Shown here piece by piece: positions 1-64,000 of a stretch of 64,000 nucleotides of DNA; positions within the stretch are counted from its first letter, which is position 1; each line of letters begins with the position of its first letter. Origin of the DNA: Candidatus Saccharimonadota bacterium (GTDB lineage Bacteria > Patescibacteriota > Saccharimonadia > Saccharimonadales > Saccharimonadaceae); NCBI GenBank assembly GCA_017515105.1, contig JAFWHO010000001.1, forward strand, positions 202,903-266,902. The letters are read 5' to 3'. The notes beneath the pieces were generated by a model, which saw only the letters and a program-made list of their open reading frames with translations, was not told the origin of the DNA and made no database searches. Both the position numbers and the translations under genes were made by a program.

Positions 1-902
1 CTATAATCAACCCTATACTCTTCATACTCCTTCATTATTGCTTCTTTATTCTCAATTGCCCCACGAACTTTCTCAGCTATTTCATTAACATCATCGTCAC
101 TTTTTACCGCCAAGTGCTCATTCATCGCCGGATATTTATCTACCAAAAACCCATTATTCCCTACCACGCAAGGAATACCCGCATCCATGCTAGCCAAAAA
201 TCTCGTCGCATTCGCCCCTGCAAAATTTACATCCAAATTGCAAGCATTTCCATAGACCAAGTCATCGTCAACAAAATCAGTAGCGATGTGGTATCGCTGG
301 ATAAACTCTCTGGACACCTTATCTATATTTCTAGAAAGTTTCGCTTTATAACCAGGCAAGAAAGTAAGGCTCGCAAGCTCATTATAAAAACTGCAGTAAT
401 CAGAACCACTTGCGTTAAGTAAGCCTATCGTGTTGGTGTTAGCTGAGTCATTATGACACTTTTTGTGAACAATATCTAGCAAAATATGTTTTACTTTTCG
501 CCTCTTAGCCCGGATAACCTCGTATAATCCACGATCCAAGAATCCAATTGAGTCAGCTATTTTATAGTCATATTTATCACAAATTCTGTTTAAGTCGTCA
601 AGGATTGTCTCATCTGAAAGTTCGCCCAAACCCCCAGTGAAAATAAACTTAATCTCATGTTCCTCAACTAAGGTATTGATAATTTCATCATACTCTGCAT
701 AATAATCCACAAAGATAATCTGTCCGACTATGTTTTTCCGCAAAAATTTAATCAAAAACTCTACATCTTCTACAGTATTATTGAGTATCAAAGAATTACC
801 AAAAGAACAATCAAAAGCGTCAAACAACTCAACATCTTTCCCCGGCAGTATCACCAAATAGTCCAAATTATAATTTATCTCCAACGTTTTCTTAACTTTC
901 AT
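1..902 (-). CDS. glycosyltransferase-like protein (partial, 3' end beyond window edge)
   Basis: Not in the ORF track because it runs off the edge. Manual translation from ATG (902-900) gives MKVKKTLEINYNLDYLVILPGKD...FLASMDAGIPCVVGNNGFLVDKYP... The MDAGIPCVVGNN segment parallels LEMGVPCITGNN in the GT1-like C-terminal half of the adjacent 613-aa protein. Start overlaps the upstream stop by 11 nt. Confidence 0.55.
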   Translation of the reverse strand, partial: MKVKKTLEINYNLDYLVILPGKDVELFDAFDCSFGNSLILNNTVEDVEFLIKFLRKNIVGQIIFVDYYAEYDEIINTLVEEHEIKFIFTGGLGELSDETILDDLNRICDKYDYKIADSIGFLDRGLYEVIRAKRRKVKHILLDIVHKKCHNDSANTNTIGLLNASGSDYCSFYNELASLTFLPGYKAKLSRNIDKVSREFIQRYHIATDFVDDDLVYGNACNLDVNFAGANATRFLASMDAGIPCVVGNNGFLVDKYPAMNEHLAVKSDDDVNEIAEKVRGAIENKEAIMKEYEEYRVDY

Positions 903-2733
903 TTTGTGTACCAATACCTTCCTCCAAGAATAATTTTACATCTTTCTTAGAATCCTCAAAATTTCTCTCTCGAAACTTTTCATACTCGTTTAATATTTGC
1001 TTTTTCTTTTTAATGCAGTCTAATATTCTTTCTTTGATCAGCTCTACGTTTTCCTCTTGCGACACTAGAAGATATTTTTCTAGCTCATATCCACCGAAAT
1101 AATGATGGTTATTACCAGTAATACAAGGCACCCCCATCTCCAAACTCTCGAGCGGTAACATCGGCGAACATTCAGAAAATGTTATATACAAATTAACGTC
1201 GTTCTTCGCCATCCTTTTCATCAGCTCATCGCGAGAAACATTCTTAGATTCACCAGTCACCGACACGCCTAAACTCCTAGCAAAACTTTCAGCCACTTCG
1301 TCCAACGGCACAATATCGAGCACAGCATTCTTCACCAAAGATGCCGCTGCAATTTGGGAGAACATATTCTTGCGCCAATTACTTGGACTGGCAGCATAAA
1401 GACCCACCCGCACGGTATCGCTGCGTTTCGTAGTGCTCAAATCAACTTTTTGTTTTTTTATCCTATTAGTGATAAAAAATGTCTTTACCCCTTGCGCCTT
1501 ATAAAAACTATATAGGCTCTTTTTGCACGTCGCAAAAGTATCAATATATCCCTTACGGCATAGCCCCATTATCTCTTCATGGATTCCCCACCCGTATTTG
1601 TCTAGCACCTGAGACAAACTGCCATGCCAAAAAACTTTTATTAGTACATTTGGCGTTTTTTCGTGAAGTATTCTAACAAGCTGAGGCCCACCTTTTGACA
1701 TCGCACTAAAAACTACTTGTTTAACGCCAGACTCTTTTATGGCGTTTGCAACCTTAACCCTATCTTCCCTCCTGTACAGTTCTCCGCAATCCACGGTGAA
1801 TTGAAATAGCTCCTTAGTTGCGCTAGTTACACCAAACCATTCACCATTATGCAAAACTAAATAAGGTGCGTCTTTTTTGGCTTTTATCGCTGCTACTGTT
1901 TTTTCTAGCCTATCCAAATACTTACCGTCAATTAAGGCTTTCTTTCTTCTGATATTTCTGTATATTACGACTGGGTATAACATGCCTCGAGCCGACTGCC
2001 TTATCACCCAATTTGTTTTTTGATATGCCTTTATCATTTTAATTGCACGCACTCGCCCATACCTTCGAACTAAATAGTTCTCCACTTTATTTTTCATCGG
2101 CAACCAACTTGCATCATAATAATGAACCATACAAGTATTATCAGTGAAAAGATTATTAGTTCTATTATATGAATAAGGATAAAAATAATCTCGCGGAAAA
2201 ACCGTAATATTGTGTTCCAAAACCTGGATACTTCGCTTCTTATAATCAAAACCGCACGGCTCCAGTATCTCTGTGATAAGCAATGGTATACTAAATTCGT
2301 TGCGTCTCTCAAAATCCACGTTTTTAAAGCTACGATATTTCTTCAATAGTTCACTTGCCAAATAACTGTTCGGGCGTTTTTCGTACCAAACCCCACAGCA
2401 AACTTTTCCAGTGTCCTCCACTCCGAGAAAAGAATCGCATTTTTCTATCAACCCCCTGGGATCCTTTATTATTTCCATATCAGTGTCAAAATAAATACCA
2501 CCCATCTCATACATCGCTCTCGTTCGGACATAGTCTGCCACGAAAGCATAATATTTTGTTTCATACGCTTTCTTTATAAATTCACATTCATTTAGATCGC
2601 AATTATTTTCATTCCAGCATATTACCTCATAATCTGGTAGGTATTTTCTCCAACTTTCAAGACACTTTTTTGCCAATTTCGGCAAAGGTTTTTCCCCAAA
2701 CCAACAATAATGAATGTATTTTTTCTGTTCCAT
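892..2733 (-). CDS. two-domain glycosyltransferase (N-terminal GT32/DXD sugar-transferase-like, C-terminal GT1-like)
   Basis: N-terminus IHYCWFGEKPLP...YAFVADYVRTRAMYEMGGIYFDTDMEI matches the capsular 'Gly_transf_sug' DXD family. C-terminus LPLESLEMGVPCITGNN resembles a GT1/GT4 nucleotide-sugar binding fold. Confidence 0.75.
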   Translation of the reverse strand: MEQKKYIHYCWFGEKPLPKLAKKCLESWRKYLPDYEVICWNENNCDLNECEFIKKAYETKYYAFVADYVRTRAMYEMGGIYFDTDMEIIKDPRGLIEKCDSFLGVEDTGKVCCGVWYEKRPNSYLASELLKKYRSFKNVDFERRNEFSIPLLITEILEPCGFDYKKRSIQVLEHNITVFPRDYFYPYSYNRTNNLFTDNTCMVHYYDASWLPMKNKVENYLVRRYGRVRAIKMIKAYQKTNWVIRQSARGMLYPVVIYRNIRRKKALIDGKYLDRLEKTVAAIKAKKDAPYLVLHNGEWFGVTSATKELFQFTVDCGELYRREDRVKVANAIKESGVKQVVFSAMSKGGPQLVRILHEKTPNVLIKVFWHGSLSQVLDKYGWGIHEEIMGLCRKGYIDTFATCKKSLYSFYKAQGVKTFFITNRIKKQKVDLSTTKRSDTVRVGLYAASPSNWRKNMFSQIAAASLVKNAVLDIVPLDEVAESFARSLGVSVTGESKNVSRDELMKRMAKNDVNLYITFSECSPMLPLESLEMGVPCITGNNHHYFGGYELEKYLLVSQEENVELIKERILDCIKKKKQILNEYEKFRERNFEDSKKDVKLFLEEGIGTQNES

Positions 2734-2736
2734 TTA

Positions 2737-4914
2737 TTATATCTTATCCCCCCCACAAAAATCCTCTCTAACTTTCTCAACAAAAGCTTTCCAAGAATGA
2801 CGCTCCACCAGTATACGTTGTGCCTCTTTAACCATTTTGGACATTTTCTTACTATTTTGCATCGCGTATTTAATGGCCTCAACATATTCATCCACATTAT
2901 CGAAATTATCAACCAATAAACCGGTCTCCTTTTCTTTAATAAATTCCCCAATCCCACCAACCTTCGGTGCAATCACTGGCAGACCAGCAGCAGTAGCCTC
3001 CAATAAACAATTCGGCAAACCATCTATCCTAGAAGTATAAAGGTAGCAATCATAAGAGTCAGTTTCGAGCGTCTCAAACCCATCATATTCCCCTTTATAC
3101 TCAAGCGAAGATACATTTTTGAAATAGCTTTTCTTGTATCCATCTAGCTTCCCAAACATATCTATATGCACTTTTTTGGGGTCTAACTTTTCAACAATTC
3201 TAAGCAAAACATCTGGAGCCTTTTGATAAGCAACCCTACCAGCCCATAAAACCCTAAATGTCTGATTTTTAGAAATCTTCGGAGCAATTATCTTAGAGTC
3301 AATTGGCTGGTAATGTACTTTAAATTTTTTTCTATCGAGACCACATAGTTTCTCCCCCCTATTTATCACCTCCTCATTATCAGTAAAAATATTATCAACG
3401 ACGTCATAAATAGATAGTAAATAAGGGTCTAAATAATCGAAAATGCCCTCATCATTCGTGCCTTTTATGTAATCATGGCAGAATATTGAAACATTCAACT
3501 TGTAGTTCTTCTTCACGAGCTCCAAATGGCCCAAAACCCAAGCATATGCATACTGGCTATTGATGATGTGTAGTTTTTTACAATTTAGTTGAGTAATAAT
3601 GCGCGAAAACAACTGTTCCCCCTCAACATCGTTTAAATACTTTGAGTTATTTCCAAAATCAACTATGTACGCATTGCTTGGTAATTTTTCTTTCCACTCA
3701 TTTTGTGACGGCAGGGTCGTAATGACGGCGAAAGTCCAATCCGGGTGTAATTCGGATAACGCTTTTATATAGTTTAGTAAAACCTTGTCCGCCCCACCAC
3801 TAATTAACCAAGGAACAATAAAAACATAGTCCGGAAGATGAGTCGCGTCTTCCATGGCCTTAAAAAATGAATACCCTACAGCATCGCCGTCCTCAACACA
3901 ATATTCGATCACTTTTTTTACTTCATCCGATGTAGGATAAAGACCAGTCTCTATTTGCGAAATTTCCCTCCAGTTGTTGTAAACGCTTTGAGGAATTCTC
4001 TCAGAAGATCGTCTCCTAGATGCCCCTAATATCTTGTCTAAGCCAATCCTTATAGGCCTAGCCACAGGAGTAATGACGACATTTGCAGGAGAATTTCTAA
4101 TTTTTTTATACGTAGAATACAATACCCCAACATCTTTCCCTTCGCCAATATGCTTTTGTTCTTCTTTTTCTCGCTCAATAATTCTATTATAGTAATCGAT
4201 TTCAAACAGTCGGCTGTATCTCTGTATGCAATTCGCCCCATTAGAAGCTTGCAACAAAGAACTTGCTCGTCTTTTCTGTCTATAGAACAACGTCGTTTCT
4301 TTCGCTGCAACGTGTCTAATGCCCATTGACTCGGTTTCAGTATTGAACCACCAATCCTCATTGCCATAACCATCGCGAGTAGCCGAATACGGGCATTTCT
4401 CGAAAATCTCTTTTTTTGCCACGCAAGCAGACACCCATCTATTTACACCACATAACAACCTGATATCCCTACTTCCGCCATCTGAGTCTTTTTGCTCCCA
4501 CAGAACATAACGCTGATCAAGCCCAAAAGCCAAACTATAATTAGGATGCGCAACTACTCTTCCTCCACTTTTCTCTATCGTTTTTATTGCCGAAATAAAC
4601 CAATTTTTTGAAACTAAATCGTCTGCATCAATCACGCCAACATAATTGCCTCTGGCTTCGCCAATGGCAAAGTTTCGAGAAAGACCTAAATCGCCGAACT
4701 TGTTCTCTAAAATCCTGAATCCCTCCTTACCCTTATACCTTGAAAAATAATTTCTCGTCTGTTCGCTCCCGTTATCAATATGAATAATTATTTCGAAACC
4801 CATCCCCTCGTTCTTCACCTCTTCTAGAGCGGCGAGTATACTCATCATCGTCTTATGTGAAAGAAAACCTTCCTTATGTGCAGTAACTATTACCGAAATA
4901 TCGATCTTTTTCAT
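2737..4914 (-). CDS. two-domain glycosyltransferase (N-terminal GT2, C-terminal GT4)
   Basis: ISVIVTAHKEG...IIHIDNGS...VIDADDLV is a GT2 signature. C-terminal YTSRIDGLPNCLLEATAAGLPVIAPKVGGIGEFI is a GT4 E-x7-E region. Confidence 0.8.
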   Translation of the reverse strand: MKKIDISVIVTAHKEGFLSHKTMMSILAALEEVKNEGMGFEIIIHIDNGSEQTRNYFSRYKGKEGFRILENKFGDLGLSRNFAIGEARGNYVGVIDADDLVSKNWFISAIKTIEKSGGRVVAHPNYSLAFGLDQRYVLWEQKDSDGGSRDIRLLCGVNRWVSACVAKKEIFEKCPYSATRDGYGNEDWWFNTETESMGIRHVAAKETTLFYRQKRRASSLLQASNGANCIQRYSRLFEIDYYNRIIEREKEEQKHIGEGKDVGVLYSTYKKIRNSPANVVITPVARPIRIGLDKILGASRRRSSERIPQSVYNNWREISQIETGLYPTSDEVKKVIEYCVEDGDAVGYSFFKAMEDATHLPDYVFIVPWLISGGADKVLLNYIKALSELHPDWTFAVITTLPSQNEWKEKLPSNAYIVDFGNNSKYLNDVEGEQLFSRIITQLNCKKLHIINSQYAYAWVLGHLELVKKNYKLNVSIFCHDYIKGTNDEGIFDYLDPYLLSIYDVVDNIFTDNEEVINRGEKLCGLDRKKFKVHYQPIDSKIIAPKISKNQTFRVLWAGRVAYQKAPDVLLRIVEKLDPKKVHIDMFGKLDGYKKSYFKNVSSLEYKGEYDGFETLETDSYDCYLYTSRIDGLPNCLLEATAAGLPVIAPKVGGIGEFIKEKETGLLVDNFDNVDEYVEAIKYAMQNSKKMSKMVKEAQRILVERHSWKAFVEKVREDFCGGDKI

Positions 4915-5003
4915 GTTCCAATTATATCATAGCTTCACCTTTGTTTCACAGAAGCAGCAATCCAGACTCTTTTATGGTAAAATAATACATACAAGGATGT
5001 ATT

Positions 5004-6191
5004 ATGAATAATAGTTCTAAAAAGATCAAATATGCAGCTCTTTGTTTTAATACAGAGAATATAGGAGACGAGATACAATCCCTTGCTGCTCAACGTTTCC
5101 TGCCACGAATAGACTATTATGTCGATCGCGACCATCTGGATGATCTTCCTCAAAAAAAGGATGAAGAGATAAAACTAATACTGAACAGCTGGTTCCTCAG
5201 CCCATCTCAAAAGGACGGATCAATTCATTGGCCGCCAAAATCCGCTCCCCTGAATCCTCTCCTTATTTCAATGCACACTAGTTTTCTTAATGGCTCAACA
5301 AAAACCTTTTCTTCTCCAACCAGCCGTTCTTTTCTTAACAAATTTGCCCCAGTGGGCGCCAGAGACCTAGCAACACAATCCTTCTTTCAATCAATTGGCG
5401 TCCCGTCGTTCTTTTCCGGCTGCCTAACACTAACGCTGCTCCCTGATCCATCAATAAAAAAACAAGATTATATATTAGCCGTCGACATCAGCGACACTTT
5501 ATTTTGTGAAATAAAAAAACGTACGAACCGCAGAATAATCCGATTAGATACGACGCACCCCCTAGATATTGACACTCAAACGCGTTTTAAATTGGCTAAA
5601 TATTGGCTTTACTTGTACCAATCTGCACATTGTGTTGTTTCATCAAGACTACACGCCATGCTACCATGCCTAAGCTTGAAAACCCCAGTCATTGGAGTCT
5701 CGGGACGCGATGTGGAGCGGTTTTCAGGACTGATAGACCTTGTCAACCATTACAGCGAAAAAGAAATATTACAAAATAAAAGAATAAGTTTTGATAACCC
5801 CCCTGATAATCCTAAAAGCTTTGAAAAAATTAGAAAAAAACTTATTGTAGAATGCAAGAAATATACAAACTACGATTCAAAACAATCGTTTTTATTAGGC
5901 ACCGATATTGTCGACCTCCTCTCAGACGAAGACTTAATTTCGCTTTTTACGAAATCGATAAACGATAACTATAGTTATGGGCTAGAGCTAAAAAATCAGC
6001 TTGAACAATATGAGCAGAACTACAAAAACTTCAGATTAGAAGTTGAAAAACATATCCAAAAAGAGCAAAACCTCGAGCAAGAACTAAAGGAATGTAAAAC
6101 TCTACTTGAAAACCCAGGAATAAAAACTTCCGTCAAAAACTTAAAGAAAGCCTTAAAGAATTACGCTAAAAAAATGACTTCCCGCAATTAA
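5004..6191 (+). CDS. polysaccharide pyruvyl transferase family protein with C-terminal coiled coil
   Basis: CFNTENIGDEIQSLAAQRFLP and SSRLHAMLPCLSLKTPVIGV resemble PS_pyruv_trans motifs. The tail is rich in E/K/Q heptads. Confidence 0.65.
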   Translation: MNNSSKKIKYAALCFNTENIGDEIQSLAAQRFLPRIDYYVDRDHLDDLPQKKDEEIKLILNSWFLSPSQKDGSIHWPPKSAPLNPLLISMHTSFLNGSTKTFSSPTSRSFLNKFAPVGARDLATQSFFQSIGVPSFFSGCLTLTLLPDPSIKKQDYILAVDISDTLFCEIKKRTNRRIIRLDTTHPLDIDTQTRFKLAKYWLYLYQSAHCVVSSRLHAMLPCLSLKTPVIGVSGRDVERFSGLIDLVNHYSEKEILQNKRISFDNPPDNPKSFEKIRKKLIVECKKYTNYDSKQSFLLGTDIVDLLSDEDLISLFTKSINDNYSYGLELKNQLEQYEQNYKNFRLEVEKHIQKEQNLEQELKECKTLLENPGIKTSVKNLKKALKNYAKKMTSRN

Positions 6192-7963
6192 AGCTCTTCG
6201 ATTGCGCTTGCAGGAATTGCCGCACAAATCCCACGCAAAGTATTGTGCTCTGTTCGATAATACCACTCCCCGTTTACAAAAGTTTTAGTTATAAATTTTA
6301 TTACCCTTCCTTTTTTCAAAACATCAATTATCTCCCCAGTAAATGGATTGATCCTTTCTGCATCCTCCTTCAAAACCATCTCCCTAGGATATACGAAATC
6401 CTCAAAAGATACTTCCACTAGATTATCCTCTCTAATAGCCGCTATGATATTATTTTTTGTGTTATGCTCCGTCCTATAATACTTCACCCCATCAATAATA
6501 ATATATGAGGAGAAATCATAAATCATGTTTTTACTAAGTGTGTCGTAATACTCATTATTTAAAGGGTTTATTCTGGCCGAGTCGAACTTTAGCGCCATGG
6601 TTTTTGAATTATAAGTATTGAAGAATTCCGGATTACTATAATCGTAGTCTTCCACGTCATCCGACAAAAACCCGTATTCTGAGTTCGAATTATAGTAATC
6701 GAACGCCGTAATATAATAAATGTGCCCATTAAAACTTGTCTTTACCATCATTTCTCTAGGCATCCTCTCTGTAAACGCATCTACCACCGTCTCTCCCCTT
6801 ATATATATTTTTTTTGCTCCAGGTTTTATTGTTTTTTCACGACCCCCTTCCTCGATCATAGTATAATCAAGGTTAACTTCTTCCAAATACTTTATAGGTA
6901 TGCACACATCTTCGTCATGTACTGTACCAAACTCTGTTCTCAAGCAAGAGCTACCGTCTCCATAAACAACCTTTGTCATAAACTTTAACATCCTACCACT
7001 TTCTATTGTATCCACACCCTTACCAGTTTTAGGATTGATTCTAGTCACAGACTCCTTCGTCACCATATATCTAGGAGAAATTAACGAAACGTATTGAACC
7101 CCATCACTCGTTATCCCACCGAACCAATCTTGAAAATACAAATAAAAGTTCCTATTCCCATACGCACCGCAATACGCCGTCCCATATCCAGCAGCAAGCG
7201 CACCTTCATTTGGCTGATATGGGGTGTATCTATACAGTGCAGACGTAGCTAGTGAACGAATATTGACCACCGACCCACCACATCCCGCATTTGGGTTATA
7301 TTGAATATAATTATTTCCCAATGGATAGTTTGTCCACCCGCCGTCCAAAACTGTCCTGAACAACGCAGCAGCTTTCCTTATTTGATTTTTGAAGCCATAA
7401 TATTGCGATGAACAGGGTGCCGTATCCGGACATCCATACCCAGTCGCCTTACGATAGTCACCATCGTTAGGGATTGGATCGGTTATGAGACCAGTTTCTT
7501 TCTGCAACAACACTAATAAAACCTGCGGATTAATTCTGTAGTCCTGCGCCGCCCGCCAAATAATATGTGCCGCCGTGTCACCTGAGCCAATCACCTCGCC
7601 GTCTCCAAACCTCTCCTCGGACAAGCACACAAAATGACCGTCGCTCCAATGCCACTTATACTTAGTATTTGCCGATAACCTTAAATAATAACCATAATCC
7701 GAGTTAGAACAAGAGTTTTTTCTGGTCAAAAAAGCCTGAATGTCAGATTCGCTCATTGAATTATAGTTCCCCATTTGATAATCTGAAATAATATATCCCG
7801 GATCGAATCCAGCCAAAGAAGCAGCTTCGACCTCATTGTTAGTGTTTGTTCTTTGAGCCAGAAAACTGAAAACGAACACTATTACAAACACCCCTAACGC
7901 TAAGTACCCAAACCTCTTACTTCGTCTTCCCACGGTTAGCCCTCCTTCTTGCACGTTTCTCAT
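6188..7963 (-). CDS. membrane-anchored secreted protein, putative cell-wall hydrolase domain plus four ~65-aa C-terminal repeats
   Basis: N-terminal TM segment (YLALGVFVIVFVFSFLA). AAQDYRINPQVLLVLLQKETGLI resembles lytic transglycosylase/muramidase motifs. Repeats of type RINPxTGxxxDxxxxGRxxKFxTK...YYRTEHNT occur four times. Confidence 0.55.
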   Translation of the reverse strand: MRNVQEGGLTVGRRSKRFGYLALGVFVIVFVFSFLAQRTNTNNEVEAASLAGFDPGYIISDYQMGNYNSMSESDIQAFLTRKNSCSNSDYGYYLRLSANTKYKWHWSDGHFVCLSEERFGDGEVIGSGDTAAHIIWRAAQDYRINPQVLLVLLQKETGLITDPIPNDGDYRKATGYGCPDTAPCSSQYYGFKNQIRKAAALFRTVLDGGWTNYPLGNNYIQYNPNAGCGGSVVNIRSLATSALYRYTPYQPNEGALAAGYGTAYCGAYGNRNFYLYFQDWFGGITSDGVQYVSLISPRYMVTKESVTRINPKTGKGVDTIESGRMLKFMTKVVYGDGSSCLRTEFGTVHDEDVCIPIKYLEEVNLDYTMIEEGGREKTIKPGAKKIYIRGETVVDAFTERMPREMMVKTSFNGHIYYITAFDYYNSNSEYGFLSDDVEDYDYSNPEFFNTYNSKTMALKFDSARINPLNNEYYDTLSKNMIYDFSSYIIIDGVKYYRTEHNTKNNIIAAIREDNLVEVSFEDFVYPREMVLKEDAERINPFTGEIIDVLKKGRVIKFITKTFVNGEWYYRTEHNTLRGICAAIPASAIEEL

Positions 7964-8502
7964 ATACTAACCTCACTTCGAATTAATCCACTTTTTCCGT
8001 TTGATGTAATATTTATTTCGATTTCCATGTTCCCCTGTCCAAGCCCAGCCACCGGCACATCGAAACCTTCACACGTCGCTGTTGTCACATTGCTTACAAT
8101 TCCAGTACTGCTGCTATATATGTTTTCTCCATTTCGAGTTAATATTAAGGTGCATTCACCGACCTCAAGATACTGGTCAATATTTATCCTTATCATCAAT
8201 TTATCTTCTACTACTCCAGCATAAGTCACGACGCCAGACAACTCGTCTAATGTATTAGGGTCATCACCATCGTACTGTACAACCTTTGGCTTCTCGACTA
8301 TCTCACTTTCACTATCCCCTCCATCATCGTTCTTATTCTCAATCCACGTATTATCACTAGGTTCAAGCTCATCCTCTTCACCCTTAAAAGAGCTATTCCA
8401 TATAAAATACACGACCACTACGGCCACCACAAAAAGAATCACCAAAATCAACCACAGATTCCATTTCTTGTTCTTTTTTTGTTTTTGTGCCATAGAATAC
8501 AA
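7960..8502 (-). CDS. small membrane-anchored hypothetical protein
   Basis: ORF with N-terminal TM segment (WLILVILFVVAVVVVYFIW) and 4-nt overlap with the downstream gene start. No recognisable domain. Confidence 0.55.
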   Translation of the reverse strand: MYSMAQKQKKNKKWNLWLILVILFVVAVVVVYFIWNSSFKGEEDELEPSDNTWIENKNDDGGDSESEIVEKPKVVQYDGDDPNTLDELSGVVTYAGVVEDKLMIRINIDQYLEVGECTLILTRNGENIYSSSTGIVSNVTTATCEGFDVPVAGLGQGNMEIEINITSNGKSGLIRSEVSI

Positions 8503-8558
8503 TTCTCCTACTCTAATTTTACCCCAAAAAACATATCATGTAAACCCCCAAATCAACA

Positions 8559-9902
8559 TCATTCATCCATCAATCTACCACCACCATATATTTCATCAAA
8601 GTATTCGTATCTCCCTTTTATCCATCCCTTCACAGCATCAACCTCTTGATCGAATCCTTCCCGTCCCCACAACGCCTCATTGGCTAACATAGCATCCCTG
8701 ATATTATTCTGTTTTCGTCCAATCTCCCGCACTAACTCATCCTCTCGCCCCTCCATCTTATTCATATAAACTATTTCAACTTCTTCTCGAACTTCTGGTA
8801 TTTCCATCAAATTGAACACAATGCGAGACAGACCCAAACTCCACTCGTGCCAATCCATCCCACCATCTTCTATTAACCCCATTTCCTCATACATTTCTCT
8901 TGTCATTATTTCATCTTTTCTCACCATTGTTTTGTTAGGCGAATAAAAGTCCTCGCCCATCCAGTTACCCCAAGCCCTATTTGCTAGCGCTAAATCAAAA
9001 TCCCACCCTGGTCCCGCATGGATTTTATCCCCACTGCCATCTTTGTACATAAAAAAACTAGTCCAATATGCATCTGGATTCACGGTAAATTCACTGAGTA
9101 AGTAATATTTAGCAAAAGAATCTACGTCTGCCAGCTCCTTTATCTTATCGTAATCTTTTTCCGCCACTGCTTTTTCTAATTGATTGTAGGAATCAAGAAA
9201 CTCTTTCAATGCCGCCTCAGCATTATCCTTTTTTACTGCATCCTTTATCGCCACAATATCTCCATTCCCGGTTTTAAGATTAAGTTCTCCTTCTCCATAA
9301 ATATTATCCAACTCCACCAAAACCCCCATCGGATCCCTCAAGTCAACAGTATTTTTTCCAATTTCCACGACATGCGTTAAATAATATAATCCTTCGTATT
9401 CTCCATCTATATATAGTTCCACGAACTCTCCATCAAGAGCAAATACCATCCCAAGCATCCTTTCAAGATAAAATGCTATATCAGTCCTCAGGCCCGTTCC
9501 ATCCAGCGCATTTGCCAGCAACACCCATTTCCGCGCCTTCCCCAATCCGAACAGATCTACCTTATCCTGAAATCTTATCTGATATGGCTTTTTTTCCTGC
9601 ACCCACGTACCATTTCCCCTCCCCTTCACCTGCACACCATTAAACTTCTGCGCCTCATCTTCATCATAAAGAGTCAACTGATTCCCCTCATATTTTACAT
9701 CTTTCGACCCAGCTTTGATTTCATCCAAACTTACACCACTCAAATCAATATTGATTCTCGGCACACCCCTATCAGGATACTTAGCCAGCGTCGCTTCCCT
9801 TTCCAAAGTTGGCTTAACAACAAACATCATAACCAGCCCCACTACCACCGCTACCATCAAAAAAATAGATACAGCCAGTCTGAGCCAGTTTTTCTTCTTC
9901 AT
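8559..9902 (-). CDS. CotH kinase family protein, membrane anchored
   Basis: GNGTWVQEKKPYQIRF, RKWVLLANALDGTGLR, YYLTHVVE and GPGWDFDLA match CotH-family signatures as I remember them. Confidence 0.75.
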   Translation of the reverse strand: MKKKNWLRLAVSIFLMVAVVVGLVMMFVVKPTLEREATLAKYPDRGVPRINIDLSGVSLDEIKAGSKDVKYEGNQLTLYDEDEAQKFNGVQVKGRGNGTWVQEKKPYQIRFQDKVDLFGLGKARKWVLLANALDGTGLRTDIAFYLERMLGMVFALDGEFVELYIDGEYEGLYYLTHVVEIGKNTVDLRDPMGVLVELDNIYGEGELNLKTGNGDIVAIKDAVKKDNAEAALKEFLDSYNQLEKAVAEKDYDKIKELADVDSFAKYYLLSEFTVNPDAYWTSFFMYKDGSGDKIHAGPGWDFDLALANRAWGNWMGEDFYSPNKTMVRKDEIMTREMYEEMGLIEDGGMDWHEWSLGLSRIVFNLMEIPEVREEVEIVYMNKMEGREDELVREIGRKQNNIRDAMLANEALWGREGFDQEVDAVKGWIKGRYEYFDEIYGGGRLMDE

Positions 9903-9958
9903 ACCTCTATTTTATACGTATAGTTGCTTTTTTACAACAACGTTGCTACAATAAAAAA

Positions 9959-10032
9959 CAGAAAAGCCTCTCTAGGAAAAGCTTTTCTTTATGGGTTTGT
10001 TATCTAACTAGCTTTCGCTAGTTAGATTTTTT
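9959..10032 (+). ncRNA. candidate small RNA (promoter, two hairpins, T-run)
   Basis: TTGCTT (9924-9929), 17 nt, TACAAT (9947-9952) with TG extension. Then hairpin GAAAAGC...GCTTTTC (9961-9987) and hairpin ATCTAACTAGC-TTTC-GCTAGTTAGAT plus TTTTTT (10002-10032). No plus-strand ORF follows. Confidence 0.3.
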
Positions 10033-10289
10033 ACTTCGGCGATTTTTACGCCTTCGAAAGACAATGCACAGAATGTTTACTCCTATGGTCATTTCACTGC
10101 TCCCTTCCGGCAATCTGGATTCCTAGAATACCGTTTAATGATCACCTCACACATCACGAACATCACTACTCATGAATTATTTGGCCCACTAAACTCCGAA
10201 GTCAACCCGGACTCATTAACGCACAGAGTAGAAAATAATACAAGCACCAAAAACAAAAATTTTTGCATAAGAACTACACAATAAAACCT

Positions 10290-10616
10290 CTACCCTAAAT
10301 CCAACCCCAAAATCTCCGCCGCCCGAGCCAATACCTCTTTTTCCTCTTCCGTGCATTCTTCCATCTTCACCTTGAACAAATCCACCGTCTCCGTATGGCG
10401 ATAGTCTAGAATCTCAAGTGACCTCGCTGCTCCCGGCACCTTTCGAAGCGCCCCCTTTGCTACCAAATTATCAATATGTTCAGCAACTGCCGAAACGGAA
10501 GTTAACCCGAGCCCAGCCATAATCTCTCTATAAGATGGCGAGAAACCATTTTCCTCTGTAAAATCCTCCAAATAATTCAATACCGCTAATTGTTTTTTTG
10601 TTAGTTTCACGCTCAT
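10290..10616 (-). CDS. LexA-type winged-helix DNA-binding domain protein (no S24 peptidase domain)
   Basis: MSVKLTKKQLAVLNYLEDFTEENGFSPSYREIMAGLGLTSVSAVAEHIDNLVAKGALRK matches the LexA N-terminal domain. Start chosen at ATG 10616-10614; the longer 294-aa ORF is antisense to the LCP gene. Confidence 0.7.
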   Translation of the reverse strand: MSVKLTKKQLAVLNYLEDFTEENGFSPSYREIMAGLGLTSVSAVAEHIDNLVAKGALRKVPGAARSLEILDYRHTETVDLFKVKMEECTEEEKEVLARAAEILGLDLG

Positions 10617-10635
10617 TATGCTATAATTATACATA

Positions 10636-12366
10636 ATGGATACGAATAAATCAATTGATGGGCTGGCCCCGCGTCGCTCTAAAAATGCCGCGGCCCCAGT
10701 CAAAAAAACAACCACTAGAACCCCTGCTAGCATTAAGCCAGCAGTTAAAAAAGTTACAAGAACCACTGCAAAAACAGCAGTTAAAGTTACGAGAACCAAC
10801 AAAAACTCAACCCCAATCTCCCCAGCGTCAAAACCAGTTAAACCAGCAACCGCCACGGTAAGAACCGCTAAAGCCCCTACCCCTTCCCAGGCTGATATTA
10901 CCGAAGACTTCCTTAAACCAACCCAGGTTTTCAATTTTGACGAACAAAGCGGCGAACTCACCGCTTCATCGGTGCCTGTAGATACAAGCTTCAAAAAGCG
11001 AAAAAAATCCAAGAAAGACAAGAAACCAATGACCAAAAAGAAAAAAATCATCCTCACCGTTGTTTCGGTTCTAGCCGTCCTTCTGATCGGTGGAGTTATC
11101 GCCTTTATCCTCTGGGGTAATGACATTATCGCTAAAATTACTGGCGGCCAAGGCAACGTCTTTGATCTCTTCACCTTTGTTGAACCAACTTATGAACGTC
11201 TCAAAACCGATGAAAACGGTCGCACCAACATTCTAGCCTTCGGCACCAGCGGCTACGATATGGCTGGCGACGAGGGTAACGGCACCCATGATGGCGCCCA
11301 GCTTACCGACTCAATAATGGCTATCAGTATCAACCAAGACACTGGCGACATCGCAATGCTTTCCCTTCCCCGCGACCTTAAAGCTTCCCCTACTTGTACC
11401 GCTACCGGCAAGATCAACGAAGTCTATTGGTGTAATGGTGGTGGCGGAAATGTCTCCACCGAAGAAGAAGCAGCCGCTGCACAGGCTCTAATGGATGAAG
11501 TTGGCGGTATTCTCGGTATGGATTTTCAATACTTTGCACACTTAAACTGGGGGTCACTCGTTCAAATCGTTGATACATTAGGCGGCATCAATGTCACCCT
11601 TGATGAAGATATTCTAGATTATGGTTGGACTGGTGCAGTCTTTGAAGCTGGTGTCCAGTATACTATCGACGGCGAACAAGCCCTCGGTCTCGCCCGTGCC
11701 CGCCACGGTACATCTGGCGGTGACTTCTCCCGCGGTGCCTCTCAACAAAAAATCCTCGTTGGTATCAAGGATAAAATCTCCGAGCAAGGTCTCTCTATCA
11801 CTGATATGATGAGTCTCGCTTCAACTTTAGGCGACAATCTCCGTACTAATTTCTCACTCGAAGAAATCAAGTCCCTTGCTCACCTCAGCTCCGAATACGA
11901 CCTCAATAATATGCGCCAAATCTCCCTCATCGAACCGGAGCGCTACATGACTACCGGCACCATTAATGGTATTTCCTACGTCCTCCCATCTAGTGGCGTT
12001 GGTAACTATACAGGGATTCAAAACTTCGTCGCCAAAATGTTATCTAACGATCCACGCGTCTACGAAGATCCTACCATCCTAGTATTAAATGGTACTGAAG
12101 AAGTCGGTATTGCTTCCAACGAAAAAGCCACACTCGAAGAGGATGGCTACAATAGAATCGACGTTGCAGACGCCCCAACCAGTGACTACACCGACAAGTA
12201 TACCCTCTACGTTCTAGACGACACCACCAAAGGCACCAAGAAGATGCTAGAAGAAAAGTATTCAGTCACAGCCAAGTCCTACGACGAACTAGCAGAAGGC
12301 ATTTCACGCGATTATAACTTCGTCCTCATCCTCGGCAACGAAAGCTCCGATAATAATAAAGAATAG
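10636..12366 (+). CDS. LytR-CpsA-Psr (LCP) family cell-envelope transferase
   Basis: Low-complexity K/T/A-rich N-terminus, then a TM segment, then NILAFGTSG...DSIMAISINQDTGDIAMLSLPRDL and ALGLARARHGTSGGDFSRGASQQKIL (LCP core). C-terminal LytR_C-like domain. Confidence 0.85.
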   Translation: MDTNKSIDGLAPRRSKNAAAPVKKTTTRTPASIKPAVKKVTRTTAKTAVKVTRTNKNSTPISPASKPVKPATATVRTAKAPTPSQADITEDFLKPTQVFNFDEQSGELTASSVPVDTSFKKRKKSKKDKKPMTKKKKIILTVVSVLAVLLIGGVIAFILWGNDIIAKITGGQGNVFDLFTFVEPTYERLKTDENGRTNILAFGTSGYDMAGDEGNGTHDGAQLTDSIMAISINQDTGDIAMLSLPRDLKASPTCTATGKINEVYWCNGGGGNVSTEEEAAAAQALMDEVGGILGMDFQYFAHLNWGSLVQIVDTLGGINVTLDEDILDYGWTGAVFEAGVQYTIDGEQALGLARARHGTSGGDFSRGASQQKILVGIKDKISEQGLSITDMMSLASTLGDNLRTNFSLEEIKSLAHLSSEYDLNNMRQISLIEPERYMTTGTINGISYVLPSSGVGNYTGIQNFVAKMLSNDPRVYEDPTILVLNGTEEVGIASNEKATLEEDGYNRIDVADAPTSDYTDKYTLYVLDDTTKGTKKMLEEKYSVTAKSYDELAEGISRDYNFVLILGNESSDNNKE

Positions 12367-12452
12367 TATTAGAATAGGTATATAAAACAGCATAATAAGA
12401 TTTGGGTCAAGTAGATTAGTGATAGTATTTTGAGGCATTTTGGGATTGCCCG

Positions 12453-12531
12453 ATAAAAATTAAAGTAGCTACGGACGAGGAGTCGGTACTGAAATACCGA
12501 GACGAGTCCGCCTAGCTACTTTAATTTTTAT
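12453..12531. repeat. 79-bp palindromic element between convergent genes (also a likely bidirectional terminator)
   Basis: Perfect 19-bp arms ATAAAAATTAAAGTAGCTA (12453-12471) and TAGCTACTTTAATTTTTAT (12513-12531) flank a GC-rich, imperfectly palindromic core. Confidence 0.7.
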
Positions 12532-12576
12532 ACGGCGCAATTGCAAGCCAAAAAATAATATTACTAATCTACAAAA

Positions 12577-13032
12577 TTATACTTTGCTAATTATCAACTT
12601 CCGCTCTCGCCCAACCCCTTCCGAGTGCGTTTCAATATCCGAATAATCCCCCGCCACTTTGTGTACTACTCTTCTATCTGCTGCATTGAGATTAATCTCC
12701 ATCGGTTCCCCACTCTTCCTAACCTTCGCAATCCACCCCTCAGCCTTCTCGGCAATTCTATCAGCTCTCTGTTTCTTGTAATTAGCTACGTCAACATTTA
12801 CTCTTGTAACCTCAGCTTCCTTAGAAACCAAAGCCATCGATACAATGTGTTGTAAAGCTCTCAAATTGTCCGCATTACGCCCAATTAGAAGCGAGTTCAG
12901 CGAAGTAGATGGTACTACGAGCTGTATCACATCGTCATCAATTGTTGAATTCACTGCCACATTGATACCGAAAAAACTGAGCAAGTCTTCCAGATATTTC
13001 GCCGCAAAACGAATTGATTCATCTTTATTCAT
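12577..13032 (-). CDS. jag: Jag/KhpB-type KH plus R3H RNA-binding protein
   Basis: Position downstream of yidC. R3H-like LNAADRRVVHKVAGDYSDIETHSEGVGRERKLII. Confidence 0.8.
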   Translation of the reverse strand: MNKDESIRFAAKYLEDLLSFFGINVAVNSTIDDDVIQLVVPSTSLNSLLIGRNADNLRALQHIVSMALVSKEAEVTRVNVDVANYKKQRADRIAEKAEGWIAKVRKSGEPMEINLNAADRRVVHKVAGDYSDIETHSEGVGRERKLIISKV

Positions 13033-13036
13033 ATTG

Positions 13037-14146
13037 TTATCTCCTTTTCTTTTTAGTGTCCTTAGCGGAGATACGTGTTATTTTTGTTCCTGTTTTTTTG
13101 TTTTCGACCACTTCGGCCTCTTTTATATTTCTAAGTTCTTTTAAGACTGCTTTATCAGTCATATTATCAATCTCCTGGTTCACTTTCCTAAGAACTACTC
13201 TTTGAATAATCACAGTCATGATATTGCTGAGGAAGTAATAGAACGCTAATGCACCATTAAGGTTAAACATGATTACAAACATCATAATTGGCATCATTGC
13301 TGACATCTGCCCTGTTGCAAAGCTAGATACCTCAGATTCATCAACTTCTTTCCCATTCTTGGCGTCACGAATTAGATCACGGAATTTCTTCTTCTTTTCA
13401 GACTTACCAGAAGGCATCTGCTGCTTCGTCGCAATATATTGCACTATTGATGCCGATATTGCACAGATTAAGATAAACAGGGCGCTCCAGGAGAACTTAC
13501 CCATCAGTACATCGCTTGCTTTTACATCCAAATTAATCACACCGAATAGTCTCGGCTCAAATTCGTACGGGGCCTTTTCTTCCGCCGGAATATCTTGGTT
13601 TACCAAATCGTCAAGATAAACTTTCTGCTTCTCCTCGAGAGTCCTAATCTCACTCCCCTCATAAGCCACGATATCGTAAGCACGGTTCATAAGATTATCT
13701 TGCGGCATAGGTGTTGCGATCACCCGAATTGCCGAGAAAATTGCGATAAAGATAGGAAGCTGAATAATAAGAGTTATGATTGAAGCAAATGGCTTAACGT
13801 TATACCTCTTATAAAGATCCATTGTCTGCAAAGATTCAAGCTGTTTATTACCCTTACAATTCTTCTTAATCTGAGTTAACTCTGGCTGAAGCTTTCTCAT
13901 CAACTTCGTCTGATTTAGTTGCCTCTTAGTGAGAGGCCACATACAAAGCTTCACGAGTACCGTAAATATAATAATAGCAAGACCAAAATCATGCACCAAA
14001 TTAAAGATTACAAACAAGATGTTTACAATCGGGCGCACCACGATCATATCTATAAAATTAAATGGACTACCGGTCGCAATAGAACCCGCTACAAGAATAG
14101 CGAAAATCCCAAGGTATACGTATTTTTTTACACTCTTTTTATCCAT
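13037..14146 (-). CDS. yidC: membrane protein insertase YidC
   Basis: Multi-TM protein with the WPLTKRQ...MRKLQPEL motif, a basic C-terminal tail, and the conserved rnpA-yidC-jag order. Confidence 0.85.
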   Translation of the reverse strand: MDKKSVKKYVYLGIFAILVAGSIATGSPFNFIDMIVVRPIVNILFVIFNLVHDFGLAIIIFTVLVKLCMWPLTKRQLNQTKLMRKLQPELTQIKKNCKGNKQLESLQTMDLYKRYNVKPFASIITLIIQLPIFIAIFSAIRVIATPMPQDNLMNRAYDIVAYEGSEIRTLEEKQKVYLDDLVNQDIPAEEKAPYEFEPRLFGVINLDVKASDVLMGKFSWSALFILICAISASIVQYIATKQQMPSGKSEKKKKFRDLIRDAKNGKEVDESEVSSFATGQMSAMMPIMMFVIMFNLNGALAFYYFLSNIMTVIIQRVVLRKVNQEIDNMTDKAVLKELRNIKEAEVVENKKTGTKITRISAKDTKKKRR

Positions 14147-14516
14147 TCTTCTTATTATAACACACCTTACTCTCTTCTACCAGCTTACCTAAAATCTCTT
14201 CCACCCCACTAAACGGCATTCTCATAATTTCTTTAGAATAAACCACAAATATATAATCAGTTTTTCCTGGCACCAATTCCCAGTTCTTCCTTAATGCCTC
14301 ATATATTCTGCGCCTAATCCGGTTCCTCCCCACCGCAGACTTCTCAACTTTCTTAGATACCACTACAGCCACTCTAGTAAACCCCTTAGAATTCGGCATA
14401 AAAACAAGAGACATCTGTTGATCTCTTATTGTTTTTCCGTGCTGGTACACATATCTCACTCCTCCCCTCGAATGAAATCTGAACTTTTTATTTAACATAT
14501 ATATATTATATACCAA
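14139..14516 (-). CDS. rnpA: ribonuclease P protein component
   Basis: RVAVVVSKKVEKSAVGRNRIRRRIYEALR is the RnpA RNR motif. Lies downstream of rpmH. The exact start is uncertain (alternative MLNKK). Confidence 0.8.
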   Translation of the reverse strand: MVYNIYMLNKKFRFHSRGGVRYVYQHGKTIRDQQMSLVFMPNSKGFTRVAVVVSKKVEKSAVGRNRIRRRIYEALRKNWELVPGKTDYIFVVYSKEIMRMPFSGVEEILGKLVEESKVCYNKKNG

Positions 14517-14539
14517 ATAAGCCCCAGTCGGGGCTTATT
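14515..14539 (-). terminator. hairpin between rpmH and rnpA (possible attenuator)
   Basis: AAATAAGCCCC-AGTC-GGGGCTTATT stem-loop. Confidence 0.4.
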
Positions 14540-14546
14540 CATCAAC

Positions 14547-14684
14547 TTAAGCAGCGAGTCTCGCACGGCCTTTTAAGCGTCTCCTGGCAAGCACTTTCTT
14601 ACCATTCTTGCTAGCATTTCTCTTCATGAAACCATGTTCAGCTTTGCGCTGCCTCTTGTGCGGCTGGTATGTTCTTTTTGGCAT
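14547..14684 (-). CDS. rpmH: 50S ribosomal protein L34
   Basis: Manual translation gives [45 protein letters not shown] (45 aa). Too short to appear in the ORF track. Confidence 0.9.
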
Positions 14685-14738
14685 ATATTATTCCTTAAAC
14701 TTTAATTTTTTTCAAATTCTTTATATAGTATACCGCAT

Positions 14739-14868
14739 TTTTCCACAATTTTCAAGCAGTTTTCCACATACTATTTAGGGATATTGAGCTTATTGTGGAA
14801 AATTCCTTATCTGTTAATCAAAACCTATACTATAACATATTTTTAAAATCCCAATTTCCTGTGGAAAA
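14739..14868. promoter_or_regulatory. DnaA-box cluster upstream of dnaA
   Basis: TTTTCCACA at 14739-14747 and 14760-14768. Inverted TGTGGAAAA at 14794-14802 and 14860-14868. TATAAT at 14885-14890. Confidence 0.6.
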
Positions 14869-14920
14869 CTCGCCCCTTCCATGCTATAATAGGAATCACA
14901 AAAAAGGAGGTCCATCTAAA

Positions 14921-16279
14921 ATGTACGACGTTTGGAAAAACGCACTTGCTGAAATCGAACAACAAATTTCTTCTGCTAATTACTCTACATGGTTCCAAGA
15001 TACTTCCCTTACTTCTGCAACTAACGGCCAAATCGTCATCAACGTCAAAAACACCTTCTACGTCAAACAACTCCGTAACCGTTATTATGATATTATCAAA
15101 ACCGCTCTCGAACATAATGATGTAAAGGTAGATAGTATCACCTTTGAAGTAAAAACCACCAATAAAACCAAGGTCCGCCCTCGCGAGATCACTGCCACCA
15201 ACGCTATTAAAGATCATATCCGCACTATCCGCCAATCTACTATCAAACCACCCTCCACCGAGAATGGTCTAAACCCCAAATACACCCTAGAGACATTTAT
15301 TATTGGTTCCAATAACGACCTTGCTGTCTCAGCCGCCAAGAGTATTATTGAGGCTCCTGGCACTCGTTACAATCCATTCTTCCTTTATGGTGGACCGGGT
15401 CTTGGTAAAACCCACCTCGTCCAAGCAATTGGAAATGAACTTATTAAACGAGACCCCTCCCTTAAAGTTTTCTATACCCCAATTTCCCACTTCTATTCAG
15501 ATTTTATCGAAGCCATCCAAAACGGCAAAGGTAAAGAGTTCAACCGTAAATTTCAAAAACTAGACTGTCTTATTATAGATGACTTCCAATTCATCGTAAA
15601 CAAAGAGAAATCCCAAGAAGAATTCTTTAATATCTTCAACGACCTATATCAACTCAATAAACAAATCATCGTCACCTCAGATCGTCTCCCAAGCCAAATC
15701 AAAACCGTAGATGAACGCCTTGCGACCAGGCTCACTATGGGTGGCGCCTTTGATATCCAACTCCCTAAATTCGAAGATAAGTGCGCAATCCTCCGTGCTA
15801 AAGCCGAACAGATCGGCGCCGAAATCGAACAAGAAGCAATCGAATATATCGCCGAAAACGTCACCACTAACATTCGTGACCTTGAAGGTGAATTGTCCAC
15901 CATCCTCTTAATGTCCGAAGTCCGTGGCCTCACTCCACTAGAACTTATTAATAACGGTTCTATCAGTGTTAATAAAACCACCAAACTTCGCCCCACCTCA
16001 CCCAAGCAAGTTGTCGAAAAAGTAGCTAAATACTACGGCTTATCCGTAAGCGAACTTAAGAGCAAGTCTCGCGTCTCTAATATTATGGTAGCCCGCCAAG
16101 TCGCTATGCTTTTATTATCTAAAGAACTAGGCCTCAGTACCACCAAAATCGCCACCGAAGTTGGTGTTAAAGATCACACCACCGTAATGCATGGCATCAA
16201 GAAGATTAATAATAGCCTTAAACTCAATTTCATCCTTCGCGACCAAATCGAAGAAATCAAGGAAAAAATCTATGGCTAG
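14921..16279 (+). CDS. dnaA: chromosomal replication initiator DnaA
   Basis: Start set at ATG 14921 behind AGGAGG. YNPFFLYGGPGLGKTHL (Walker A), LIIDDFQF, and C-terminal VARQVAMLLLSKELGLSTTKIATEVGVKDHTTVMH (DnaA box-binding HTH). Confidence 0.9.
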   Translation: MYDVWKNALAEIEQQISSANYSTWFQDTSLTSATNGQIVINVKNTFYVKQLRNRYYDIIKTALEHNDVKVDSITFEVKTTNKTKVRPREITATNAIKDHIRTIRQSTIKPPSTENGLNPKYTLETFIIGSNNDLAVSAAKSIIEAPGTRYNPFFLYGGPGLGKTHLVQAIGNELIKRDPSLKVFYTPISHFYSDFIEAIQNGKGKEFNRKFQKLDCLIIDDFQFIVNKEKSQEEFFNIFNDLYQLNKQIIVTSDRLPSQIKTVDERLATRLTMGGAFDIQLPKFEDKCAILRAKAEQIGAEIEQEAIEYIAENVTTNIRDLEGELSTILLMSEVRGLTPLELINNGSISVNKTTKLRPTSPKQVVEKVAKYYGLSVSELKSKSRVSNIMVARQVAMLLLSKELGLSTTKIATEVGVKDHTTVMHGIKKINNSLKLNFILRDQIEEIKEKIYG

Positions 16280-16527
16280 TGTGGAAAACCAGTGTATAAA
16301 TATATGGAATTCTCCGTGTAAAAGAAAAGTAAATCTTTGTGCAAAACACCCAATCCTTAAAATCATGTGTAAACTTCACACTTTTTCACAACACTTTTCC
16401 CACCTTTCCCACCGGCTTTTACACCTCATCTTCACCCCAGTAACTCAACTATTTTTTCCACTATTCCACATACCCTACTATAACTACAACTATATAAATA
16501 TTATTAGTAAATAATAGAAAGGATTAT
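16280..16527. promoter_or_regulatory. candidate oriC (DnaA boxes plus AT-rich unwinding region) between dnaA and dnaN
   Basis: TGTGGAAAA 16280-16288, TTTTTCACA 16382-16390, TTTTCCACT 16454-16462, TATTCCACA 16462-16470. These are followed by an AT-rich tract at about 16478-16524. Confidence 0.55.
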
Positions 16528-17628
16528 ATGAAAATCACAGTCACACAAGAAAAATTAAACAAAGCCTTAAATAATGTTAGTCGCATAGCTATTAGTAAAT
16601 CCACCCTACCCATCCTCAGTAACGTCCTTATTAGAGTAGATAAAAAGAAAGTATCCCTAATCACTACTAACTTAGATATGGCTGTTAAAGATTTTCTTCC
16701 TGTTTCTAAATCTGATGACGGTGTAATTACTATCCCAGCCAAACTCCTTTCTGAATTTATTTCAAACCTACCAAAAGGTGAAAATATTGATATTACTACT
16801 AAGGATGATAAAGTAACAATTAAATCCGGAAAATATTCCTCAACTATTAATGGTGTTCCAGCCGACGAATTTCCTGACCTACCAGAAGTAGATGAAAAAA
16901 GTGCGGTTATCTATAAAATAGGAGTAGATGAGTTTAAGGCCAGCCTCGGTCAGGTCATCGTGGCGTGCTCTAATGACTTAACTCGCCCTGCTCTTACTGG
17001 TGTTTATTTTAACACTAATAATAATTCCTTGAGGGTTGCAGCCACTGACGGTTATCGCCTCGCCGAAAAAGAGCTGATTAAGAAAGTGGAAAGTGAAGTT
17101 AAAGCCATCGTTCCCTCAAGTTCTATCCAAGAAGTACTCCACTCTATTAATGATGATACGGAAGAAGTAGAAATCTCTTTCAACGATGATTTAGTTCGCT
17201 TCAGACTAGGTGAAGTGGAGATTATCTCCAAACTAATCGACGCCAGTTTCCCAGATTATCAAAAACTCATCCCTAAAAACAGTGATGCGGAAGTCACCCT
17301 AAAGAGGGAGGAATTAATCCGTGTTACCAAACTAGCCGCACTCTTTGCTCGCTCGGTTGGTGGCTCGATCATTTGTGAAGCTATCCCTGAAGACACCTTC
17401 TCGGTTAAATCTATTGCAAACGAATATGGTGAAAACGATTCCAGGATTGAAACCTCAGTCGATAAACCAGGCCGAGTCAACCTTAACTCCCGTTTCCTCT
17501 TAGATGCTTTGAATGCTTTGGAAGAACCAGAAGTAATCTTCAAATTCTCCGACCGTGTCGCTCCAATCGTCCTTACTAACAAAAAGAACAAAGGTTATAC
17601 CCATATTATTATGCCACTAAACTCATAA
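16528..17628 (+). CDS. dnaN: DNA polymerase III beta sliding clamp
   Basis: Position after dnaA, 366 aa. LPILSNVLI and LTRPALTGVYF...LRVAATDGYRLA are typical clamp motifs. Confidence 0.9.
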   Translation: MKITVTQEKLNKALNNVSRIAISKSTLPILSNVLIRVDKKKVSLITTNLDMAVKDFLPVSKSDDGVITIPAKLLSEFISNLPKGENIDITTKDDKVTIKSGKYSSTINGVPADEFPDLPEVDEKSAVIYKIGVDEFKASLGQVIVACSNDLTRPALTGVYFNTNNNSLRVAATDGYRLAEKELIKKVESEVKAIVPSSSIQEVLHSINDDTEEVEISFNDDLVRFRLGEVEIISKLIDASFPDYQKLIPKNSDAEVTLKREELIRVTKLAALFARSVGGSIICEAIPEDTFSVKSIANEYGENDSRIETSVDKPGRVNLNSRFLLDALNALEEPEVIFKFSDRVAPIVLTNKKNKGYTHIIMPLNS

Positions 17629-17643
17629 TCAAAGAGTAAAACG

Positions 17644-18642
17644 ATGATTATTAAATCAATCCACCTAGTAAATTTTCGAAATCATCAAGAGTATCACCTA
17701 GATTGTGATAAAGAAACCTCATTAATTCTAGGTGAAAATGGGTGTGGTAAAACCTCGGTTCTAGAAGCAATCTATATTTTAACTAGGGGTAAAAGTTTCC
17801 GTGCCACTGACCCAGATATTATAAAAAGGGGCGCAGAGTTTTATCGTATAGAGTTAAATTTTGTAAACGGTGAACAGGTTGCTGCCACTTATGATGGTAA
17901 AACCAAAAATTTCACAGTAGTAGATAAAAAAACCAAACGTCTCCCCTTGAAAAACAAATACCCAGTAATTCTCTTCCTCCCCTCAGATTTAAATCTCATC
18001 AGTCATTCTCCGGGTCGCCGCCGCGAATATTTTGACCGCATTTTTACCCAGTTTAATAACAAATATTCAAGCAGCCTTAGTAAATACGAGAAAGCCTTAA
18101 AACAACGAAATGAATTACTAAAAAAAGAGATCCTCAATAAAGATTTCCTCTTTTCGTGGAACCTATTATTGTCTCAGTATGGCATAGAAATCCATAAACT
18201 AAGAAAAGGATATATAGATGAGTTTAATCAAAAACTTACCCCCATCTACCAATCTATCGCCAAAAATAAAGATGATATCTTAATAGAGTATAAATCAGAG
18301 GCTGACTCATTAACCACTGACACTTATTTAAGAAAACTCGAAGAAGATTACCAGAAAGACCACTACTTAGGCCACACTTCATTTGGTATCCATCATGACG
18401 ACTATTTATTTTACTTTAACAACAAATTAGCCAACGGTTCCGCTTCTCGTGGTGAAACCCGCTCCATTATCTTAGCTCTCAAATTCACTGAAGCCACCCT
18501 CCTAAATGATAAATTAAACCAAAAACCACTCATTCTCCTAGATGATGTCTTCTCGGAATTAGATGAAACCCGCCGCCGTAGTCTAATAGATAACTTTAAA
18601 AACCACCAAGTTATCATTACTAGCGTAGAATCAATAGATTAA
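17644..18642 (+). CDS. recF: DNA replication/repair protein RecF
   Basis: LILGENGCGKTSVLEAIY (Walker A), ASRGETRS (signature-like), PLILLDDVFSELD (Walker B). Lies in dnaA-dnaN-recF synteny. Confidence 0.85.
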   Translation: MIIKSIHLVNFRNHQEYHLDCDKETSLILGENGCGKTSVLEAIYILTRGKSFRATDPDIIKRGAEFYRIELNFVNGEQVAATYDGKTKNFTVVDKKTKRLPLKNKYPVILFLPSDLNLISHSPGRRREYFDRIFTQFNNKYSSSLSKYEKALKQRNELLKKEILNKDFLFSWNLLLSQYGIEIHKLRKGYIDEFNQKLTPIYQSIAKNKDDILIEYKSEADSLTTDTYLRKLEEDYQKDHYLGHTSFGIHHDDYLFYFNNKLANGSASRGETRSIILALKFTEATLLNDKLNQKPLILLDDVFSELDETRRRSLIDNFKNHQVIITSVESID

Positions 18643-20885
18643 CGATTGTTAGCTAACTGATGATAATCTTCCAGGAAGGCCACCACTGGGTTTTCGGTGC
18701 CTTCAAAGAAGAGTAAATCATTGTAAGCAGTCTTGTCGTTAGTGTACATCTTTAAGTTTTCCGCCGCCCGCGCTAAGGAAACATATCTTTGTGCATACTT
18801 ATAAGTTTGCCACTCTGGGTTATCACTAGAATTTACAAAATCACCACCCTTAGCGAACCACACATCTTCTTCGCTGGCCCCCAAATAATTCTCTACCAAC
18901 TCGAGAGAGTCACTCTCAAAACTAATACTTGAAGAATCTTGTTGTCTAGACTTAATTATCCCTCCATCAATTACCCCAAGCGGAGTCTCTCTCTCATTGT
19001 TATATATTATATAATTAGCGAGCACAGAACCCTCATTGACTTTTCTCTCACCAGAACTACTAAGAGTTGTATTATTCTCTACAAACTCTATAAATTCGGG
19101 ATTATTGTAAGGATCGTCAAGAGTAGAAGTATCAAAGGTTACTATTTCCGAACATCCAGCTGTCCCAACCGCATTAACGGAAGCATAGTGTTCACAATTT
19201 CCAAAATTAGACAAATAACCTTCCGCACTATCAGCATAGCTTTTAGGCATTAATCTAAGTACTGAAGTACCCACAGATTTCAAAACATCACCAAATAAAG
19301 TAGCAACATTTCCCATATTGCTTTTGCGGTGTGAAAATGCAAGATTATAAATAATGGATCCGAGAAAAGTGTTTTTAGAAGTAATATCAAAAGGACTTTT
19401 AGTATTTCTATCTACCATCGCATCCATCGCCGCAATCTCGGAACTTAGTTTCAAATAAGACCTCACCGCTGCCGCGTCAGCATTAGCGCCTCCACCTGCC
19501 CTACTAAGAGCCTTACTGGTTTCCATTGCTCCTCGCGCCAAAGCTTGCCCCAGATCAATACCCTGTATGTCATCAAAAGAATTATTTACTAAGGATTCAT
19601 CAATGATTGATTCAGAATTTTTTAATACATCTATACTTGCCCCACTTGCCCCATTATCGATATATCTCCCAATCGTGCCTTTTGTTTTGTTGGTAATCGA
19701 AGCGATAGTTCCACTCGTGGTCGCATCTTGTTTGTTTAATAAAGTTTTTGTTAAATCATTTATCCTCTCGGTAGAATAATTCTTTACAGCCTTAGTGTCA
19801 AGCTTCTCACCAGATAGTATTGAATACAAACTTGGCGCGTCTAGTGCTGATCCCTCCAATTCAATTGTTTTTCCGGTTTCGGTATCCTTTATTTCGATCT
19901 TCTTCTTCTCTGTTAAATAATTCATCGTATCATTAATACAAGAAGTGTTCCCATCACCTGCTTGCATTTTATTAATTTGCTCCATAAATGTCACAAATAT
20001 TTTACTAGAGGTTTGGCCTGTTGAGGTGGTATCAGCCACTCGTAGTGCGTCCGCAGCATTTAGGGTTGCCTCATCTTCGGAATTGGCAGAGTTTTTGTTG
20101 CCAACGGCAGTAATAAAACTTAGCGCATCGCTACCAGAATTCGCATTATCACCACGTGCCTCGAGCTCATAGTAAGTCTCCATTTCACCAGTAGTTTCGT
20201 TTTGCCTCGTCTTCTCTACTAGCGCCGCCGTGTTAACATTGATATCGCTCCCTTTTCCGAGGATATTATTCATTACATCCTCAAAACTATCCTGTCCATT
20301 GCAAGAATTACGACTTACCCCCATTTTTTTAAACACTTCATTGGCAGTCTTATCGTAGTAGTAAGCTGTATTTTTGTAAGTTGCTAGATTAAAAGCATCA
20401 TAAAGTTTCCAATTTTGATCCACTTCATTCATAAAATCTTTAGCGGGAATGATTTTATCATCTATCTTAATAAATAACGGTTCTCCGTCGTGATTGTTGG
20501 TTTCAATAAACTCTCCGTCTTCCTTATAGCCCACCAATACGCCCTTTCTTTTTAGGATATCAAATGTGTCTTCAGGTATATATCCTTGTTTCAGGGCCTG
20601 TTGAAAATTAATTGCCTTACTCATTATTCCGTCCGCAGACTGGGTATCTGTTTCTTCAACCAACCTTTCTGGGATTGCTGTAGTAACAATATTGCCAGGA
20701 CTAAAAATTAATATTGCAATAAGCGCAACAGCCACAGTTAGAACCCCTGTCGCCGTGAACGAACTAAGACGATTCTTCTTTTTCTTCTTACTTGAGCCTT
20801 TAAGCTTTCCGTTCACATTTACAACAAAATCCCCACCCTTTAGGGCGTTAGCCTCGTTTTGTTTTAGGATTCCTTTAGCGCTCAT
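18639..20885 (-). CDS. large membrane-anchored extracytoplasmic hypothetical protein
   Basis: Start set at ATG 20885-20883 (MSAKGILKQ...). The longer ORF would overlap the divergent methyltransferase start. One TM segment (TATGVLTVAVALIAILIF). No domain recognised. Confidence 0.6.
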   Translation of the reverse strand: MSAKGILKQNEANALKGGDFVVNVNGKLKGSSKKKKKNRLSSFTATGVLTVAVALIAILIFSPGNIVTTAIPERLVEETDTQSADGIMSKAINFQQALKQGYIPEDTFDILKRKGVLVGYKEDGEFIETNNHDGEPLFIKIDDKIIPAKDFMNEVDQNWKLYDAFNLATYKNTAYYYDKTANEVFKKMGVSRNSCNGQDSFEDVMNNILGKGSDINVNTAALVEKTRQNETTGEMETYYELEARGDNANSGSDALSFITAVGNKNSANSEDEATLNAADALRVADTTSTGQTSSKIFVTFMEQINKMQAGDGNTSCINDTMNYLTEKKKIEIKDTETGKTIELEGSALDAPSLYSILSGEKLDTKAVKNYSTERINDLTKTLLNKQDATTSGTIASITNKTKGTIGRYIDNGASGASIDVLKNSESIIDESLVNNSFDDIQGIDLGQALARGAMETSKALSRAGGGANADAAAVRSYLKLSSEIAAMDAMVDRNTKSPFDITSKNTFLGSIIYNLAFSHRKSNMGNVATLFGDVLKSVGTSVLRLMPKSYADSAEGYLSNFGNCEHYASVNAVGTAGCSEIVTFDTSTLDDPYNNPEFIEFVENNTTLSSSGERKVNEGSVLANYIIYNNERETPLGVIDGGIIKSRQQDSSSISFESDSLELVENYLGASEEDVWFAKGGDFVNSSDNPEWQTYKYAQRYVSLARAAENLKMYTNDKTAYNDLLFFEGTENPVVAFLEDYHQLANNR

Positions 20886-20939
20886 ATTTGACCTTATTGA
20901 TATATTTATATTATAACATATTTTTGCTATAATTAAATT

Positions 20940-22115
20940 ATGATAAAAATAGAGAAAATAATCCCTGGCGGCCAGGCGCTCGCCACTATGCCGAATGGTA
21001 AAAAAGTTTTTTTCTGGAATGCTCTCCCCGGTGAAACAATTACTGATTATAAGGTTACAAAAACAAAAACCCATTACCTGGAAGCGATTGCAAACGATAT
21101 CGCCAGCCCCTCCCCGTTCCGGATAGAACCCAAAGATCCCTGTTTTTTATCCACCTCACCTTGGCAAATCATTGACTATGATTATGAGTTAAAACTTAAA
21201 TCATCTCTTGTCCAAGAAGTTTTTCGTGAACATGACGTTAGGATAGAAGAACCAGAGATTGTCACGAACCATCACGACTATCATTACCGCAACAAAATGG
21301 AATACGCCCTCTATTGGGATCATGACACAAGCAAAATCCGTCTTGCATTTCACGAGCGCGGCTCTCATCGTAAAATCCCTATCACTACCTCCTCTTTGGA
21401 GCGCCCCGAAATTTTTGAGGCTGCCACTAAAATCGTTGATGATCTAAATAGCCGCCACGAGGAAGCTCGCAAATACCAAACCCTCCTTCTTCGTTGCAAT
21501 CAAGAAGGCGAGGTGTCTGGTGGTCTCTATGAAAACCACCAACCCCATCCAATATTCCCTCCCCTTTCTGATACCATCCTAGGTCACACTTATTCATACT
21601 CGCCTAACGGATTTTTCCAAATCAATCTCCCCGTTTACGAGATGGCCTTAAAAGAAATCAAAAAACACATCACCACCGATAGAGTTCTCGATCTTTATTC
21701 CGGCGTAGGCACTATCGGCCTTTCAGTCGCTCCCGACAGGAATCTCACACTAGTTGAATGTGATAAGTCCGCCTTCAAAGAATTACAAAACAATTGTGAA
21801 CAGGCCAAAAACTCCAACTCTGGCAAATTCGCCCCAGAAGCTATTCTTGCGAAATCAGAAGACGTTATTAACTACATCGAACCCGACATGACTGTTATTT
21901 TAGATCCCCCTCGTGCCGGTTGTGATCGTAAATTGATCGATCGTTTGAACGAAGTAAAACCCACCAGAATTATCTATCTTTCTTGCAACCCAGCCACCGA
22001 GGCCCGCGATGTAAAATTGTTACTCGACAACTACCGGATTGATTTAGTTAAGACTTTTAACTTCTTTCCTCACACTCCCCACATCGAGAATCTCGTGATT
22101 CTCTCCCGAAAATAA
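20940..22115 (+). CDS. TrmA/RlmD-family RNA (uracil-5-)-methyltransferase
   Basis: TRAM-like N-terminus. LDLYSGVGTIGL (SAM motif I), LDPPRAGC, YLSCNPAT. Confidence 0.8.
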   Translation: MIKIEKIIPGGQALATMPNGKKVFFWNALPGETITDYKVTKTKTHYLEAIANDIASPSPFRIEPKDPCFLSTSPWQIIDYDYELKLKSSLVQEVFREHDVRIEEPEIVTNHHDYHYRNKMEYALYWDHDTSKIRLAFHERGSHRKIPITTSSLERPEIFEAATKIVDDLNSRHEEARKYQTLLLRCNQEGEVSGGLYENHQPHPIFPPLSDTILGHTYSYSPNGFFQINLPVYEMALKEIKKHITTDRVLDLYSGVGTIGLSVAPDRNLTLVECDKSAFKELQNNCEQAKNSNSGKFAPEAILAKSEDVINYIEPDMTVILDPPRAGCDRKLIDRLNEVKPTRIIYLSCNPATEARDVKLLLDNYRIDLVKTFNFFPHTPHIENLVILSRK

Positions 22116-22169
22116 CACCGTATTCATTCTTCATTTTTTACTTCAAACGTGCTAGAATATTTCTAAGAC

Positions 22170-22259
22170 GGAAAGGTGGCCGAGTGGTTTAAGGCGCACG
22201 CTTGGAAAGCGTGTGTGTGAGCAATTGCACCGCAGGTTCGAATCCTGTCCTTTCCGCCA
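22170..22259 (+). tRNA. tRNA-Ser (anticodon GGA), CCA encoded
   Basis: Acceptor GGAAAGG/CCTTTCC, anticodon arm CACGC-TTGGAAA-GCGTG, long variable arm, T-loop GGTTCGAATCC, discriminator G plus CCA. TAGAAT promoter at 22153-22158. Confidence 0.9.
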
Positions 22260-22284
22260 CACGACAATAACCATGGAGTAAAAG

Positions 22285-23118
22285 GTGAGCGAAAAAAACA
22301 CACTAATTGAATTAAAAGGTCTAACCAAACGCTACGGCTACGGTGATACTGAGTCATTTGCGCTTAAAGATTTTGATCTAACTATCAAACGCGGTGAATT
22401 TATTATGATTATGGGCCCCTCGGGTTGCGGTAAAACTACCCTCCTCGATATTATCGGCCTACTAGATCGTGCCACTCGTGGCGAATATTATCTAAACGGC
22501 GAGAATGTCGCCGGCATTTCCAGTCGTCGCCAGGCCAAACTCCGTGCTAAGAAAATCGGCTTCGTTTTCCAAAACTTTAATCTAATTGAAGATCTTCCTA
22601 TTATCGAAAACGTTTCCCTCCCTCTTGTTTATGCTGGCTATTCCAAAACCTCACGTCTCAAGAAAGCCTCTTCAGCCCTGAAGCGCTTCCATCTCGAAGA
22701 ACGCGAATACTATCTTCCCTACCAGCTATCAGGTGGCCAACAGCAACGTGTTGCCATTGCTCGTGCCATCGTAGGTAGTCCCGAAATCATCCTCGCCGAT
22801 GAGCCTACTGGTAATCTTGATTCCCGCGGTTCTCATATTGTCATGGAAGAGCTGAAAGCTATTCATAAAGAAGGTAACACCATTATCATGGTTACCCACA
22901 ACCCAGCTCTAACGGTTTACGCTACCCGCGTCATTAATATGTTGGACGGCCAGATTGATACCGATGTTAAGACTGTGGCGGATGCGAATCTCCCTCAACC
23001 TATCAGTGTCCGAATTAAAAAGAAAAAATATTCCGATGTTTCTATTAGTATCCCAGAAGACTCAGGCAAAACCACCAAGAAAACCAAAAAACGCAAAAAA
23101 TCTAGGAGGAAAAACTAA
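22285..23118 (+). CDS. ABC transporter ATP-binding protein (MacB/LolD-like)
   Basis: GPSGCGKTT (Walker A), [14 protein letters not shown] (signature), [11 protein letters not shown] (Walker B). GTG start. Basic C-terminal tail. Confidence 0.85.
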
Positions 23119-24350
23119 TGGCGATGTTACTTAGAACTCATTTCAAGCTAGCCCGCACTTCCATCAAGGAAAACCGCGGCCGCTCTTTCCTTACCTGTCT
23201 TGGTATCGCAATTGGTGTTGCTAGTATTATTCTTATTCTCTCTCTTACTGGTAGTGTTTCCAACCTAGTCGAAAGCGAAGTTGACGAAATCGGCGCCGAT
23301 CTCATGGTTGTTCGACCTAGCTCTACTAAGGACTCTGTTACCAGCATTGTTGAAGAGCTAACCTCCGCGAATTCATTCCAAAAATCCAGCCTAGCGATTC
23401 CCGACACAAGCACAATTAAGAAAATCGACAATGTTACTGCCGCCGCTCCGGTCGCGATTAGCACCAACACTGTAGTTTCGGAGAAAAACTCCTTCGAATC
23501 GGTCCCAATTCTGGGCACCAATTTGGATTATATTAAAATAGAACCACTCCCTATCCGCTACGGCGCTTTCCTAACCGAAACCAACGAAGAGAATTCTGTC
23601 GTACTCGGCCATACTTTGTCGCTAGCTTTGTTTAACACGATCAATAGTACTGTCGGTAAGATGGTTACTATCATGGGTGAAAAGTTTATGGTGGTCGGCG
23701 TTCTTGATAAAATCGACAAAACCATCAACTTTGACAACATCGATTATGACAACGCTGCTATTATGAACATCGAATCTCTAGATAAAATTACCGGTTCCAC
23801 TCAAATCCAACAAATCAACGTCAAAGCGGCTAATACTGACAGCCTCCAAACTATAAAGGAGCAAGCCACCGCCGCTCTCACCGAGTCGAAGCACGGTGAT
23901 ACGAATTTCACGGTAGCTTACGGTGATGAAATCACTCACCCAGCCGGCTCCCTCTTCTCGATCGTCTCTGGCATGTTGGCAATCGTTGCCGGCATTTCTC
24001 TCATCGTTGGCGGTATTGGTGTTATGAACATTATGCTCGTCTCTGTTTCCGAACGCACTCACGAAATCGGCGTCCGCAAAGCAGTCGGCGCTTCTTCCCG
24101 CAATATTTTGATTCAATTCTTGTTTGAAGCACTTATCCTCTCTGTTCTGGGCGGTGTCTTTGGTCTCATCCTTGGCTACGTTCTAGCCTTCCTACTCTCC
24201 ACCATTACGCCATTTAGTCCATACATTAGCTGGGAAATTATAGCCGTCTCATTCCTTACGACCTTGGTTATAGGTATCATCTTTGGTATCTATCCAGCCC
24301 TGAAGGCGGCCAGCAAAGATTCAATCGATTCACTAAAGCATTATAGATAG
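23118..24350 (+). CDS. ABC transporter permease, MacB/FtsX family
   Basis: N-terminal TM, periplasmic domain, and a C-terminal FtsX fold (VSERTHEIGVRKAVGASSRNI). Start overlaps the ATPase stop. Confidence 0.85.
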   Translation: MAMLLRTHFKLARTSIKENRGRSFLTCLGIAIGVASIILILSLTGSVSNLVESEVDEIGADLMVVRPSSTKDSVTSIVEELTSANSFQKSSLAIPDTSTIKKIDNVTAAAPVAISTNTVVSEKNSFESVPILGTNLDYIKIEPLPIRYGAFLTETNEENSVVLGHTLSLALFNTINSTVGKMVTIMGEKFMVVGVLDKIDKTINFDNIDYDNAAIMNIESLDKITGSTQIQQINVKAANTDSLQTIKEQATAALTESKHGDTNFTVAYGDEITHPAGSLFSIVSGMLAIVAGISLIVGGIGVMNIMLVSVSERTHEIGVRKAVGASSRNILIQFLFEALILSVLGGVFGLILGYVLAFLLSTITPFSPYISWEIIAVSFLTTLVIGIIFGIYPALKAASKDSIDSLKHYR

Positions 24351-24351
24351 T

Positions 24352-25605
24352 ATGAAAAAACAACTCGAAAAACTACCATTCTACAACAAAGCGGTTCTGC
24401 CCTACCATTACGCGCAGGCGGAGGTAGCAGTTACCAAATACCACCACCCCGCAAAAAAACTCCGCGTCATTGGTGTCACAGGTACTAACGGCAAGACCAC
24501 AACCAGCTTTATGATTTGGCATATGCTCCGCTCAGCGGGCTACAATGCTGGCATCATGACTACCGTTGCTTACGGTGTTGATAAGCTTCACCCTGAATTG
24601 AACCACATGACCACTGTCGACCCATTTACTTTAAATCAGCGCATCAATGATCTAAAAAACCAAGGTATTGAATTTCTTGTTCTTGAGGTCACCTCGCACG
24701 CCCTCGTAGAACACCGCACCCTCGGTGTTCCCTTTGAGATCGGAGTCTTCACTAATCTTACTCACGAACATCTAGATTACCACAAAACCATCGAAAAATA
24801 TCGTGCCGCTAAGGGTAAATTAATCAAGAAAGCCAAATTCAGTATCCTTAATGCCGACGATCCGGCCACCAAATATTACAAAACATTAACAGATGATTAT
24901 ATCACATATGGTATAAAATCAGGCCAAAAGCGTGCTAAGGATATCAAGCTGAGCATTTCAGGTGTAGAATATTCGGTTGACGATATGAAAATTAAGACCA
25001 GTATTCCGGGCGAGTTCAATGTTTATAATTCCCTTGCCGCCGCTCTTGTTGGTGAAAAACTAGGTCTCACCAAAGACCAGATTTACAAGGGCATTCTTTC
25101 GCTTAAATCCGTCGAAGGTCGCATGAATATTATCGACGAAGGCCAACCCTTTACTGTAATTGTTGATTATGCTCACGCTCCTGATGCCTTAGAGAAAGTT
25201 TTTTACTCAGTTAAAGGTCATAAAGGCAAAGTTATCTCGGTCCATGGTGGCGCAGGTCGTCGCGACCCATCTACCCGCCCTATCCGCGGTGAAATTCTCG
25301 CTAAAAATTCCGATATCGTGATTATTACCGAAGATGATTCGCGCGACGAAGATCCAGAGCTAATCGCTGCCGGCTTCATTGAAGGAGCTACCAAACACGG
25401 CAAAACCTTGGATAAAGATTTGTTCAAAGAATTAGATCGCGAAAAAGCTATCGCCCTCGCCTTCGAAAAAGCCAAACCGGGCGACCTTGTCCTAATCCTC
25501 GGCAAAGGCCACGAGAAAACCATTCTCCGCGCCGACGGCCCGCATCCATTTGAAGACATCAAAGTGGCCACCAAGCTATTAAAAGCCTACAAAAAAGCCC
25601 GTTAA
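24352..25605 (+). CDS. murE: Mur ligase, probably UDP-MurNAc-L-Ala-D-Glu:diamino acid ligase (short N-terminus)
   Basis: VIGVTGTNGKTTT, LEVTSHAL, DYAHAPDAL, GAGRRD. The substrate call is an inference. Confidence 0.7.
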   Translation: MKKQLEKLPFYNKAVLPYHYAQAEVAVTKYHHPAKKLRVIGVTGTNGKTTTSFMIWHMLRSAGYNAGIMTTVAYGVDKLHPELNHMTTVDPFTLNQRINDLKNQGIEFLVLEVTSHALVEHRTLGVPFEIGVFTNLTHEHLDYHKTIEKYRAAKGKLIKKAKFSILNADDPATKYYKTLTDDYITYGIKSGQKRAKDIKLSISGVEYSVDDMKIKTSIPGEFNVYNSLAAALVGEKLGLTKDQIYKGILSLKSVEGRMNIIDEGQPFTVIVDYAHAPDALEKVFYSVKGHKGKVISVHGGAGRRDPSTRPIRGEILAKNSDIVIITEDDSRDEDPELIAAGFIEGATKHGKTLDKDLFKELDREKAIALAFEKAKPGDLVLILGKGHEKTILRADGPHPFEDIKVATKLLKAYKKAR

Positions 25606-25650
25606 TCAGATATTTATGTTATTATTGTATTAACATAAACGGGATAATAT

Positions 25651-27204
25651 ATGGACGATAATCATCTTAATGATGAGGGTGGTGCTACGCCTAACCCCAT
25701 CACAAACACAACTAAACCAGTTAGCGGCGCTGCTCAGCCCGCTGCGGCACCAAGCCCAGTTAGGCCAACTGCAACCGCACCGGCTCCAGCTAAAACAGTT
25801 ACAGCGGCAAATACCACACCGGCTCCCGCTAGTGTTCCAGCCCCGACCCCAACCGCTGCTATTACAACAACTCCTACCACGTCCTCGGCCTCAACAGCAA
25901 GCTCTGACGAGCTAGCAGCCGAGCCGGCGACTGAACCAACCGCCGAACTAAAACCTGACCTAGATACGGAACCAACCATTGAACCAACCAAACCAGCCAA
26001 TCCCAAGAAAAACCGCACCGGTCTCATTGCTGGCATTATTTCCGCAGCTGTTGTGTTGATCCTGGGTATTTGCTTCGCAGCTTTTGCAATGATCAAAAAC
26101 CAACCCGACAACATCGCTGCAGAATCATTTGCTAATCTATTAAATGCTAAGCAAGTTGCAGTGTCCGGCGAGTTGTCTTTAAGCCCAAAAGGCGATACGT
26201 TAAGCACGATGGGCCCCATCAAAATCACCCTCGACTCTCAAACCTCTGACAGCAATCAATCCCTTAGCACCAACATCACCATAAGCCTACCAGAGCAAAA
26301 CAAAACCTTCGATCTTGGTATCGGTGAAGTCATGTTGAATAACGGCGTCTTCTACGTTAAAGCTAGCGGATTTACCGAAATCTACGAGGAATTTTTACAG
26401 TCAGCGGTAGATACTTACTTGCAGTCTATGGTCAGCCAAAATCTTACCGCGAACACATACCAAGCCTGCTACGATATTGAAGATTTTGACGCATACACAG
26501 AATGCATGGACCAAGTTGATGCAAGCGATATTATAAATGCCGCAAAAGGAATGTTAAATCAAGACGTAACAGCTAAGATTAAAGCCGAAATCGCGGAGAT
26601 TATCACTAAGATTGACGACCAGTGGTTTGAAATCTCTCTTAAAGATGTTTTAGAGAGCGACTACATCAGCCAATTCCTGGACGAATCGGCCAAAAAGCCT
26701 ATTCTAGATACCTATGACTGTGCCGTGGATATGCTAAACAGAAAACCAGATTATTCAAATGAACTAGCAAACCTCTACACGGACAATAAATTTATCAAAG
26801 CAACTCCAGCCGAAGATTCATATTACAAAATAGCTATCGATAACACGAAACTAACAAACTACTTGAATGCCCTCCCTGATACTAAAGCTGTCTCGGACCT
26901 TGCTTCCTGTTTCAATGTCGACCTAAGCAATAATAATAAAACTATCTCTACTGAAAAAGTTAATGAATTCACAAAAAACATCCCAGGCTTTTATGCTAAA
27001 TTTGACGGGTTCTTTGATCACCATTTGTCGGCTCTAAAATTTGAGCAGAGCGGAGACAATTATTCAATAACCTCCAACGTCAACATTACTTATCCAGGAA
27101 ATCTCACCATCTCTGCGCCGGCTGATTCAAAACCTATCATGGATGTAGTCCAAGAAATCATGACGGATATCGAATCCATCAGTAAAGAAATCATGGCAAT
27201 CTAA
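25651..27204 (+). CDS. membrane-anchored hypothetical protein with P/A/T-rich N-terminus
   Basis: Low-complexity PAT-rich first ~110 aa, a TM segment (LIAGIISAAVVLILGICFAAFAMI), and a large C-terminal domain without recognised motifs. Confidence 0.6.
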   Translation: MDDNHLNDEGGATPNPITNTTKPVSGAAQPAAAPSPVRPTATAPAPAKTVTAANTTPAPASVPAPTPTAAITTTPTTSSASTASSDELAAEPATEPTAELKPDLDTEPTIEPTKPANPKKNRTGLIAGIISAAVVLILGICFAAFAMIKNQPDNIAAESFANLLNAKQVAVSGELSLSPKGDTLSTMGPIKITLDSQTSDSNQSLSTNITISLPEQNKTFDLGIGEVMLNNGVFYVKASGFTEIYEEFLQSAVDTYLQSMVSQNLTANTYQACYDIEDFDAYTECMDQVDASDIINAAKGMLNQDVTAKIKAEIAEIITKIDDQWFEISLKDVLESDYISQFLDESAKKPILDTYDCAVDMLNRKPDYSNELANLYTDNKFIKATPAEDSYYKIAIDNTKLTNYLNALPDTKAVSDLASCFNVDLSNNNKTISTEKVNEFTKNIPGFYAKFDGFFDHHLSALKFEQSGDNYSITSNVNITYPGNLTISAPADSKPIMDVVQEIMTDIESISKEIMAI

Positions 27205-27232
27205 AATAAGCCCCGACTAAGGGGCTTATTTT
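27205..27232. terminator. bidirectional hairpin terminator
   Basis: AATAAGCCCC-GACTAA-GGGGCTTATT flanked by A/T runs between convergent genes. Confidence 0.7.
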
Positions 27233-27249
27233 AATAACAAATCCAAGAG

Positions 27250-28011
27250 TTAAGGCTCGTAGTTCGCGATGCCATCTATGATATTTTGAGTAGAAATATT
27301 TAAACAATGCGCAATCGCCACCGCACAAGCCATATAAGACACGGCGGTCTCTCCTGTAACAAAGGTAGCTACCGATATAATATCAGAGTTGATCGAAAGA
27401 GTCGCCTCAGTTCCCTTCGCGTACAGTTTGGAATTAAGAATCTTGACGTCCGGACTAGTTTGCCCGTAGCTAACGGTCTTTTCAGTGCCGCCAAAGTCAG
27501 CAAAAGCATCAAAGTGTTTGTCGTCACTATTCAGAACAACAATGTTGGGGTTCATCCTAAATAAGGTCTTTTCCGTTTCAACATATTCTTCTGCGGTCAT
27601 ATCTTTAAGACTAGCCGTCATGAAGTTGGTCATAGCTGCTACATGTACAGGGAGTCCATGGAAAACGTTATCGCGTAATCCTTCAGCCGGTACGGTTACC
27701 ACCACATAATTCGCTCCCGCCTTCCATGCGTCGGACAAAAATTTATGCAACATCCCCATTTTGAAAGGTTGGTCGCTAGCAAGTACGGCTACCTGCTCAC
27801 CCGCTGATTTAAGAATTTCATGTACATAATGCGCCACAGTCACTTTGCCGGCTGTACCAGTAATAGCAATAAGTTGCATGTCCTTGGTGGGGTTACCATA
27901 ATATGATTTTAGGAGTTTAGCCTTGATTTTTTGTGACTTACCCTTGAGCCCACCGTTTTTGTTTCTCTCTCTCGACTTATTACTCTTTTCCATACCTTCA
28001 TTATACCACAC
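27250..28011 (-). CDS. truncated/degenerate Mur-ligase-like protein (central domain only)
   Basis: LIAITGTAGKVTVAHYV resembles the Mur ligase P-loop (GTNGKTT) but is degenerate. At 253 aa it lacks the C-terminal domain. Confidence 0.5.
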   Translation of the reverse strand: MWYNEGMEKSNKSRERNKNGGLKGKSQKIKAKLLKSYYGNPTKDMQLIAITGTAGKVTVAHYVHEILKSAGEQVAVLASDQPFKMGMLHKFLSDAWKAGANYVVVTVPAEGLRDNVFHGLPVHVAAMTNFMTASLKDMTAEEYVETEKTLFRMNPNIVVLNSDDKHFDAFADFGGTEKTVSYGQTSPDVKILNSKLYAKGTEATLSINSDIISVATFVTGETAVSYMACAVAIAHCLNISTQNIIDGIANYEP

Positions 28012-28058
28012 CGAAAAACCATCCCTATAAAATACCTCCTCATCTATCCCCTTCCCTT

Positions 28059-29126
28059 TTAGGCAAGCAGCTTACAAACAAGGCTAACTATTAACTTCTT
28101 CTCTTTTGGTTCACTTTCTGCAATTAAAAGAGCTATCGCCGTTAAAGCCTTATCCGATATCTTTGTATCCCCGTTATTAGTTAAATGACAATCATTCAAA
28201 GTTAGAAATAGAATAAAAAGTAGTGCCCCAATTCGTTTGTTACCATCGTAAAATGGGTGGTCCTTAATTACGAAATACAAAAGGTTTGCTGCTTTTTCTG
28301 GCACACTCGGATAAAGTTCCTTCCCATCAAAACTCTGGAAAATCGCCACAAGGTTCCCTTCAAAACTTCCGTTACGCTCTTTCCCAAACAAATCGGAGCC
28401 CCCTACGCTTCCCCGTAGTTTCTCGACGGCCGACTTGCACATTTCTACCGTCAACTCTTTAACCTTCTTCTTGGTGCCCATAAATGATAGGTCGATATGC
28501 CCATCATCATATTCTTGTAACGTCTCAAAGCTTCCGGCGTATTTTGATATTACCTCAAGCACCCCATTGGCTTCACCCGCATCGAGCTCGTTTCTTACCG
28601 TCAATCTCTTAACTAACGCCATTACTTCTTCGACATCATGTAATTTCTGGAGATCTTTTTTCTCCTTTAGGGCTTCAAGCCTCCGTTCATTTACTGCTAC
28701 TCCAGTAGTCAAATATCGTCGAAGCACTGAAGTTGCCCAGACCCTAAATTGCGTTGCCTTTTTCGAATTCACCCGATATCCCACCGAAATAATTGCATCA
28801 AGATTATAAACTTTTGTCTTACGCCGGATAATGCGGTCCCCTTCTTTTTGAACTTGGGTAATTTCCTTACAGGTTCTTCTCTGCCCTGGTATAGTGCTAT
28901 TTACGTCAACTTGTTCCATTTTGGAACAAGTTGGGTCCATCACTAATTCCCCACTCTTATAGATGTTACTAAGATGCTTTACAATCGCTGGCCGCTGCAC
29001 ACCGAACACCTTCGCCATCTGATCCGGTGTCGCCCAAATAGTCTCCTCGTCCGCGTCAACATTAAAAACCACCTCACCTTCTAAACCCTGATAAATCTCA
29101 ATTCTCTTATCTACGTTGTCATCCAT
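28059..29126 (-). CDS. RhuM-family N-terminal domain fused to Fic/Doc domain
   Basis: IWATPDQMAKVFGVQRPAIVKHL...YNLDAIISVGYRVNSKKATQFRVWATSVL is RhuM-like. C-terminal HPFYDGNKRIGALLF is a Doc-type Fic motif. Confidence 0.75.
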   Translation of the reverse strand: MDDNVDKRIEIYQGLEGEVVFNVDADEETIWATPDQMAKVFGVQRPAIVKHLSNIYKSGELVMDPTCSKMEQVDVNSTIPGQRRTCKEITQVQKEGDRIIRRKTKVYNLDAIISVGYRVNSKKATQFRVWATSVLRRYLTTGVAVNERRLEALKEKKDLQKLHDVEEVMALVKRLTVRNELDAGEANGVLEVISKYAGSFETLQEYDDGHIDLSFMGTKKKVKELTVEMCKSAVEKLRGSVGGSDLFGKERNGSFEGNLVAIFQSFDGKELYPSVPEKAANLLYFVIKDHPFYDGNKRIGALLFILFLTLNDCHLTNNGDTKISDKALTAIALLIAESEPKEKKLIVSLVCKLLA

Positions 29127-29329
29127 TATCTTGGCGACCTCCTCTTAATTACTCCTATTATATCAGACAAATAAAAAGTACTCTATAGGGGACACTACTA
29201 TAAATATAAACGATTCCCGACAGGGGCCAAAAGCCAATCCCTCCATTGAAAAAACAAAAGAATTATGCTATAATAATAACAGTAGATTTTAGTCAAACTA
29301 GATTTTAGATCTAGGCACTTTTAGAAAGG

Positions 29330-30745
29330 TTGGTAATTAAAATGAAAAAGAAACTCGAAAAAGTAGTATTGTTGATAGCACTTTTTATCGGGTTTCTGAT
29401 AATAAGTGCCCCAAAAGTAAAGGCTGCCCCAAACCCTATCGACGCCAGTAAAGATAAGCGGCTGTATGCTCGTTTTGGCGTAGAAACGCCGCTACGAAGT
29501 GGTAATATGGACCAGGCGCTTCTCCTTGATCTCTTGCCTTTATACGAGAATCTGGCGAAAGGCCAAGTTCCAGGCGACAAATATACTTGGAGCTACGAGT
29601 CATCCCCATTTTATGTAGAGCAACCCATTGAAGGGCTGGCTGAACAAATGGTGAAAAATTTCGCCTTTGTTTATATTAACGAAGTAAGGTATTCTGCAAC
29701 CTTAATCAGGGGAGAGTCAATTGGCCTCTATGACTTAAAAAGGTTAAACTACGACTCAGAAACGCGGGAGGTTATGGGGGCAAACGGAGAAAAAACTTAT
29801 CGCTGCGCGATAACCGGGATAAGCGTCAAAGAATGGTGCACTCCCGAAGGATCCGTTTGTTCACGCCAAAAAGCTTTGAATCTCTATGGTCAATGTCAGA
29901 AAAGAATCAAAGCGTTGGCGTCAAAAGCAATAGCGGCTCACCGTTCCAACGGGAAGCCACTTACGACTACCCAAAGAATCAAAGCGATCCGCGATTGGCT
30001 GGTGGAGAACGTAGAGTATGACCTCAAAGCCTACTATGCCCTTGGGAAGGGCCAGTCCAGCAAATATGTGGATTCATTTAATGAGTACGGCCCAATCATG
30101 AAAGGAAAAGCTGTATGTCAGGGGTACGCTTACGCCTTTAAAGCCATTGTGGATGAGCTTGTTAGGCAAACACATGTAAAGGCAGTATGCGAGTATGTGT
30201 TTGTTCCTGAAAGTTCTAAAGGAGATGGTCACGGCTGGAATCGTATTAAGTTAAATGGGCAGTGGTATCATGTAGATGTTACTGCAGATGACGATGGGGG
30301 CGGATTAGGCCACGGCAAGCTCGATACGATATACTTTCTGATTAGTGATCGCACCTTGTCTACGTATCTTCATCCGGGTAGAGACGGCTATTATACGTAT
30401 AATGTCGAAAAAGCGACAGGCCGAAGATACGAAGGAAAGAACTGGCCCATTTACAGGCTTGAAAAGATAAGGATAAACGGCACAGCCAAAGCGACCAAGA
30501 AATACAAACTTGGTAAGCGTAAAGCAATAAGACCGTTCGATAAGTCTTTCAAGCCGAGTGCTAGTGTTTACCGGTATACAAAAATATTCACGCACATCAA
30601 GATTAGTAAAGAGCTAATTCTGAGAAAAGGCGTGGATTACATCGTTAGGTATAAAAACAACCGGAAAAGAGGTTGGGCGACCGCCATAATTAAATTAAAG
30701 GGTGGGTTTAGTGGCACGATTACAATTAAATACAAAATCGTGTAG
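29330..30745 (+). CDS. secreted transglutaminase-like (Cys-His-Asp) protein
   Basis: Signal-like N-terminus (probable start MKKKLEKV at 29342). CQGYAYAFKAIV...GHGWNRIKLNGQWYHVDVT is a transglutaminase-core pattern. Confidence 0.7.
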   Translation: MVIKMKKKLEKVVLLIALFIGFLIISAPKVKAAPNPIDASKDKRLYARFGVETPLRSGNMDQALLLDLLPLYENLAKGQVPGDKYTWSYESSPFYVEQPIEGLAEQMVKNFAFVYINEVRYSATLIRGESIGLYDLKRLNYDSETREVMGANGEKTYRCAITGISVKEWCTPEGSVCSRQKALNLYGQCQKRIKALASKAIAAHRSNGKPLTTTQRIKAIRDWLVENVEYDLKAYYALGKGQSSKYVDSFNEYGPIMKGKAVCQGYAYAFKAIVDELVRQTHVKAVCEYVFVPESSKGDGHGWNRIKLNGQWYHVDVTADDDGGGLGHGKLDTIYFLISDRTLSTYLHPGRDGYYTYNVEKATGRRYEGKNWPIYRLEKIRINGTAKATKKYKLGKRKAIRPFDKSFKPSASVYRYTKIFTHIKISKELILRKGVDYIVRYKNNRKRGWATAIIKLKGGFSGTITIKYKIV

Positions 30746-30770
30746 CTAAGAAATCACCGACCAAATCATA

Positions 30771-30799
30771 AAAAGGCCAGCGCTTGCTGGTCTTTTTTA
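30771..30799. terminator. hairpin terminator
   Basis: AAAAAGG-CCAGC-GCTT-GCTGG-TCTTTTTT. Confidence 0.65.
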
Positions 30800-31082
30800 T
30801 AGAGATAGTCTTGTCGCCACGGTGAAACTAGTGGCTAGCGGTAGCATCTGCAAAACTACAGGCATGAGGAAGAAAGACTGCTATTGTTGGGATTGCCAGC
30901 GTCGTCGCAATAATGCGCAGCATCGTTCTGGTTACGGAAATTCATATTCTGGGCATCAGGACTCTCGCAAGGTTCATGACACAAAAGGCAAAAACAATCA
31001 CGGCAGAAAAAACTGGTAAAAAGCTTCATGCTCACCAAGGCTCCTCTTGACCGAGGAGCCATTTTCTTGTTAAGATAAGCAC

Positions 31083-31418
31083 ATGACGATCAAATGCTTT
31101 ATCATGAGAACAGACTTCGAGCCAGAACTCGGCAGAGCCCAGCGCATCCAGGTCCTGCTTAATTCAAAAAATGAAATGCCCATAGCAAGCTCGGTCGAAG
31201 AAGCAAAAGAAAATCTCTGGCAAGACATAGAGATTGGAAAAGTGTTTTACGAAAATGAAGAAATTCAGGGTATCTTCTCCAACCTCCCAGAAAAAACTAT
31301 AGAGGCGCTGTCCAAGGATTGGAAACTCGTTCCGTTTAGTAGTTTAACCCCTGAGGAATGCCCAGATTATGATATCATTTTGGCTGGTATAGAAAAAGCC
31401 GGATACATCCCCAGCTAA
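31083..31418 (+). CDS. hypothetical protein
   Basis: ORF only, 111 aa, acidic. No motif recognised. Confidence 0.45.
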   Translation: MTIKCFIMRTDFEPELGRAQRIQVLLNSKNEMPIASSVEEAKENLWQDIEIGKVFYENEEIQGIFSNLPEKTIEALSKDWKLVPFSSLTPEECPDYDIILAGIEKAGYIPS

Positions 31419-31511
31419 AATGAGCCACGATGCTCCGTAGGCATTATTGACAGAACAATAAAGGATAGAATAAAATACAAGCAAGCGGCTTGAAGCCCAT
31501 CAAGGAGGAAA

Positions 31512-32321
31512 ATGGCTGAAAAAAGCGAAGCGCAGAGGCGTAATGAAAACGAAGTGCGTAGGATAATGGAGCAACGTGGCTATGACACAGCAGCCCATAA
31601 AAAACAGCAAAAAAATATTTTTCGAGATCATCTAGTAATCCCAAAAATAATCATTGGGATTCTTTTAATTGGTGGCGTTGCCTGCGGAGTATTTTTCGTA
31701 TTCTCGAACATTGAGAACAGCAAAAATTCGGGTGATCTCCACACCGATAAAGATGCCAGTAAAGACATTGGCAACGACATGACGGCTGGGACCGACGCCG
31801 ATAATGGTTCGTTTTTTCAGTGCTACGATGCAATAGAAGAAAAAAATATCGACATTAACGACGCGGCGTTCTGGGATAAAACGATATCATATTATAAAGC
31901 AATTATTAATTGCTATGATATGTACCCCGACTCAGCCGTAAGTTTTGGATCAAAAGAAAAAATCGAGCAAGACTTAGCTAATGCAATTGAGAAAAAAGAA
32001 AAAGAGCAAAACGGGAGTTACGGGTCGTCAACTTATACATATTCAACTGCAAATACGGAAACAGCCAATAACTGCAATCATGAATATGACAGTTGGATTA
32101 CGCTTGATAAAGAGGCGCGGCAAGCCTACAATGAGGCAGAGGCGGCTTCGGACCAGTTTACGAATGAATATCTTCACGAAAAATGCGACAACGCCGCAGA
32201 TTCAATAGCTTGTTCGAGAAGCTTGCAAGAAGAAGTTCAACAAAAACTAACTAAAGCCCAAACTGCCGTAGAGCAAGCGCGGGTAGCAAGACAAACATAC
32301 GATAGTTGCATGGGCAATTAA
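31512..32321 (+). CDS. membrane-anchored hypothetical protein
   Basis: ORF behind AAGGAGG. One TM segment (IIIGILLIGGVACGVFFVF). No motif recognised. Confidence 0.55.
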   Translation: MAEKSEAQRRNENEVRRIMEQRGYDTAAHKKQQKNIFRDHLVIPKIIIGILLIGGVACGVFFVFSNIENSKNSGDLHTDKDASKDIGNDMTAGTDADNGSFFQCYDAIEEKNIDINDAAFWDKTISYYKAIINCYDMYPDSAVSFGSKEKIEQDLANAIEKKEKEQNGSYGSSTYTYSTANTETANNCNHEYDSWITLDKEARQAYNEAEAASDQFTNEYLHEKCDNAADSIACSRSLQEEVQQKLTKAQTAVEQARVARQTYDSCMGN

Positions 32322-32411
32322 AAAGCGGCCCATTGGAGCCGTGGCGTAAGCGTCTGGACGAAGTTCGAACTTCAATGCAAAAAGTTTATTCTATAACATG
32401 CTAAAAAACAT

Positions 32412-32460
32412 AAAAATCTATCAAGTCCTCAATAGGTACTTGATAAATTCTATATATTTA
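32412..32460. repeat. direct repeat copy 1 flanking the Fic gene (contains palindrome TATCAAGT-N11-ACTTGATA)
   Basis: AAAAATCTATCAAGTCCTCAATAGGTACTTGATAAATTCTATATATTT, compared with the copy at 33582-33630. Confidence 0.8.
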
Positions 32461-33583
32461 AGATGATATCTGTATATTTCTTATTAATATAAAGGTAACG
32501 ATTCCGTTTTGGTTGCTTCTTTTTGCCTAAAACACCTTCATTTTCTAATATAGCCAGATATTTCCTAGCTGTTGCCTGGCTAATACCAATCTCTTTTTCA
32601 AAATCTTTCTCAGTAAAATACGCCCTAGAGAAGAGAAAGTCGACCAGTTCCGATGAATATATTTTTGGATATTTTTCTCTTAGTATCTTCTTAGTTTTTC
32701 CTAAATTAATTTGAATATTCTGCAAAATACCCGTAGTGTATTCCGCTTGCTTTTCAGTAGCTTTAATAATAAACAATATCCAGTCTTTCCAATTATTGTT
32801 GTTGGTAACACCTCTAAGCAACTCATAGTAACTATCTCTATTATTTAAAATATATTGGCTAATAAATAAGACCGGTACTGGTAATTCTTGTTGCACCATT
32901 AAGTACAATGGCATTAATATTCTTCCTGTTCTGCCATTCCCATCGCCAAAAGGGTGTATAGCCTCAAATTGATAATGCAGAATTGCCATTCTAGCATACA
33001 CTTCGTGAGTTGGAGCCTTCTCGTTGTAGTATTTTTCAAAATTCGATAATAAATCTCTAATTTTCTTCTCTCCCACAGGAGGAGTATAATATATTTTTCC
33101 GGTGATAGGATTCTTTAAATTAGTACCAGGATAATTTCTTATGCCATTTTGTGCGGGTTCTAACGTTTTCTGCAACTTGATATAGTCGTTAGTTGCCAAA
33201 AAGCCATGATTATTCACGATATGCGCCCCCTGTTCAACGGCTTCTGTGTATCTTAAAGTTTCTTTTTCCACCGGCTCTAAATCTCGTATTCTCTCGATTT
33301 TCGCTATATACACGCTATCATTAGTCGTAACGATATTCTCAACTCCTGAACTAGCAACTGCTTCGGGAACAAAAAGTGGAGAGAATAGATCAATCGCATT
33401 AGCTATCGTCCGTTTGCTGAGCGTCAATCTAGTTCGCAATTGAGATACAGCGCGACTCGCACCCATAGAAGCAATCAGAATGTCAGGATCCCTCAAATCC
33501 ACCTCAGGTGGGAGAATTGGTAAATTATTATTTGGCTGTTCTGGATTGAAATCGCTATTCATATTACTTGATAATTTTATCAA
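32450..33583 (-). CDS. Fic family protein (Fic_N, Fic core, C-terminal wHTH)
   Basis: HPFGDGNGRTGRILM is the canonical Fic motif HxFx(D/E)GNGRxxR. The C-terminal SQATARKYLAILENEGVL looks like a winged helix. Confidence 0.85.
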   Translation of the reverse strand: MIKLSSNMNSDFNPEQPNNNLPILPPEVDLRDPDILIASMGASRAVSQLRTRLTLSKRTIANAIDLFSPLFVPEAVASSGVENIVTTNDSVYIAKIERIRDLEPVEKETLRYTEAVEQGAHIVNNHGFLATNDYIKLQKTLEPAQNGIRNYPGTNLKNPITGKIYYTPPVGEKKIRDLLSNFEKYYNEKAPTHEVYARMAILHYQFEAIHPFGDGNGRTGRILMPLYLMVQQELPVPVLFISQYILNNRDSYYELLRGVTNNNNWKDWILFIIKATEKQAEYTTGILQNIQINLGKTKKILREKYPKIYSSELVDFLFSRAYFTEKDFEKEIGISQATARKYLAILENEGVLGKKKQPKRNRYLYINKKYTDIILNI

Positions 33584-33630
33584 AAAACTATCAAGTTGTC
33601 AATAGGTACTTGATAGATTCTACATATTTC
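33582..33630. repeat. direct repeat copy 2 flanking the Fic gene
   Basis: AAAAAACTATCAAGTTGTCAATAGGTACTTGATAGATTCTACATATTT. By eye, 5-6 mismatches to copy 1 over 48-49 bp, in the same orientation. Confidence 0.8.
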
Positions 33631-33985
33631 AAAATGGCGGACAGGTGTGTCACAAATTGGAACCTTCTCAAGGCGGAACTTATTCGTTGGGATAAACTCT
33701 TAACTCCTATCAGAGAAGAAAAAGAGTTATACCAATTAACTTAGTATATTAGAACTAATATAGGTAATATGGCTTGGTTCTAAACTTGTGAATACCGATA
33801 GCAAAATCGTCTATTTGCCAAAGGCTATGTGCTACCAGAAGCGAAGAAACGACAACTCAATATAAAGCACCTTAACAGAGTAAATATCAAAGACCTAATA
33901 AAATATCACTTTTGAACGAAAAATGTCGCAAAATGGTTAAAAATTGACAGATATTAGATTTTTAGTGATACTTTATCAGTGCCAA

Positions 33986-34191
33986 AACGCTTAAGTCCAA
34001 CAGGGGTAAAGTTCCTATAAAGTTCCCAAATAAACGATAAATGCCATATAAGTGTCGTATAAGTGTCGTTTTTTTGACATTTGATAAACGCTTAAAGGTT
34101 ATGTTCAACAGGGGTAAATGTGCTATAAATGTCCAGAATAGCGACTATAACGCTTAAGTCCAACAGGGGTAAAGTGTGTATAAAGTTGTGG
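33986..34191. repeat. iteron-like repeat region upstream of the tyrosine recombinase
   Basis: AACGCTTAAGTCCAACAGGGGTAAAGT..TATAAAGT at 33986 and 34149, with a diverged copy at 34087. Tandem ATAAGTGTCGT x2 at 34048-34069. Confidence 0.7.
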
Positions 34192-34271
34192 AATGGGGGG
34201 GTATCATTTGACAATAGAAATAGTAATGCTACGATACGCTCGTCATATAAAAAATCAAGGAAGGACCACCA

Positions 34272-35174
34272 ATGATAAGCGAGATAGCAATAATCAGCCA
34301 AGGAGAACTTGGCTACAACGACAACATATTTAATTCCCTAGACATCAGCAACAATACCAAATTAGAGTATTTAAGCCGCCTTCCAAGGTTCTTTCAGTTT
34401 GCATCCGCTCAAACTATCAACCGAGATTTATTATTGCGATATAAGCAATATTTAAGAGATGACAACACTCTCGGTATTAGTAGCAAGAACAAGTATTTAA
34501 CCACTGCGAGAATAGCCCTGCGTGAGTTGTATCGACAAGGATTAACGCCAGTAGATTTGTCGGTTGGGGTTAGTTCATTTCAACAGAATAACAAACATAA
34601 AGTGAATGGCTTAAACGAAGAAGAAGTGTCGAGAATATGCGATTATCTGCGAGAGCAAGACAAGTCCTTCAAGAATATCAGACTGCGAGCGATTATTTCG
34701 CTTTTATTTTTTCAGGGACTGCGACAAGTCGAAGTCTGCCGACTAAACTTTGATGATATCGACCTAGCAAATGGAGTTATAAAAGTGCTTGGAAAAGGAC
34801 GGGAAGACAAGGAATACATACATTTACATCCAGCAAGCCAAAAAGCCTTAAAACGCTATTTAAGAGCCTCTCACGCCAAATATGGACCAACCTTCTATTC
34901 GCTCAATGGCAAAAACAAGGGCGACCGATTAACTACTAGGGGCTTAAGGCAAATAGTCCAAAACTTATTTAGCGATCTAGGTATAGAAAAGACTGTTCAC
35001 GGAAGCCGACACTTTTTCACTACTGAACTCATCAAGTATTACAAATCAGACCTAACAACAGTCGCTAGATTTACTCGCCATAACTCTCTGAATATGCTTC
35101 AGATTTACAATGACGAAATCGCAAGCGAAAGCGACCCAGAACAATTAGCAAAGGCTTTCCAGTATGACTTGTAA
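34272..35174 (+). CDS. tyrosine recombinase/integrase (XerC/D-like)
   Basis: FFQGLRQVEVCRL (Arg I), LGKGRED..IHLH, HGSRHFFTT (H-x-x-R), RHNSLNMLQIY (catalytic Tyr region). Confidence 0.85.
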   Translation: MISEIAIISQGELGYNDNIFNSLDISNNTKLEYLSRLPRFFQFASAQTINRDLLLRYKQYLRDDNTLGISSKNKYLTTARIALRELYRQGLTPVDLSVGVSSFQQNNKHKVNGLNEEEVSRICDYLREQDKSFKNIRLRAIISLLFFQGLRQVEVCRLNFDDIDLANGVIKVLGKGREDKEYIHLHPASQKALKRYLRASHAKYGPTFYSLNGKNKGDRLTTRGLRQIVQNLFSDLGIEKTVHGSRHFFTTELIKYYKSDLTTVARFTRHNSLNMLQIYNDEIASESDPEQLAKAFQYDL

Positions 35175-35568
35175 AGAGCAAGAGTTCAAATTAAGAGTTG
35201 TGGGCGGGCTGGATTTTTATGAAGTGTCGTCTGCATTTATTAAGGAACTGGAAGCCCATAATACATATAAGGCTTGCTTATGGGCATTTGTATTACTTCA
35301 GAGCGGCTACTATAAGCATATATGGAAACACTTGGCTATCTATGCGAGCCAATTAGAAAGCAATCAGATAATCGAAATATCGGCACTGCGAAATTGCTTC
35401 GACCTTAATACGACGGCCAAAGACCGCAAAATGGAAGAAGGTTTTTGCTATATCTGTCGAGCAATCATCAGCCTTTGCAATGATAAGGAAAATACAGCAG
35501 AGATGACGGATAAAATAATCAAAAAATACTGCTCTGGTTACTGGCCAGAACTGCTACCTGCATCTTAA
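35164..35568 (+). CDS. hypothetical protein
   Basis: ORF overlapping the integrase stop by 11 nt. No motif recognised. Confidence 0.5.
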   Translation: MTCKEQEFKLRVVGGLDFYEVSSAFIKELEAHNTYKACLWAFVLLQSGYYKHIWKHLAIYASQLESNQIIEISALRNCFDLNTTAKDRKMEEGFCYICRAIISLCNDKENTAEMTDKIIKKYCSGYWPELLPAS

Positions 35569-35599
35569 TTTTAAGTACATTTTATGTTATAATTAAAAT

Positions 35600-35782
35600 G
35601 TTCGAAGTCCTAATCTATAGTAAGTCTATCCTGACTGAATAGGTAAAGTATTGAACCCTTCGTGGAGCACTCGCTCCAGTCGGCTCAATCGCTTACTGTA
35701 GAAACAGGAACTTCGAACACTCCTAGCGAGTGTTCCACTTAGTTTTAGGGGCACTTCTCGGATTTAGTTAATTAACAAAGGA
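35600..35782 (+). ncRNA. candidate structured 5' leader/ncRNA
   Basis: Extended -10 TGTTATAAT (35585-35593). Long-range stems 35600-35610/35707-35718 and 35615-35624/35692-35701. Local hairpin 35664-35677 competes with pairing to 35725-35736. Confidence 0.35.
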
Positions 35783-36691
35783 GTGCCAATGGAAACAAAT
35801 GATAATATCAAATCTGCGAGTAAAGCCAAAAAAGGCTTACCGGACTTCTTCAAGCAACACAAGAAAAGTTGCTTAGTCGTGCTTGGTATTATCTTGGGGG
35901 TAATCATTATTGGTGCTATTAGTGTTGCAATCAGGAACAATATCGAAGAAAACCGAGATTATTATATTTCGGTAGATAAAGAATATGCTTTTGATTGCAA
36001 TGCAAGTTATGACGAGAAGACTAAAGAAATATCTTGTGAAGAACAAACAATAACTGGCAAGTTTTCAGAATACCCCACAGTAAAAATTGATGGCTATATT
36101 ACGGTTCATACTGACGGCGACAAGTTCAGCATTAAGCCTTACAACGACATATACAAGAACCGTTACGAAACCGATGACTTTGATATTGAAAAATTAGAAA
36201 AAGGTTTATCAACCGACTACATTATTTATCTTGAGAATACGCAACTAAACAAGCGCTTTGCAGAAACAACAATCTCTGTTCGTTATAAATTATCTGAAGC
36301 CGACAAGGAACTCATTACAAAGAAACATAACGACTGGAAAGAGTGGAAAGAGGGTGAAGACGCAAAGGCGAAAGCCGAAAGTGAAACCAAAGAGCAGGAG
36401 CAGAAACAGGAAGCAGAAACTGAAACAAGCACAACAACCACTGAAGAACACTCTTATTTAGATGCACTCCGTAAATGCACGGTAATGGAAGCCGCCGATA
36501 TCTACACTACTGGCATTGGTAAAAAGAGTGATAATGTTTTCAATGACGGACGAGATACTTGCAATACTTGGTATTCACAGTGGGGTGAAAATGATTTCTT
36601 CGAGGCTGTTTATATCGACTGGGAAAATCGCAAAACCGAAGAAATCGACGGACAACCGCTAACATATTATCTAACAATTCTAGGTTGGTAA
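35783..36691 (+). CDS. membrane-anchored hypothetical protein
   Basis: AAGGAG RBS. ATG at 35789 (METNDN) is probably the real start. One TM segment and an E/K-rich linker. Confidence 0.6.
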   Translation: MPMETNDNIKSASKAKKGLPDFFKQHKKSCLVVLGIILGVIIIGAISVAIRNNIEENRDYYISVDKEYAFDCNASYDEKTKEISCEEQTITGKFSEYPTVKIDGYITVHTDGDKFSIKPYNDIYKNRYETDDFDIEKLEKGLSTDYIIYLENTQLNKRFAETTISVRYKLSEADKELITKKHNDWKEWKEGEDAKAKAESETKEQEQKQEAETETSTTTTEEHSYLDALRKCTVMEAADIYTTGIGKKSDNVFNDGRDTCNTWYSQWGENDFFEAVYIDWENRKTEEIDGQPLTYYLTILGW

Positions 36692-36700
36692 GGAGTATAT

Positions 36701-37324
36701 ATGGGATTGTTTGACGGCATTAAGCAGATGAAGAAGAATAATGATGATTTTATCAAATCTCTTACTAAACCATTTGAAGATAAAAAAGCGGCAACCGAAG
36801 CCCACAAGCAGGCTGTCGCTAACGGTGATATCTCACCAATTACTCCATCTGTTAAATTAAAGCAGGGCGAGAAAGCCTATGCAGAGTTCCCTGCAAAGCG
36901 TAAAGCCATAGTAACCACAACCATTCAACGAACTGTCGAGAAAACCAAGAAAAAAGGCGGAATAACTAGAGCCGTAGTCGGCGGAGCATTACTCGGCCCA
37001 GTCGGAGCGGTAGTCGGAGCAACCACCGCTAAAAGCAAAGGTAACTCGGTTGGTTATACTGAAGATATAGAAAGCCTAAACGATATAGACCAAGGGATCT
37101 TGGTGCTTACTGACCGGCGTATGCTATTTGTTGGACAAGAAATCGTCAGTATTCCGTATGATGAACTGATAGGTGTTAAGTTTGAAAACACAATTACTGG
37201 TGCGGAAATCAGCGTCAAATATGCAGGTATGCTAAAGGGCGAGCAATATTTCATCTCTGGCAAAGAAGCGAAGTTGTCGAAAATGTATTATCAGGCCATT
37301 ACGGAGAAGTTGTTGAAAGCCTAA
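36701..37324 (+). CDS. hypothetical protein with glycine-zipper segment and possible bacterial PH-like C-terminus
   Basis: AVVGGALLGPVGAVVGA is a glycine zipper. LVLTDRRMLFVG...IPYDELIGV resembles bPH/YokE-type domains (weak). Confidence 0.5.
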   Translation: MGLFDGIKQMKKNNDDFIKSLTKPFEDKKAATEAHKQAVANGDISPITPSVKLKQGEKAYAEFPAKRKAIVTTTIQRTVEKTKKKGGITRAVVGGALLGPVGAVVGATTAKSKGNSVGYTEDIESLNDIDQGILVLTDRRMLFVGQEIVSIPYDELIGVKFENTITGAEISVKYAGMLKGEQYFISGKEAKLSKMYYQAITEKLLKA

Positions 37325-37433
37325 AATCGGCTCATTATGCCGATAATTTCAATTACAAGAATTATCTATTTAGTACCCTTCCGTATCTGTAAAGCCATCA
37401 TTTATGGTATAATATTTTGTATGGAAGGATTGT

Positions 37434-38252
37434 ATGTGGGGATCAGACTATTTTGATGAAGGATACGAATATCAGGATATTGCTGAAGAAATCCTTGATG
37501 ACACTGTCCGCATTATGCAATCCAATACTGGCGAAACTAAACTTTCTAAAAAATACGCCTTAAAACTTCAAAAAGCAGAATTCGAAAAAAAGATAATAGA
37601 AGCGCAATTCGAGGGAGCCTGCAAAATGGGTTGTATGCACATTAACTCCCTTGTAAAAGAAAGGGGCAAAGAAATATTACAGGTAGATATTGATTTACTA
37701 GAGCCTCGTTATTCATACTACTGGCGATATTATACAGATTTAATAAATAATCCAAAGCAGAAGAAAAGCCTAAATGATTTGATGAGCCAATCGATAATTG
37801 ACCCAAAAGAAGTATATCAGTGCAAATTAACCATCGAAAACAATGAAGTTTTCTTAACCTGGAATAATGGAAAACACTGGTTATATGATTTTGGGAATAA
37901 GTCGAACTCCGCTAGAAGAAATTTATTCGAAGCCGCAATCACTAACCCAGATATATTATTGTCTAAAAAAGATTTAGAAGAAAAAACTGGGGAGAAATAT
38001 ATAGGAGCCAGACTGAAAGAACATTTTACAAAAATGTTCTTGAGAAAAACGCTCAATGAGTTATTTGTAATCAGCGATTACTCTCCAAAAGAAGGTCACA
38101 GAATAGGAGTTAAAAGTCTAGTAAGCATATCCGGATATGATTTGATAAAGATAATCAGAGAGCAATTGGCATATTCAACCAATGAAAAAAGACAGAATAT
38201 GATAGACCGAAATCGGAAGTTTATGCAAAAAATGTCAAAAACCTGTCAATAG
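37434..38252 (+). CDS. hypothetical protein
   Basis: ORF of 272 aa. No motif recognised. Confidence 0.5.
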   Translation: MWGSDYFDEGYEYQDIAEEILDDTVRIMQSNTGETKLSKKYALKLQKAEFEKKIIEAQFEGACKMGCMHINSLVKERGKEILQVDIDLLEPRYSYYWRYYTDLINNPKQKKSLNDLMSQSIIDPKEVYQCKLTIENNEVFLTWNNGKHWLYDFGNKSNSARRNLFEAAITNPDILLSKKDLEEKTGEKYIGARLKEHFTKMFLRKTLNELFVISDYSPKEGHRIGVKSLVSISGYDLIKIIREQLAYSTNEKRQNMIDRNRKFMQKMSKTCQ

Positions 38253-38371
38253 GATTTTTACTCCGCAGATAGTCCGTCGAAAAAATATCCATAGCCCAAC
38301 GGCTATTTTTTCATACTCCGCAGACACTCCGCAGACAAAGGCTCTTAAAAAACCGGCCTTAAAATGACAGT

Positions 38372-38560
38372 ATGAGCCCGCAGGAAGAAATAATGACAGT
38401 CGCAGAACTTCGTAAAATCGTTAAAGCCGAGTATTCTTCGACTTTAGTCCTTCCAAGCGATGACGAACTCAAAGATTGCATCAATCTTCTTGCTGGGCTC
38501 GCAACTTTACAATATAAACTCTCTAAGAGAGAAACCCCCAAAACGAGATACGGCGAGTAG
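38372..38560 (+). CDS. small hypothetical protein (possible excisionase/regulator position)
   Basis: 62-aa ORF immediately upstream of the serine recombinase. No motif recognised. Confidence 0.3.
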   Translation: MSPQEEIMTVAELRKIVKAEYSSTLVLPSDDELKDCINLLAGLATLQYKLSKRETPKTRYGE

Positions 38561-38642
38561 GAGAAGAACCACGAGTTCGAAACTCCACTCGCCTTTCTTG
38601 ACTTTTGGTGTTTTTCAAAGAGAATAAAAGAAAGGATACTAT

Positions 38643-40421
38643 ATGACTAAACAGTCAAATATCAAAAAACGCAAAGCAGTTATCTACGCTCGAGTTTCTA
38701 GTGAGCGGCAAGTAGATAATATGAGCCTAGGCGAGCAACAAAGAGTTTGTAAGGCTTATTGCAAACGCTACTTCAAAGATGATGTTTCGGAAGAACGTAT
38801 CTTTGTAGAAAAAGGCGAGAGCGCCAAAACCGCCAATCGAACAGAACTTCAAAAAATGCTGAAGTATTGTGCTCAACACAAGAAAGAGATTGGCTATGTG
38901 GTTGTCTATAAAGTTGATAGATTTTCGCGCAAAGTAGCAGATTTCGCAGCGCTAAAAGCAATTCTTGCAAAAATGGGCATAGCCTTGCGATCCGTAACCG
39001 AACCAATCGGAGAAGAAAGCAACACTAGTGTTCTTATGGAAAACATTTTGGCCTGTTTCGCTCAGTTCGACAACGATATGAGAGGCGAGCGAGCACAGAC
39101 TGGAATGCGAGCAGTCGCAAATGAAGGTGGCTGGACAATGTGCGCACCGGTAGGTTACATAAACTGGAAGAATGAGACAAAGAAATCGACCTTAAAGGTA
39201 GATGAAGAAATGCGAAAGCCTATACAAAAGTTCTTTACTAAGTTTGCTACTGGTCTTTATACACAAGAAGAAGCAGTCGAACTGGCAAAGAAATGTGGTA
39301 TTCGCAACAAGAAAGGCGAGCCGATGTCTAGAACTGGTATTCATAAAATGCTACGAGCACCAGTCTATGCTGGTTGGGTTTGCAACAAATCTACTGATTT
39401 CAAAATGGTAACAGGTCTTCACGAAGCACTTATAGATAGAAGTTCTTGGTATAAGATACAGGATTTGCTAGACGGTAGAACTGAAGAAGGGCTTCCGACC
39501 AGAAGTAGATTACCAAAGTATCATAAGAATAACTCCAAGTTTCCACTACGCCGTTTTTTCGTATGTAGCATCTGTGGCAAACCACTAACTGGTAGTACTT
39601 CAAAAGGTCATACGACCTGTGTTTCATACTATCACTGTCACAGATGCAGTGTGAAAAATTGCGGTCACCGTGTTTCCGTTCAGCAAGAAGAAGCACACAG
39701 AAAATTCGAGGAGTTGCTGGCTCAAATAGAGCCAGCCCCTTGGGTTCCTGCTGTGTTTAAAGAAATTGTTATAAGGCAGTGGAATGACGATTTTAAGGAC
39801 GCAATTAGGAATGTGAAAGAAGTAAATAGCAAAATTGCTGAATTAGAAAAGAAGAAAAGCAAGTTAATCGATAAATATGTCGAAGATAAGATAAGTGAAG
39901 AAGATTATAAATGCAAAATTGCTGGCTACGAACAAACCAAACGCAGTCTAGAAGCCGAAAAAGTTACCCTAGAGGAAAATAAGATAACCAAAGAAAGCGT
40001 GCTAGACACGGCAATGGAGTTTATAACTGGGCTGGTTACTACTTGGCGAAATCTACCCCTGGAAGAAAAGCAAAAGTTCCAAATTGCAATTTTTCCAAAG
40101 AAAATTACAGTGTTGCCAAATGGCGACTTTGGAACCTACGAAATTAGCCCAATTTTTCAAGAAACAACAGAGATAGAACGCACTTTAACAGACAATAAAA
40201 ACGGCTCCCCTTCGGGGGATGCCACTATGGCGGAAGCGAGAGGATTCGAACCTCCGAGACTATTGCTAGCCCACACGATTTCGAGTCGTGCGCCTTCAAC
40301 CACTCGGCCACGCTTCCGCCCCCAATTCTACCATATTCTCCCCTATTTTACAATTGCTACCAGCATTGGCGCGCAGCCCTTTTTGTGTTATCCTAAAGAA
40401 AAGGAGACAAAACCCAGATGA
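38643..40421 (+). CDS. large serine recombinase; the 3' ~65 codons run antisense through tRNA-Ser and host flank
   Basis: AVIYARVSSERQ (catalytic Ser), a resolvase fold, a recombinase domain, a zinc ribbon (CSICGKPL...YYHCHRC) and a coiled coil. The ORF has no stop until 40419-40421. Confidence 0.85.
   Translation: MTKQSNIKKRKAVIYARVSSERQVDNMSLGEQQRVCKAYCKRYFKDDVSEERIFVEKGESAKTANRTELQKMLKYCAQHKKEIGYVVVYKVDRFSRKVADFAALKAILAKMGIALRSVTEPIGEESNTSVLMENILACFAQFDNDMRGERAQTGMRAVANEGGWTMCAPVGYINWKNETKKSTLKVDEEMRKPIQKFFTKFATGLYTQEEAVELAKKCGIRNKKGEPMSRTGIHKMLRAPVYAGWVCNKSTDFKMVTGLHEALIDRSSWYKIQDLLDGRTEEGLPTRSRLPKYHKNNSKFPLRRFFVCSICGKPLTGSTSKGHTTCVSYYHCHRCSVKNCGHRVSVQQEEAHRKFEELLAQIEPAPWVPAVFKEIVIRQWNDDFKDAIRNVKEVNSKIAELEKKKSKLIDKYVEDKISEEDYKCKIAGYEQTKRSLEAEKVTLEENKITKESVLDTAMEFITGLVTTWRNLPLEEKQKFQIAIFPKKITVLPNGDFGTYEISPIFQETTEIERTLTDNKNGSPSGDATMAEARGFEPPRLLLAHTISSRAPSTTRPRFRPQFYHILPYFTIATSIGAQPFLCYPKEKETKPR
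40228..40317 (-). tRNA. tRNA-Ser (anticodon CGA), CCA encoded
   Basis: The reverse complement gives GGAAGCG-TG-GCCGAGTGGTTGAAGGCG, anticodon arm CACGA-CTCGAAA-TCGTG, a long variable arm, GGTTCGAATCC, and CGCTTCC-G-CCA. Confidence 0.9.
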
Positions 40422-41482
40422 AGAAAATTTGCCAACTATACATGCCGAGCTTCTACCGTTCGTATAACAAAGACGCAATAAAGGAAGCTACGAAAATCTT
40501 ACCCGACCTCAAAAAAATCGGTTTCTCGGGCATATATCTTATCTCTCTCTGGGAAGATGGTGGCTACGACAATGGCTTCGACGTGGTTGAATATAGCGTA
40601 AACCCTAATTTTGGCAGCGACGAAGACTTAAGAGGATTAATCCAAACAGCCCACGAGCTAGATATTGAAGTCGGCGTAGATGTTGTTCCAAACCATGTTT
40701 CAGATAAAAATATCCTAGCCAAGAATTGCCTGAACGACGTCCCGGGCTACGAAGATTGTCTCTACGTAGTGTCAAAAGAAGAAGCCGAGCGCCTCACTAG
40801 AGCGGGTGTTCCAAACATCTTCGGAGAGCTAGCCTACTCCAAGATTGGCGACAAATATATAAGAACCACTTTTGCAGATTACCACCAACTGAACCTCAAC
40901 TGGAACAGTGAGAAAGTTCAGGAATATTTCAAGTCAGTATTTAAACACCTAAAAGAAATTGGGATTGATTTTATTCGTATAGACTGTGGCATGTTGCTAC
41001 TTGAAGATGTAACGAAGGCGGACCCAAACGATCCAATGGCCTGCACGCAGCCCAAAGCCTCGATCGAAGCAATCCGCAAGGTTTCTGGGGGTATGCCGCT
41101 CTTCTTTGAGTGGTTTGATCCAGAATCAGCCAACCTTTTCGACGACTGTCCGGAGTGTTATGCCCTGGATTGCTCATATGTGATGACTGGGGAGCAGCCA
41201 GTGAAGTGGGGCCATAAGAAGCTAATTCCGCTCTTTGGTGGGCACGATCAGATGACTGTGGCCGATAGAGGTATTGATATCGAAAAAGCACTCTTGGAAG
41301 CAGCAAAATCGGAATATATTTTTCTTGATATGGCGACATTGATTGAATGGAAGACAGACCCCACTGTTCTGCCCGGCGACGAAGAGTACGACGCTGATTT
41401 AAATAGCCCGAATCAACGCTACCGTGCAAGAAGGCCGGTGGATCCGATCATCAAGGAAATGCGTAAAAAATTATTGCGCTAA
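40418..41482 (+). CDS. glycoside hydrolase family 13 (alpha-amylase superfamily) protein, compact form
   Basis: GFSGIYLISLWE...YDNGFDV, EVGVDVVPNHVS and FIRIDCGMLL match GH13 regions I and II. Confidence 0.75.
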   Translation: MKKICQLYMPSFYRSYNKDAIKEATKILPDLKKIGFSGIYLISLWEDGGYDNGFDVVEYSVNPNFGSDEDLRGLIQTAHELDIEVGVDVVPNHVSDKNILAKNCLNDVPGYEDCLYVVSKEEAERLTRAGVPNIFGELAYSKIGDKYIRTTFADYHQLNLNWNSEKVQEYFKSVFKHLKEIGIDFIRIDCGMLLLEDVTKADPNDPMACTQPKASIEAIRKVSGGMPLFFEWFDPESANLFDDCPECYALDCSYVMTGEQPVKWGHKKLIPLFGGHDQMTVADRGIDIEKALLEAAKSEYIFLDMATLIEWKTDPTVLPGDEEYDADLNSPNQRYRARRPVDPIIKEMRKKLLR

Positions 41483-41483
41483 C

Positions 41484-41511
41484 AAAAAGCCGGCATTAAG
41501 CCGGCCTTTTT
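41484..41511. terminator. bidirectional hairpin terminator
   Basis: AAAAAGCCGGC-ATTAA-GCCGGCCTTTTT between convergent genes. Confidence 0.75.
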
Positions 41512-41514
41512 AAG

Positions 41515-42390
41515 TCATTTCTTTTTATTATCAGACTTCTTAGTAAGCTTCTTCTCGGTTTTTTCATCACTCTTCTTGATATATTTGAAATACTCGTAGC
41601 TATTTTTCTCGCTCAATTTTTTCATGCTTTCATATGCCTTTTCGGCGAGCATTGCGCGATTCTCGTCCTCGCTCTTCTTTGGGTCTGGATAAAACGGCCC
41701 ATCAATATAAACATCCATTCTTGGTAAATCACCACGCTTAGTGTCTTTCCGTTTGTGGTAGGTAGTAGTCATCGTAAAAATCGGCAAATCATTTCTCACG
41801 GCATATTTAAACGAACGATCCCCTGCTGGGAATTTGCGGATATTTGTCGCAAATGGCCAAACATGTGCTTCTGGATAAATTACCAAACAATTTTTTTGCG
41901 CCAATCTTTTATCAACAGCCTCGTTAAAAGCAGTTTTTTCCTCTTTGCTCTTGCCAAGCGGCAAACCGCCAATCAGGGGCAAATATTTGCCAATGCCAGG
42001 TACCAATAGATTCACCGGGCTAATAATTGTAAAGATCCGCCGATTTGCAGCAATCGCCGGCCCAAACACATCGTGAAATGGATTTGTATGGTTTGCATAA
42101 ATAATATAACCTTTGCCACGAGCTTTCTTAAACTTCTCACGACCATGGAATTTGGTCTGCCAATAGCCACGCTCGTAGTACTGCCCAAAAACTTTAAAAC
42201 CACGATAAAGGATAGAACCATACAGCCTCTTAAATGGATTTTTGGGGATGAATTGATAGTTTTCCGGTAAACCAACCTCGATATGATTGTCTTGCTCCTC
42301 GGTTTTTATCGGATCATCTTCTTCGTTTTCATAGTAAAAAACTCTCTCGTTTTCTGGGATGTCCTTTTGAAACAATTCTGCTTTTGCCAT
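41515..42390 (-). CDS. lysophospholipid (1-acyl-glycerol-3-phosphate) acyltransferase family protein
   Basis: ANHTNPFHD is the H-x4-D acyltransferase motif. IYPEAHVWP resembles block III. Confidence 0.7.
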   Translation of the reverse strand: MAKAELFQKDIPENERVFYYENEEDDPIKTEEQDNHIEVGLPENYQFIPKNPFKRLYGSILYRGFKVFGQYYERGYWQTKFHGREKFKKARGKGYIIYANHTNPFHDVFGPAIAANRRIFTIISPVNLLVPGIGKYLPLIGGLPLGKSKEEKTAFNEAVDKRLAQKNCLVIYPEAHVWPFATNIRKFPAGDRSFKYAVRNDLPIFTMTTTYHKRKDTKRGDLPRMDVYIDGPFYPDPKKSEDENRAMLAEKAYESMKKLSEKNSYEYFKYIKKSDEKTEKKLTKKSDNKKK

Positions 42391-42629
42391 AGTTTTCCTT
42401 TGATTATGACTTCATTCTACCACCCGCCAGAAGTTAAGTAAAGAAACCCCCGTCAAGCTAATCTTGAAAAAACATTACACAAATTAAAAAAATATGTTAT
42501 AATAAAAACCGTCATCTATATGGTGATGTTCATTTATATTTTCTAGGTGGATGTCGCGATTTATCAAAGCATCCACATGTGAGACGGCGACCCCTAAAGG
42601 ATTGTCGGCTCAATCATCAAAATTTGTGT

Positions 42630-42706
42630 GTGCCCGTAGCTCAGCTGGATAGAGCGTTTGCTTGCGGAGCAAAAGGTCGTAGGTTCGAATCCTGTCGGGC
42701 ATACCA
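42630..42706 (+). tRNA. tRNA-Arg (anticodon GCG), CCA encoded
   Basis: GTGCCCG acceptor (G1-U72 wobble), D-arm GCTCAGCTGGATAGAGC, anticodon arm TTTGC-TTGCGGA-GCAAA, T-loop GGTTCGAATCC, discriminator A plus CCA. Confidence 0.85.
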
Positions 42707-42770
42707 GAATCAGAAATAAGAGAATTTATTCTCTTATTTGTGATTATGTATGGCCGAAAAAGGATAATTT

Positions 42771-42962
42771 ATCCTGTCGGGCATACCAAAATTAAAAGAA
42801 GACTCCGAAGGAGTCTTATTTTAATTCTGACATATCGGCAGGGTTCGAGCCAAGGTTCGCATCGAGCGCGAAGCGCGAGATTCCTTATCCTGTCGGGCAT
42901 GTTTCCGAGTCTCCGCAGGGGCGTATGGATTTGCGCAGCAAATCCAGTATCCTGTCGGGCAT
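42771..42962 (+). repeat. three degenerate tRNA-Arg 3'-end copies downstream of the intact tRNA
   Basis: ATCCTGTCGGGCAT(ACCA) recurs at 42771-42788, 42887-42900 and 42949-42962. It is identical to tRNA positions 42689-42706/42702. Confidence 0.85.
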
Positions 42963-42986
42963 TCTTTATTGTGCTATAATAAACCC

Positions 42987-43487
42987 ATGCAATGGGACAA
43001 AATCACTAACATAATCTTAATATCATCATTCGCCGTCTTGGCAATCTTCGTAATCTTGGCTATTTGTCAGTGGATTTCTCGTAAATCCCTCAAAAAAGTC
43101 GACAAAGAGCTCCTCTGGTTTCCTCTTCCTCTGGCTCTCATGGCTGCGACCTACGTTATTTTTGACAAATTCTTAGTTCTAAACACCCGCCCAGACGGTT
43201 CCGGCGAGCCTTCCTTCCCTTCCACGCACGTCATGGTCGTCACTACAATCTTCCTTCTTGCCGCAATCGTTTTGCCAAAATACATCAAATCCAAAGCCGC
43301 TTGCGCCGTTCTCTATGTTTTCATGCTTGCCTTCATCGCGCTAGTCGGCGTCGGCCGTGTTCTCGCTAATAAGCACTGGCTTTCGGACGTTCTAGGCGCG
43401 CTCGGATTTGCCATAGTTTTTGCCTTTATCTACTATCTAATCATAAGGAGATACAAAAATGCCAAGCATCTTCACAAAAATAATTAA
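42987..43487 (+). CDS. PAP2-family membrane phosphatase
   Basis: Start set at ATG 42987, 6 nt after TATAAT. TRPDGSGEPSFPSTHV and GRVLANKHWLSDVLGG fit the PAP2 motifs. Confidence 0.7.
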   Translation: MQWDKITNIILISSFAVLAIFVILAICQWISRKSLKKVDKELLWFPLPLALMAATYVIFDKFLVLNTRPDGSGEPSFPSTHVMVVTTIFLLAAIVLPKYIKSKAACAVLYVFMLAFIALVGVGRVLANKHWLSDVLGALGFAIVFAFIYYLIIRRYKNAKHLHKNN

Positions 43488-43842
43488 CGGTGAAATTCCT
43501 TGCTACAAAATATACGAAGACGACAAAACGTTCGCTTTTCTCGACATCAACCCCGAGACCAAAGGTCACACTTTGGTTATTCCCAAAAATGAGGTCGACA
43601 AAATCTACGAGCTCCCCGACGAGGATTACGAAGCCCTCATGTCTACCGTCAAAAAACTATCCAAACACCTAGAAGAAAAACTCGGCACTCGCACTCTCTG
43701 GAAAGTCATTGGCACCGACGTCCCTCACGCTCACGTTCATTTACTCCCGTATGACGAAACCTGGGAACATGGCCGAAATCTCAAGCTCATCCCAGAAGAA
43801 TTTGAAGAAATCCGCCAAACTTTGGAATACCCAGCAGAATAA
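43459..43842 (+). CDS. HIT family (histidine triad) protein
   Basis: IFTKIINGEIPCYKIYEDD...HTLVIPK...HAHVHLLP is the HxHxHxx triad. Confidence 0.85.
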   Translation: MPSIFTKIINGEIPCYKIYEDDKTFAFLDINPETKGHTLVIPKNEVDKIYELPDEDYEALMSTVKKLSKHLEEKLGTRTLWKVIGTDVPHAHVHLLPYDETWEHGRNLKLIPEEFEEIRQTLEYPAE

Positions 43843-43903
43843 AAAGCAGGAAAAAGTCTCGCCAATAACAGCGAGACTTTAATTTTGATCGCTACGGTGA
43901 TCG

Positions 43904-44161
43904 CTACGGCAGAGTAATTGTTTCCTTAAAATCGGACTCGTAATGTGGCCTGCCGTCATCTACCACAATTCTCCATCCGGGCTCTTTTTCACCGTAATTA
44001 GCGGCGTAAGGTGTCGACAGCGCGCCGGCCTGATAGTTCATTCCATGGGTGATTTCTATAATCTTATACCCATTTGCCGCAAGCTTCGCAGCCTTTTCTT
44101 TTGCCCCCTCGAACCCAAGCTCTTCGAGTGAGTAAAAAACTTCCTGAGCCAATAGGCTCAC
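43904..44161 (-). CDS. hypothetical protein
   Basis: 85-aa ORF. No motif recognised. Confidence 0.4.
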   Translation of the reverse strand: MSLLAQEVFYSLEELGFEGAKEKAAKLAANGYKIIEITHGMNYQAGALSTPYAANYGEKEPGWRIVVDDGRPHYESDFKETITLP

Positions 44162-44244
44162 CCCCTTTCATATTATGATAAAGGACCATTAGAAACTATC
44201 CCTATATTATACCACAAAACCCATAATTATGCTATAATGAACCC

Positions 44245-46989
44245 ATGAAATTTGCATCTAGTTACGAGCCTGGGGAGTACGAGTCGGATATTTATGCCGC
44301 TTGGGAATACGCAGGCATATTTAACCCAACCACACCCACTAAGCCAATCGATGACGACGGTGATGGCGTCGACGATCGCGAAGAAGGTAACAAAAAAAGA
44401 AACACTTATTCAATCGTCATGCCACCACCGAACGCCAACGGCAATCTTCATATTGGCCACGGCCTCACGGTAGCTCTCGAGGATTCCCTCACCCGCTACT
44501 ATCGCCTAAGAGGCGACTCTGCTTGGTACGTTCCTGGCGCCGACCACGCCGGTTTTGAAACCTGGGTTGTTTATGAGAAATTCCTCGAAAAACAGGGCCA
44601 CACTAGATTCGAATATGATCGCAACGAACTATATGCAAAAGTCTGGGACTTTGTCGCAGAGCAGCGCGGCAACATGGAGCTCCAGCTTCGCGCCCTTGGC
44701 GCTTCCTGTGCCTGGGACGACCTCACCTTTACGCTAGATGAAAATGTTATTGATCGCGTCTACACCACATTTGAAAAAATGTGGAACGACGGCCTAATCT
44801 ATCGCGGCGAGAAACTCGTTAACTACTGTCCAAAGCACCGCACCGCTTTCGCCGACATCGAGGTCACTCACAAAGATGAGCCAGGTACCCTCTGGGATAT
44901 CGAGTACAAATTGGCAGACGACCCCGAGAAAGCCTTGATCGTTTCTACCACTAGGCCAGAAACCCTCTTCGGCGATACTGCTGTAGCTATTAACCCTGAA
45001 GATAAACGCTACAAAGACCTAGTCGGCAAAAAAGTTAAACTACCACTTACCGATCGCACCATCCCGATTATTGCCGACGAGCACGCTGACCCCGAATATG
45101 GTACCGGCGTCGTCAAAATCACCCCAGCTCACGATTTCGATGACTTCGAAGTTGGCGAGCGCCATGATTTGGAGCGTATTCAGGTGATTTCTGAATCTGG
45201 CAAAATGATCAATGTCCCCGAGAAATACTACGATCTCACTACAAAAGAATGCCGCAAGCAGGTTCTAAAAGATCTCAAAGAACAGGGGCTCTTAAAAGAT
45301 GAACATAAAATCACTCACTCTGTCGCCCACTGTTATAAGTGCGACACCGTCTTGGAGCCAATGCTAAAAGAGCAATGGTTTGTTGATGTCGAGAAATTAG
45401 CTAAAGAGGCTATGAAACATATCGAGGCTGACGAAATCAAGTTCTTCCCTGAGAATAAGAAAAAAGTCCTCTTAAATTACTACAACAATTTGAGAGACTG
45501 GAACATTTCCCGCCAAATCCCTTGGGGTATCGCTATCCCGATGTTCAAAAAAGCCGACGAAGATGCCACCGACGAGCCAGATTGGATTTTCGATCGCCGC
45601 ACTAATCTAAAAGAAATTGAAAAAGGCGGCGTCAGATATGTTCGCGACGAGGACACTTTTGATACTTGGTTTTCATCAAGCCACTGGCCTATCATTTGTA
45701 CTAACTGGACCGAAGAAAACTACAACCCATATTATCCGCTAAATGTCATGGAAACCGGTGCTGACCTGCTCTTCTCTTGGGTTTCTCGTATGATTATGAT
45801 GGGTGTATATATCACCGGTGAAGTGCCATTCAGAGAGGTTTATATGCACGGCATGGTGCTTGATTCCAAGGGTCAAAAAATGAGCAAAAGCAAAGGCAAC
45901 GTTATCAACCCTATGGAGCTCGTCACCAAATATGGCTCCGACGCTTTCCGCCTTGGCATCATGCGTGGCCGCTCTGCTGGTATGAACCAGGCCTTTTCCG
46001 AAAATTCGGTAATTGCTGGTCGCAATCTCTGTAACAAGCTCTGGAATATTTCCCGCCTCATCCAAACATTCGTCGACGATGAGGATTCCGAGCTCAAGAA
46101 TGGCATCTCTCGAGGGCTTCCGGAGGTTACGACCGAGGATGAGGGCGTGAGCCCTGTGACGACAGGCGCGAACGACCCGTCCCGAGAAGATGCCATTCTT
46201 GGCTCGTTCTCTTATTCAACAGATAATATGGGTGAAGACTGGATCTGTCGCGAGATCAACGAATGCCTAGACCAGGTCGAATACGACATAAAAAACTATC
46301 GTTTCTCCGAAGCCGTCGACACTCTCTACCAAACCATCTGGGATAAATACGCCGACTGGTTCCTCGAATCCCAGAAAATCTTCAAAAACGTTGGGCTACT
46401 AAAAACCACGCTTTCTACGCTTTTGATAGCTCTTCACCCCTTTGCCCCGTTCGTCACTGAGACTATTTGGCAAAGCCTCAGCTGGACCGAAGGCTTCATC
46501 GCTACAGCTAAATGGCCCGCCAGACTTGAATATGACCCTATTTCAGCCGAGGAGTTTGAAAACATAAGGATTATCGTGTCTGAAGTGAGAGGCACCCTCA
46601 CGGCCCTTCCAGGTACCAATAACGCCAAAAAATATAAGCTATTATACGATAACGACAGCCTCGTAGAAGATAACCAGTTTCTTATCAAGACTCTCACCAG
46701 AGTTCCGGCCATCGATCCATTAGAAGGCTCCCCGCGTGGTCTCAGACTCGCTCTCGCGAATCACGAGCTCTATCTAGACGTCCCAGAGAAAGTCGTTAAG
46801 GAGTACAAGGATACCCTCACTGAACGCATCCTTAGTGTCGGCCGCGAGCTAGATGCCCTAAATCTCCGCATGGAAAATCCAAATTACGTCAATCGCGCCC
46901 CTGCCCACCTCGTCAAGGAGACACAGGATCAGATCAAAGAAAAAGAGGCCCTCATCTCTCGCCTCAAGACCGAACTCGAATTAATCTAA
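44245..46989 (+). CDS. valS: valine--tRNA ligase
   Basis: PPPNANGNLHIGH (HIGH), KMSKSKGN (KMSKS), an editing domain, and a C-terminal coiled coil. Confidence 0.95.
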   Translation: MKFASSYEPGEYESDIYAAWEYAGIFNPTTPTKPIDDDGDGVDDREEGNKKRNTYSIVMPPPNANGNLHIGHGLTVALEDSLTRYYRLRGDSAWYVPGADHAGFETWVVYEKFLEKQGHTRFEYDRNELYAKVWDFVAEQRGNMELQLRALGASCAWDDLTFTLDENVIDRVYTTFEKMWNDGLIYRGEKLVNYCPKHRTAFADIEVTHKDEPGTLWDIEYKLADDPEKALIVSTTRPETLFGDTAVAINPEDKRYKDLVGKKVKLPLTDRTIPIIADEHADPEYGTGVVKITPAHDFDDFEVGERHDLERIQVISESGKMINVPEKYYDLTTKECRKQVLKDLKEQGLLKDEHKITHSVAHCYKCDTVLEPMLKEQWFVDVEKLAKEAMKHIEADEIKFFPENKKKVLLNYYNNLRDWNISRQIPWGIAIPMFKKADEDATDEPDWIFDRRTNLKEIEKGGVRYVRDEDTFDTWFSSSHWPIICTNWTEENYNPYYPLNVMETGADLLFSWVSRMIMMGVYITGEVPFREVYMHGMVLDSKGQKMSKSKGNVINPMELVTKYGSDAFRLGIMRGRSAGMNQAFSENSVIAGRNLCNKLWNISRLIQTFVDDEDSELKNGISRGLPEVTTEDEGVSPVTTGANDPSREDAILGSFSYSTDNMGEDWICREINECLDQVEYDIKNYRFSEAVDTLYQTIWDKYADWFLESQKIFKNVGLLKTTLSTLLIALHPFAPFVTETIWQSLSWTEGFIATAKWPARLEYDPISAEEFENIRIIVSEVRGTLTALPGTNNAKKYKLLYDNDSLVEDNQFLIKTLTRVPAIDPLEGSPRGLRLALANHELYLDVPEKVVKEYKDTLTERILSVGRELDALNLRMENPNYVNRAPAHLVKETQDQIKEKEALISRLKTELELI
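46096..46200. repeat. 105-bp GC-rich palindromic element, in-frame inside valS
   Basis: Perfect 13-bp inverted arms at 46096-46108 and 46188-46200. The core shares TGAGCCCTGTGACGAC and GACAGGCGCGAA with the tsaD element. Confidence 0.75.
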
Positions 46990-47080
46990 CCAGGATCCAG
47001 TATAGTCTATTCTTCCATATTACTGGTTTTTGTGCTTAAATTAGCTTATAAGTATCCGCTTCGCATCATTAAAATAGGGG

Positions 47081-47950
47081 GTGAAACAAATGAGTATTAG
47101 CAACGCGATATTAAACCAAATCATCAAAGAACACGAGCTTTGGTTAAGTTCAAACGGTAGAGAGGGACAGCGAGCAGATTTCACCGGCCAAGATCTAAAA
47201 GGCGTAAAATTTCCATTCAAAAATCTTAAAATGGCAATTTTCCGTGATGCGGACCTGACAGGCGCAGACCTCTACGGAGCCATCTTAAGAACAGCAGATT
47301 TTACAGGCGCAATTTTGAGATATACAAATCTTGGTATTGCGAAAATGGAATGGGCGATCATCGAAAACGCTGATTTGAGAGAAGCTAGGCTATTTCAGAC
47401 TACGCTGAATTTCGCCTCTCTTAAAGGATCCGATTTAAGAAGTGCTGATTTTAGCGGCGCAAGCCTTTCCTACTGTGACCTGAGAGGAATCACCGTTGAG
47501 AGTATTTCGGTCAATATAGAATTATGGCAAAATACCAGACTTGATCATTGCAAGATCAGCGAAAAAGTCTTGAGCCAAATAGTGCCAAACTACTGTCCGG
47601 AAGGAACGATAATAGGTTACAAGAAAATCAGGAGGATTGGAGCTCTCAGTAAGGAAGATCCAGACGGGATCCATCTCATAGCAGAGCTCGAGATACCGCC
47701 AGATGCTCTTCGCGTCAATTCAACCTCGCGTCAATGTCGTTGCAGCAAGGCCAAGGTTTTGTCTATCACCAACCTTGACGGTACACCCGTAAAGAGTGGT
47801 GAAGGAGCAAGCTGGCTCTTCTCGACGACCTATTATAAGGTCGGCGAATGGGTTGAAGAAAAGGATTTTTCCGATGACCGCAGGAAGACCTGTGTCAAAG
47901 GTATCCATTTTTTCCTCACCCGAGAAGAGGCCGAAAAATACCAGGTCTAA
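47081..47950 (+). CDS. pentapeptide-repeat protein with a C-terminal GIHFF-motif domain
   Basis: ADLTGADLYGAILRTADFTGAILRYTNL... are pentapeptide repeats. The C-terminal C..GIHFFLTREEAEKY motif recurs in phage/accessory proteins, as I recall. Confidence 0.75.
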   Translation: MKQMSISNAILNQIIKEHELWLSSNGREGQRADFTGQDLKGVKFPFKNLKMAIFRDADLTGADLYGAILRTADFTGAILRYTNLGIAKMEWAIIENADLREARLFQTTLNFASLKGSDLRSADFSGASLSYCDLRGITVESISVNIELWQNTRLDHCKISEKVLSQIVPNYCPEGTIIGYKKIRRIGALSKEDPDGIHLIAELEIPPDALRVNSTSRQCRCSKAKVLSITNLDGTPVKSGEGASWLFSTTYYKVGEWVEEKDFSDDRRKTCVKGIHFFLTREEAEKYQV

Positions 47951-48077
47951 CAAATTAAGCGGTACTTGAAGTACCTTAAAGGGCCCCAGTATTTAAACTG
48001 GGGTCTTTTTCAAACCATTTTACCAATAAAAAGCCACGGCTGGTTTGCCGTGGACTTTTTAAGTAAAGAAAGGAATA

Positions 48078-49094
48078 TTATTCTTGGCTATCCGACTTAG
48101 GCCAATCTGTATAGCCGAATGCATGCATTTTTTCCGTCAGCACTCCTATGGCCCCCTGGCCAATTCCAGGTATCGTTTCGAGATCGATCTGCAAGTCCAG
48201 AAGATCTTGCACGGTTTGAATACCTACGCGAGACAAGGACCGTACGATATAGCTAGGTAAGTCCAAATCTGTTATGGGTAGCTCATCAGCCGTTATATCG
48301 TGGTCTTCCCGAATTCTAAAAGGAGCTATCTGAGTGTATTTTTTCAAGTCACTATAGAGTCGCCTCTCCTTCCGAAAAGCAGGGTCTTTGTGTAGCTCCT
48401 CCAATTCGAGGTAGAGTTTTTTCTCCTTTTCGAAAATCGGATCTAAATGCAGCGCGTCGATATCATCCTCTGTTTTATATATAGCCTCCTTTATCCATCC
48501 CGGGGCTTCGAAAATAGGGGGGAGAAATCTACCATCGCTCCCTGTTTGATAGCACAAATGTTTTAATCTATTGATCGCATCCTCTTCGACACTCATGGCT
48601 CTTTTCTGAGACCAGCCAAATTCTTTACCAATTTCGGCAAAAGTTTTTGCACCGCGCTCAGTTAAGCCATATCTAAGGATTAAAACCTGGTAGCGCTGTA
48701 CACTAAGGTTTGATGACAGCACGGATTTTATCGACTGAATGTCAGCGAGCGACAAAGCAACAAAGTGCTCATACCACTCGTTCGTGATATCTTGTATTTC
48801 CGTGACAAAACAGTCACGAAAAGAATCATATACCCGGCGGTAGAGCCGACCAACATTGAATCCCAAAATCAGATCTTCAGAAGGATGAATAAAACCTGCT
48901 TCTCGAAGATAAGAGACGAGCTCAGACTCTGCTTTTTTAAGTTTCCTACCTAAGATATCCTGCTGGAACGCAAGAATTCTACCCTTCCTAATGAGGTCAT
49001 CAACAGAACTGGAGTTTTTCAAATAATACGCCCGAGTAGGCGACAACACGCCCAATTCCGTGATTGTTTTAATGGATGCAGCTCTTCTTACCAT
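48078..49094 (-). CDS. putative transcription factor: alpha-CTD-like HhH, sigma-70 region-4-like HTH, alpha-CTD-like HhH
   Basis: YQVLILRYGLTERGAKTFAEIGKEFGWSQKRAMSVEEDAINRLK resembles sigma region 4. ITDLDLPSYIVRSLSRVGIQTVQDLLDL and ITELGVLSPTRAYYLKNSSSVDDLI resemble the RpoA C-terminal domain. Confidence 0.5.
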   Translation of the reverse strand: MVRRAASIKTITELGVLSPTRAYYLKNSSSVDDLIRKGRILAFQQDILGRKLKKAESELVSYLREAGFIHPSEDLILGFNVGRLYRRVYDSFRDCFVTEIQDITNEWYEHFVALSLADIQSIKSVLSSNLSVQRYQVLILRYGLTERGAKTFAEIGKEFGWSQKRAMSVEEDAINRLKHLCYQTGSDGRFLPPIFEAPGWIKEAIYKTEDDIDALHLDPIFEKEKKLYLELEELHKDPAFRKERRLYSDLKKYTQIAPFRIREDHDITADELPITDLDLPSYIVRSLSRVGIQTVQDLLDLQIDLETIPGIGQGAIGVLTEKMHAFGYTDWPKSDSQE

Positions 49095-49258
49095 AATGGC
49101 ACCTCCCTTTTTAATCTTAAGCTACTCTGTTTCCTTTCAAACATTAAGGTCCTCGTCCTGTGATAATAATCCAAAGAACGTCAACTAATTGCCGCATTAT
49201 AACATATATAGTTATACGCGTCAAGAGAGGAAGGCTAGTATCGCCCCAAGAAATAACC

Positions 49259-49287
49259 TTGACACACACGTAAATAAATGCTACAAT
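49259..49287 (+). promoter_or_regulatory. strong sigma-70-type promoter
   Basis: TTGACA (49259-49264), 17 nt, TACAAT (49282-49287) with an upstream TGC. Confidence 0.65.
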
Positions 49288-49406
49288 AGTAAGCGTACTT
49301 TAAGAATTTGGGAGTGAAAATCAGCCCATGAAATAGCGAATAGCAACCTGTTCCCTGTTTTATGGGCTGATAAAGTGTCAGCCTCCAAAAAAAGGAGGAA
49401 AAAAAT

Positions 49407-49904
49407 ATGGATTTTTATGTTGTAGCATTTGTGTGGGTGATTGCTTTGCTTATCGGTATCTTAGTGGTATCTATAGTGGATGCCGTAAAGAGGCGAAAGG
49501 AAGCAAAAGAAGATGCGCCTAAGACTCTCGAAGAGATCCTCGAAGAGGAAAACGCCAAAAAGGCGTTTGTCTACGCCAAGTACTCAGAGGTTATAGACTG
49601 GCTGATAGCGTGTGAACAAAAGGGCAAGTTAGACCTTTCGCTGCTTTCAGAAGAGGCGATGACTAGGGGTGCGGCGCTCGCGGTCAAGACGGCAGAGGAT
49701 GAGTACACGTATGCGCTCATCGAATATGACCGGATCAACCGGGAGATTGCGAAAGCAACTAAGGGCATAGCGGGGCGTCCTGAGTCTAAAAGCAATAGGG
49801 AATTCTATGAAGACATTATAAAGACGCTAAAGAAGCAGAAAGTGGAGACGATTCACTGGATGCAGTCAGCCGAAGCCCTCTTAGAGGAGCTCAAAAAGAA
49901 TTAA
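49407..49904 (+). CDS. small membrane-anchored hypothetical protein
   Basis: ORF behind AGGAGG. N-terminal TM segment (FYVVAFVWVIALLIGILVVSIV). Hairpin terminator at 49918-49948. Confidence 0.6.
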   Translation: MDFYVVAFVWVIALLIGILVVSIVDAVKRRKEAKEDAPKTLEEILEEENAKKAFVYAKYSEVIDWLIACEQKGKLDLSLLSEEAMTRGAALAVKTAEDEYTYALIEYDRINREIAKATKGIAGRPESKSNREFYEDIIKTLKKQKVETIHWMQSAEALLEELKKN

Positions 49905-50012
49905 TTCCCAAAAAAGTCCCCCGGCGCCTATGCCGGGGTTCTTTTTTTATGAGAAAATTGAAAAAGCATAATACAGATTAGCAAAAGAAATAAAAAAGCA
50001 AAATAGAAAAGA

Positions 50013-50225
50013 TCAGCGAGATTTTTTATTGAAGAGATCAAGATTAAATAAAGGCTTCTTGTCCTCATCGATAATTCCCTGCGCCTTGCGCATTAGTTTC
50101 TCGAGCGCCACCTCAGAATTTGCCGAACCTACATGTACGGTTTTCACCACTTTGTTCCCTTCCTTGTAGCATACCTGTATGCCAGTCGCCCCCGAAGTAG
50201 TCTTGAATTTTCTGATATAAGCCAT
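50013..50225 (-). pseudogene. probable N-terminal remnant of an IS1634/IS4-like transposase
   Basis: MAYIRKFKTTSGATGIQVCYKEGNKVVKTVHVGSANSEVALEKLMRKAQ resembles the conserved N-termini of IS1634-family transposases as I recall them. It is only 70 aa. Confidence 0.35.
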
Positions 50226-50575
50226 ACCTAAATTTTAGCATACATTTACACACGCATTGCACAAGAATTATCCACAAAAGCATAATCACGATAATGCCCT
50301 TCCCTCGGTATCCTAGCACACTGCGGGTCTAGCAACCGCGCTTGACAAACCAAAAAGCATACGCTAAAATCAAAGTAACAATTGCCACCAGGCAATTGGG
50401 AGTAGTTTTAGCAACCAAGAACGAAAGATAGAGTCTCCACAACTTTAACGCTAAAACAGGGAAAATTCGAAAAACAACCGGCAAAATAACCAAAAGTCGG
50501 AAATTTTGCATAAGCATAAAATATAATGCTTATGAAGTCAACTAATTTCACAGCACAACATGCTATAATGATGAT

Positions 50576-51520
50576 ATGGAAATTCCTATTACACAGTCCA
50601 AAGAATGGCTAGTATTGCAGCAGGACTTAAAAGAAAAATCAGTTTACGTAGACGAAAAAGACTACAAATACCTAGCAATAATCAAATCTACACCTGTTGG
50701 GAACTATCTTTATTTGCCCTACGGCCCTGTTTACAAAGACGAAATAGCTTTTCAAAAGGCCCTGGATAGCCTGAAGCAGATTGCAGCCACCCATCAAGCA
50801 ATCTTTATCCGAATCGAACCTCGAGACAAAAACTTCACAGAATATTTACCGAAAAATACCAAAAAGACTAAAGATCTAAACCCCAAAGAAACCTGGGTGC
50901 TAGATCTAAAAGGGACCGACGAACAGTTAACCAAGAAACTCCCCAGCCGCCTCCTTCGCTATTACAAAGGCGCCGCGAAAAAAGGAATCACAATCGAGAA
51001 ATCCAACAATCCAGACGATATCATCCACCTTTTAAGACTTCAGCAAGAATTAGCCAAAGAAAAGGGAATCAGTACCTTCTCAGAGAACTACCTCAAGACT
51101 GAACTATCCCAGCCCTTCGCTACACTCTATCTAGTGAAATATAAAAACGAAGAGATGGACCGCCAAGAAATCGTCGCCGCTGGCTTAGTATTTGACGATA
51201 AAACCACCAGATACAACCTCCAGGGCGCCCAGAATGACACCGGTCGCAGCCTCCACGCCACCGGGATTCTGACGATCCAGCTAATCAAAGATGCCAAAGA
51301 AAAAGGCCTCAAAACCTTTGACTTCTGGGGTATCGCCCCAGAGGGCGCACCACGTAGCCACCCCTGGGCAGGCTTTACCAATTTCAAGAAGACCTTCGAC
51401 GGCTATGAAAAAGATTACGCCGGCACCTACGACGTCATCATGAGTCTGATAAGATACCACCTTTATACATTCTTTCGTAGATTAAACAAAATAAAAAGAA
51501 ATAACCATGCAAGAAATTGA
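50576..51520 (+). CDS. FemAB-family peptidoglycan branch aminoacyltransferase-like protein
   Basis: YLYLPYGP, RYNLQGAQ...HATGILTIQLIKDAKEKGLKTFDFWG and FKKTF are FemAB-like. Confidence 0.75.
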   Translation: MEIPITQSKEWLVLQQDLKEKSVYVDEKDYKYLAIIKSTPVGNYLYLPYGPVYKDEIAFQKALDSLKQIAATHQAIFIRIEPRDKNFTEYLPKNTKKTKDLNPKETWVLDLKGTDEQLTKKLPSRLLRYYKGAAKKGITIEKSNNPDDIIHLLRLQQELAKEKGISTFSENYLKTELSQPFATLYLVKYKNEEMDRQEIVAAGLVFDDKTTRYNLQGAQNDTGRSLHATGILTIQLIKDAKEKGLKTFDFWGIAPEGAPRSHPWAGFTNFKKTFDGYEKDYAGTYDVIMSLIRYHLYTFFRRLNKIKRNNHARN

Positions 51521-52433
51521 AAAGATTCGTAGGGAAATCCTCAGACTAGAGTCTGTGAATATCATTATAGTTCTGGTGATATTCGGAGCATGGGCTTACA
51601 TGCTCTCACAAGGAATTCTACCTATATATAGCCAAACCATAGAAGAGATAGTCGCAACTATAGGCTCGATAATTGTATCTATTCTTATTACAGTGCTAAT
51701 TAGCGCAGCAACAGTAGGGCCACTAATCAGAGAGAAGAAAAAAGAATACAGGAAAGCTTATAAAGAGTATTTCGTGAGCGGGGCTTTGAAAATAGTTTTC
51801 ACAAATATCGAATATGACCACGAAAAGGGGCTACATAAATCTATCCCCGACTCAACAGGGGTCATAATGTTGGGAAGAGAGTATCAATCAAACGATCTCA
51901 TCACGGCAAAATATAAAGATAGAGAGTTCATGCAAGCCGACGTCCATATTTACGACGAAACAAGCAATGTTACCCACACATATTTCAAAGGGCGATGGAT
52001 GCTTTTTAGATTTCCCAAACAATTTAAGCATAAACTAATCGTGATCGACAAAAAGTACAAAAAACTAATCCAACCTTTCATTTATGTGCAGCAAAAAGAC
52101 AAGTATAAAAGAATAGAAACCGAATCGGATGAATTTAACAAGGTGTTTGACATATATGCAGAGGATGATTTTGAGGCATTCTACCTCTTAGATCCATCAT
52201 TCATTGATCAAACCGAAAGTTTAAGAAAGTCTCACAAAGGAAAAGTTCTTTTGGTATTTGACAAAGACCTTATGCATGTAGCCATTGACGACCGAAACGA
52301 TGCTTTTGAACCGCCATCACCTCTGAAAAAAATTAAAGAACAAGAAGAAATGCAGCATGTTGTAGAGGAGATAAAACTAATAACTAATTACATCGATTCT
52401 CTAAAACTAAAAAGCAGCCTATTCAAAAAATAG
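51507..52433 (+). CDS. DUF3137-like membrane protein
   Basis: Two N-terminal TM segments. YFKGRWMLFRFPKQF and FNKVFDIYAEDDFEAFYLLDPSFI resemble DUF3137. Confidence 0.6.
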   Translation: MQEIEKIRREILRLESVNIIIVLVIFGAWAYMLSQGILPIYSQTIEEIVATIGSIIVSILITVLISAATVGPLIREKKKEYRKAYKEYFVSGALKIVFTNIEYDHEKGLHKSIPDSTGVIMLGREYQSNDLITAKYKDREFMQADVHIYDETSNVTHTYFKGRWMLFRFPKQFKHKLIVIDKKYKKLIQPFIYVQQKDKYKRIETESDEFNKVFDIYAEDDFEAFYLLDPSFIDQTESLRKSHKGKVLLVFDKDLMHVAIDDRNDAFEPPSPLKKIKEQEEMQHVVEEIKLITNYIDSLKLKSSLFKK

Positions 52434-52458
52434 CCCAAAAAAGTGATAAAATAAAACT

Positions 52459-53529
52459 ATGAATTTTATTGCTTTAGAAAAAACCGAGTTCGAGAAGTTT
52501 GCCAAGAAATCTCCTTACAAATCCTTTATGCAAACCCCCGAAATTGCAGAGTACAGAGAGAAAAATGGCTGGACGCCTTACTATCTAGGCGTAGAAGATA
52601 GTGGCGAGATCAAGGCCGCCTCAATGCTAGTAGCAAAACCCACCTTTCTCGGCAAATCCACCTATTTTGCTCCTGGCGGCCCGCTACTAGATCTCGAAGA
52701 CACCACCCTCACTAACTTCTTTATGAGGAACCTGAGGCATTACATCAAAACCCACAACGGCTACAACCTCATCATCGACCCCTATTACGAACTGATCGAA
52801 CGCGGCAGGGAAGGCGAACCAATAGAGAACGGCTTCAACCACAAAAAAGCCGCCAAAAACCTCAAAACAAACGGCTTCAAAGAAATCAAAGACGGCAGCA
52901 TGCCGAAATATCTCTTTACTCTCACTGTCAAAGGCCGCACCCCCGACCAGCTCTTTGCTGAATTAAAGCGCAACACCAGGAATCACGTCCGCAAGGCCGA
53001 AAAAGCCGGCGTCAAAATCCGCGAGCTAAAGAGGGAAGAACTCAGTATTTTTAAGAAAATCACCGAATCAACCAGCAAACGCCGCGACTTCCAGGATAAA
53101 CCTCTGAAGTACTACGAGCAGATGTATGACCTCTTCCACGAAAAAAACGAAATCAAATACATCTTGGCCGAAGCCCCAGACGGCACACCTCTGTCAGCCG
53201 CCATGTTCATGCTCTACGGCGACGAGATCGTTTATCTGTTCTCCGGCTCAGAAGAGCAGTACATGAAGGAGTACAACGCCCAATACCTCATTCAGTGGCA
53301 TATGATCAAATACGCCAGTGAGCACAAATTCACGACCTACAACTTCTACGGCATCAGCGGCCTTCCTGATAAATCCGACAAAGACTACGGAATTTACGAC
53401 TTCAAAAAAGGCTTCACTACTGACGAGACCGGCAAAGTTGTCGAGCTAATCGGCACCTACGAGCTCCCGATTAGTCAAATCTTCTATAGCTTACACAGTC
53501 TCCTCAGTAAAATCAAACACAGAAAGTAA
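52459..53529 (+). CDS. FemAB-family aminoacyltransferase (FemX/MurM-like)
   Basis: FMQTPEIAEYREKNGW, GGPLLD, RNTRNHVRKAEKAGV, AQYLIQWHMIKYA...YNFYGI and FKKGF. Confidence 0.85.
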   Translation: MNFIALEKTEFEKFAKKSPYKSFMQTPEIAEYREKNGWTPYYLGVEDSGEIKAASMLVAKPTFLGKSTYFAPGGPLLDLEDTTLTNFFMRNLRHYIKTHNGYNLIIDPYYELIERGREGEPIENGFNHKKAAKNLKTNGFKEIKDGSMPKYLFTLTVKGRTPDQLFAELKRNTRNHVRKAEKAGVKIRELKREELSIFKKITESTSKRRDFQDKPLKYYEQMYDLFHEKNEIKYILAEAPDGTPLSAAMFMLYGDEIVYLFSGSEEQYMKEYNAQYLIQWHMIKYASEHKFTTYNFYGISGLPDKSDKDYGIYDFKKGFTTDETGKVVELIGTYELPISQIFYSLHSLLSKIKHRK

Positions 53530-53583
53530 CACGCCAGGCCCAGCTCAAGAAAAAGTGCCAGCATCAGAGCCAGCACTAGTATT

Positions 53584-54156
53584 TTAGATATTTGAGGGCC
53601 TCGCCCCTTTGAGCAAGACATGAGTCAAAAATGATTCAAGAATCAAGTCAACGGCAGGGCTTTTTATGGCACTATAAAAGGCTTGATAGCTTACGAACTC
53701 CTTGCCGTCAGGCTTGCAGGGCTTCGAGAAAAAGGGCAACTTGGAATAATTCTTCCTATAAAGAAGCAGCGTCCTGAAAATTTTGTTTTTTCGGACAAGA
53801 TCAGAAAGAATCCCTTTCGCCTCTCTTTCAGAAAAGTATTTCTTCGTCACTCCTTTCGATGGCTTCTCAAGGAAATAGATCTTAACCGGTCGATCGTTCC
53901 CAACTATGCAACCAATCTGACCAAGAGTCTCCAAAAGGTCTGTCAAAACATCGAGATCGTATCTAGTCAAAAGTGGCGTAACCACCTTGTACTCGGCCAT
54001 TTTTGTCCCAGCAGGCCCAGGTTTCTCACCTAAGAATTCAAAATCCCATGAATCTCTCGCATTGGTATTGTGGACCTCGATATCGACGCCAAGCGCCATC
54101 TCCACGATAGTCTCAGAAGTCCCCCTAAAAACAAACTCAATTCTAAAATACTTCAT
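53584..54156 (-). CDS. hypothetical protein
   Basis: Start set at ATG 54156-54154 behind GGGGGAG. There is a weak resemblance to amidoligase-type folds, which I do not trust. Confidence 0.5.
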   Translation of the reverse strand: MKYFRIEFVFRGTSETIVEMALGVDIEVHNTNARDSWDFEFLGEKPGPAGTKMAEYKVVTPLLTRYDLDVLTDLLETLGQIGCIVGNDRPVKIYFLEKPSKGVTKKYFSEREAKGILSDLVRKNKIFRTLLLYRKNYSKLPFFSKPCKPDGKEFVSYQAFYSAIKSPAVDLILESFLTHVLLKGARPSNI

Positions 54157-54269
54157 AATGTACTCCCCCTTCCTTTTTAAAAATGTAAAGAACAATGGGA
54201 AAATCATAACATAAACACGGAATAAAAGCAAGCGAAAAGACTAAACACCCAACGTGCTATAATTAAGAT

Positions 54270-56570
54270 ATGGAAATAAAGGGTTTAAGTAAAGCAGATG
54301 TCGAAAAACGCGTCAAAAATGGCGAAGTGAACATCGTCCCATCAAAAAACAAAAACACCATCCCCAAAATTATCCTCAAAAACACCCTCACGGTATTCAA
54401 TCTCGTCAATCTTATACTTGCTATCATGATTATTCTTGTAGGTAGCTACAAAAACCTCCTCTTCGTCCTCATCGCTATCGCCAACACCTTAATTAGTATT
54501 GTAAATGAAGTTCGCGCCAAACGCACCGTAGACAAAATGCGTCTCGTTTCCGAGCAAAAACCGACAGTTCTAAGGGACGGTAAAACCATCCAAATCTCCG
54601 GTAGTGAAATCGTCAAAGACGACATCGTTATTTTCTCATTAGGCGACCAGGTTCTAGTGGACTGCGAGGTAAAAGAAGGCAAAGTCGAAGTCAATGAAGC
54701 CTTTGTCACAGGTGAACAAGACAACATCGTCAAACAAAACGGCGACAAACTCGCCTCCGGCTCATTTATCGTCTCCGGCACTTGTAAAGCCAAAGCCATC
54801 GCAGTAGGGAAAGACAGTGCTCTCAACAAAATCCAGTCTACCGCCCATACCGTGAGGACCGCCAATTCCAAACTCTTTACACTCATGAACAACATCGTGA
54901 AATACATCTCGATCGCCCTCATCCCAATCGGCGCCCTTGTTCTCTGGAGCCGCTTCAGGGTGGCCGACAACGATACTACCACCGCTGTGACGAGCACTGT
55001 AGCTTCCCTCATCAATATGATCCCAGAAGGCCTTATTCTCCTCACTTCAAGTGTACTGGCCCTCGCCACCATTAGGTTGAGTAGGCGCCAGGTCCTCGTT
55101 CAGGACCTCTATTCTGTCGAAACTTTGGCTCGCGTCGACGCCATCGCCTTGGATAAAACCGGCACCATAACCACCGGCCGGATGACAGTCCATGATTATA
55201 CTCCCAACGAAAAATCCTTTGAAAAGGCCCTAGCATCCATTCTGAGCCATCAAGCCACCGAAAACCAAACCATAACAGCCTTAAAGAAAAAGTTCGCGAA
55301 AAGTGCGAAAAATAGCGAATTAGACGAAATTACCGAAATCATCGATTTTTCTTCTGACCGTAAATACTCTGGCATCAGGACCAAAAAAGCCACCTATCTT
55401 CTCGGTGCCGTCGATTTTATTACTGATGACAAATCAATAGTCGACAAGGTCAAATCCGCCTCCGAAACGTATCGCACTCTCGCCCTCGTCAAAAAAACCA
55501 ACAATAAAGACACTCTTCTCGGATTTATTCGCCTCGAGGATGAGATTCGCCCCGACGCCAAACAAATCATCAAATACTTCTACCAAAACGACATCGATAT
55601 CAGGATAATCTCTGGAGATGACCTCGATTCCGTCGTTTCCATCGCCTCTCGTGTCGATATCAAAGACATCAAAGGCGTCAATCTCTCTAGCCTAGGAAAA
55701 TTAGACTACAATAAATTAGTCAAAGAGTATAACGTATTTACTCGTGTCACCCCGGCTCAGAAAAAAGAGCTTATCAAAGCCATGCGAAAACAAGGCAACA
55801 CTGTTGCTATGACCGGTGATGGCGTAAATGACATTTTAGCCATGAAGGAAGCCGATGTTTCAATCGCTATCGGCGAAGGGTCCGACGCTGCTCGCCGCAG
55901 CGCCAAACTAGTGCTCCTAAACTCCGGTTTTGAATCCATTCCAAGCGTCATCGACGAAGGCCGCCAATCCATCAATAACCTCGAACGCTCCACCACTCTT
56001 TTCCTCGCCAAAACCGTCTACGCCAGTATTTTAGCAGTGATCTTCATCTTTGTCCCAATCAAATATCCATTTTCTTCACCGGTCGAAATGTCCCTGCTAA
56101 ACTTCGCCTGTATCGGTTTCCCGGGCCTCATCTTAGCCCTGGAGCATAACACCGAAAGAATCAAAAACCGCTTCGCCCGCAACATCATCGAGTATTCCGT
56201 ACCCGTCGGTTTCACCATCTCAATCGCCATGTTAACCCTCTCACTTCTCGCCCACTTCGGCGTATTCCCTTCGAGCGACCTCGCCACCACTGCTATTTTC
56301 GTCACTTTCGCTATCGATCTCATCCTGATCTATTGGATTTCCCGCCCAATGAACAAACTCCGCGCCAGCCTCTTCATTTCAATCATCGTTGTCATGATCG
56401 GCGCATTCCTCATCCCATTCTTTCACAAATTCTTTGACTTTGTCTTCCTCACCCCAGAAGGCCTCATCACCACATCGATTGCCATCGCTGCCGCATTCGC
56501 TGTGTTCGAAATCCTAAAAGCCCTCATGGGAAAACTCGCAAACCGCCTCTTCAAAACCTCCGGAATTTAA
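54270..56570 (+). CDS. cation-transporting P-type ATPase (HAD-IC family)
   Basis: DKTGTIT (phosphorylation site), TGEQD-type actuator region, MTGDGVNDILAMKEADVSIAIG, and about 10 TM segments. Confidence 0.9.
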   Translation: MEIKGLSKADVEKRVKNGEVNIVPSKNKNTIPKIILKNTLTVFNLVNLILAIMIILVGSYKNLLFVLIAIANTLISIVNEVRAKRTVDKMRLVSEQKPTVLRDGKTIQISGSEIVKDDIVIFSLGDQVLVDCEVKEGKVEVNEAFVTGEQDNIVKQNGDKLASGSFIVSGTCKAKAIAVGKDSALNKIQSTAHTVRTANSKLFTLMNNIVKYISIALIPIGALVLWSRFRVADNDTTTAVTSTVASLINMIPEGLILLTSSVLALATIRLSRRQVLVQDLYSVETLARVDAIALDKTGTITTGRMTVHDYTPNEKSFEKALASILSHQATENQTITALKKKFAKSAKNSELDEITEIIDFSSDRKYSGIRTKKATYLLGAVDFITDDKSIVDKVKSASETYRTLALVKKTNNKDTLLGFIRLEDEIRPDAKQIIKYFYQNDIDIRIISGDDLDSVVSIASRVDIKDIKGVNLSSLGKLDYNKLVKEYNVFTRVTPAQKKELIKAMRKQGNTVAMTGDGVNDILAMKEADVSIAIGEGSDAARRSAKLVLLNSGFESIPSVIDEGRQSINNLERSTTLFLAKTVYASILAVIFIFVPIKYPFSSPVEMSLLNFACIGFPGLILALEHNTERIKNRFARNIIEYSVPVGFTISIAMLTLSLLAHFGVFPSSDLATTAIFVTFAIDLILIYWISRPMNKLRASLFISIIVVMIGAFLIPFFHKFFDFVFLTPEGLITTSIAIAAAFAVFEILKALMGKLANRLFKTSGI

Positions 56571-56634
56571 ATTTAAATAAAAATATGGCCGAACATGCTA
56601 CAATAAACATAAGTAAAAAGGAGTTTTTTCATAT

Positions 56635-57663
56635 ATGGAACCAAATAACGTAGCCCCGACAGGGAGATCATCGGGTTCAGCCCCGCAAGATCAAGCAGCA
56701 CAAACCGAAGTTATAACTTCAAAACCAGATACGACAAGTAGTCAGCCCTCGCCAATAGACAAACCAACCAAATCTTCGAAGCCGCTAATCTGGATTCTAG
56801 CAATTCTAGCAGTGATCGCTATCGCTGCCGCTGGCGTATTCGCCTACCTATATTTTACTAAGCCAACCACCCCACCGTCTGAACCATCAGAGGAAACTAG
56901 TCAAGAGACTCCGCCAGAGGAAACAGCCGAAGAAACCGAAATCACAGACACCTACATTCTTCGTGATTTAGATGAAAAAATGGCAATTTTGCATAACACC
57001 GACGAGACGGGCCCCCTAATCAAAAAATTAGGAGTCGGTTATGGATATGTCTCACCTTTATATAAAAATGGAAATCTGAGCGAAATAGCAAAACTAGCAC
57101 ACATTTTTATGGCAACTGTTCCAGATTATATTTTGACTAGCCGTGAGATCGAGTCAGCTATTGCCGAGCAGGGATATGACAAAGACTCCGCCCAAGACTT
57201 TAGCACCACGGTTCATGATGGGATCAAAGGGGATACTATGGCTGCAAAGTATAAAGATCTTTTTGGAGAAGATCTAGTAAAGGGTGCCGCTAATGGTGAA
57301 TATTATTGCCCAGGGGCATACTACAATTCGCAGTATGATTTTTATTATAATCCAACGTTAGGGTGTGGTGGGACCGGACCATACTTTGGTGTTTATTATA
57401 AAAACAAGTACACGACTGACGGCGAGCATGCTTATGTCTATGTAAGCGCAGGAACATTTAACGCAGAAGATAATAAAACCTATTGCGATATTTTCGAGTA
57501 TGGAGTATCTGAACAAAGCAAACCAGCCGTCTGCGGAGAAGCTGAAAATCCGGACAGCTTCACTATAAACGAGAGTAATTATCAAAAATTCGCAGAGTAT
57601 CGCTTCGTCTTCAATAAGGCAGACGACGGTACCTACTACTTCGTCAAAGCAGAAAAGCTTTAA
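56635..57663 (+). CDS. membrane-anchored secreted hypothetical protein
   Basis: TACAAT promoter at 56598-56603 and an AAAGGAG RBS. TM segment LIWILAILAVIAIAAAGVFAYLYF followed by a P/E/T-rich linker. Confidence 0.6.
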   Translation: MEPNNVAPTGRSSGSAPQDQAAQTEVITSKPDTTSSQPSPIDKPTKSSKPLIWILAILAVIAIAAAGVFAYLYFTKPTTPPSEPSEETSQETPPEETAEETEITDTYILRDLDEKMAILHNTDETGPLIKKLGVGYGYVSPLYKNGNLSEIAKLAHIFMATVPDYILTSREIESAIAEQGYDKDSAQDFSTTVHDGIKGDTMAAKYKDLFGEDLVKGAANGEYYCPGAYYNSQYDFYYNPTLGCGGTGPYFGVYYKNKYTTDGEHAYVYVSAGTFNAEDNKTYCDIFEYGVSEQSKPAVCGEAENPDSFTINESNYQKFAEYRFVFNKADDGTYYFVKAEKL

Positions 57664-58826
57664 TTCTCGATCGATATCCTCGGATAAATATTGAGTTTAT
57701 ACGGATCCACCGGTTTCGCACCGGCTTGGATCTCGTAGTAACATGCCACCCCCACCATTGCACCATTATCACCAGATAGCGACGGGGCAGGGAAAAACGC
57801 CTCTGGCAACATCCCGCGCAGCACCTCATTGGCGCTCACGCCACCAGCCACCACCACCGATTTGGCATCAGGATATTTTTCAAGCGCCAAATCTAATTTT
57901 TCACAGAGAATCTCCATCGCAGTCTTCTGGAAAGAGGCCGCAAAATCCGCCACCTGCTGCTCATTAAGAAGCTCTTTTAATTTGTGTGACGGATAAGAAA
58001 TTGGCACACCCACCTCTTTCTGCACGGCGCGAAGCATCGCTGTTTTAAGCCCCGAAAACGAGAAATCAAGCCCCTCCACTTTCGGGTGTGGGAACTTATA
58101 CTTGTTTGCATCACCGCTTTTTGCAGCCTTAGCAATCGCCGGCCCGCCTGGATATGGTAAACCTAAAATCTTCGCCGCCTTATCAAAGCATTCTCCCACC
58201 GCATCATCCTTCGTGGTCCCAACAATCTCAAACTGATCATGTCCCTTCATGTACAGAATCTGCGTATGCCCCCCTGAAATCACCAACGCCAATATTGGGA
58301 AAAAAGGAAAACCAGAAATAGTACTTTCGAGACCGTGCGCGACCAACGGGGAGCGCTTTGAGCGACTGAGCCCTGTAACGACCGCCCCTTGGGACGCGGA
58401 CGACCTCTGGTCGACAGGCGCGAAGGAGCAAGTCGAGAAAGTACTATTTTGGTTTTCCATTTTTAGCCAATTTGCATACACATGTGATTTCAGGTGGTGC
58501 ACCGCATATAGCGGTTTATCGTGGAGCACGGCAAGCGTCCTCGCCGTCAGCGTCCCAATCAGAAGCGACCCAAGAAGCCCCGGCGCATGCGTCACCGCAA
58601 TCGCGTCAATATCATCCCAGGTACAAGAAGCATCACTAAGCGCCTTATCAATCACCGGTAGCATCACTTCAAGGTGCGATCTTGCCGCCACCTCTGGTAT
58701 TACGCCCCCATATTCAGCAAAAATATCAATCTGGCTCACTACCACATTGGACAAAATCTTAGCGCCGTCTTCAACCACGGCCGCCGCAGTTTCATCGCAG
58801 CTCGTCTCTATGCCGAGTATTTTCAT
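57660..58826 (-). CDS. tsaD: tRNA N6-adenosine threonylcarbamoyltransferase TsaD, carrying a ~45-aa insertion
   Basis: Start set at MKILGIETSCDETAAAVV (58826). Motifs include VISGGHTQ and GGVSAN. Confidence 0.9.
   Translation of the reverse strand: MKILGIETSCDETAAAVVEDGAKILSNVVVSQIDIFAEYGGVIPEVAARSHLEVMLPVIDKALSDASCTWDDIDAIAVTHAPGLLGSLLIGTLTARTLAVLHDKPLYAVHHLKSHVYANWLKMENQNSTFSTCSFAPVDQRSSASQGAVVTGLSRSKRSPLVAHGLESTISGFPFFPILALVISGGHTQILYMKGHDQFEIVGTTKDDAVGECFDKAAKILGLPYPGGPAIAKAAKSGDANKYKFPHPKVEGLDFSFSGLKTAMLRAVQKEVGVPISYPSHKLKELLNEQQVADFAASFQKTAMEILCEKLDLALEKYPDAKSVVVAGGVSANEVLRGMLPEAFFPAPSLSGDNGAMVGVACYYEIQAGAKPVDPYKLNIYPRISIEN
58316..58449. repeat. 134-bp GC-rich palindromic element inside tsaD
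   Basis: Perfect 12-bp arms AAATAGTACTTT (58316-58327) and AAAGTACTATTT (58438-58449). The core carries TGAGCCCTGTAACGAC and GACAGGCGCGAA. Confidence 0.75.
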
Positions 58827-58907
58827 GAGACCAATTATACCACAAAACCGCCGAAAAATCCGTCTTGACAAACTATTTAACAGAGAAAATATATCACAAT
58901 ATGAATA

Positions 58908-59339
58908 TTACTCGTGGTGATATTTGCCACCAGTAGCAATTTGTGAGGCGCGATATATCTGTTCGCACACGATTACACGCGCCAAAGCGTGAGGAAACAC
59001 TAATCTAGAAAAGCTCCACACGAAGTCAGCCTTCTCTCTAACATTCTCTGAAAACCCATAAGCACCGCCAATCAATATCACTACATTCCGCGAGTCAACA
59101 AAGGCCTTCGTGAGCAGAGAACAATATTCATCCGATGATATATTTTTGCCACGTTCGTCGCAACAAATCACAAAATCTCTGGAGTCAAACGGCCAACCTT
59201 CAAGTTTTTTGTTAAGCTTCTCTTCTTCGATGAACTCCCACTGAATATCGAAAGGCTTCCTTAACCTCTTCTCATACTCAGCGCAGGCTTCCGCCCACCA
59301 ATCTGTGTTTTTCTTCCCCCCAGCAATAATTCGTACCAT
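58908..59339 (-). CDS. rlmH: 23S rRNA (pseudouridine1915-N3)-methyltransferase RlmH
   Basis: 143-aa SPOUT protein. EYEKRL, ILIGGAYGFS and SFSRLVFPHALARVIVCEQIYRA are RlmH-like. Confidence 0.85.
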   Translation of the reverse strand: MVRIIAGGKKNTDWWAEACAEYEKRLRKPFDIQWEFIEEEKLNKKLEGWPFDSRDFVICCDERGKNISSDEYCSLLTKAFVDSRNVVILIGGAYGFSENVREKADFVWSFSRLVFPHALARVIVCEQIYRASQIATGGKYHHE

Positions 59340-59415
59340 ACTTCCCCTTAAATTATATAGATATTATATCATGCCAAGGATAACAAAACCTCCATGTAAG
59401 GAATACTCAATAATA

Positions 59416-59569
59416 TGGCTGGACCGGCAGGATTCGCACCGTTAGGTCCGAATCCCAACTAAAAAAGCCTCTCTGGAGGCAATGAACTTGATTGGCTGGA
59501 CCGGCAGGATTCGCACCGTTAGGTCCGAATCCCAACCAAAAAAGCCTCTCTGGAGGCGATATACTTGAT
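59416..59569. repeat. two tandem 77-bp units, each starting with a tRNA-Gln 3'-end copy and containing a terminator hairpin
   Basis: Units at 59416-59492 and 59493-59569 differ at 4 of 77 positions by my count. Both begin TGGCTGGACCGGCAGGATTCG, as does the tRNA 3' end at 59570. Confidence 0.85.
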
Positions 59570-59644
59570 TGGCTGGACCGGCAGGATTCGAACCTGCGAA
59601 TGCTGGGACCAAAACCCAGTGCCTTACCACTTGGCGACGGTCCA
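59570..59644 (-). tRNA. tRNA-Gln (anticodon TTG), CCA encoded
   Basis: The reverse complement TGGACCGTCGCCAAGTGGTAAGGCACTGGGTTTTGGTCCCAGCATTCGCAGGTTCGAATCCTGCCGGTCCAGCCA closely parallels E. coli tRNA-Gln (U1-A72, discriminator G). Confidence 0.9.
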
Positions 59645-59827
59645 ATCCCGGTCATTATATCACAAACCAGCCAGTAAATCCAGTAACAGCATAAAAGCAG
59701 CAACAAAAGCACTAGCCCCTCTAAACATAAACAACACCACGAAAAATCCCCGGCCCATTGCGCACCAAAAGCGCGGGCCGAGGATTTCGAAAGAAGGAAT
59801 AATATGAAAAAAAGAAGTTATCAGGTT

Positions 59828-60559
59828 TTAACCCCGCCCCCACTTTCTTGCCAATTTAGGGTCGGTGATTATTTCGCCATTAATCAGCGGGACAGGTAAG
59901 TCGTCTTTTTTGTATCCCAGTCTCTCCAGGTCGCTCGCCAAGGAACAATACTTTGAAATGTAGGTATACCCTTCCCTGGAGACAAAGATGATCTTTCCAT
60001 CACGGGAACAATATTTCCCAAGGCGCAAAAGTACTTTACTATCAGCCCTGCGCTCATTGCATAATGGATAGATTCGCCATTCAACCCCAAGATGACTTAC
60101 GGGTATACCAGACCTCGGAACCTTAATACACCGGCTCTTTAAGTCGTCGTTTAAGGTACCGATGCCTCGTTTGTCACACCAATCAGAGCAATCACGCTCA
60201 TAATCTCGGTGGTTGGCTCCAGATGCGCTGTGTTTAAGCCTCATCCACTTCTCCATTTTTAAGGGGTCAGCAGGAAAGCTCCCGTCTGCAAAAGGCACCT
60301 CGAAATCAGCAAACTTCAAGCCTGCTTCTTCGATACAGGTCAGTTTGTTTCGGGTAGAAGGCGTGACAAGCACTCTCCCACTATGAACCAAACAAACTGT
60401 AAAATTCTTCACCGAATAACTATTCGGGAAGTCTCTTCTTATCTTCGCCGTATCAAGGACTTTCTCCTGGCGCGTCCCTATATTCGGGTGGACGATCATT
60501 AGTTTATCGGTTACATCGACACAGCCATTGACTAAAAGCGTTTTAAATGAATAACTCAT
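59828..60559 (-). CDS. hypothetical protein with internal duplication
   Basis: 243-aa ORF. The two halves share a pattern (...GLKFADFEVPFADGSFPADPLKMEKW / ...GYKKDDLPVPLINGEIITDPKLARKW). Hairpin terminator at 59747-59790. Confidence 0.55.
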   Translation of the reverse strand: MSYSFKTLLVNGCVDVTDKLMIVHPNIGTRQEKVLDTAKIRRDFPNSYSVKNFTVCLVHSGRVLVTPSTRNKLTCIEEAGLKFADFEVPFADGSFPADPLKMEKWMRLKHSASGANHRDYERDCSDWCDKRGIGTLNDDLKSRCIKVPRSGIPVSHLGVEWRIYPLCNERRADSKVLLRLGKYCSRDGKIIFVSREGYTYISKYCSLASDLERLGYKKDDLPVPLINGEIITDPKLARKWGRG

Positions 60560-60842
60560 AGCACCTCCTAACGTTTATCGCCCGCCGGCCATAGTTTAGC
60601 CACGGGCAATTCCGCGGTTTAGTCTAGCTATTCCAAACTAAATCATAATAACCAGGCCAAACCGCAGAATACTTCAGGGGAAAGAAGAAATTCATATTTT
60701 CCAATAATATTAAAGTACTATTTATCTCGACCTAATATACTTATTATACAATAAATCAAAAAATTTACAATCCCAGAAAAGGGTAGCATAAACCCACCCC
60801 ATACCCCTTGTGTTTATCCTAAAAGTGTGCTATAATATCACC

Positions 60843-63068
60843 ATGGCAAGAAGCAAAAGAAAAACCACAAAAAAGAGCACCGCTAGATCCTCTAGAGCCC
60901 CTAAAGCCACGAGGCGCACCAAAGAAGCCCCAGTCGAACACGAGCTCCCCGGTGGTTTTTGGCGACAAACTATCGCCGTTCTCATGATTGCTCTTTCTCT
61001 CTTTTTCGTCATTACTTGGTTCGGCCACGGCGGCTCCGCCCTGAATGCTGTCCACGACACTATCACCAAGGGCATCGGCGTAGCAGCCTATTTCATCCCA
61101 GTCATCCTAGTCTATTTAGCGGTCAAAATTTTCCGCGCCGAGAACAACCGCGTCGCCGTTCCGGTTTATATAGCTTCAATCCTCATGATTCTATGGATCG
61201 CTGGCATCGGCGCCATTTGGCAAAACGGCGGCATCGTCGGCGGTTGGCTAAACGGCATCTTTACCCAGGCCCTCGACCAAGCCTTCGTCATTTGTATATA
61301 TATTTTACTCATTTTCATCACTCTCGCTTTCATTCTTCAAATCTCCCCCATCACTATGTTTAAAGGAACTAAAAATATGGTTAAGCCTGGCAAGAAATCG
61401 GCAAATGGCGACGAAGATGACGACAAAAAATCCAAAAAGCTCGGCCAGCTCGAAATCAAAGTCAACTCAGGTGTTGGCACCCAGGAAGCAGCCGCTACTC
61501 CCGCAAAAGGCGGCCGCCTTCTCCACAAAAACAATATCAACACCCCAGCGAAACCCGAGCCAGTTAAGGAAAAAGAACCCACTGCTCTCGTTGCGGTCAA
61601 CGACCCCGACTGGAAAATGCCTAGCGTTGAGTTATTGGAGAAGAAACAATCCCCAGCTGACGCAGGGAACATCCAGCAAAATGCCTACATCATCAAGACC
61701 ACCCTTGCCGAATTCGGCATCGAGGTCGAAATGGAAGGCGCCAACGTTGGCCCGCGCGTTACTCAGTACACCATGAAGCCGCCAGCCGGCGTCAACCTAT
61801 CAAAGATTCTAGCTCGCGACAAAGAGCTCGCTCTAAATCTCGCCGTCGACAAAATCCGTATCGAGGCTCCAATCCCTGGTACCCGTTCTGTTGGTGTTGA
61901 GATTCCGAATGCTCGCTCGGCCGAGGTGCGCCTTCGCGGCGTCCTCGATTCATCCGAATGGAAGAAGACCAGCGACCCATTAGCCTTTGCCGTCGGTAAG
62001 GACATTTCTGGCAAAGCCGTTGTTGCCAACCTCGCCAAAATGCCGCACCTCTTGATTGCCGGTACCACTGGTTCCGGTAAGTCTGTCATGACGAACACTT
62101 TGATCAGCTCACTCCTCTACCGCAACGCCCCTTCCGATATGAAGCTCATCATCGTTGACCCTAAGCAGGTCGAAATGGCCCAGTACCAGGATATTCCGCA
62201 CCTTCTCACTCCGATCATCACCCAAACCGAAAAAGCTCTCTCTGCCATGAAATGGGCTGTTGGCGAAATGGAGCGCCGCTATACTCTTATGGCTGAGGAA
62301 AAGGTTAAAAACATCGCCGACTACAATACCAAAATGGCCAAGAATGAAAACCCCGAAAAAGAAGGCAAAATGCCATACATTGTCATCATTATCGACGAGA
62401 TGGCCGACCTTATGATGATGGCAGGCAAGGACCTCGAAATGCTCATCGTCCGCATCGCCCAGAAGGGTCGTGCCGCCGGTATCCACCTTGTGCTAGCCAC
62501 CCAGCGTCCAGAGGTTAAAGTCATCACCGGTCTCATCAAAGCCAACATCCCAGGCCGCATTGCCTTCGCTGTTGGTTCCCAAATGGACTCTCGTATCATG
62601 CTTGACCAAGGCGGCGCCGAGAAGCTCCTCGGTAAAGGTGACATGCTTCTCCTCACTACAGAGATGATGGGCAAACCTCGCCGTATCCAGGGCGCTTGGG
62701 CCTCCGACGACGACATTAGCAAAGTCACGGACTTCCTCCGCAGCCAACGCCCACCAGAGTACAACGACGAAGTTATTTCTCAACAAGTTGCCATCAAGGG
62801 CATGGGTGGAGGCTCTGGCGACATGGATGGCCTAGGCCGTAAATTCGATCCAAATGATCCTATAGTCCGAAAAGCCGTTGAAATCTCTCTAAACAAAGGC
62901 AAATTCAGCACCGCTATGCTCCAAACCTACCTTGGCAAAGGCCACGGTTTCGTCTCTGGCCTCGCCATCTGGTTCGAAGATATCGGCGTCATTGGCCCGC
63001 AAAACGGCAACAAACCACGCGACGTTCTCATCTCTTCCATGGAAGAATTTGACGCGCTAGCTCAGTAA
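60843..63068 (+). CDS. ftsK: DNA translocase FtsK/SpoIIIE
   Basis: Start set at ATG 60843, 6 nt after TATAAT. N-terminal TM segments, a linker, LLIAGTTGSGKSV (Walker A), IIIDEMADL (Walker B), and a C-terminal gamma wHTH. Confidence 0.9.
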   Translation: MARSKRKTTKKSTARSSRAPKATRRTKEAPVEHELPGGFWRQTIAVLMIALSLFFVITWFGHGGSALNAVHDTITKGIGVAAYFIPVILVYLAVKIFRAENNRVAVPVYIASILMILWIAGIGAIWQNGGIVGGWLNGIFTQALDQAFVICIYILLIFITLAFILQISPITMFKGTKNMVKPGKKSANGDEDDDKKSKKLGQLEIKVNSGVGTQEAAATPAKGGRLLHKNNINTPAKPEPVKEKEPTALVAVNDPDWKMPSVELLEKKQSPADAGNIQQNAYIIKTTLAEFGIEVEMEGANVGPRVTQYTMKPPAGVNLSKILARDKELALNLAVDKIRIEAPIPGTRSVGVEIPNARSAEVRLRGVLDSSEWKKTSDPLAFAVGKDISGKAVVANLAKMPHLLIAGTTGSGKSVMTNTLISSLLYRNAPSDMKLIIVDPKQVEMAQYQDIPHLLTPIITQTEKALSAMKWAVGEMERRYTLMAEEKVKNIADYNTKMAKNENPEKEGKMPYIVIIIDEMADLMMMAGKDLEMLIVRIAQKGRAAGIHLVLATQRPEVKVITGLIKANIPGRIAFAVGSQMDSRIMLDQGGAEKLLGKGDMLLLTTEMMGKPRRIQGAWASDDDISKVTDFLRSQRPPEYNDEVISQQVAIKGMGGGSGDMDGLGRKFDPNDPIVRKAVEISLNKGKFSTAMLQTYLGKGHGFVSGLAIWFEDIGVIGPQNGNKPRDVLISSMEEFDALAQ

Positions 63069-63103
63069 CCACATTACCCCTTCCCAATCAGCTTAATCTG
63101 TGA

Positions 63104-63193
63104 TATAATTACCCCAATATTAGCTCAGCAGGTAGGTCAACCCGTCTTACGGTAAGACGAAGAACAGTATCTGCTTTAACCAAAGGAGTATTC
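63104..63193 (+). promoter_or_regulatory. promoter plus structured leader of rpsF (possible S6:S18 autoregulatory leader)
   Basis: TGATATAAT spans 63101-63109. Hairpin CGTCTTA-CGG-TAAGACG at 63143-63159 is enclosed by GCAG/CTGC pairing. Confidence 0.3.
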
Positions 63194-63550
63194 ATGAAAG
63201 ACTATGAACTCACAGTCTTGTTTCATCCCGACCTCGAGATGAACATAGACCCCGCCCTCGAGAAGGTCAAGAAGACCATCGAGACAGCTGGCGGCAAAAT
63301 CAACAAAACCGAAGAGGAAGGCAAGAAGCATCTTGCATATTCTATCGAAGGTCAAGATTTCGCTGTCTATTATTACTTCGACGTCGCTTTGCCAGCCGAA
63401 GCTCCAGCCAAAATTTCATCAGTTTTCAACATCACCGATGAAGTTTTACGCTATCTTCTAGTTCGCGTTGACGAACGCAAAGCAAAATTAGCAGCAAAGA
63501 AAGCTAAATCTGAGTCAGAAGAGGAAGATTCAGAAGAAAAAGGAGAATAA
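63194..63550 (+). CDS. rpsF: 30S ribosomal protein S6
   Basis: MKDYELTVLFHPDLE...KKHLAYSIEGQDFAVYYYF is typical S6, with an acidic tail. It is followed by ssb. Confidence 0.9.
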   Translation: MKDYELTVLFHPDLEMNIDPALEKVKKTIETAGGKINKTEEEGKKHLAYSIEGQDFAVYYYFDVALPAEAPAKISSVFNITDEVLRYLLVRVDERKAKLAAKKAKSESEEEDSEEKGE

Positions 63551-63556
63551 TTTATT

Positions 63557-64000
63557 ATGCGCGGTTTTAGTAAAGCAATCATCACAGGTAATCTCACTAG
63601 AGACCCAGAACTAAGAACTACCCCAAATGGTTCCACCGTTTGTGGTTTCTCGGTCGCAGTTAACAGAGTTTATCGCGACGCAAGTGGCGAGCAAAAAGAA
63701 GACGTTTCGTTCATCGACTGCTCAGCATGGGGTAAACTCGGAGAGATGATTGCACAATATGCCAAAAAGGGTTCGGGTGTTCTAGTGTCTGGTCGTCTCG
63801 ACCAACGCAGCTGGGAAGATAAGACCGATGGCAAAAAGCGTTCACGCGTTGAGATTGTCGTAGAAGATTTCAACTTCACTGGCGCAGCCAATAATCGTGA
63901 AGCGGGCAGCTCATTCCAGCCATCAGACGCCGACCAAGCGGCAAATGATATTCCGGATGACATTCCAGAAGGCGAAATCGACCTCAGTGATGTCCCGTTC
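63557..64000 (+). CDS. ssb: single-stranded DNA-binding protein (stop just beyond window)
   Basis: Manual translation gives MRGFSKAIITGNLTRDPELRTTPNGSTVCGFSVAVNR...SWEDKTDGKKRSRVEIVVEDF...DDIPEGEIDLSDVPF. It has an OB fold and an acidic tip ending in PF. Confidence 0.9.
   Translation, partial: MRGFSKAIITGNLTRDPELRTTPNGSTVCGFSVAVNRVYRDASGEQKEDVSFIDCSAWGKLGEMIAQYAKKGSGVLVSGRLDQRSWEDKTDGKKRSRVEIVVEDFNFTGAANNREAGSSFQPSDADQAANDIPDDIPEGEIDLSDVPF

Follow-up and report, generated by a model that had tools for sequence, protein, structure and literature searches.

A probable family of translated selfish hairpin repeats in protein-coding genes of Candidatus Saccharibacteria

Background

The valine--tRNA ligase gene (valS) of a Candidatus Saccharibacteria genome carries a GC-rich palindromic block within its reading frame. 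What is this block: a peptide module of the enzyme, a functional RNA, an intervening sequence, or a piece of mobile DNA? An earlier note on the 64-kb stretch of DNA analysed here (the window) took it for a hairpin-type repeat or mobile element, with the Rickettsia palindromic elements (RPEs) as precedent. Palindromic repeats lying in frame within essential genes have so far been chiefly a Rickettsia curiosity.

Results and discussion

The valS locus exhibits the following features (window coordinates, strand, description and basis).

44245..46989, + strand: valS (valine--tRNA ligase, 914 aa), host of copy 1; ORF and translation, with homologues named valine--tRNA ligase of Candidatus Saccharibacteria
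46090..46206, + strand: copy 1, full imperfect palindrome, in frame and sense in valS; covariance model R1, folds, and indel against the empty allele L001
46095..46117, + strand: 5' strand of stem P1, an exact 14-nt outer arm (46095-46108) and the inner conserved CTCGAGGGC; inverted repeat and fold
46119..46139, + strand: short hairpin P2, UCC-GGA-GGU(UACG)ACC-GA-GGA; predicted fold
46143..46178, + strand: long hairpin P3, GGGCGU-GA-GCCCUGU(GACG)ACAGG-C-GC-GA-ACG-A-CCC; predicted fold
46179..46201, + strand: 3' strand of P1, GUCCCGAGA and the outer arm; inverted repeat and fold

The basic description given in the earlier note is confirmed. Segment 46188-46200 is the exact reverse complement of 46096-46108; the exact inverted repeat spans 14 nt (46095-46108/46188-46201), and imperfect pairing extends out to about 46090-46206. 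The core is GC-rich (67% GC at 46109-46187 and 60% over the block, against 48% for valS and 47-49% for the 300-nt flanks). The block starts at codon position 1 of valS and runs for 35 codons with 0 stops (peptide KNGISRGLPEVTTEDEGVSPVTTGANDPSREDAIL). Copy 1 matches R1 at 46094-46202 (52.1 bits, E-value = 5.7e-9). Its minimum free energy as RNA is -56.9 kcal/mol (z = -7.2, 0/200 shuffles as good), and folding with DNA parameters gives z = -5.8. The proposed AGGGC-GTGA-GCCCT hairpin does not represent the conserved pairing, the family structure being GGGCGU/ACG.CCC and GCCCUGU/ACAGG.GC. The P3 hairpin has GA/GA internal loops and contains the family signature CCYGY-RRCG-RCRGG. The inner TCGAG of the P1 5' strand is kept across copies, and P2-equivalent hairpins with other stems are present in other classes; helix 3 covaries.

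The block lies C-terminal of KMSKS, as already proposed, between parts of the protein aligning to residues 503-591 and 629-694 of Thermus thermophilus ValRS (1GAX). The linker between these parts has 38 residues in T. thermophilus against 78 here, and by this alignment the insert falls at a variable junction, where the catalytic part of ValRS meets the anticodon-binding part. An AlphaFold model of ValRS, based on 32 close homologues, has a mean pLDDT of 46.8 and is too poor to show a surface loop. We infer that transcription and translation include the insert, which would add a hydrophilic loop that the enzyme tolerates. An insert-derived peptide, such as GLPEVTTEDEGVSPVTTGANDPSR, is predicted if the insert is translated.

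Both core motifs recur in tsaD, as previously pointed out: GACAGGCGCGAA occurs only at 46161 and 58413 (0.00 expected by chance), and TGAGCCCTGT at 46148 and 58367. The tsaD copy and a further palindrome of the window are as follows.

57660..58871, - strand: tsaD ORF, host of copy 2, with a likely start (MKILGIETS) at about 58826; homologues named TsaD, carrying PF00814
58294..58471, + strand (motif strand, antisense to tsaD): copy 2, 178-bp palindrome with 40-nt arms, in frame; inverted repeat, R1, folds and TsaD loop alignment
58383..58412, + strand: 30-nt extension at the tip of P3, mark of a "long-loop" subfamily; also in the valS copy of L207
12411..12572, no strand assigned: "class D", an unrelated second palindromic family, 162 nt, intergenic between convergent genes

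Copy 2 matches R1 at 58311-58453 (62.4 bits, E-value = 1.9e-11). The "long-loop" extension is also seen in the sequence of ValRS P0072 (SPVTLAPWDANCRRQTGA). A nested insertion as its origin in tsaD is ruled out by the same extension in the L207 valS copy, which makes it a subfamily mark. In other species class D is an occupant of the valS loop. The window copies are 109-178 nt long, with fold z-scores of -5.8 to -8.5; those of palindromic inserts at the valS site range from -3.9 to -10.6.

The valS block is one copy of a multi-copy repeat family. With model R1, the window and contigs of related Saccharibacteria together yield about 40 copies (27 in the window plus relatives, 11 in seven further contigs and 2 in L209). 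The same set is recovered by nhmmer and the signature pattern, and 20/20 matches of the signature in 1.1 Mb are true. Many more copies of the core exist at other loci in related genomes; the earlier count of two coding copies stands for the window, and is far exceeded once relatives are included. Together with the ValRS indel described below, they support the earlier view of a hairpin-type repeat or mobile element inserted in frame.

Almost all copies are intragenic: 38 of the approximately 40 lie within long ORFs. ORFs of at least 277 aa house 25/27 tabulated copies and, judged by gene coordinates, 13/13 later ones. The host proteins are ValRS (3 sites), ArgRS, TsaD, Dus, TatD, a RumA-like methyltransferase, a P-type ATPase and FemAB, and the valS loop is read through in frame at 78/80 valS loci. 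These figures bear on the possibility of an intervening sequence, intron-like or intein-like, removed after transcription or translation to leave a mature enzyme without the insert. The hairpin does juxtapose its flanks, as in bulge-helix-bulge or RNase III substrates. However, frame and the stop-free state are kept in 38 of about 40 copies and at 78/80 valS loci, and splicing needs neither. Moreover, both orientations are found, intein motifs are absent from the 35 aa, and Rfam gives no intron match. We consider an intervening sequence most improbable.

The homologues matched by ValRS and TsaD are from Candidatus Saccharibacteria. In a scan of a genome collection with the pattern TCGAR..CCYGYRRCGRCRGG..CSRRGA, which is too loose for high-GC genomes, 6 of the 120 matches listed are true and the other 114 are due to chance. 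All six are from Saccharibacteria or Nanosyncoccus, among them genomes from the guts of goats and cattle. On our best reading, the carriers are a herbivore-gut clade of Candidatus Saccharibacteria, namely Nanosyncoccus and relatives. Three class-specific patterns gave 0, 0 and 1 matches in viral contigs, and the single one (L201) fails R1; these contigs thus give no sign of a phage vector. In the window, Rfam identifies only four tRNAs at gathering score, and its best matches on the element have E-values > 1. There is no matching Rfam family and no prior description in the literature searched, so that the family is apparently undescribed.

Between very close relatives, one and the same loop can be filled in one, empty in another, or hold an insert of another class or orientation. 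An alignment of ValRS orthologues reveals an indel at the valS loop, the linker being short in 17 and long in 101 of the 120 closest cluster representatives. The long linkers do not correspond to one homologous peptide; they contain palindromes of several sequence classes, frames and orientations. Neither a non-palindromic ancestral linker common to all relatives nor a lack of further copies, the two findings that would have spoken against a repeat, was encountered. The L001 ValRS has an empty loop and is 96% identical to the window ValRS over aligned residues. Against it the expected indel is present; its length is 36 rather than the predicted 35 codons, and its borders are not placeable to the base. 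ValRS P0003 and P0004 are 93.6% identical with different inserts. In TsaD a long loop is present in 94 of 120 close relatives, and P0122 and P0123, 97.4% identical, differ by 37 aa. The cleanest case is the pair L203 and L204 (TsaD 96% identical): the difference is precisely 90 bp, no more than 1 nt of the junction is ambiguous, and the outer arms remain, directly adjoining each other. In this presence/absence pair, as in the others, insertion is not separable from deletion.

No target-site duplication is seen in this pair and no direct repeats at the 27 copies; no conserved termini were found among the copies, and no target motif is definable. Elsewhere, L202 retains only a remnant of another class, and L205 combines two classes in a composite element. 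Arms of class A (GAGAGCGAATYCAGAAATGG) are common to valS site 1 in L002 and the valS N-terminal site in L006. At the same valS place, a distant clade carries an insert of comparable size that is not palindromic. A pre-existing palindromic target at virgin valS sites is ruled out, as empty alleles fold like shuffles (z about 0).

What is conserved among the copies is a nucleic-acid structure, with no conserved peptide. In the common architecture, the long outer stem P1 encloses a three-way junction from which the short hairpin P2 and the long hairpin P3 branch off, with RRCG loops. Pairing is found in 93.2% of cells against 61.2% after shuffling, 39/41 pairs show changes on both sides, and the covariation score is 0.67 against 0.16 (shuffled) and 0.07-0.12 (partners slid), all counted on an alignment fitted to the model. 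Class C alone exhibits compensatory changes in 20/41 pairs, and helices 4-6 (P3) are 96-100% paired with changes on both sides. Mutational template switching, it may be noted, can keep palindromes complementary without selection. The three-way-junction core is the conserved part and the outer arms vary: they are inverted in every copy, share only an inner TCGAG...CCGAGA and, near the junction, a loose purine-rich GARAAT motif, and are copy-specific over the outer 6-17 bp. The motif strand folds more stably than its complement in 26/27 copies with RNA parameters (mean difference 7.9 kcal/mol) and in 10/10 with DNA parameters, and it contains conserved G-U and tandem G-A pairs. Resemblances to hammerhead, twister, tRNA-like, retron and group II domain V structures were rejected, as the conserved nucleotides do not agree.

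Across the copies, peptides come from three or more reading frames and from either orientation (PVTTG, PRNDG, antisense SPRADG, APVVTG), which implies that the nucleic acid, not the peptide, is conserved. This counts against a protein-level adaptation, in which an acquired peptide module would be selected for a function in ValRS or TsaD. Such a module might explain the long loop of most close relatives (101/120 ValRS, 94/120 TsaD) and the similar-sized non-palindromic insert at the same place in the distant clade. Yet the same DNA is fixed neither in frame, with at least three in use, nor in orientation; conservation is in nucleotide pairing, and empty alleles occur in proteins 96-97% identical. 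We regard selection for a peptide as exceedingly unlikely.

The orientation of the copies follows the DNA strand and not the host gene. All copies of a contig lie on the same strand in each of the 11 contigs with 2-4 copies (28 copies, 0 discordant), many of these being orthologous, non-independent sites, with about three or four independent re-orientation events in all. Where tsaD opposes valS (the window, L002, L006, L205 and L203), the tsaD copies are antisense; in L209, where tsaD is co-oriented with valS, its tsaD copy is sense. The unrelated class E palindrome exhibits the same orientation pattern in L207 versus L163. As to replication, four DnaA-box-like sites (TTTTCCACA) adjoin dnaA (14739-14868); this cluster would assign the copies to the right replichore and their motif to the lagging-strand template. 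GC skew shows no sign change at dnaA, at odds with the fork direction based on the DnaA boxes. The local gene-strand majority, taken as a leading-strand proxy, agrees in 17/22 contigs, and is partly circular.

These orientations also bear on whether the element is a functional mRNA structure (a processing site, translational pause site or stabiliser) selected for its fold. The very stable folds, the strong covariation, and the G-U and tandem G-A pairs favouring one strand all fit such a role. However, the motif strand coincides with the mRNA in valS and is antisense in tsaD and TatD, orientation tracks the DNA strand rather than the gene, element-free and otherwise nearly identical orthologues are common, unrelated palindrome families occupy the same loop, and there is no Rfam match. 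A selected mRNA function is therefore very improbable.

The family to which the valS block belongs is very probably a translated selfish repeat family. Our best reading is that of RPE-like, small (about 90-180 bp), non-autonomous, translated selfish hairpin repeats that colonise protein-coding genes. Selection would remove out-of-frame or stop-containing insertions from essential host genes, and the element may be still moving, or have moved recently. The opposite case is an ancient and now immobile repeat: one or a few insertions in the clade ancestor, vertical descent, hairpin-templated repair, and empty loops arising by deletion. The same loops are indeed occupied across species whose ValRS are just 70-85% identical, remnants and central deletions exist (L202, L204), and a mobilising enzyme was not found among 30 window ORFs. 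Against this, one class is present at different loci and different classes at one locus in close relatives, cores are about 90% identical between loci despite far more diverged host genes, arms are common to two different sites, orientation is reset where tsaD is inverted, and element trees conflicting with host trees are already suggested. We consider immobility improbable.

How might such selfish repeats move? By analogy with the replication-coupled single-strand transposition of IS200/IS605 and REP/RAYT, the element may be excised and pasted as folded single-stranded DNA by an enzyme acting in trans; we put forward this specific, replication-coupled mechanism tentatively. Single-strand transfer would explain why target duplication is absent, why the structure belongs to one strand, why the copies show strand polarity, and why the 90-bp excision or insertion is clean. 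A palindrome-bearing loop could be a preferred landing or replacement site, and such re-landing would give class turnover and composite elements. Arm complementarity may be kept by templated repair within the hairpin, by selection for the hairpin, or by both. The scan of the 30 window ORFs found no transposase, HUH enzyme or reverse transcriptase, the only recombinases being a tyrosine integrase and a serine recombinase in an island. No autonomous IS or longer element with the same ends was found in the 64-kb window or in the other loci analysed. The fullest form of the proposal would be a new kind of structure-defined mobile DNA: a three-way-junction hairpin excised and inserted as single-stranded DNA at the fork by a Saccharibacteria enzyme, without fixed termini or target duplication and preferring palindrome centres, for which permissive loops of essential genes would be self-renewing landing pads. 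In this complete form we judge it rather unlikely.

The closest known counterparts are RPE-1 to RPE-10 (Ogata et al. 2000, 2002), as summarised in PMC2229807 and PMC10969869. Both are about 100-150 bp long with a long stem-loop, lie in frame within conserved housekeeping genes of a small-genome, host-dependent bacterium, are read through as an extra peptide (here a prediction), and form several families for which a transposase is not known. The host phylum differs, and the likeness is drawn from descriptions rather than from RPE sequences; with Candidatus Saccharibacteria as host, membership in RPEs by descent is very unlikely. The RPE families are each reported to encode a conserved peptide (PMC10969869), in contrast to the several frames and both orientations of the Saccharibacteria element. 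The latter further differs in its three-way-junction core with copy-specific arms, its filled/empty polymorphism between near-identical genes, and its strict same-strand orientation. To our knowledge, no such strict orientation has been reported for RPEs.

Other small repeats share fewer features. Bacterial MITEs (Correia/NEMIS, ERIC/IRU, RUP, Coxiella QMITE), some copies of which are fused in frame to ORFs (PMC2229807, PMC2759123, PMC5896051), are likewise small, multi-copy and without a transposase of their own, with inverted repeat ends and a long RNA stem-loop. However, MITEs have conserved terminal repeats, a usual target duplication (often TA) and a parent IS, and are mostly intergenic, whereas here the termini are variable, the one clean pair shows no duplication, a search for a parent IS found none, and 38 of the approximately 40 copies lie within genes. 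REP/REPIN with RAYT and the IS200/IS605-derived elements (HUH Y1, "peel and paste") share one-strand hairpins, the lack of target duplication, and conservation of structure more than sequence; seamless excision and an orientation tied to the replication strand may also be common to both. Those elements are extragenic, carry a defined tetranucleotide tag or target (GTAG/CGTC, PMC3733652) and are accompanied by a Y1 transposase gene. None of these features is demonstrated for the Saccharibacteria element, whose long enclosing stem and three-way junction they lack. Integron attC sites (57-141 bp) are also imperfect palindromes conserved in structure and not in sequence, and their use as a folded single strand with strand selectivity would again be similar. 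In contrast, attC lie at cassette ends beside an integron integrase and have R/L boxes (GTTRRRY); there are no boxes, cassettes or integron here.

Conclusion

An independent and abundant family in Saccharibacteria, ultra-small CPR episymbionts, suggests that coding palindromes are a general outcome in tiny gene-dense genomes. Much of the variation in length among ValRS, TsaD, ArgRS and other core proteins of this clade is explained by the element, which may also supply new surface loops. It is a pitfall for gene calling, for alignment and for phylogenomic marker sets. Handles for testing are provided by near-identical genes with filled and empty alleles, by the three-way junction and its defined loops, and by the strict strand polarity. 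Saccharibacteria are now culturable and genetically manipulable (PMC10633639), so that the mechanism is open to such tests. If true, the reading as structure-defined single-stranded DNA would offer a tractable model for the movement of RPE-like coding palindromes.

Palindromes in valS and tsaD

The earlier note described a 105-bp palindromic block inserted in frame in valS, with core motifs shared with tsaD. Homologues of its ValRS and TsaD place the window in Candidatus Saccharibacteria (TM7). The two palindromes and their host genes are located as follows.

44245..46989, plus strand: valS ORF
46090-46206, plus strand: palindrome in valS
57660..58871, minus strand: tsaD ORF, host of the second palindrome
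58294-58471, plus strand: palindrome in tsaD, 178 bp with 40-nt arms

All of these claims hold. Segment 46096-46108 is the exact reverse complement of 46188-46200; the exact arms measure 14 nt, and imperfect pairing extends out to about 46090-46206. The 79-nt core has 67% GC against 48% for valS, and the block starts on codon position 1 of valS and runs for 35 codons without a stop. The palindrome folds far better than shuffled sequences, both as RNA (-56.9 kcal/mol, z = -7.2) and with DNA parameters (z = -5.8). The core motif GACAGGCGCGAA occurs at 46161 and 58413 (two in the window, 0.00 expected), the latter within the tsaD palindrome, where the motif lies on the plus strand and is thus antisense to the gene. 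In the protein, the insert falls between blocks aligned to residues 503-591 and 629-694 of Thermus thermophilus ValRS (1GAX), a stretch of 78 residues in the window ValRS and 38 in 1GAX.

An indel at a hot spot of ValRS

An ancestral linker would be expected in all relatives as one homologous peptide. In the nearest 120 ValRS cluster representatives, KLWNISR and GEDWICRE are 20-28 aa apart in 17, 41 aa in two and 45 aa or more in 101. The nearest relative that lacks the insert (P0002, locus L001) has a ValRS 96% identical over aligned residues and reads VDDEAGNESAPYSTLNM at this site, the window being 36 codons longer. The long alleles do not share one homologous peptide; they divide into several DNA classes, all of them strong palindromes with z between -10.6 and -3.9, while the short valS alleles fold no better than random sequence. 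By sequence comparison, then, the ValRS block is an insert of the kind first claimed, an indel at a hot spot and not an ancestral linker.

Contents of the long valS loop in the window and related loci
Class A: ValRS peptide RGLPEVTTEDEGVSPVTTGANDPSRE; window and L002
Class B: ValRS peptide EGGPEPGKARSSATTPVATGVVDAPRE
Class C: ValRS peptide RDNGS..EEPRNDGRDEASRE, or SRS..ERPxPVTTG..RERSEK
Reversed class A: valS loop of L023
Classes D and E: valS loop; two palindromes unrelated to classes A-C

In a more distant Saccharibacteria clade (L056-L080, ValRS 63-69% identical) this place is taken by a non-palindromic insert, EKGFSETDVSVVLGNEANGAVHQTASDSINPEVYQY, that is conserved and about 32 aa long (e.g. 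L057 11756-11956); it may derive from an element that has decayed or been domesticated. The acidic N-terminal ValRS stretch DDDGDGVDDREEGNKKRN (residues about 36-53; window 44350-44420) is a second hot spot, empty in the window and filled in L006 (10147-10258), L207 (10135-10246) and L208 (10144-10252).

A repeat family with a conserved structure

Further copies of the core, for which the earlier note proposed a search, are numerous in related contigs and occur at several loci. The signature CCYGY-RRCG-RCRGG has 20 matches in 1.1 Mb of related contigs, all 20 being true copies, and an nhmmer profile recovers the same set. Among the matches listed from a loose-pattern scan of a genome collection, the six true ones are all from Saccharibacteria. 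No Rfam family matches the element.

From a gapless alignment of six class C copies we obtained a consensus of 41 pairs, 20 of which show compensatory changes, and built the covariance model R1. R1 detects every class A, B and C copy, hits no other place in the window, and revealed 13 more copies in eight additional contigs. The modelled structure consists of a long stem P1, with a copy-specific outer 6-17 bp and an inner part TCGAG...CCGAGA, closing a junction that holds a short hairpin P2 and a long hairpin P3 with GA/GA internal loops; the loops of P2 and P3 are both RRCG. In the R1 alignment, 93.2% of paired cells are complementary (61.2% shuffled), 39 of the 41 pairs show changes on both sides, and the covariation score is 0.67 (0.16 shuffled, about 0.1 with slid partners), figures that lean towards structure because the alignment was fitted to the model. 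Individual folds of the copies give the same architecture independently of that alignment. With RNA parameters, the motif strand folds more stably than the opposite strand in 26 of 27 copies, by a mean of 7.9 kcal/mol; with DNA parameters it does so in 10/10.

Host genes and reading frames

Twenty-five of the 27 tabulated copies lie inside ORFs of at least 277 aa, and so, by gene coordinates, do all 13 copies added later. The hosts are all housekeeping genes.

Host genes of the element
ValRS: three different sites
ArgRS: L193 2314-3857, three copies in one gene, all in frame, on one strand
TsaD, tRNA-dihydrouridine synthase and TatD
RumA-like methyltransferase: same site in L177 and L044
P-type ATPase: two sites
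FemAB: same site in L011 and L023

Host genes read the core in three or more frames and in both orientations, and the frame across the valS loop is preserved in 78 of 80 loci. These observations argue that the conserved unit is the nucleic-acid structure, predicted translation through the element being merely tolerated. On average 3.1 of the six frames are open per copy, against 2.0 in shuffles.

Probable gain, loss and replacement

The TsaD loop from YANWL to FPLLALVVSGGHT parallels that of ValRS: in the 120 closest representatives it is short in 14, intermediate in 12 and long (up to 99 aa) in 94, the long loops including many classes and frames in both orientations. Two TsaD representatives (P0122 and P0123), 97.4% identical, differ by 37 aa through presence of the element. 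In L203 and L204 (TsaD 96% identical), exactly 90 bp (TGTTTTCTCGAC...GTCTCGAAAACGC) are extra in L203, and L204 retains both outer arms, abutted; the junction is ambiguous by 1 nt at most, hence there is no target duplication. L202, with a TsaD 94.8% identical to that of the window, has only a class B remnant where the window has a long class C copy, and valS of L205 holds a composite, the 5' half of class A and then an entire class C element. Class A arms are common to the first valS site (L002) and the N-terminal site (L006), so the arms travel with the element, at least sometimes. Insertion and deletion are indistinguishable within any one pair, and the filled, empty and replaced loops, compared as sequences, are better explained by repeated gain, loss and replacement than by one ancient insertion.

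Strand polarity

In every contig with at least two copies, all copies lie on one DNA strand (window 2, L002 4, L003 2, L006 4, L023 2, L193 3, L204 2, L205 2, L207 2, L208 3, L209 2). Orthologous sites and a general bias towards sense copies account for much of this pattern; the cases that follow are the telling ones. The tsaD copies are antisense where tsaD opposes valS (window, L002, L006, L205, L203). The SPOUT-tsaD block of L209 runs in the direction of valS; its tsaD copy is in sense orientation and shares a strand with the valS copy. L207, arranged like L209, has a sense class E palindrome in tsaD; L163, where tsaD opposes valS, has an antisense one. The reversed valS copy of L023 is on the same strand as its FemAB copy. 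Orientation therefore follows the chromosome strand and not the host gene, which points away from a role in the host mRNA and towards a strand-asymmetric process at the DNA level.

In the window, dnaA-dnaN-recF occupies 14.8-18.6 kb. The DnaA-box-like TTTTCCACA has four sites clustered at the start of dnaA (14739-14868; also 16280), adjoining an AT-rich stretch (14.4-14.8 kb) where gene orientation switches; oriC is probably at about 14.6 kb. Both copies would then lie on the right replichore and carry the motif on the lagging-strand template, a placement that is uncertain because plus-strand GC skew is negative on both sides of the putative oriC, with no sign change.

Other features of the window and its relatives

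12411-12572: near-perfect 162-nt palindrome flanked by a convergent LCP-family gene and a Jag/KhpB-like gene; RNA fold -80.8 kcal/mol
34272-35174: tyrosine integrase
38643-40421: large serine recombinase, overlapping tRNA-Ser(CGA) 40228-40317 on the opposite strand
59416-59644: two tandem 77-nt units, 95% identical, directly beside tRNA-Gln

The centre of the first palindrome, ACGGACGAG...GACGAGTCCGCCT, is homologous to the class D insert filling the valS loop in L004 and L011; judged by this homology, it is with class D a second palindromic repeat family, intergenic here. Class E is a third, unrelated GC-rich palindrome with core GAGCGTGTCCGAAGGACACGC (L008 3623, L033 2958, L163 5874, and tsaD of L207, 21241-22341). 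Depending on the species, it sits in the valS loop or in tsaD, and it appears to obey the same same-strand rule.

The region at about 28000-40400, with two Fic/RhuM-like genes and the two recombinases, is a probable integrated island; its GC and AT skew differ from the surroundings. In each 77-nt unit the first 20 nt or so match the tRNA-Gln end TGGCTGGACCGGCAGGATTCG, and the units look like leftover attachment sites from integration into that tRNA gene. A recurrent TGCTATAAT (extended -10) box 6-7 nt 5' of ATG starts, including that of valS (42970-43002, 44228-44260, 50556-50583, 54250-54277, 60826-60858), suggests that leaderless mRNAs are common in this genome.

Possible movement of the element and comparison with known repeats

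The element resembles IS200/IS605 and REP/RAYT systems in that it shows no target duplication, can be read as a structure on one strand, has a strand polarity and accounts for a clean 90-bp difference. The element might move, as these do, by single-strand "peel and paste" transposition, which we tentatively favour as the likeliest mode. Neither a Y1/HUH enzyme nor a fixed target or conserved end came to light, and a Pfam scan of 30 window ORFs detected as recombinases only the tyrosine integrase and the serine recombinase of the island next to tRNA-Ser. The complementary, copy-specific outer arms may result from repair templated by the hairpin, from selection that maintains it, or from copying of the flank in inverted form; in L002 the right arm GGATTCGCTC mirrors the left host flank.

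The element differs from a classical MITE in the window and related loci, where its outer termini vary between copies, no target duplication is seen and no parent IS was found. Literature searches returned no account of such elements in Saccharibacteria or Patescibacteria. The closest analogue is the Rickettsia palindromic element (RPE), from a different organism. Each RPE family reportedly encodes a conserved peptide, whereas the present element is not tied to one frame or orientation; neither its strand polarity nor its copy-specific arms are known from RPEs. In the best-supported reading, the element is a non-autonomous selfish hairpin, predicted to be translated as an extra loop of its host proteins, and a functional analogue of RPEs.

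Follow-up and report, generated by a model that had tools for sequence, protein, structure and literature searches.

The tsaD gene of a Candidatus Saccharimonadota bacterium, located in the 64-kb stretch of DNA studied here (the window), contains a palindromic segment with a GC-rich core that stays open and in frame within the coding sequence. A first-pass annotation had related it to a similar segment in valS and offered two accounts of its paired arms: either insertion creates an inverted duplication of the local target sequence, or the arms are held paired by selection on a DNA or RNA hairpin. What kind of sequence, then, sits in this gene: a loop proper to the host protein, a nucleic-acid signal serving the gene, a segment removed before the protein matures, or a copy of a repetitive element? 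We used homologue comparison, profile searches, folding and covariation analysis to address this question. Our results suggest that the tsaD segment probably belongs to a new family of selfish coding palindromes, non-autonomous elements that form hairpins and occur in multiple copies, which by their description resemble the palindromic elements of Rickettsia.

The palindromic insert of tsaD and its counterpart in valS

The tsaD product matches TsaD structures in the PDB (E = 3e-69) in an alignment that is broken in two around residues 122-173, and Pfam PF00814 is present among 8000 TsaD homologues. This region comprises about 52 residues, compared with 4 in the TsaD proteins of E. coli and Salmonella (the earlier annotation had given a handful), and it has no counterpart in relatives of 340-341 aa, from which the element is likewise absent; among relatives that are 70-99% identical, protein length ranges from 340 to 436 aa. 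As had been read from the minus strand, the segment (...NSTFSTCSFAPVDQRSSASQGAVVTGLSRSKRSPLVAHGLESTIS...) is open and keeps the frame from AVHHLKSHVYANWL to ALVISGGHTQ. In an AlphaFold model the insert is predicted to be a disordered loop, with pLDDT values below 50 (23-39 at residues 125-171, mostly 82-97 elsewhere). A second low-pLDDT segment of the model covers residues 40-46.

The coordinates of the element are collected in Table 1, in which E+ denotes the strand whose tip reads GCCCYGTRACGAC. The 12-mers AAATAGTACTTT and AAAGTACTATTT, on which the palindrome was first recognized, are indeed exact reverse complements; the repeat itself is longer, extending over 58294-58333 and 58432-58471 (40 nt, 78%). 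RNAfold predicts a single long enclosing stem for the whole tsaD element (-78.9 kcal/mol), and its core also holds a CGAG junction and a closing GTCGAG. Further out lies another inverted repeat (Table 1), which falls in the conserved VISGG and HLKSH codons flanking the element, is almost symmetric around the element centre and is found only in the clade formed by the window, L001 and L003; its status as part of the element is uncertain.

Table 1. Features of the two host genes and their element copies (window coordinates)
Feature	Position	Strand	Basis or remark
tsaD, host gene	57660-58826	minus	ORF, 388 aa counted from MKILGIETS
Outer inverted repeat	58270-58283, partner 58484-58497	not assigned	13/14 bases complementary
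Whole palindromic element in tsaD	58300-58464 (~165 nt)	E+ on window plus strand, antisense to tsaD	inverted repeats, fold
Left (5') outer arm, tsaD element	58300-58327	plus	pairs with 58438-58464, one bulge; contains 12-mer 58316-58327
Right (3') outer arm, tsaD element	58438-58464	plus	contains 12-mer 58438-58449
GC-rich core, tsaD element	58328-58437	plus	family core profile match
Left sub-hairpin of tsaD core, GCGCGACCAACGGGGAGCGC	58337-58356	plus	
tsaD core tip	5' half 58367-58382, 3' half 58416-58424	plus	33-nt insert between halves
33-nt (11-codon) secondary insertion, CGCCCCTTGGGACGCGGACGACCTCTGGTCGAC	58383-58415	plus	splits tip hairpin
valS, second host gene	44245-46989	plus	914 aa
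Intact element copy in valS	46088-46208	E+ on window plus strand, sense to valS	inverted repeat, fold, profile
valS element arms	46095-46108 and 46188-46201	plus	14-nt perfect inverted repeat
valS element tip, CCTGT-GACG-ACAGG	46153-46166	plus	

The second host protein matches the Thermus thermophilus valyl-tRNA synthetase (ValRS) in the PDB (E = 6e-157) and is longer than it by about 40 residues in the stretch from query position 608 to 687. Its element folds at -75.9 kcal/mol, carries an exact copy of the family 21-mer (46151-46171) and has a core nearly identical to that of an intergenic copy in L011, whose arms differ. The motifs said to be shared by the two genes are present on the same strand, namely TGAGCCCTGTAACGAC (58367-58382) and GACAGGCGCGAA (58413-58424) in tsaD and TGAGCCCTGTGACGAC (46148-46163) and GACAGGCGCGAA (46161-46172) in valS, though taken alone they are weak (BLAST E 0.1-0.5). 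That the sharing goes beyond chance is seen with a profile of the family core, seeded with 89 copies (88 from other genomes and the valS copy), which matches only tsaD and valS in the window. In nhmmer searches it aligns to valS 46113-46183 with E = 1.7e-12, a match that is partly by construction as this copy is among the seeds, and to tsaD 58330-58382 with E = 8e-5, where the match is interrupted at the 33-nt insertion. The two segments are homologous copies in equal chromosomal orientation, translated from opposite strands.

The 33-nt difference between them is also real, though it had been described as a segment missing from valS. The 33 nt were added secondarily to the tsaD copy and not deleted from valS, since the tsaD copies of the relatives L003, L004 and L005 lack them as the valS copy does. 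P0001 carries the insertion (99% identical), and its first 16 nt, CGCCCCTTGGGACGCG, recur within the elements of L121 and L055. With the 33 nt taken out, the tsaD core folds into the Y shape of the family; the tsaD segment is a slightly damaged copy, structurally impaired by the splitting of its tip.

Distribution, fold and arms of the family

A scan for one exact 21-mer taken from the hairpin tip gave at least 119 loci, several to a genome and nearly all in Candidatus Saccharibacteria / Nanosyncoccus gut MAGs; the core profile gives 156 matches in 1.16 Mb, exactly two of them in the window. A second family is represented elsewhere in the window, at 12411-12572. Among the matches listed in this single 21-mer scan, the element is confined to Candidatus Saccharibacteria (Nanosyncoccus and related gut lineages). 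Of the hits assigned to other organisms, L036 and L110 contain full elements, are orthologous to Saccharibacteria loci and probably represent mis-binned contigs. In L063 (Thermomicrobiales, 64% GC) the similarity does not extend over the whole core but is limited to the 21-mer with a few bases beside it (profile positions 40-65), and this locus was set aside as a chance match. Peptide searches recovered few proteins (2 with a 45-aa insert peptide as query; 4 in a library of 1.84 billion representatives, including P0123, an unrelated eukaryote-like repeat protein), since the peptides are not long enough for such searches and the clustering of representatives at 50% identity conceals the inserts. 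At the Rfam gathering score only tRNAs were recovered from the window, and when the elements of tsaD and valS were scanned by E-value, nothing beyond chance-level matches to hairpin models of the miRNA-precursor kind was returned (E above 0.3); the element matches no Rfam family.

The element typically spans about 115 nt (median 114). An AT-rich outer stem (median 23 bp), differing in sequence from copy to copy, leads through a C-GA-G / C-GA-G junction into a GC-rich core of 63-75 nt, which is Y-shaped and consists of a left and a right hairpin, each capped by a RACG loop and interrupted by tandem G.A mismatches; CGTY occurs only in loops of the complementary strand. All 119 copies that were folded gave two hairpins in the core and a stem enclosing them, and E+ folds more stably than E- in 112 of the 119 cores. 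The fold is supported by covariation. A mixed-subtype alignment (MAFFT with RNAalifold) recovered the tip hairpin alone and was replaced by a gapless alignment of 23 copies of one subtype, fitted to no structure. In this alignment 89.8% of cells are paired; shuffles give 72.2%, none of 500 attaining the value of the real alignment, and sliding the partners gives 33-43%. Compensatory double changes occur at 16 of 17 outer-stem pairs. Likewise, the complementarity score is 31 for a copy's own arms and 10 for arms of different copies. The same behaviour is seen within the host gene, where orthologous tsaD copies differ by paired changes (AGTACT/AGTACT in the window, AGTGCT/AGCACT in L004). The covariation in the family and these paired changes support the second of the two earlier accounts, that the arms are held paired.

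The arms had further been called unrelated between tsaD and valS. Their sequences do differ, but both fit a weak family consensus, roughly CCAGAAATAGTGCTTTCGAG, with the pattern GAAA..CTTTY, core, RAAAG..TTTC. The consensus was derived by eye and partly from tsaD-type arms, which makes the 19/20 match of the tsaD arm partly circular; the valS arm matches at 12/20. Transitions are over-represented among the mismatches to this consensus (170 as against 204 transversions, compared with 574 to 1114 in shuffles), and across copies the arms hold 0-1.1 bit of information per position, falling to nil at the outer ends. Among species representatives, arms are at background similarity (0.59) where the flanks are about 75% identical. 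The arms are not strictly locus-specific either, as tsaD-like arms recur at unrelated loci (IleRS, PolA and an intergenic site). No conserved termini are found across copies, and the lengths of flanking direct repeats are close to those of shuffled flanks, with a slight excess at 2-3 nt only, which gives no target-site duplication.

These observations bear on the other account, in which the core alone inserts and the flanking target is copied in inverted form, so that one arm is original host sequence. A few comparisons would fit it. In L054, compared with the empty site of L119, the host codons CGAAC (left) and ATATTAGT (right) lie inside the palindrome, where the inserted TAATAT (about 6 bases) is complementary to ATATTA of the host; in L003, compared with L001, about 8 outermost nt of one arm equal the host sequence of the insert-free allele, with their complement inside the inserted DNA. 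Identical cores with unrelated arms, such as L107 and L114 in one genome, and the 13/14 flanking repeat in conserved tsaD codons could be read in the same way. However, coincidence with host sequence is limited to the outermost few bases of one arm in these two cases, and the "empty" alleles may be deletion remnants, L001 keeping half of an L006-type element. The family arm consensus, the tsaD-like arms at unrelated loci and the different arms found at orthologous sites with conserved flanks speak against it. The net insert (100-111 nt) also approximates the whole palindrome and not the core plus one arm, a length test that leans against target copying while being ambiguous. With consensus arms, whole-palindrome insert length and no target-site duplication, inverted duplication of the target fails as a general rule, and we consider this origin quite improbable. 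The arms are diverged descendants of a common ancestral arm that stay paired through compensatory change, with no duplication of the target. They would drift freely, with complementarity restored by compensatory changes under either selection on a folded single strand or arm-to-arm templated correction.

Host genes, reading frames and turnover

Copies of the element occur in at least 46 host gene families (clusters), and some are intergenic. The hosts include IleRS/ValRS, ArgRS, LeuRS, Obg, MnmA, GatA, TrmD, MiaA, Dus, PolA, TruB, LepA, UvrD, UvrC and TatD, and 118 of 129 copies lie within ORFs of at least 450 nt. The genic copies are mostly in the sense orientation (85 versus 33, 72%), though the sense strand has fewer open frames. 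By frame, the counts are 55, 30 and 0 in sense and 14, 13 and 7 in antisense; the vacant sense frame is the one with an obligatory TAA/TGA, used by 0 of 85 sense copies. With five of six frames in use, it is therefore the nucleic acid that is conserved and not the peptide; between orthologous tsaD copies, too, the frame differs (APVVTG versus GPSLRA). To judge from their open frames, the inserts are evidently translated. As both window copies have E+ on the plus strand, a constant link of E+ to one replication strand was also considered; it was rejected, since the genes next to antisense copies point the same way as the host gene and not as E+.

The frame distribution weighs on two further explanations. 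According to the first, the element would be excised from the RNA or from the protein, in the manner of an intron or intein, leaving a mature protein without the insert, and the long stem that joins the flanks does recall bulge-helix-bulge or group I/II intron contexts. An excised element would be under neither frame nor stop constraint, however, and the frame is kept free of stops in the 118 genic copies while the obligatory-stop frame is avoided; these constraints therefore argue against excision. Additionally, the insert has neither intein motifs nor the length needed for an intein, and it matches no Rfam intron family; we find excision hardly credible. The second explanation, in which the segment would be a normal, rapidly evolving loop of the protein or else a palindrome that arose, like the shared motifs, by chance, could appeal to the tsaD site being a variable loop and to the near-chance BLAST scores of the two motifs. 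It is refuted by the profile E-values of both copies, the number of loci that contain the tip 21-mer, the covariation of the fold and the reading of the same nucleotides in five frames and both orientations.

Comparison of orthologous sites provided 190 filled/empty pairs, and in most of these the net insert corresponds to the whole palindrome minus 12-15 nt. Core subtypes are shared at 0.76 between orthologous sites and at 0.74 between random pairs, and 14 of 86 orthologous pairs are in flipped orientation. Cores up to 100% identical are found at unrelated loci and in different species, with arms there at background similarity, which implies either strong selection, hinting at function, or copying of the core alone. 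Within genomes core similarity is marginally raised (0.77 versus 0.74), and individual identical pairs exist; homogenization of cores as a general effect within genomes was rejected on these values.

A function of this kind, original or acquired, would make the Y core, in mRNA or single-stranded DNA, a cis-acting binding or processing site (for example of an RNase III-type enzyme or other structure-specific protein) that tunes translation, tRNA-modification and repair genes, with the peptide as a tolerated by-product. The identity of cores across species whose neutral sites are saturated would be expected of it, as would the sense bias, the greater stability of E+ with its wealth of GA motifs, the excess of G.U-type mismatches that favour E+ (79 versus 49) and the strong weighting of hosts to translation-related genes. 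Yet about 28% of genic copies are antisense and others intergenic, and in antisense copies the wobble bias tracks E+ and not the mRNA strand (39 versus 16). Furthermore, orthologous sites are filled or empty depending on the species, with the subtype sharing and flipping given above, and the tsaD copy has been retained despite its disrupted tip. Selection for hydrophilic codons can also give GA-richness, and survivorship in essential genes can account for the host bias. We regard such a function as unlikely.

The selfish coding palindrome remains our preferred interpretation, its selfishness being suggested by analogy with the Rickettsia elements. Mobility is inferred from the number of copies, from unrelated loci that have identical cores and from the element being present or absent at orthologous sites, and not from a transposase (none was found with the element, in genome pieces of 8-21 kb), target-site duplication or conserved terminus. 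Copies would settle in tolerant surface loops of essential housekeeping proteins and last only at sites where they preserve the frame and bring no stop codon into it; such persistence would be why five frames occur and the frame with the built-in stop never does. The encoded 35-50 residues would form a disordered, mostly hydrophilic loop, and for this reason the host protein would still work. A copying or recombining machinery that recognizes the core as a folded single strand may keep cores similar, with core exchange between resident copies and flipping of the core inside its palindrome contributing.

More tentatively, the Y-shaped core of 63-75 nt might itself be what moves, which would make this a bacterial element of a new class. 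An enzyme recognizing the folded E+ single strand would copy or swap the core between resident hairpins in a homing- or conversion-like manner and could flip it; the element would have neither terminal repeats nor target duplication and would reside almost only in essential genes of ultra-small bacteria of the Candidate Phyla Radiation (CPR), with the variable stem serving only as a structural socket. We offer this as a possibility of rather low probability.

Relationship to known palindromic elements and implications

The closest parallel is provided by the Rickettsia palindromic elements, RPE-1 to RPE-10 (Ogata et al. 2000, 2002, summarised in PMC10969869). Both are palindromic repeats of about 100-150 bp, present in reduced genomes with multiple copies in each, placed in frame in many unrelated housekeeping genes, truB being a host in both; both are apparently tolerated as surface additions, interpreted as selfish DNA and have no associated transposase known. 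The comparison is one of descriptions, and as the elements belong to different phyla, homology is improbable. In RPEs the encoded peptide is conserved within each family and close to half of the copies are genic (PMC10969869), whereas the present element is about 90% genic, is read in five frames with no conservation of the peptide, and conserves an internal Y core while its arms vary freely. The earlier remark that either account of the arms would be mechanistically unusual thus needs qualification: RPEs are a precedent, but arms that vary freely around a conserved core, together with the lack of conserved termini and of a target-site duplication, remain unusual as a combination.

REPs are simple stem-loops of 20-40 bp with a conserved terminal GTAG or CGTC and a tail; many intragenic ones lie within replication and repair genes, they probably act as single-stranded hairpins, and the CGTC type, which includes RPE-4 and RPE-6, has no dedicated transposase (PMC3733652). 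The present element is similar to REPs in being a hairpin repeat able to sit inside genes, but it is about 115 nt long, with three helices and no conserved terminal tetranucleotide. Bacterial MITEs (Correia, ERIC, RUP and the Coxiella QMITE) possess conserved terminal inverted repeats and target-site duplications and are mostly intergenic (PMC10969869, PMC5896051). They too are small, non-autonomous, hairpin-forming and multi-copy, and some give in-frame fusions; in contrast, the present element has neither shared terminal repeats nor target-site duplication and is not mostly intergenic.

The optional GC clusters of yeast var1 and the double-hairpin elements (DHEs) of Allomyces are GC-rich hairpin cassettes in AT-richer mitochondrial DNA, sometimes in frame and in some cases with two hairpins, which spread by conversion-like events and have no transposase of their own. 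Unlike the present element, they are organellar, shorter and devoid of a long variable outer stem, and homology is not expected. The coding palindromes of nematomorph mitochondria are long inverted repeats transcribed and translated in essential genes, where both arms encode conserved host protein and there is no repeated core family (PMC6649704). The palindrome described here is, on the other hand, an insertion as a whole, and its arms have no counterpart in orthologues lacking the insert or in E. coli TsaD.

Translated palindromic inserts were thus already known from Rickettsia, and the present element is a second, independent system, more extreme in its genic share, its five reading frames and its host genes (aminoacyl-tRNA synthetases, tRNA-modification and DNA-repair enzymes). 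It is found in the CPR, whose genomes are likewise reduced and whose members likewise depend on hosts. It explains unexplained "CPR-specific insertions" of 35-50 residues and length variation in conserved proteins, inserts that disturb orthologue alignments, phylogenomic markers and structure prediction. The element is usable as a strain-level marker for gut Saccharibacteria, and its dozens of natural insertion experiments offer a map of the tolerant loops of essential enzymes. Finally, the combination of a structured, conserved core with freely varying arms, and with neither a target duplication nor a known enzyme, is indicative of a copying mechanism that is as yet uncharacterised.

The palindromes in tsaD and valS

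The first-pass annotation had described, within tsaD, exactly reverse-complementary 12-mers enclosing two GC-rich motifs, both present again in valS with the strand unchanged, the whole remaining open on minus-strand translation between AVHHLKSHVYANWL and ALVISGGHTQ. We recovered each of these features in what is clearly a TsaD, along with the scarcity of residues at this site in E. coli TsaD (four in E. coli and Salmonella versus about 52 in the window protein). The palindrome is real, but its extent had been understated, with pairing that reaches beyond the 12-mers. The valS arms form a perfect 14-mer, and the window ValS carries about 40 additional residues at its element site relative to the T. 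thermophilus ValRS. Taken alone, the two common motifs are near chance level, and the homology of the two copies is accepted because of the family evidence rather than these motifs by themselves. Searched with a core profile of 89 copies, the valS copy itself among them, the window gave two matches and no more: one in valS at E = 1.7e-12 and one in tsaD at E = 8e-5, which ends at the start of an extra 33-nt, 11-codon segment. This segment, absent from the valS copy and from relatives' tsaD copies, divides the hairpin tip and leaves the window tsaD copy structurally damaged; its first 16 nt are found again within elements elsewhere.

Coordinates of the elements, their hosts and other repeats (window positions unless a locus in another genome is named)
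Feature	Position	Strand	Remarks
tsaD	57660-58826	minus	host gene
tsaD element	58300-58464
tsaD exact 12-mers	58316-58327 / 58438-58449
tsaD full pairing	58294-58333 / 58432-58471
tsaD GC-rich motifs	58367-58382; 58413-58424		same strand as in valS
tsaD extra segment	58383-58415		33 nt
tsaD flanking pair	58270-58283 / 58484-58497		13/14 complementary
valS	44245-46989	plus	host gene
valS element	46088-46208
valS arms	46095-46108 / 46188-46201		14-mer
valS GC-rich motifs	46148-46172
Second-family hairpin	12411-12572		160 nt, nested, between convergent ORFs
Nested inverted repeats	49267-49439		upstream of ORF 49407-49904
Tandem 77-nt units	59416-59644		two units, 95% identical
tRNA-Gln	59570-59644	minus
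L104 copies	5185-5257; 6017-6089; 7918-7938		one Nanosyncoccus contig
L008 tsaD orthologue	10001-11203
L001 tsaD orthologue	10001-11047		348-aa product

Other repeats in the window are of different kinds. The second-family hairpin differs in its GC-rich core (ACGGACGAGGAGTCGGTACTGAAATACCGAGACGAGTCCGC). Its homologues have copy-specific arms and lie within long ORFs in two loci of other genomes (L069 and L086); a further one, in L082, is probably intergenic because only a 228-nt open frame spans it. The nested inverted repeats have syntenic counterparts in L001, L002, L005 and L006 (75-94% identity) and probably form a conserved structured leader, with no Rfam family scoring up to its gathering threshold there. 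The 77-nt units follow tRNA-Gln and each opens with a 25-nt copy of its 3' end. They resemble serial attachment-site remnants left by an integrative element.

Common fold and distribution of the family

A scan with the exact 21-mer GCCCYGTRACGACRGGCGCGA, run on one genome per species, yielded at least 119 matching stretches. Among the matches listed, essentially all lie in ruminant- and human-gut MAGs assigned to Candidatus Saccharibacteria or Ca. Nanosyncoccus, and a genome often holds several copies. Two short contigs labelled Firmicutes are probably mis-binned, because they are orthologous to Saccharibacteria loci, and a Thermomicrobiales contig (64% GC) was rejected as a chance match, its likeness being limited to the 21-mer with a few bases beside it. 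No Rfam family matches the element, and a full-text literature search returned no account of elements like these from Saccharibacteria or Patescibacteria. The Nanosyncoccus contig L104 holds three copies inside 3 kb, two of which, in opposite orientations, have cores 97% and arms 92% identical and may reflect a recent duplication or flip.

With E+ defined as the strand that carries GCCCYGTRACGAC at the tip, a common fold was found in 119 of 119 copies tested: an AT-rich outer stem formed by the arms (median 23 bp), a junction of C-GA-G opposite C-GA-G, and a GC-rich core of two hairpins (63-75 nt), in an overall span of 114 nt (median). The left hairpin varies with the subtype, taking the form stem-GA-C-RACG-G-GA-stem, GGTTACGACC, or CCGACGKGG with an A/T stem; the right one is GC-GA-GC-GA-GCCCCGT-RACG-ACGGGC-GC-GA-GC. 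Covariation was measured on 23 single-subtype copies in a gapless alignment, which is therefore not fitted to any structure. Standard pairs make up 89.8% of cells versus 72.2% in shuffles (0/500 reach the observed value) and drop to 33-43% with the partners slid; the covariation score is 0.482 versus 0.153. Double changes affect 16 of the 17 outer-stem pairs, with up to six pair types per position, and arm complementarity scores 31 within a copy versus 10 between different copies. This is strong support for the fold, beside which a chance likeness or an ordinary loop, for all that the two motifs are near chance level, is exceedingly unlikely.

When folded, E+ is more stable than the opposite strand, E-, in 112 of 119 cores, and wobble-type mismatches favour E+, antisense copies included. 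Both asymmetries suggest that E+ occurs in single-stranded form; selection for hydrophilic codons could equally lie behind the GA-richness.

Origin of the arms and possible exchange of cores

Two origins had been offered for the arms, pairing kept by selection and copying from the target. For the former, sequence comparison provides strong evidence, in the covariation and in orthologous copies that differ at both partners of a pair: the window tsaD has AGTACT/AGTACT where L004, a locus of another genome, has AGTGCT/AGCACT, and in IleRS GCGGATTCAGG/CCTGAATCCGC stands against GCAAATTCAGA/TCTGAATTTGC. The arms of different copies are not strictly unrelated: a weak consensus runs through the family, with GAAA-(variable)-CTTTY preceding the core and the complement following it. 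About half of the arms fit a 20-nt consensus above the 95th percentile of shuffled arms, and mismatches to it are enriched in transitions, as expected if stems evolve via G.T or G.U intermediates. This consensus argues against target-copied arms, as do arms near the tsaD type at IleRS, PolA and intergenic loci of other genomes, and a net insert length close to the whole palindrome; target-site duplications and a conserved terminus were sought around the copies and neither was found. What evidence for a target origin remains comes from two cases in which one arm has host sequence as its outermost 6-8 bases, and from the 13/14 pair around the window element. On balance, copying from the target is unlikely. 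The two cases and the 13/14 pair suggest that palindromes may grow outward slightly by templated correction, which we regard as a side effect and not as the origin of the arms. The 13/14 pair itself falls within the codons of the conserved VISGG and HLKSH, almost symmetrically placed around the element, and is limited to the clade with Ile in place of Val (window, L001 and L003); it may represent outward extension by templated mutation, or chance.

Among species representatives, with flank identity of about 75%, orthologous-site arms show background similarity (0.59-0.62 versus 0.55) and cores are no closer than random pairs (0.76 versus 0.74). At the same time, core identity reaches 95% or more in 76 non-orthologous pairs, and in many of them 100% over 70-75 nt; two loci of one genome with unrelated arms are included. 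Either strong purifying selection on discrete core types or copying between resident hairpins would explain this. Core orientation is reversed in 14 of 86 orthologous-site pairs, as recombination between palindrome arms would produce.

Host genes, reading frames and nature of the element

A few copies are intergenic, and 118 of 129 lie inside ORFs open for at least 450 nt. Sense copies (85, versus 33 antisense) use frame 2 (55) or frame 1 (30) and never frame 0, where the tip necessarily contains TAA or TGA; the antisense frames hold 14, 13 and 7 copies. That the element is excised is very improbable. With five frames in use, the encoded peptides are wholly unlike among copies (EPRNDGRE, SPVTTGA, LAPVVTGL, SRPSLRGS and ARRHGA, for example), and it is the nucleic acid that is conserved, not the protein. 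To a functional RNA or DNA motif we give a small chance of being the correct reading. The 115 host ORFs fall into 46 clusters, including IleRS/ValRS, Obg, ArgRS, LeuRS, P-type ATPase, MnmA, GatA, TrmD, MiaA, Dus, PolA, TruB, LepA, FemAB, TatD, UvrD, UvrC, TsaD and FtsJ. Among the loci compared there are 190 filled/empty orthologue pairs, ValS has at least three distinct insertion sites across genomes, and the sense excess tracks the host gene, not neighbouring genes.

Among close relatives (70-99% identity), TsaD ranges from 340 to 436 aa, with all variation at the element site: some lack an insert, many have inserts of the NQNSTFSTR..PVVTG..LVAxGLESxISD type, and further relatives have the same DNA in another frame, so that orthologous copies are read in differing frames. 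At the DNA level, the tip CCYGT-RACG-ACRGG is common to five orthologues; an ftsJ-like gene contains it too, as does the valS gene of another genome. AlphaFold models TsaD confidently apart from the insert, residues 125-171, which is predicted at pLDDT 23-39 without secondary structure; values elsewhere are mostly 82-97 and fall low again at residues 40-46. The tsaD orthologue in L008 has a longer, different hairpin insert (about 60 aa, tip CCGCCCCTTCGGGGCG) in the same loop; as this is another element type, inserts land or are retained in the loop recurrently. Of an L006-type element, the short TsaD of L001 retains the 3' half alone (..TTCGGATTCCCTCGAGTCGGGTATGATTAAT..), and at precisely this junction L003 carries a complete element that belongs to another subtype. 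Comparison of L001 with L006 and L003 thus shows serial deletion and gain at one site.

In its way of working the element resembles both intragenic REPs (PMC3733652) and the palindromic elements of Rickettsia (Ogata et al. 2000 and 2002, via PMC10969869). The Saccharibacteria element falls outside both families, being without a conserved peptide, conserved ends or target-site duplication, and REPs differ from it in size and fold. Translated palindromic repeats are already known as a phenomenon; the Saccharibacteria family, its phylum and its conserved Y-shaped core with free arms appear undescribed. As a working guess, copying would involve an enzyme recognising the folded E+ single strand, with cores perhaps exchanged between copies. 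We consider it probable that the element is a selfish, non-autonomous, hairpin-forming repeat residing in tolerant loops of essential proteins and surviving only where it can be read through.
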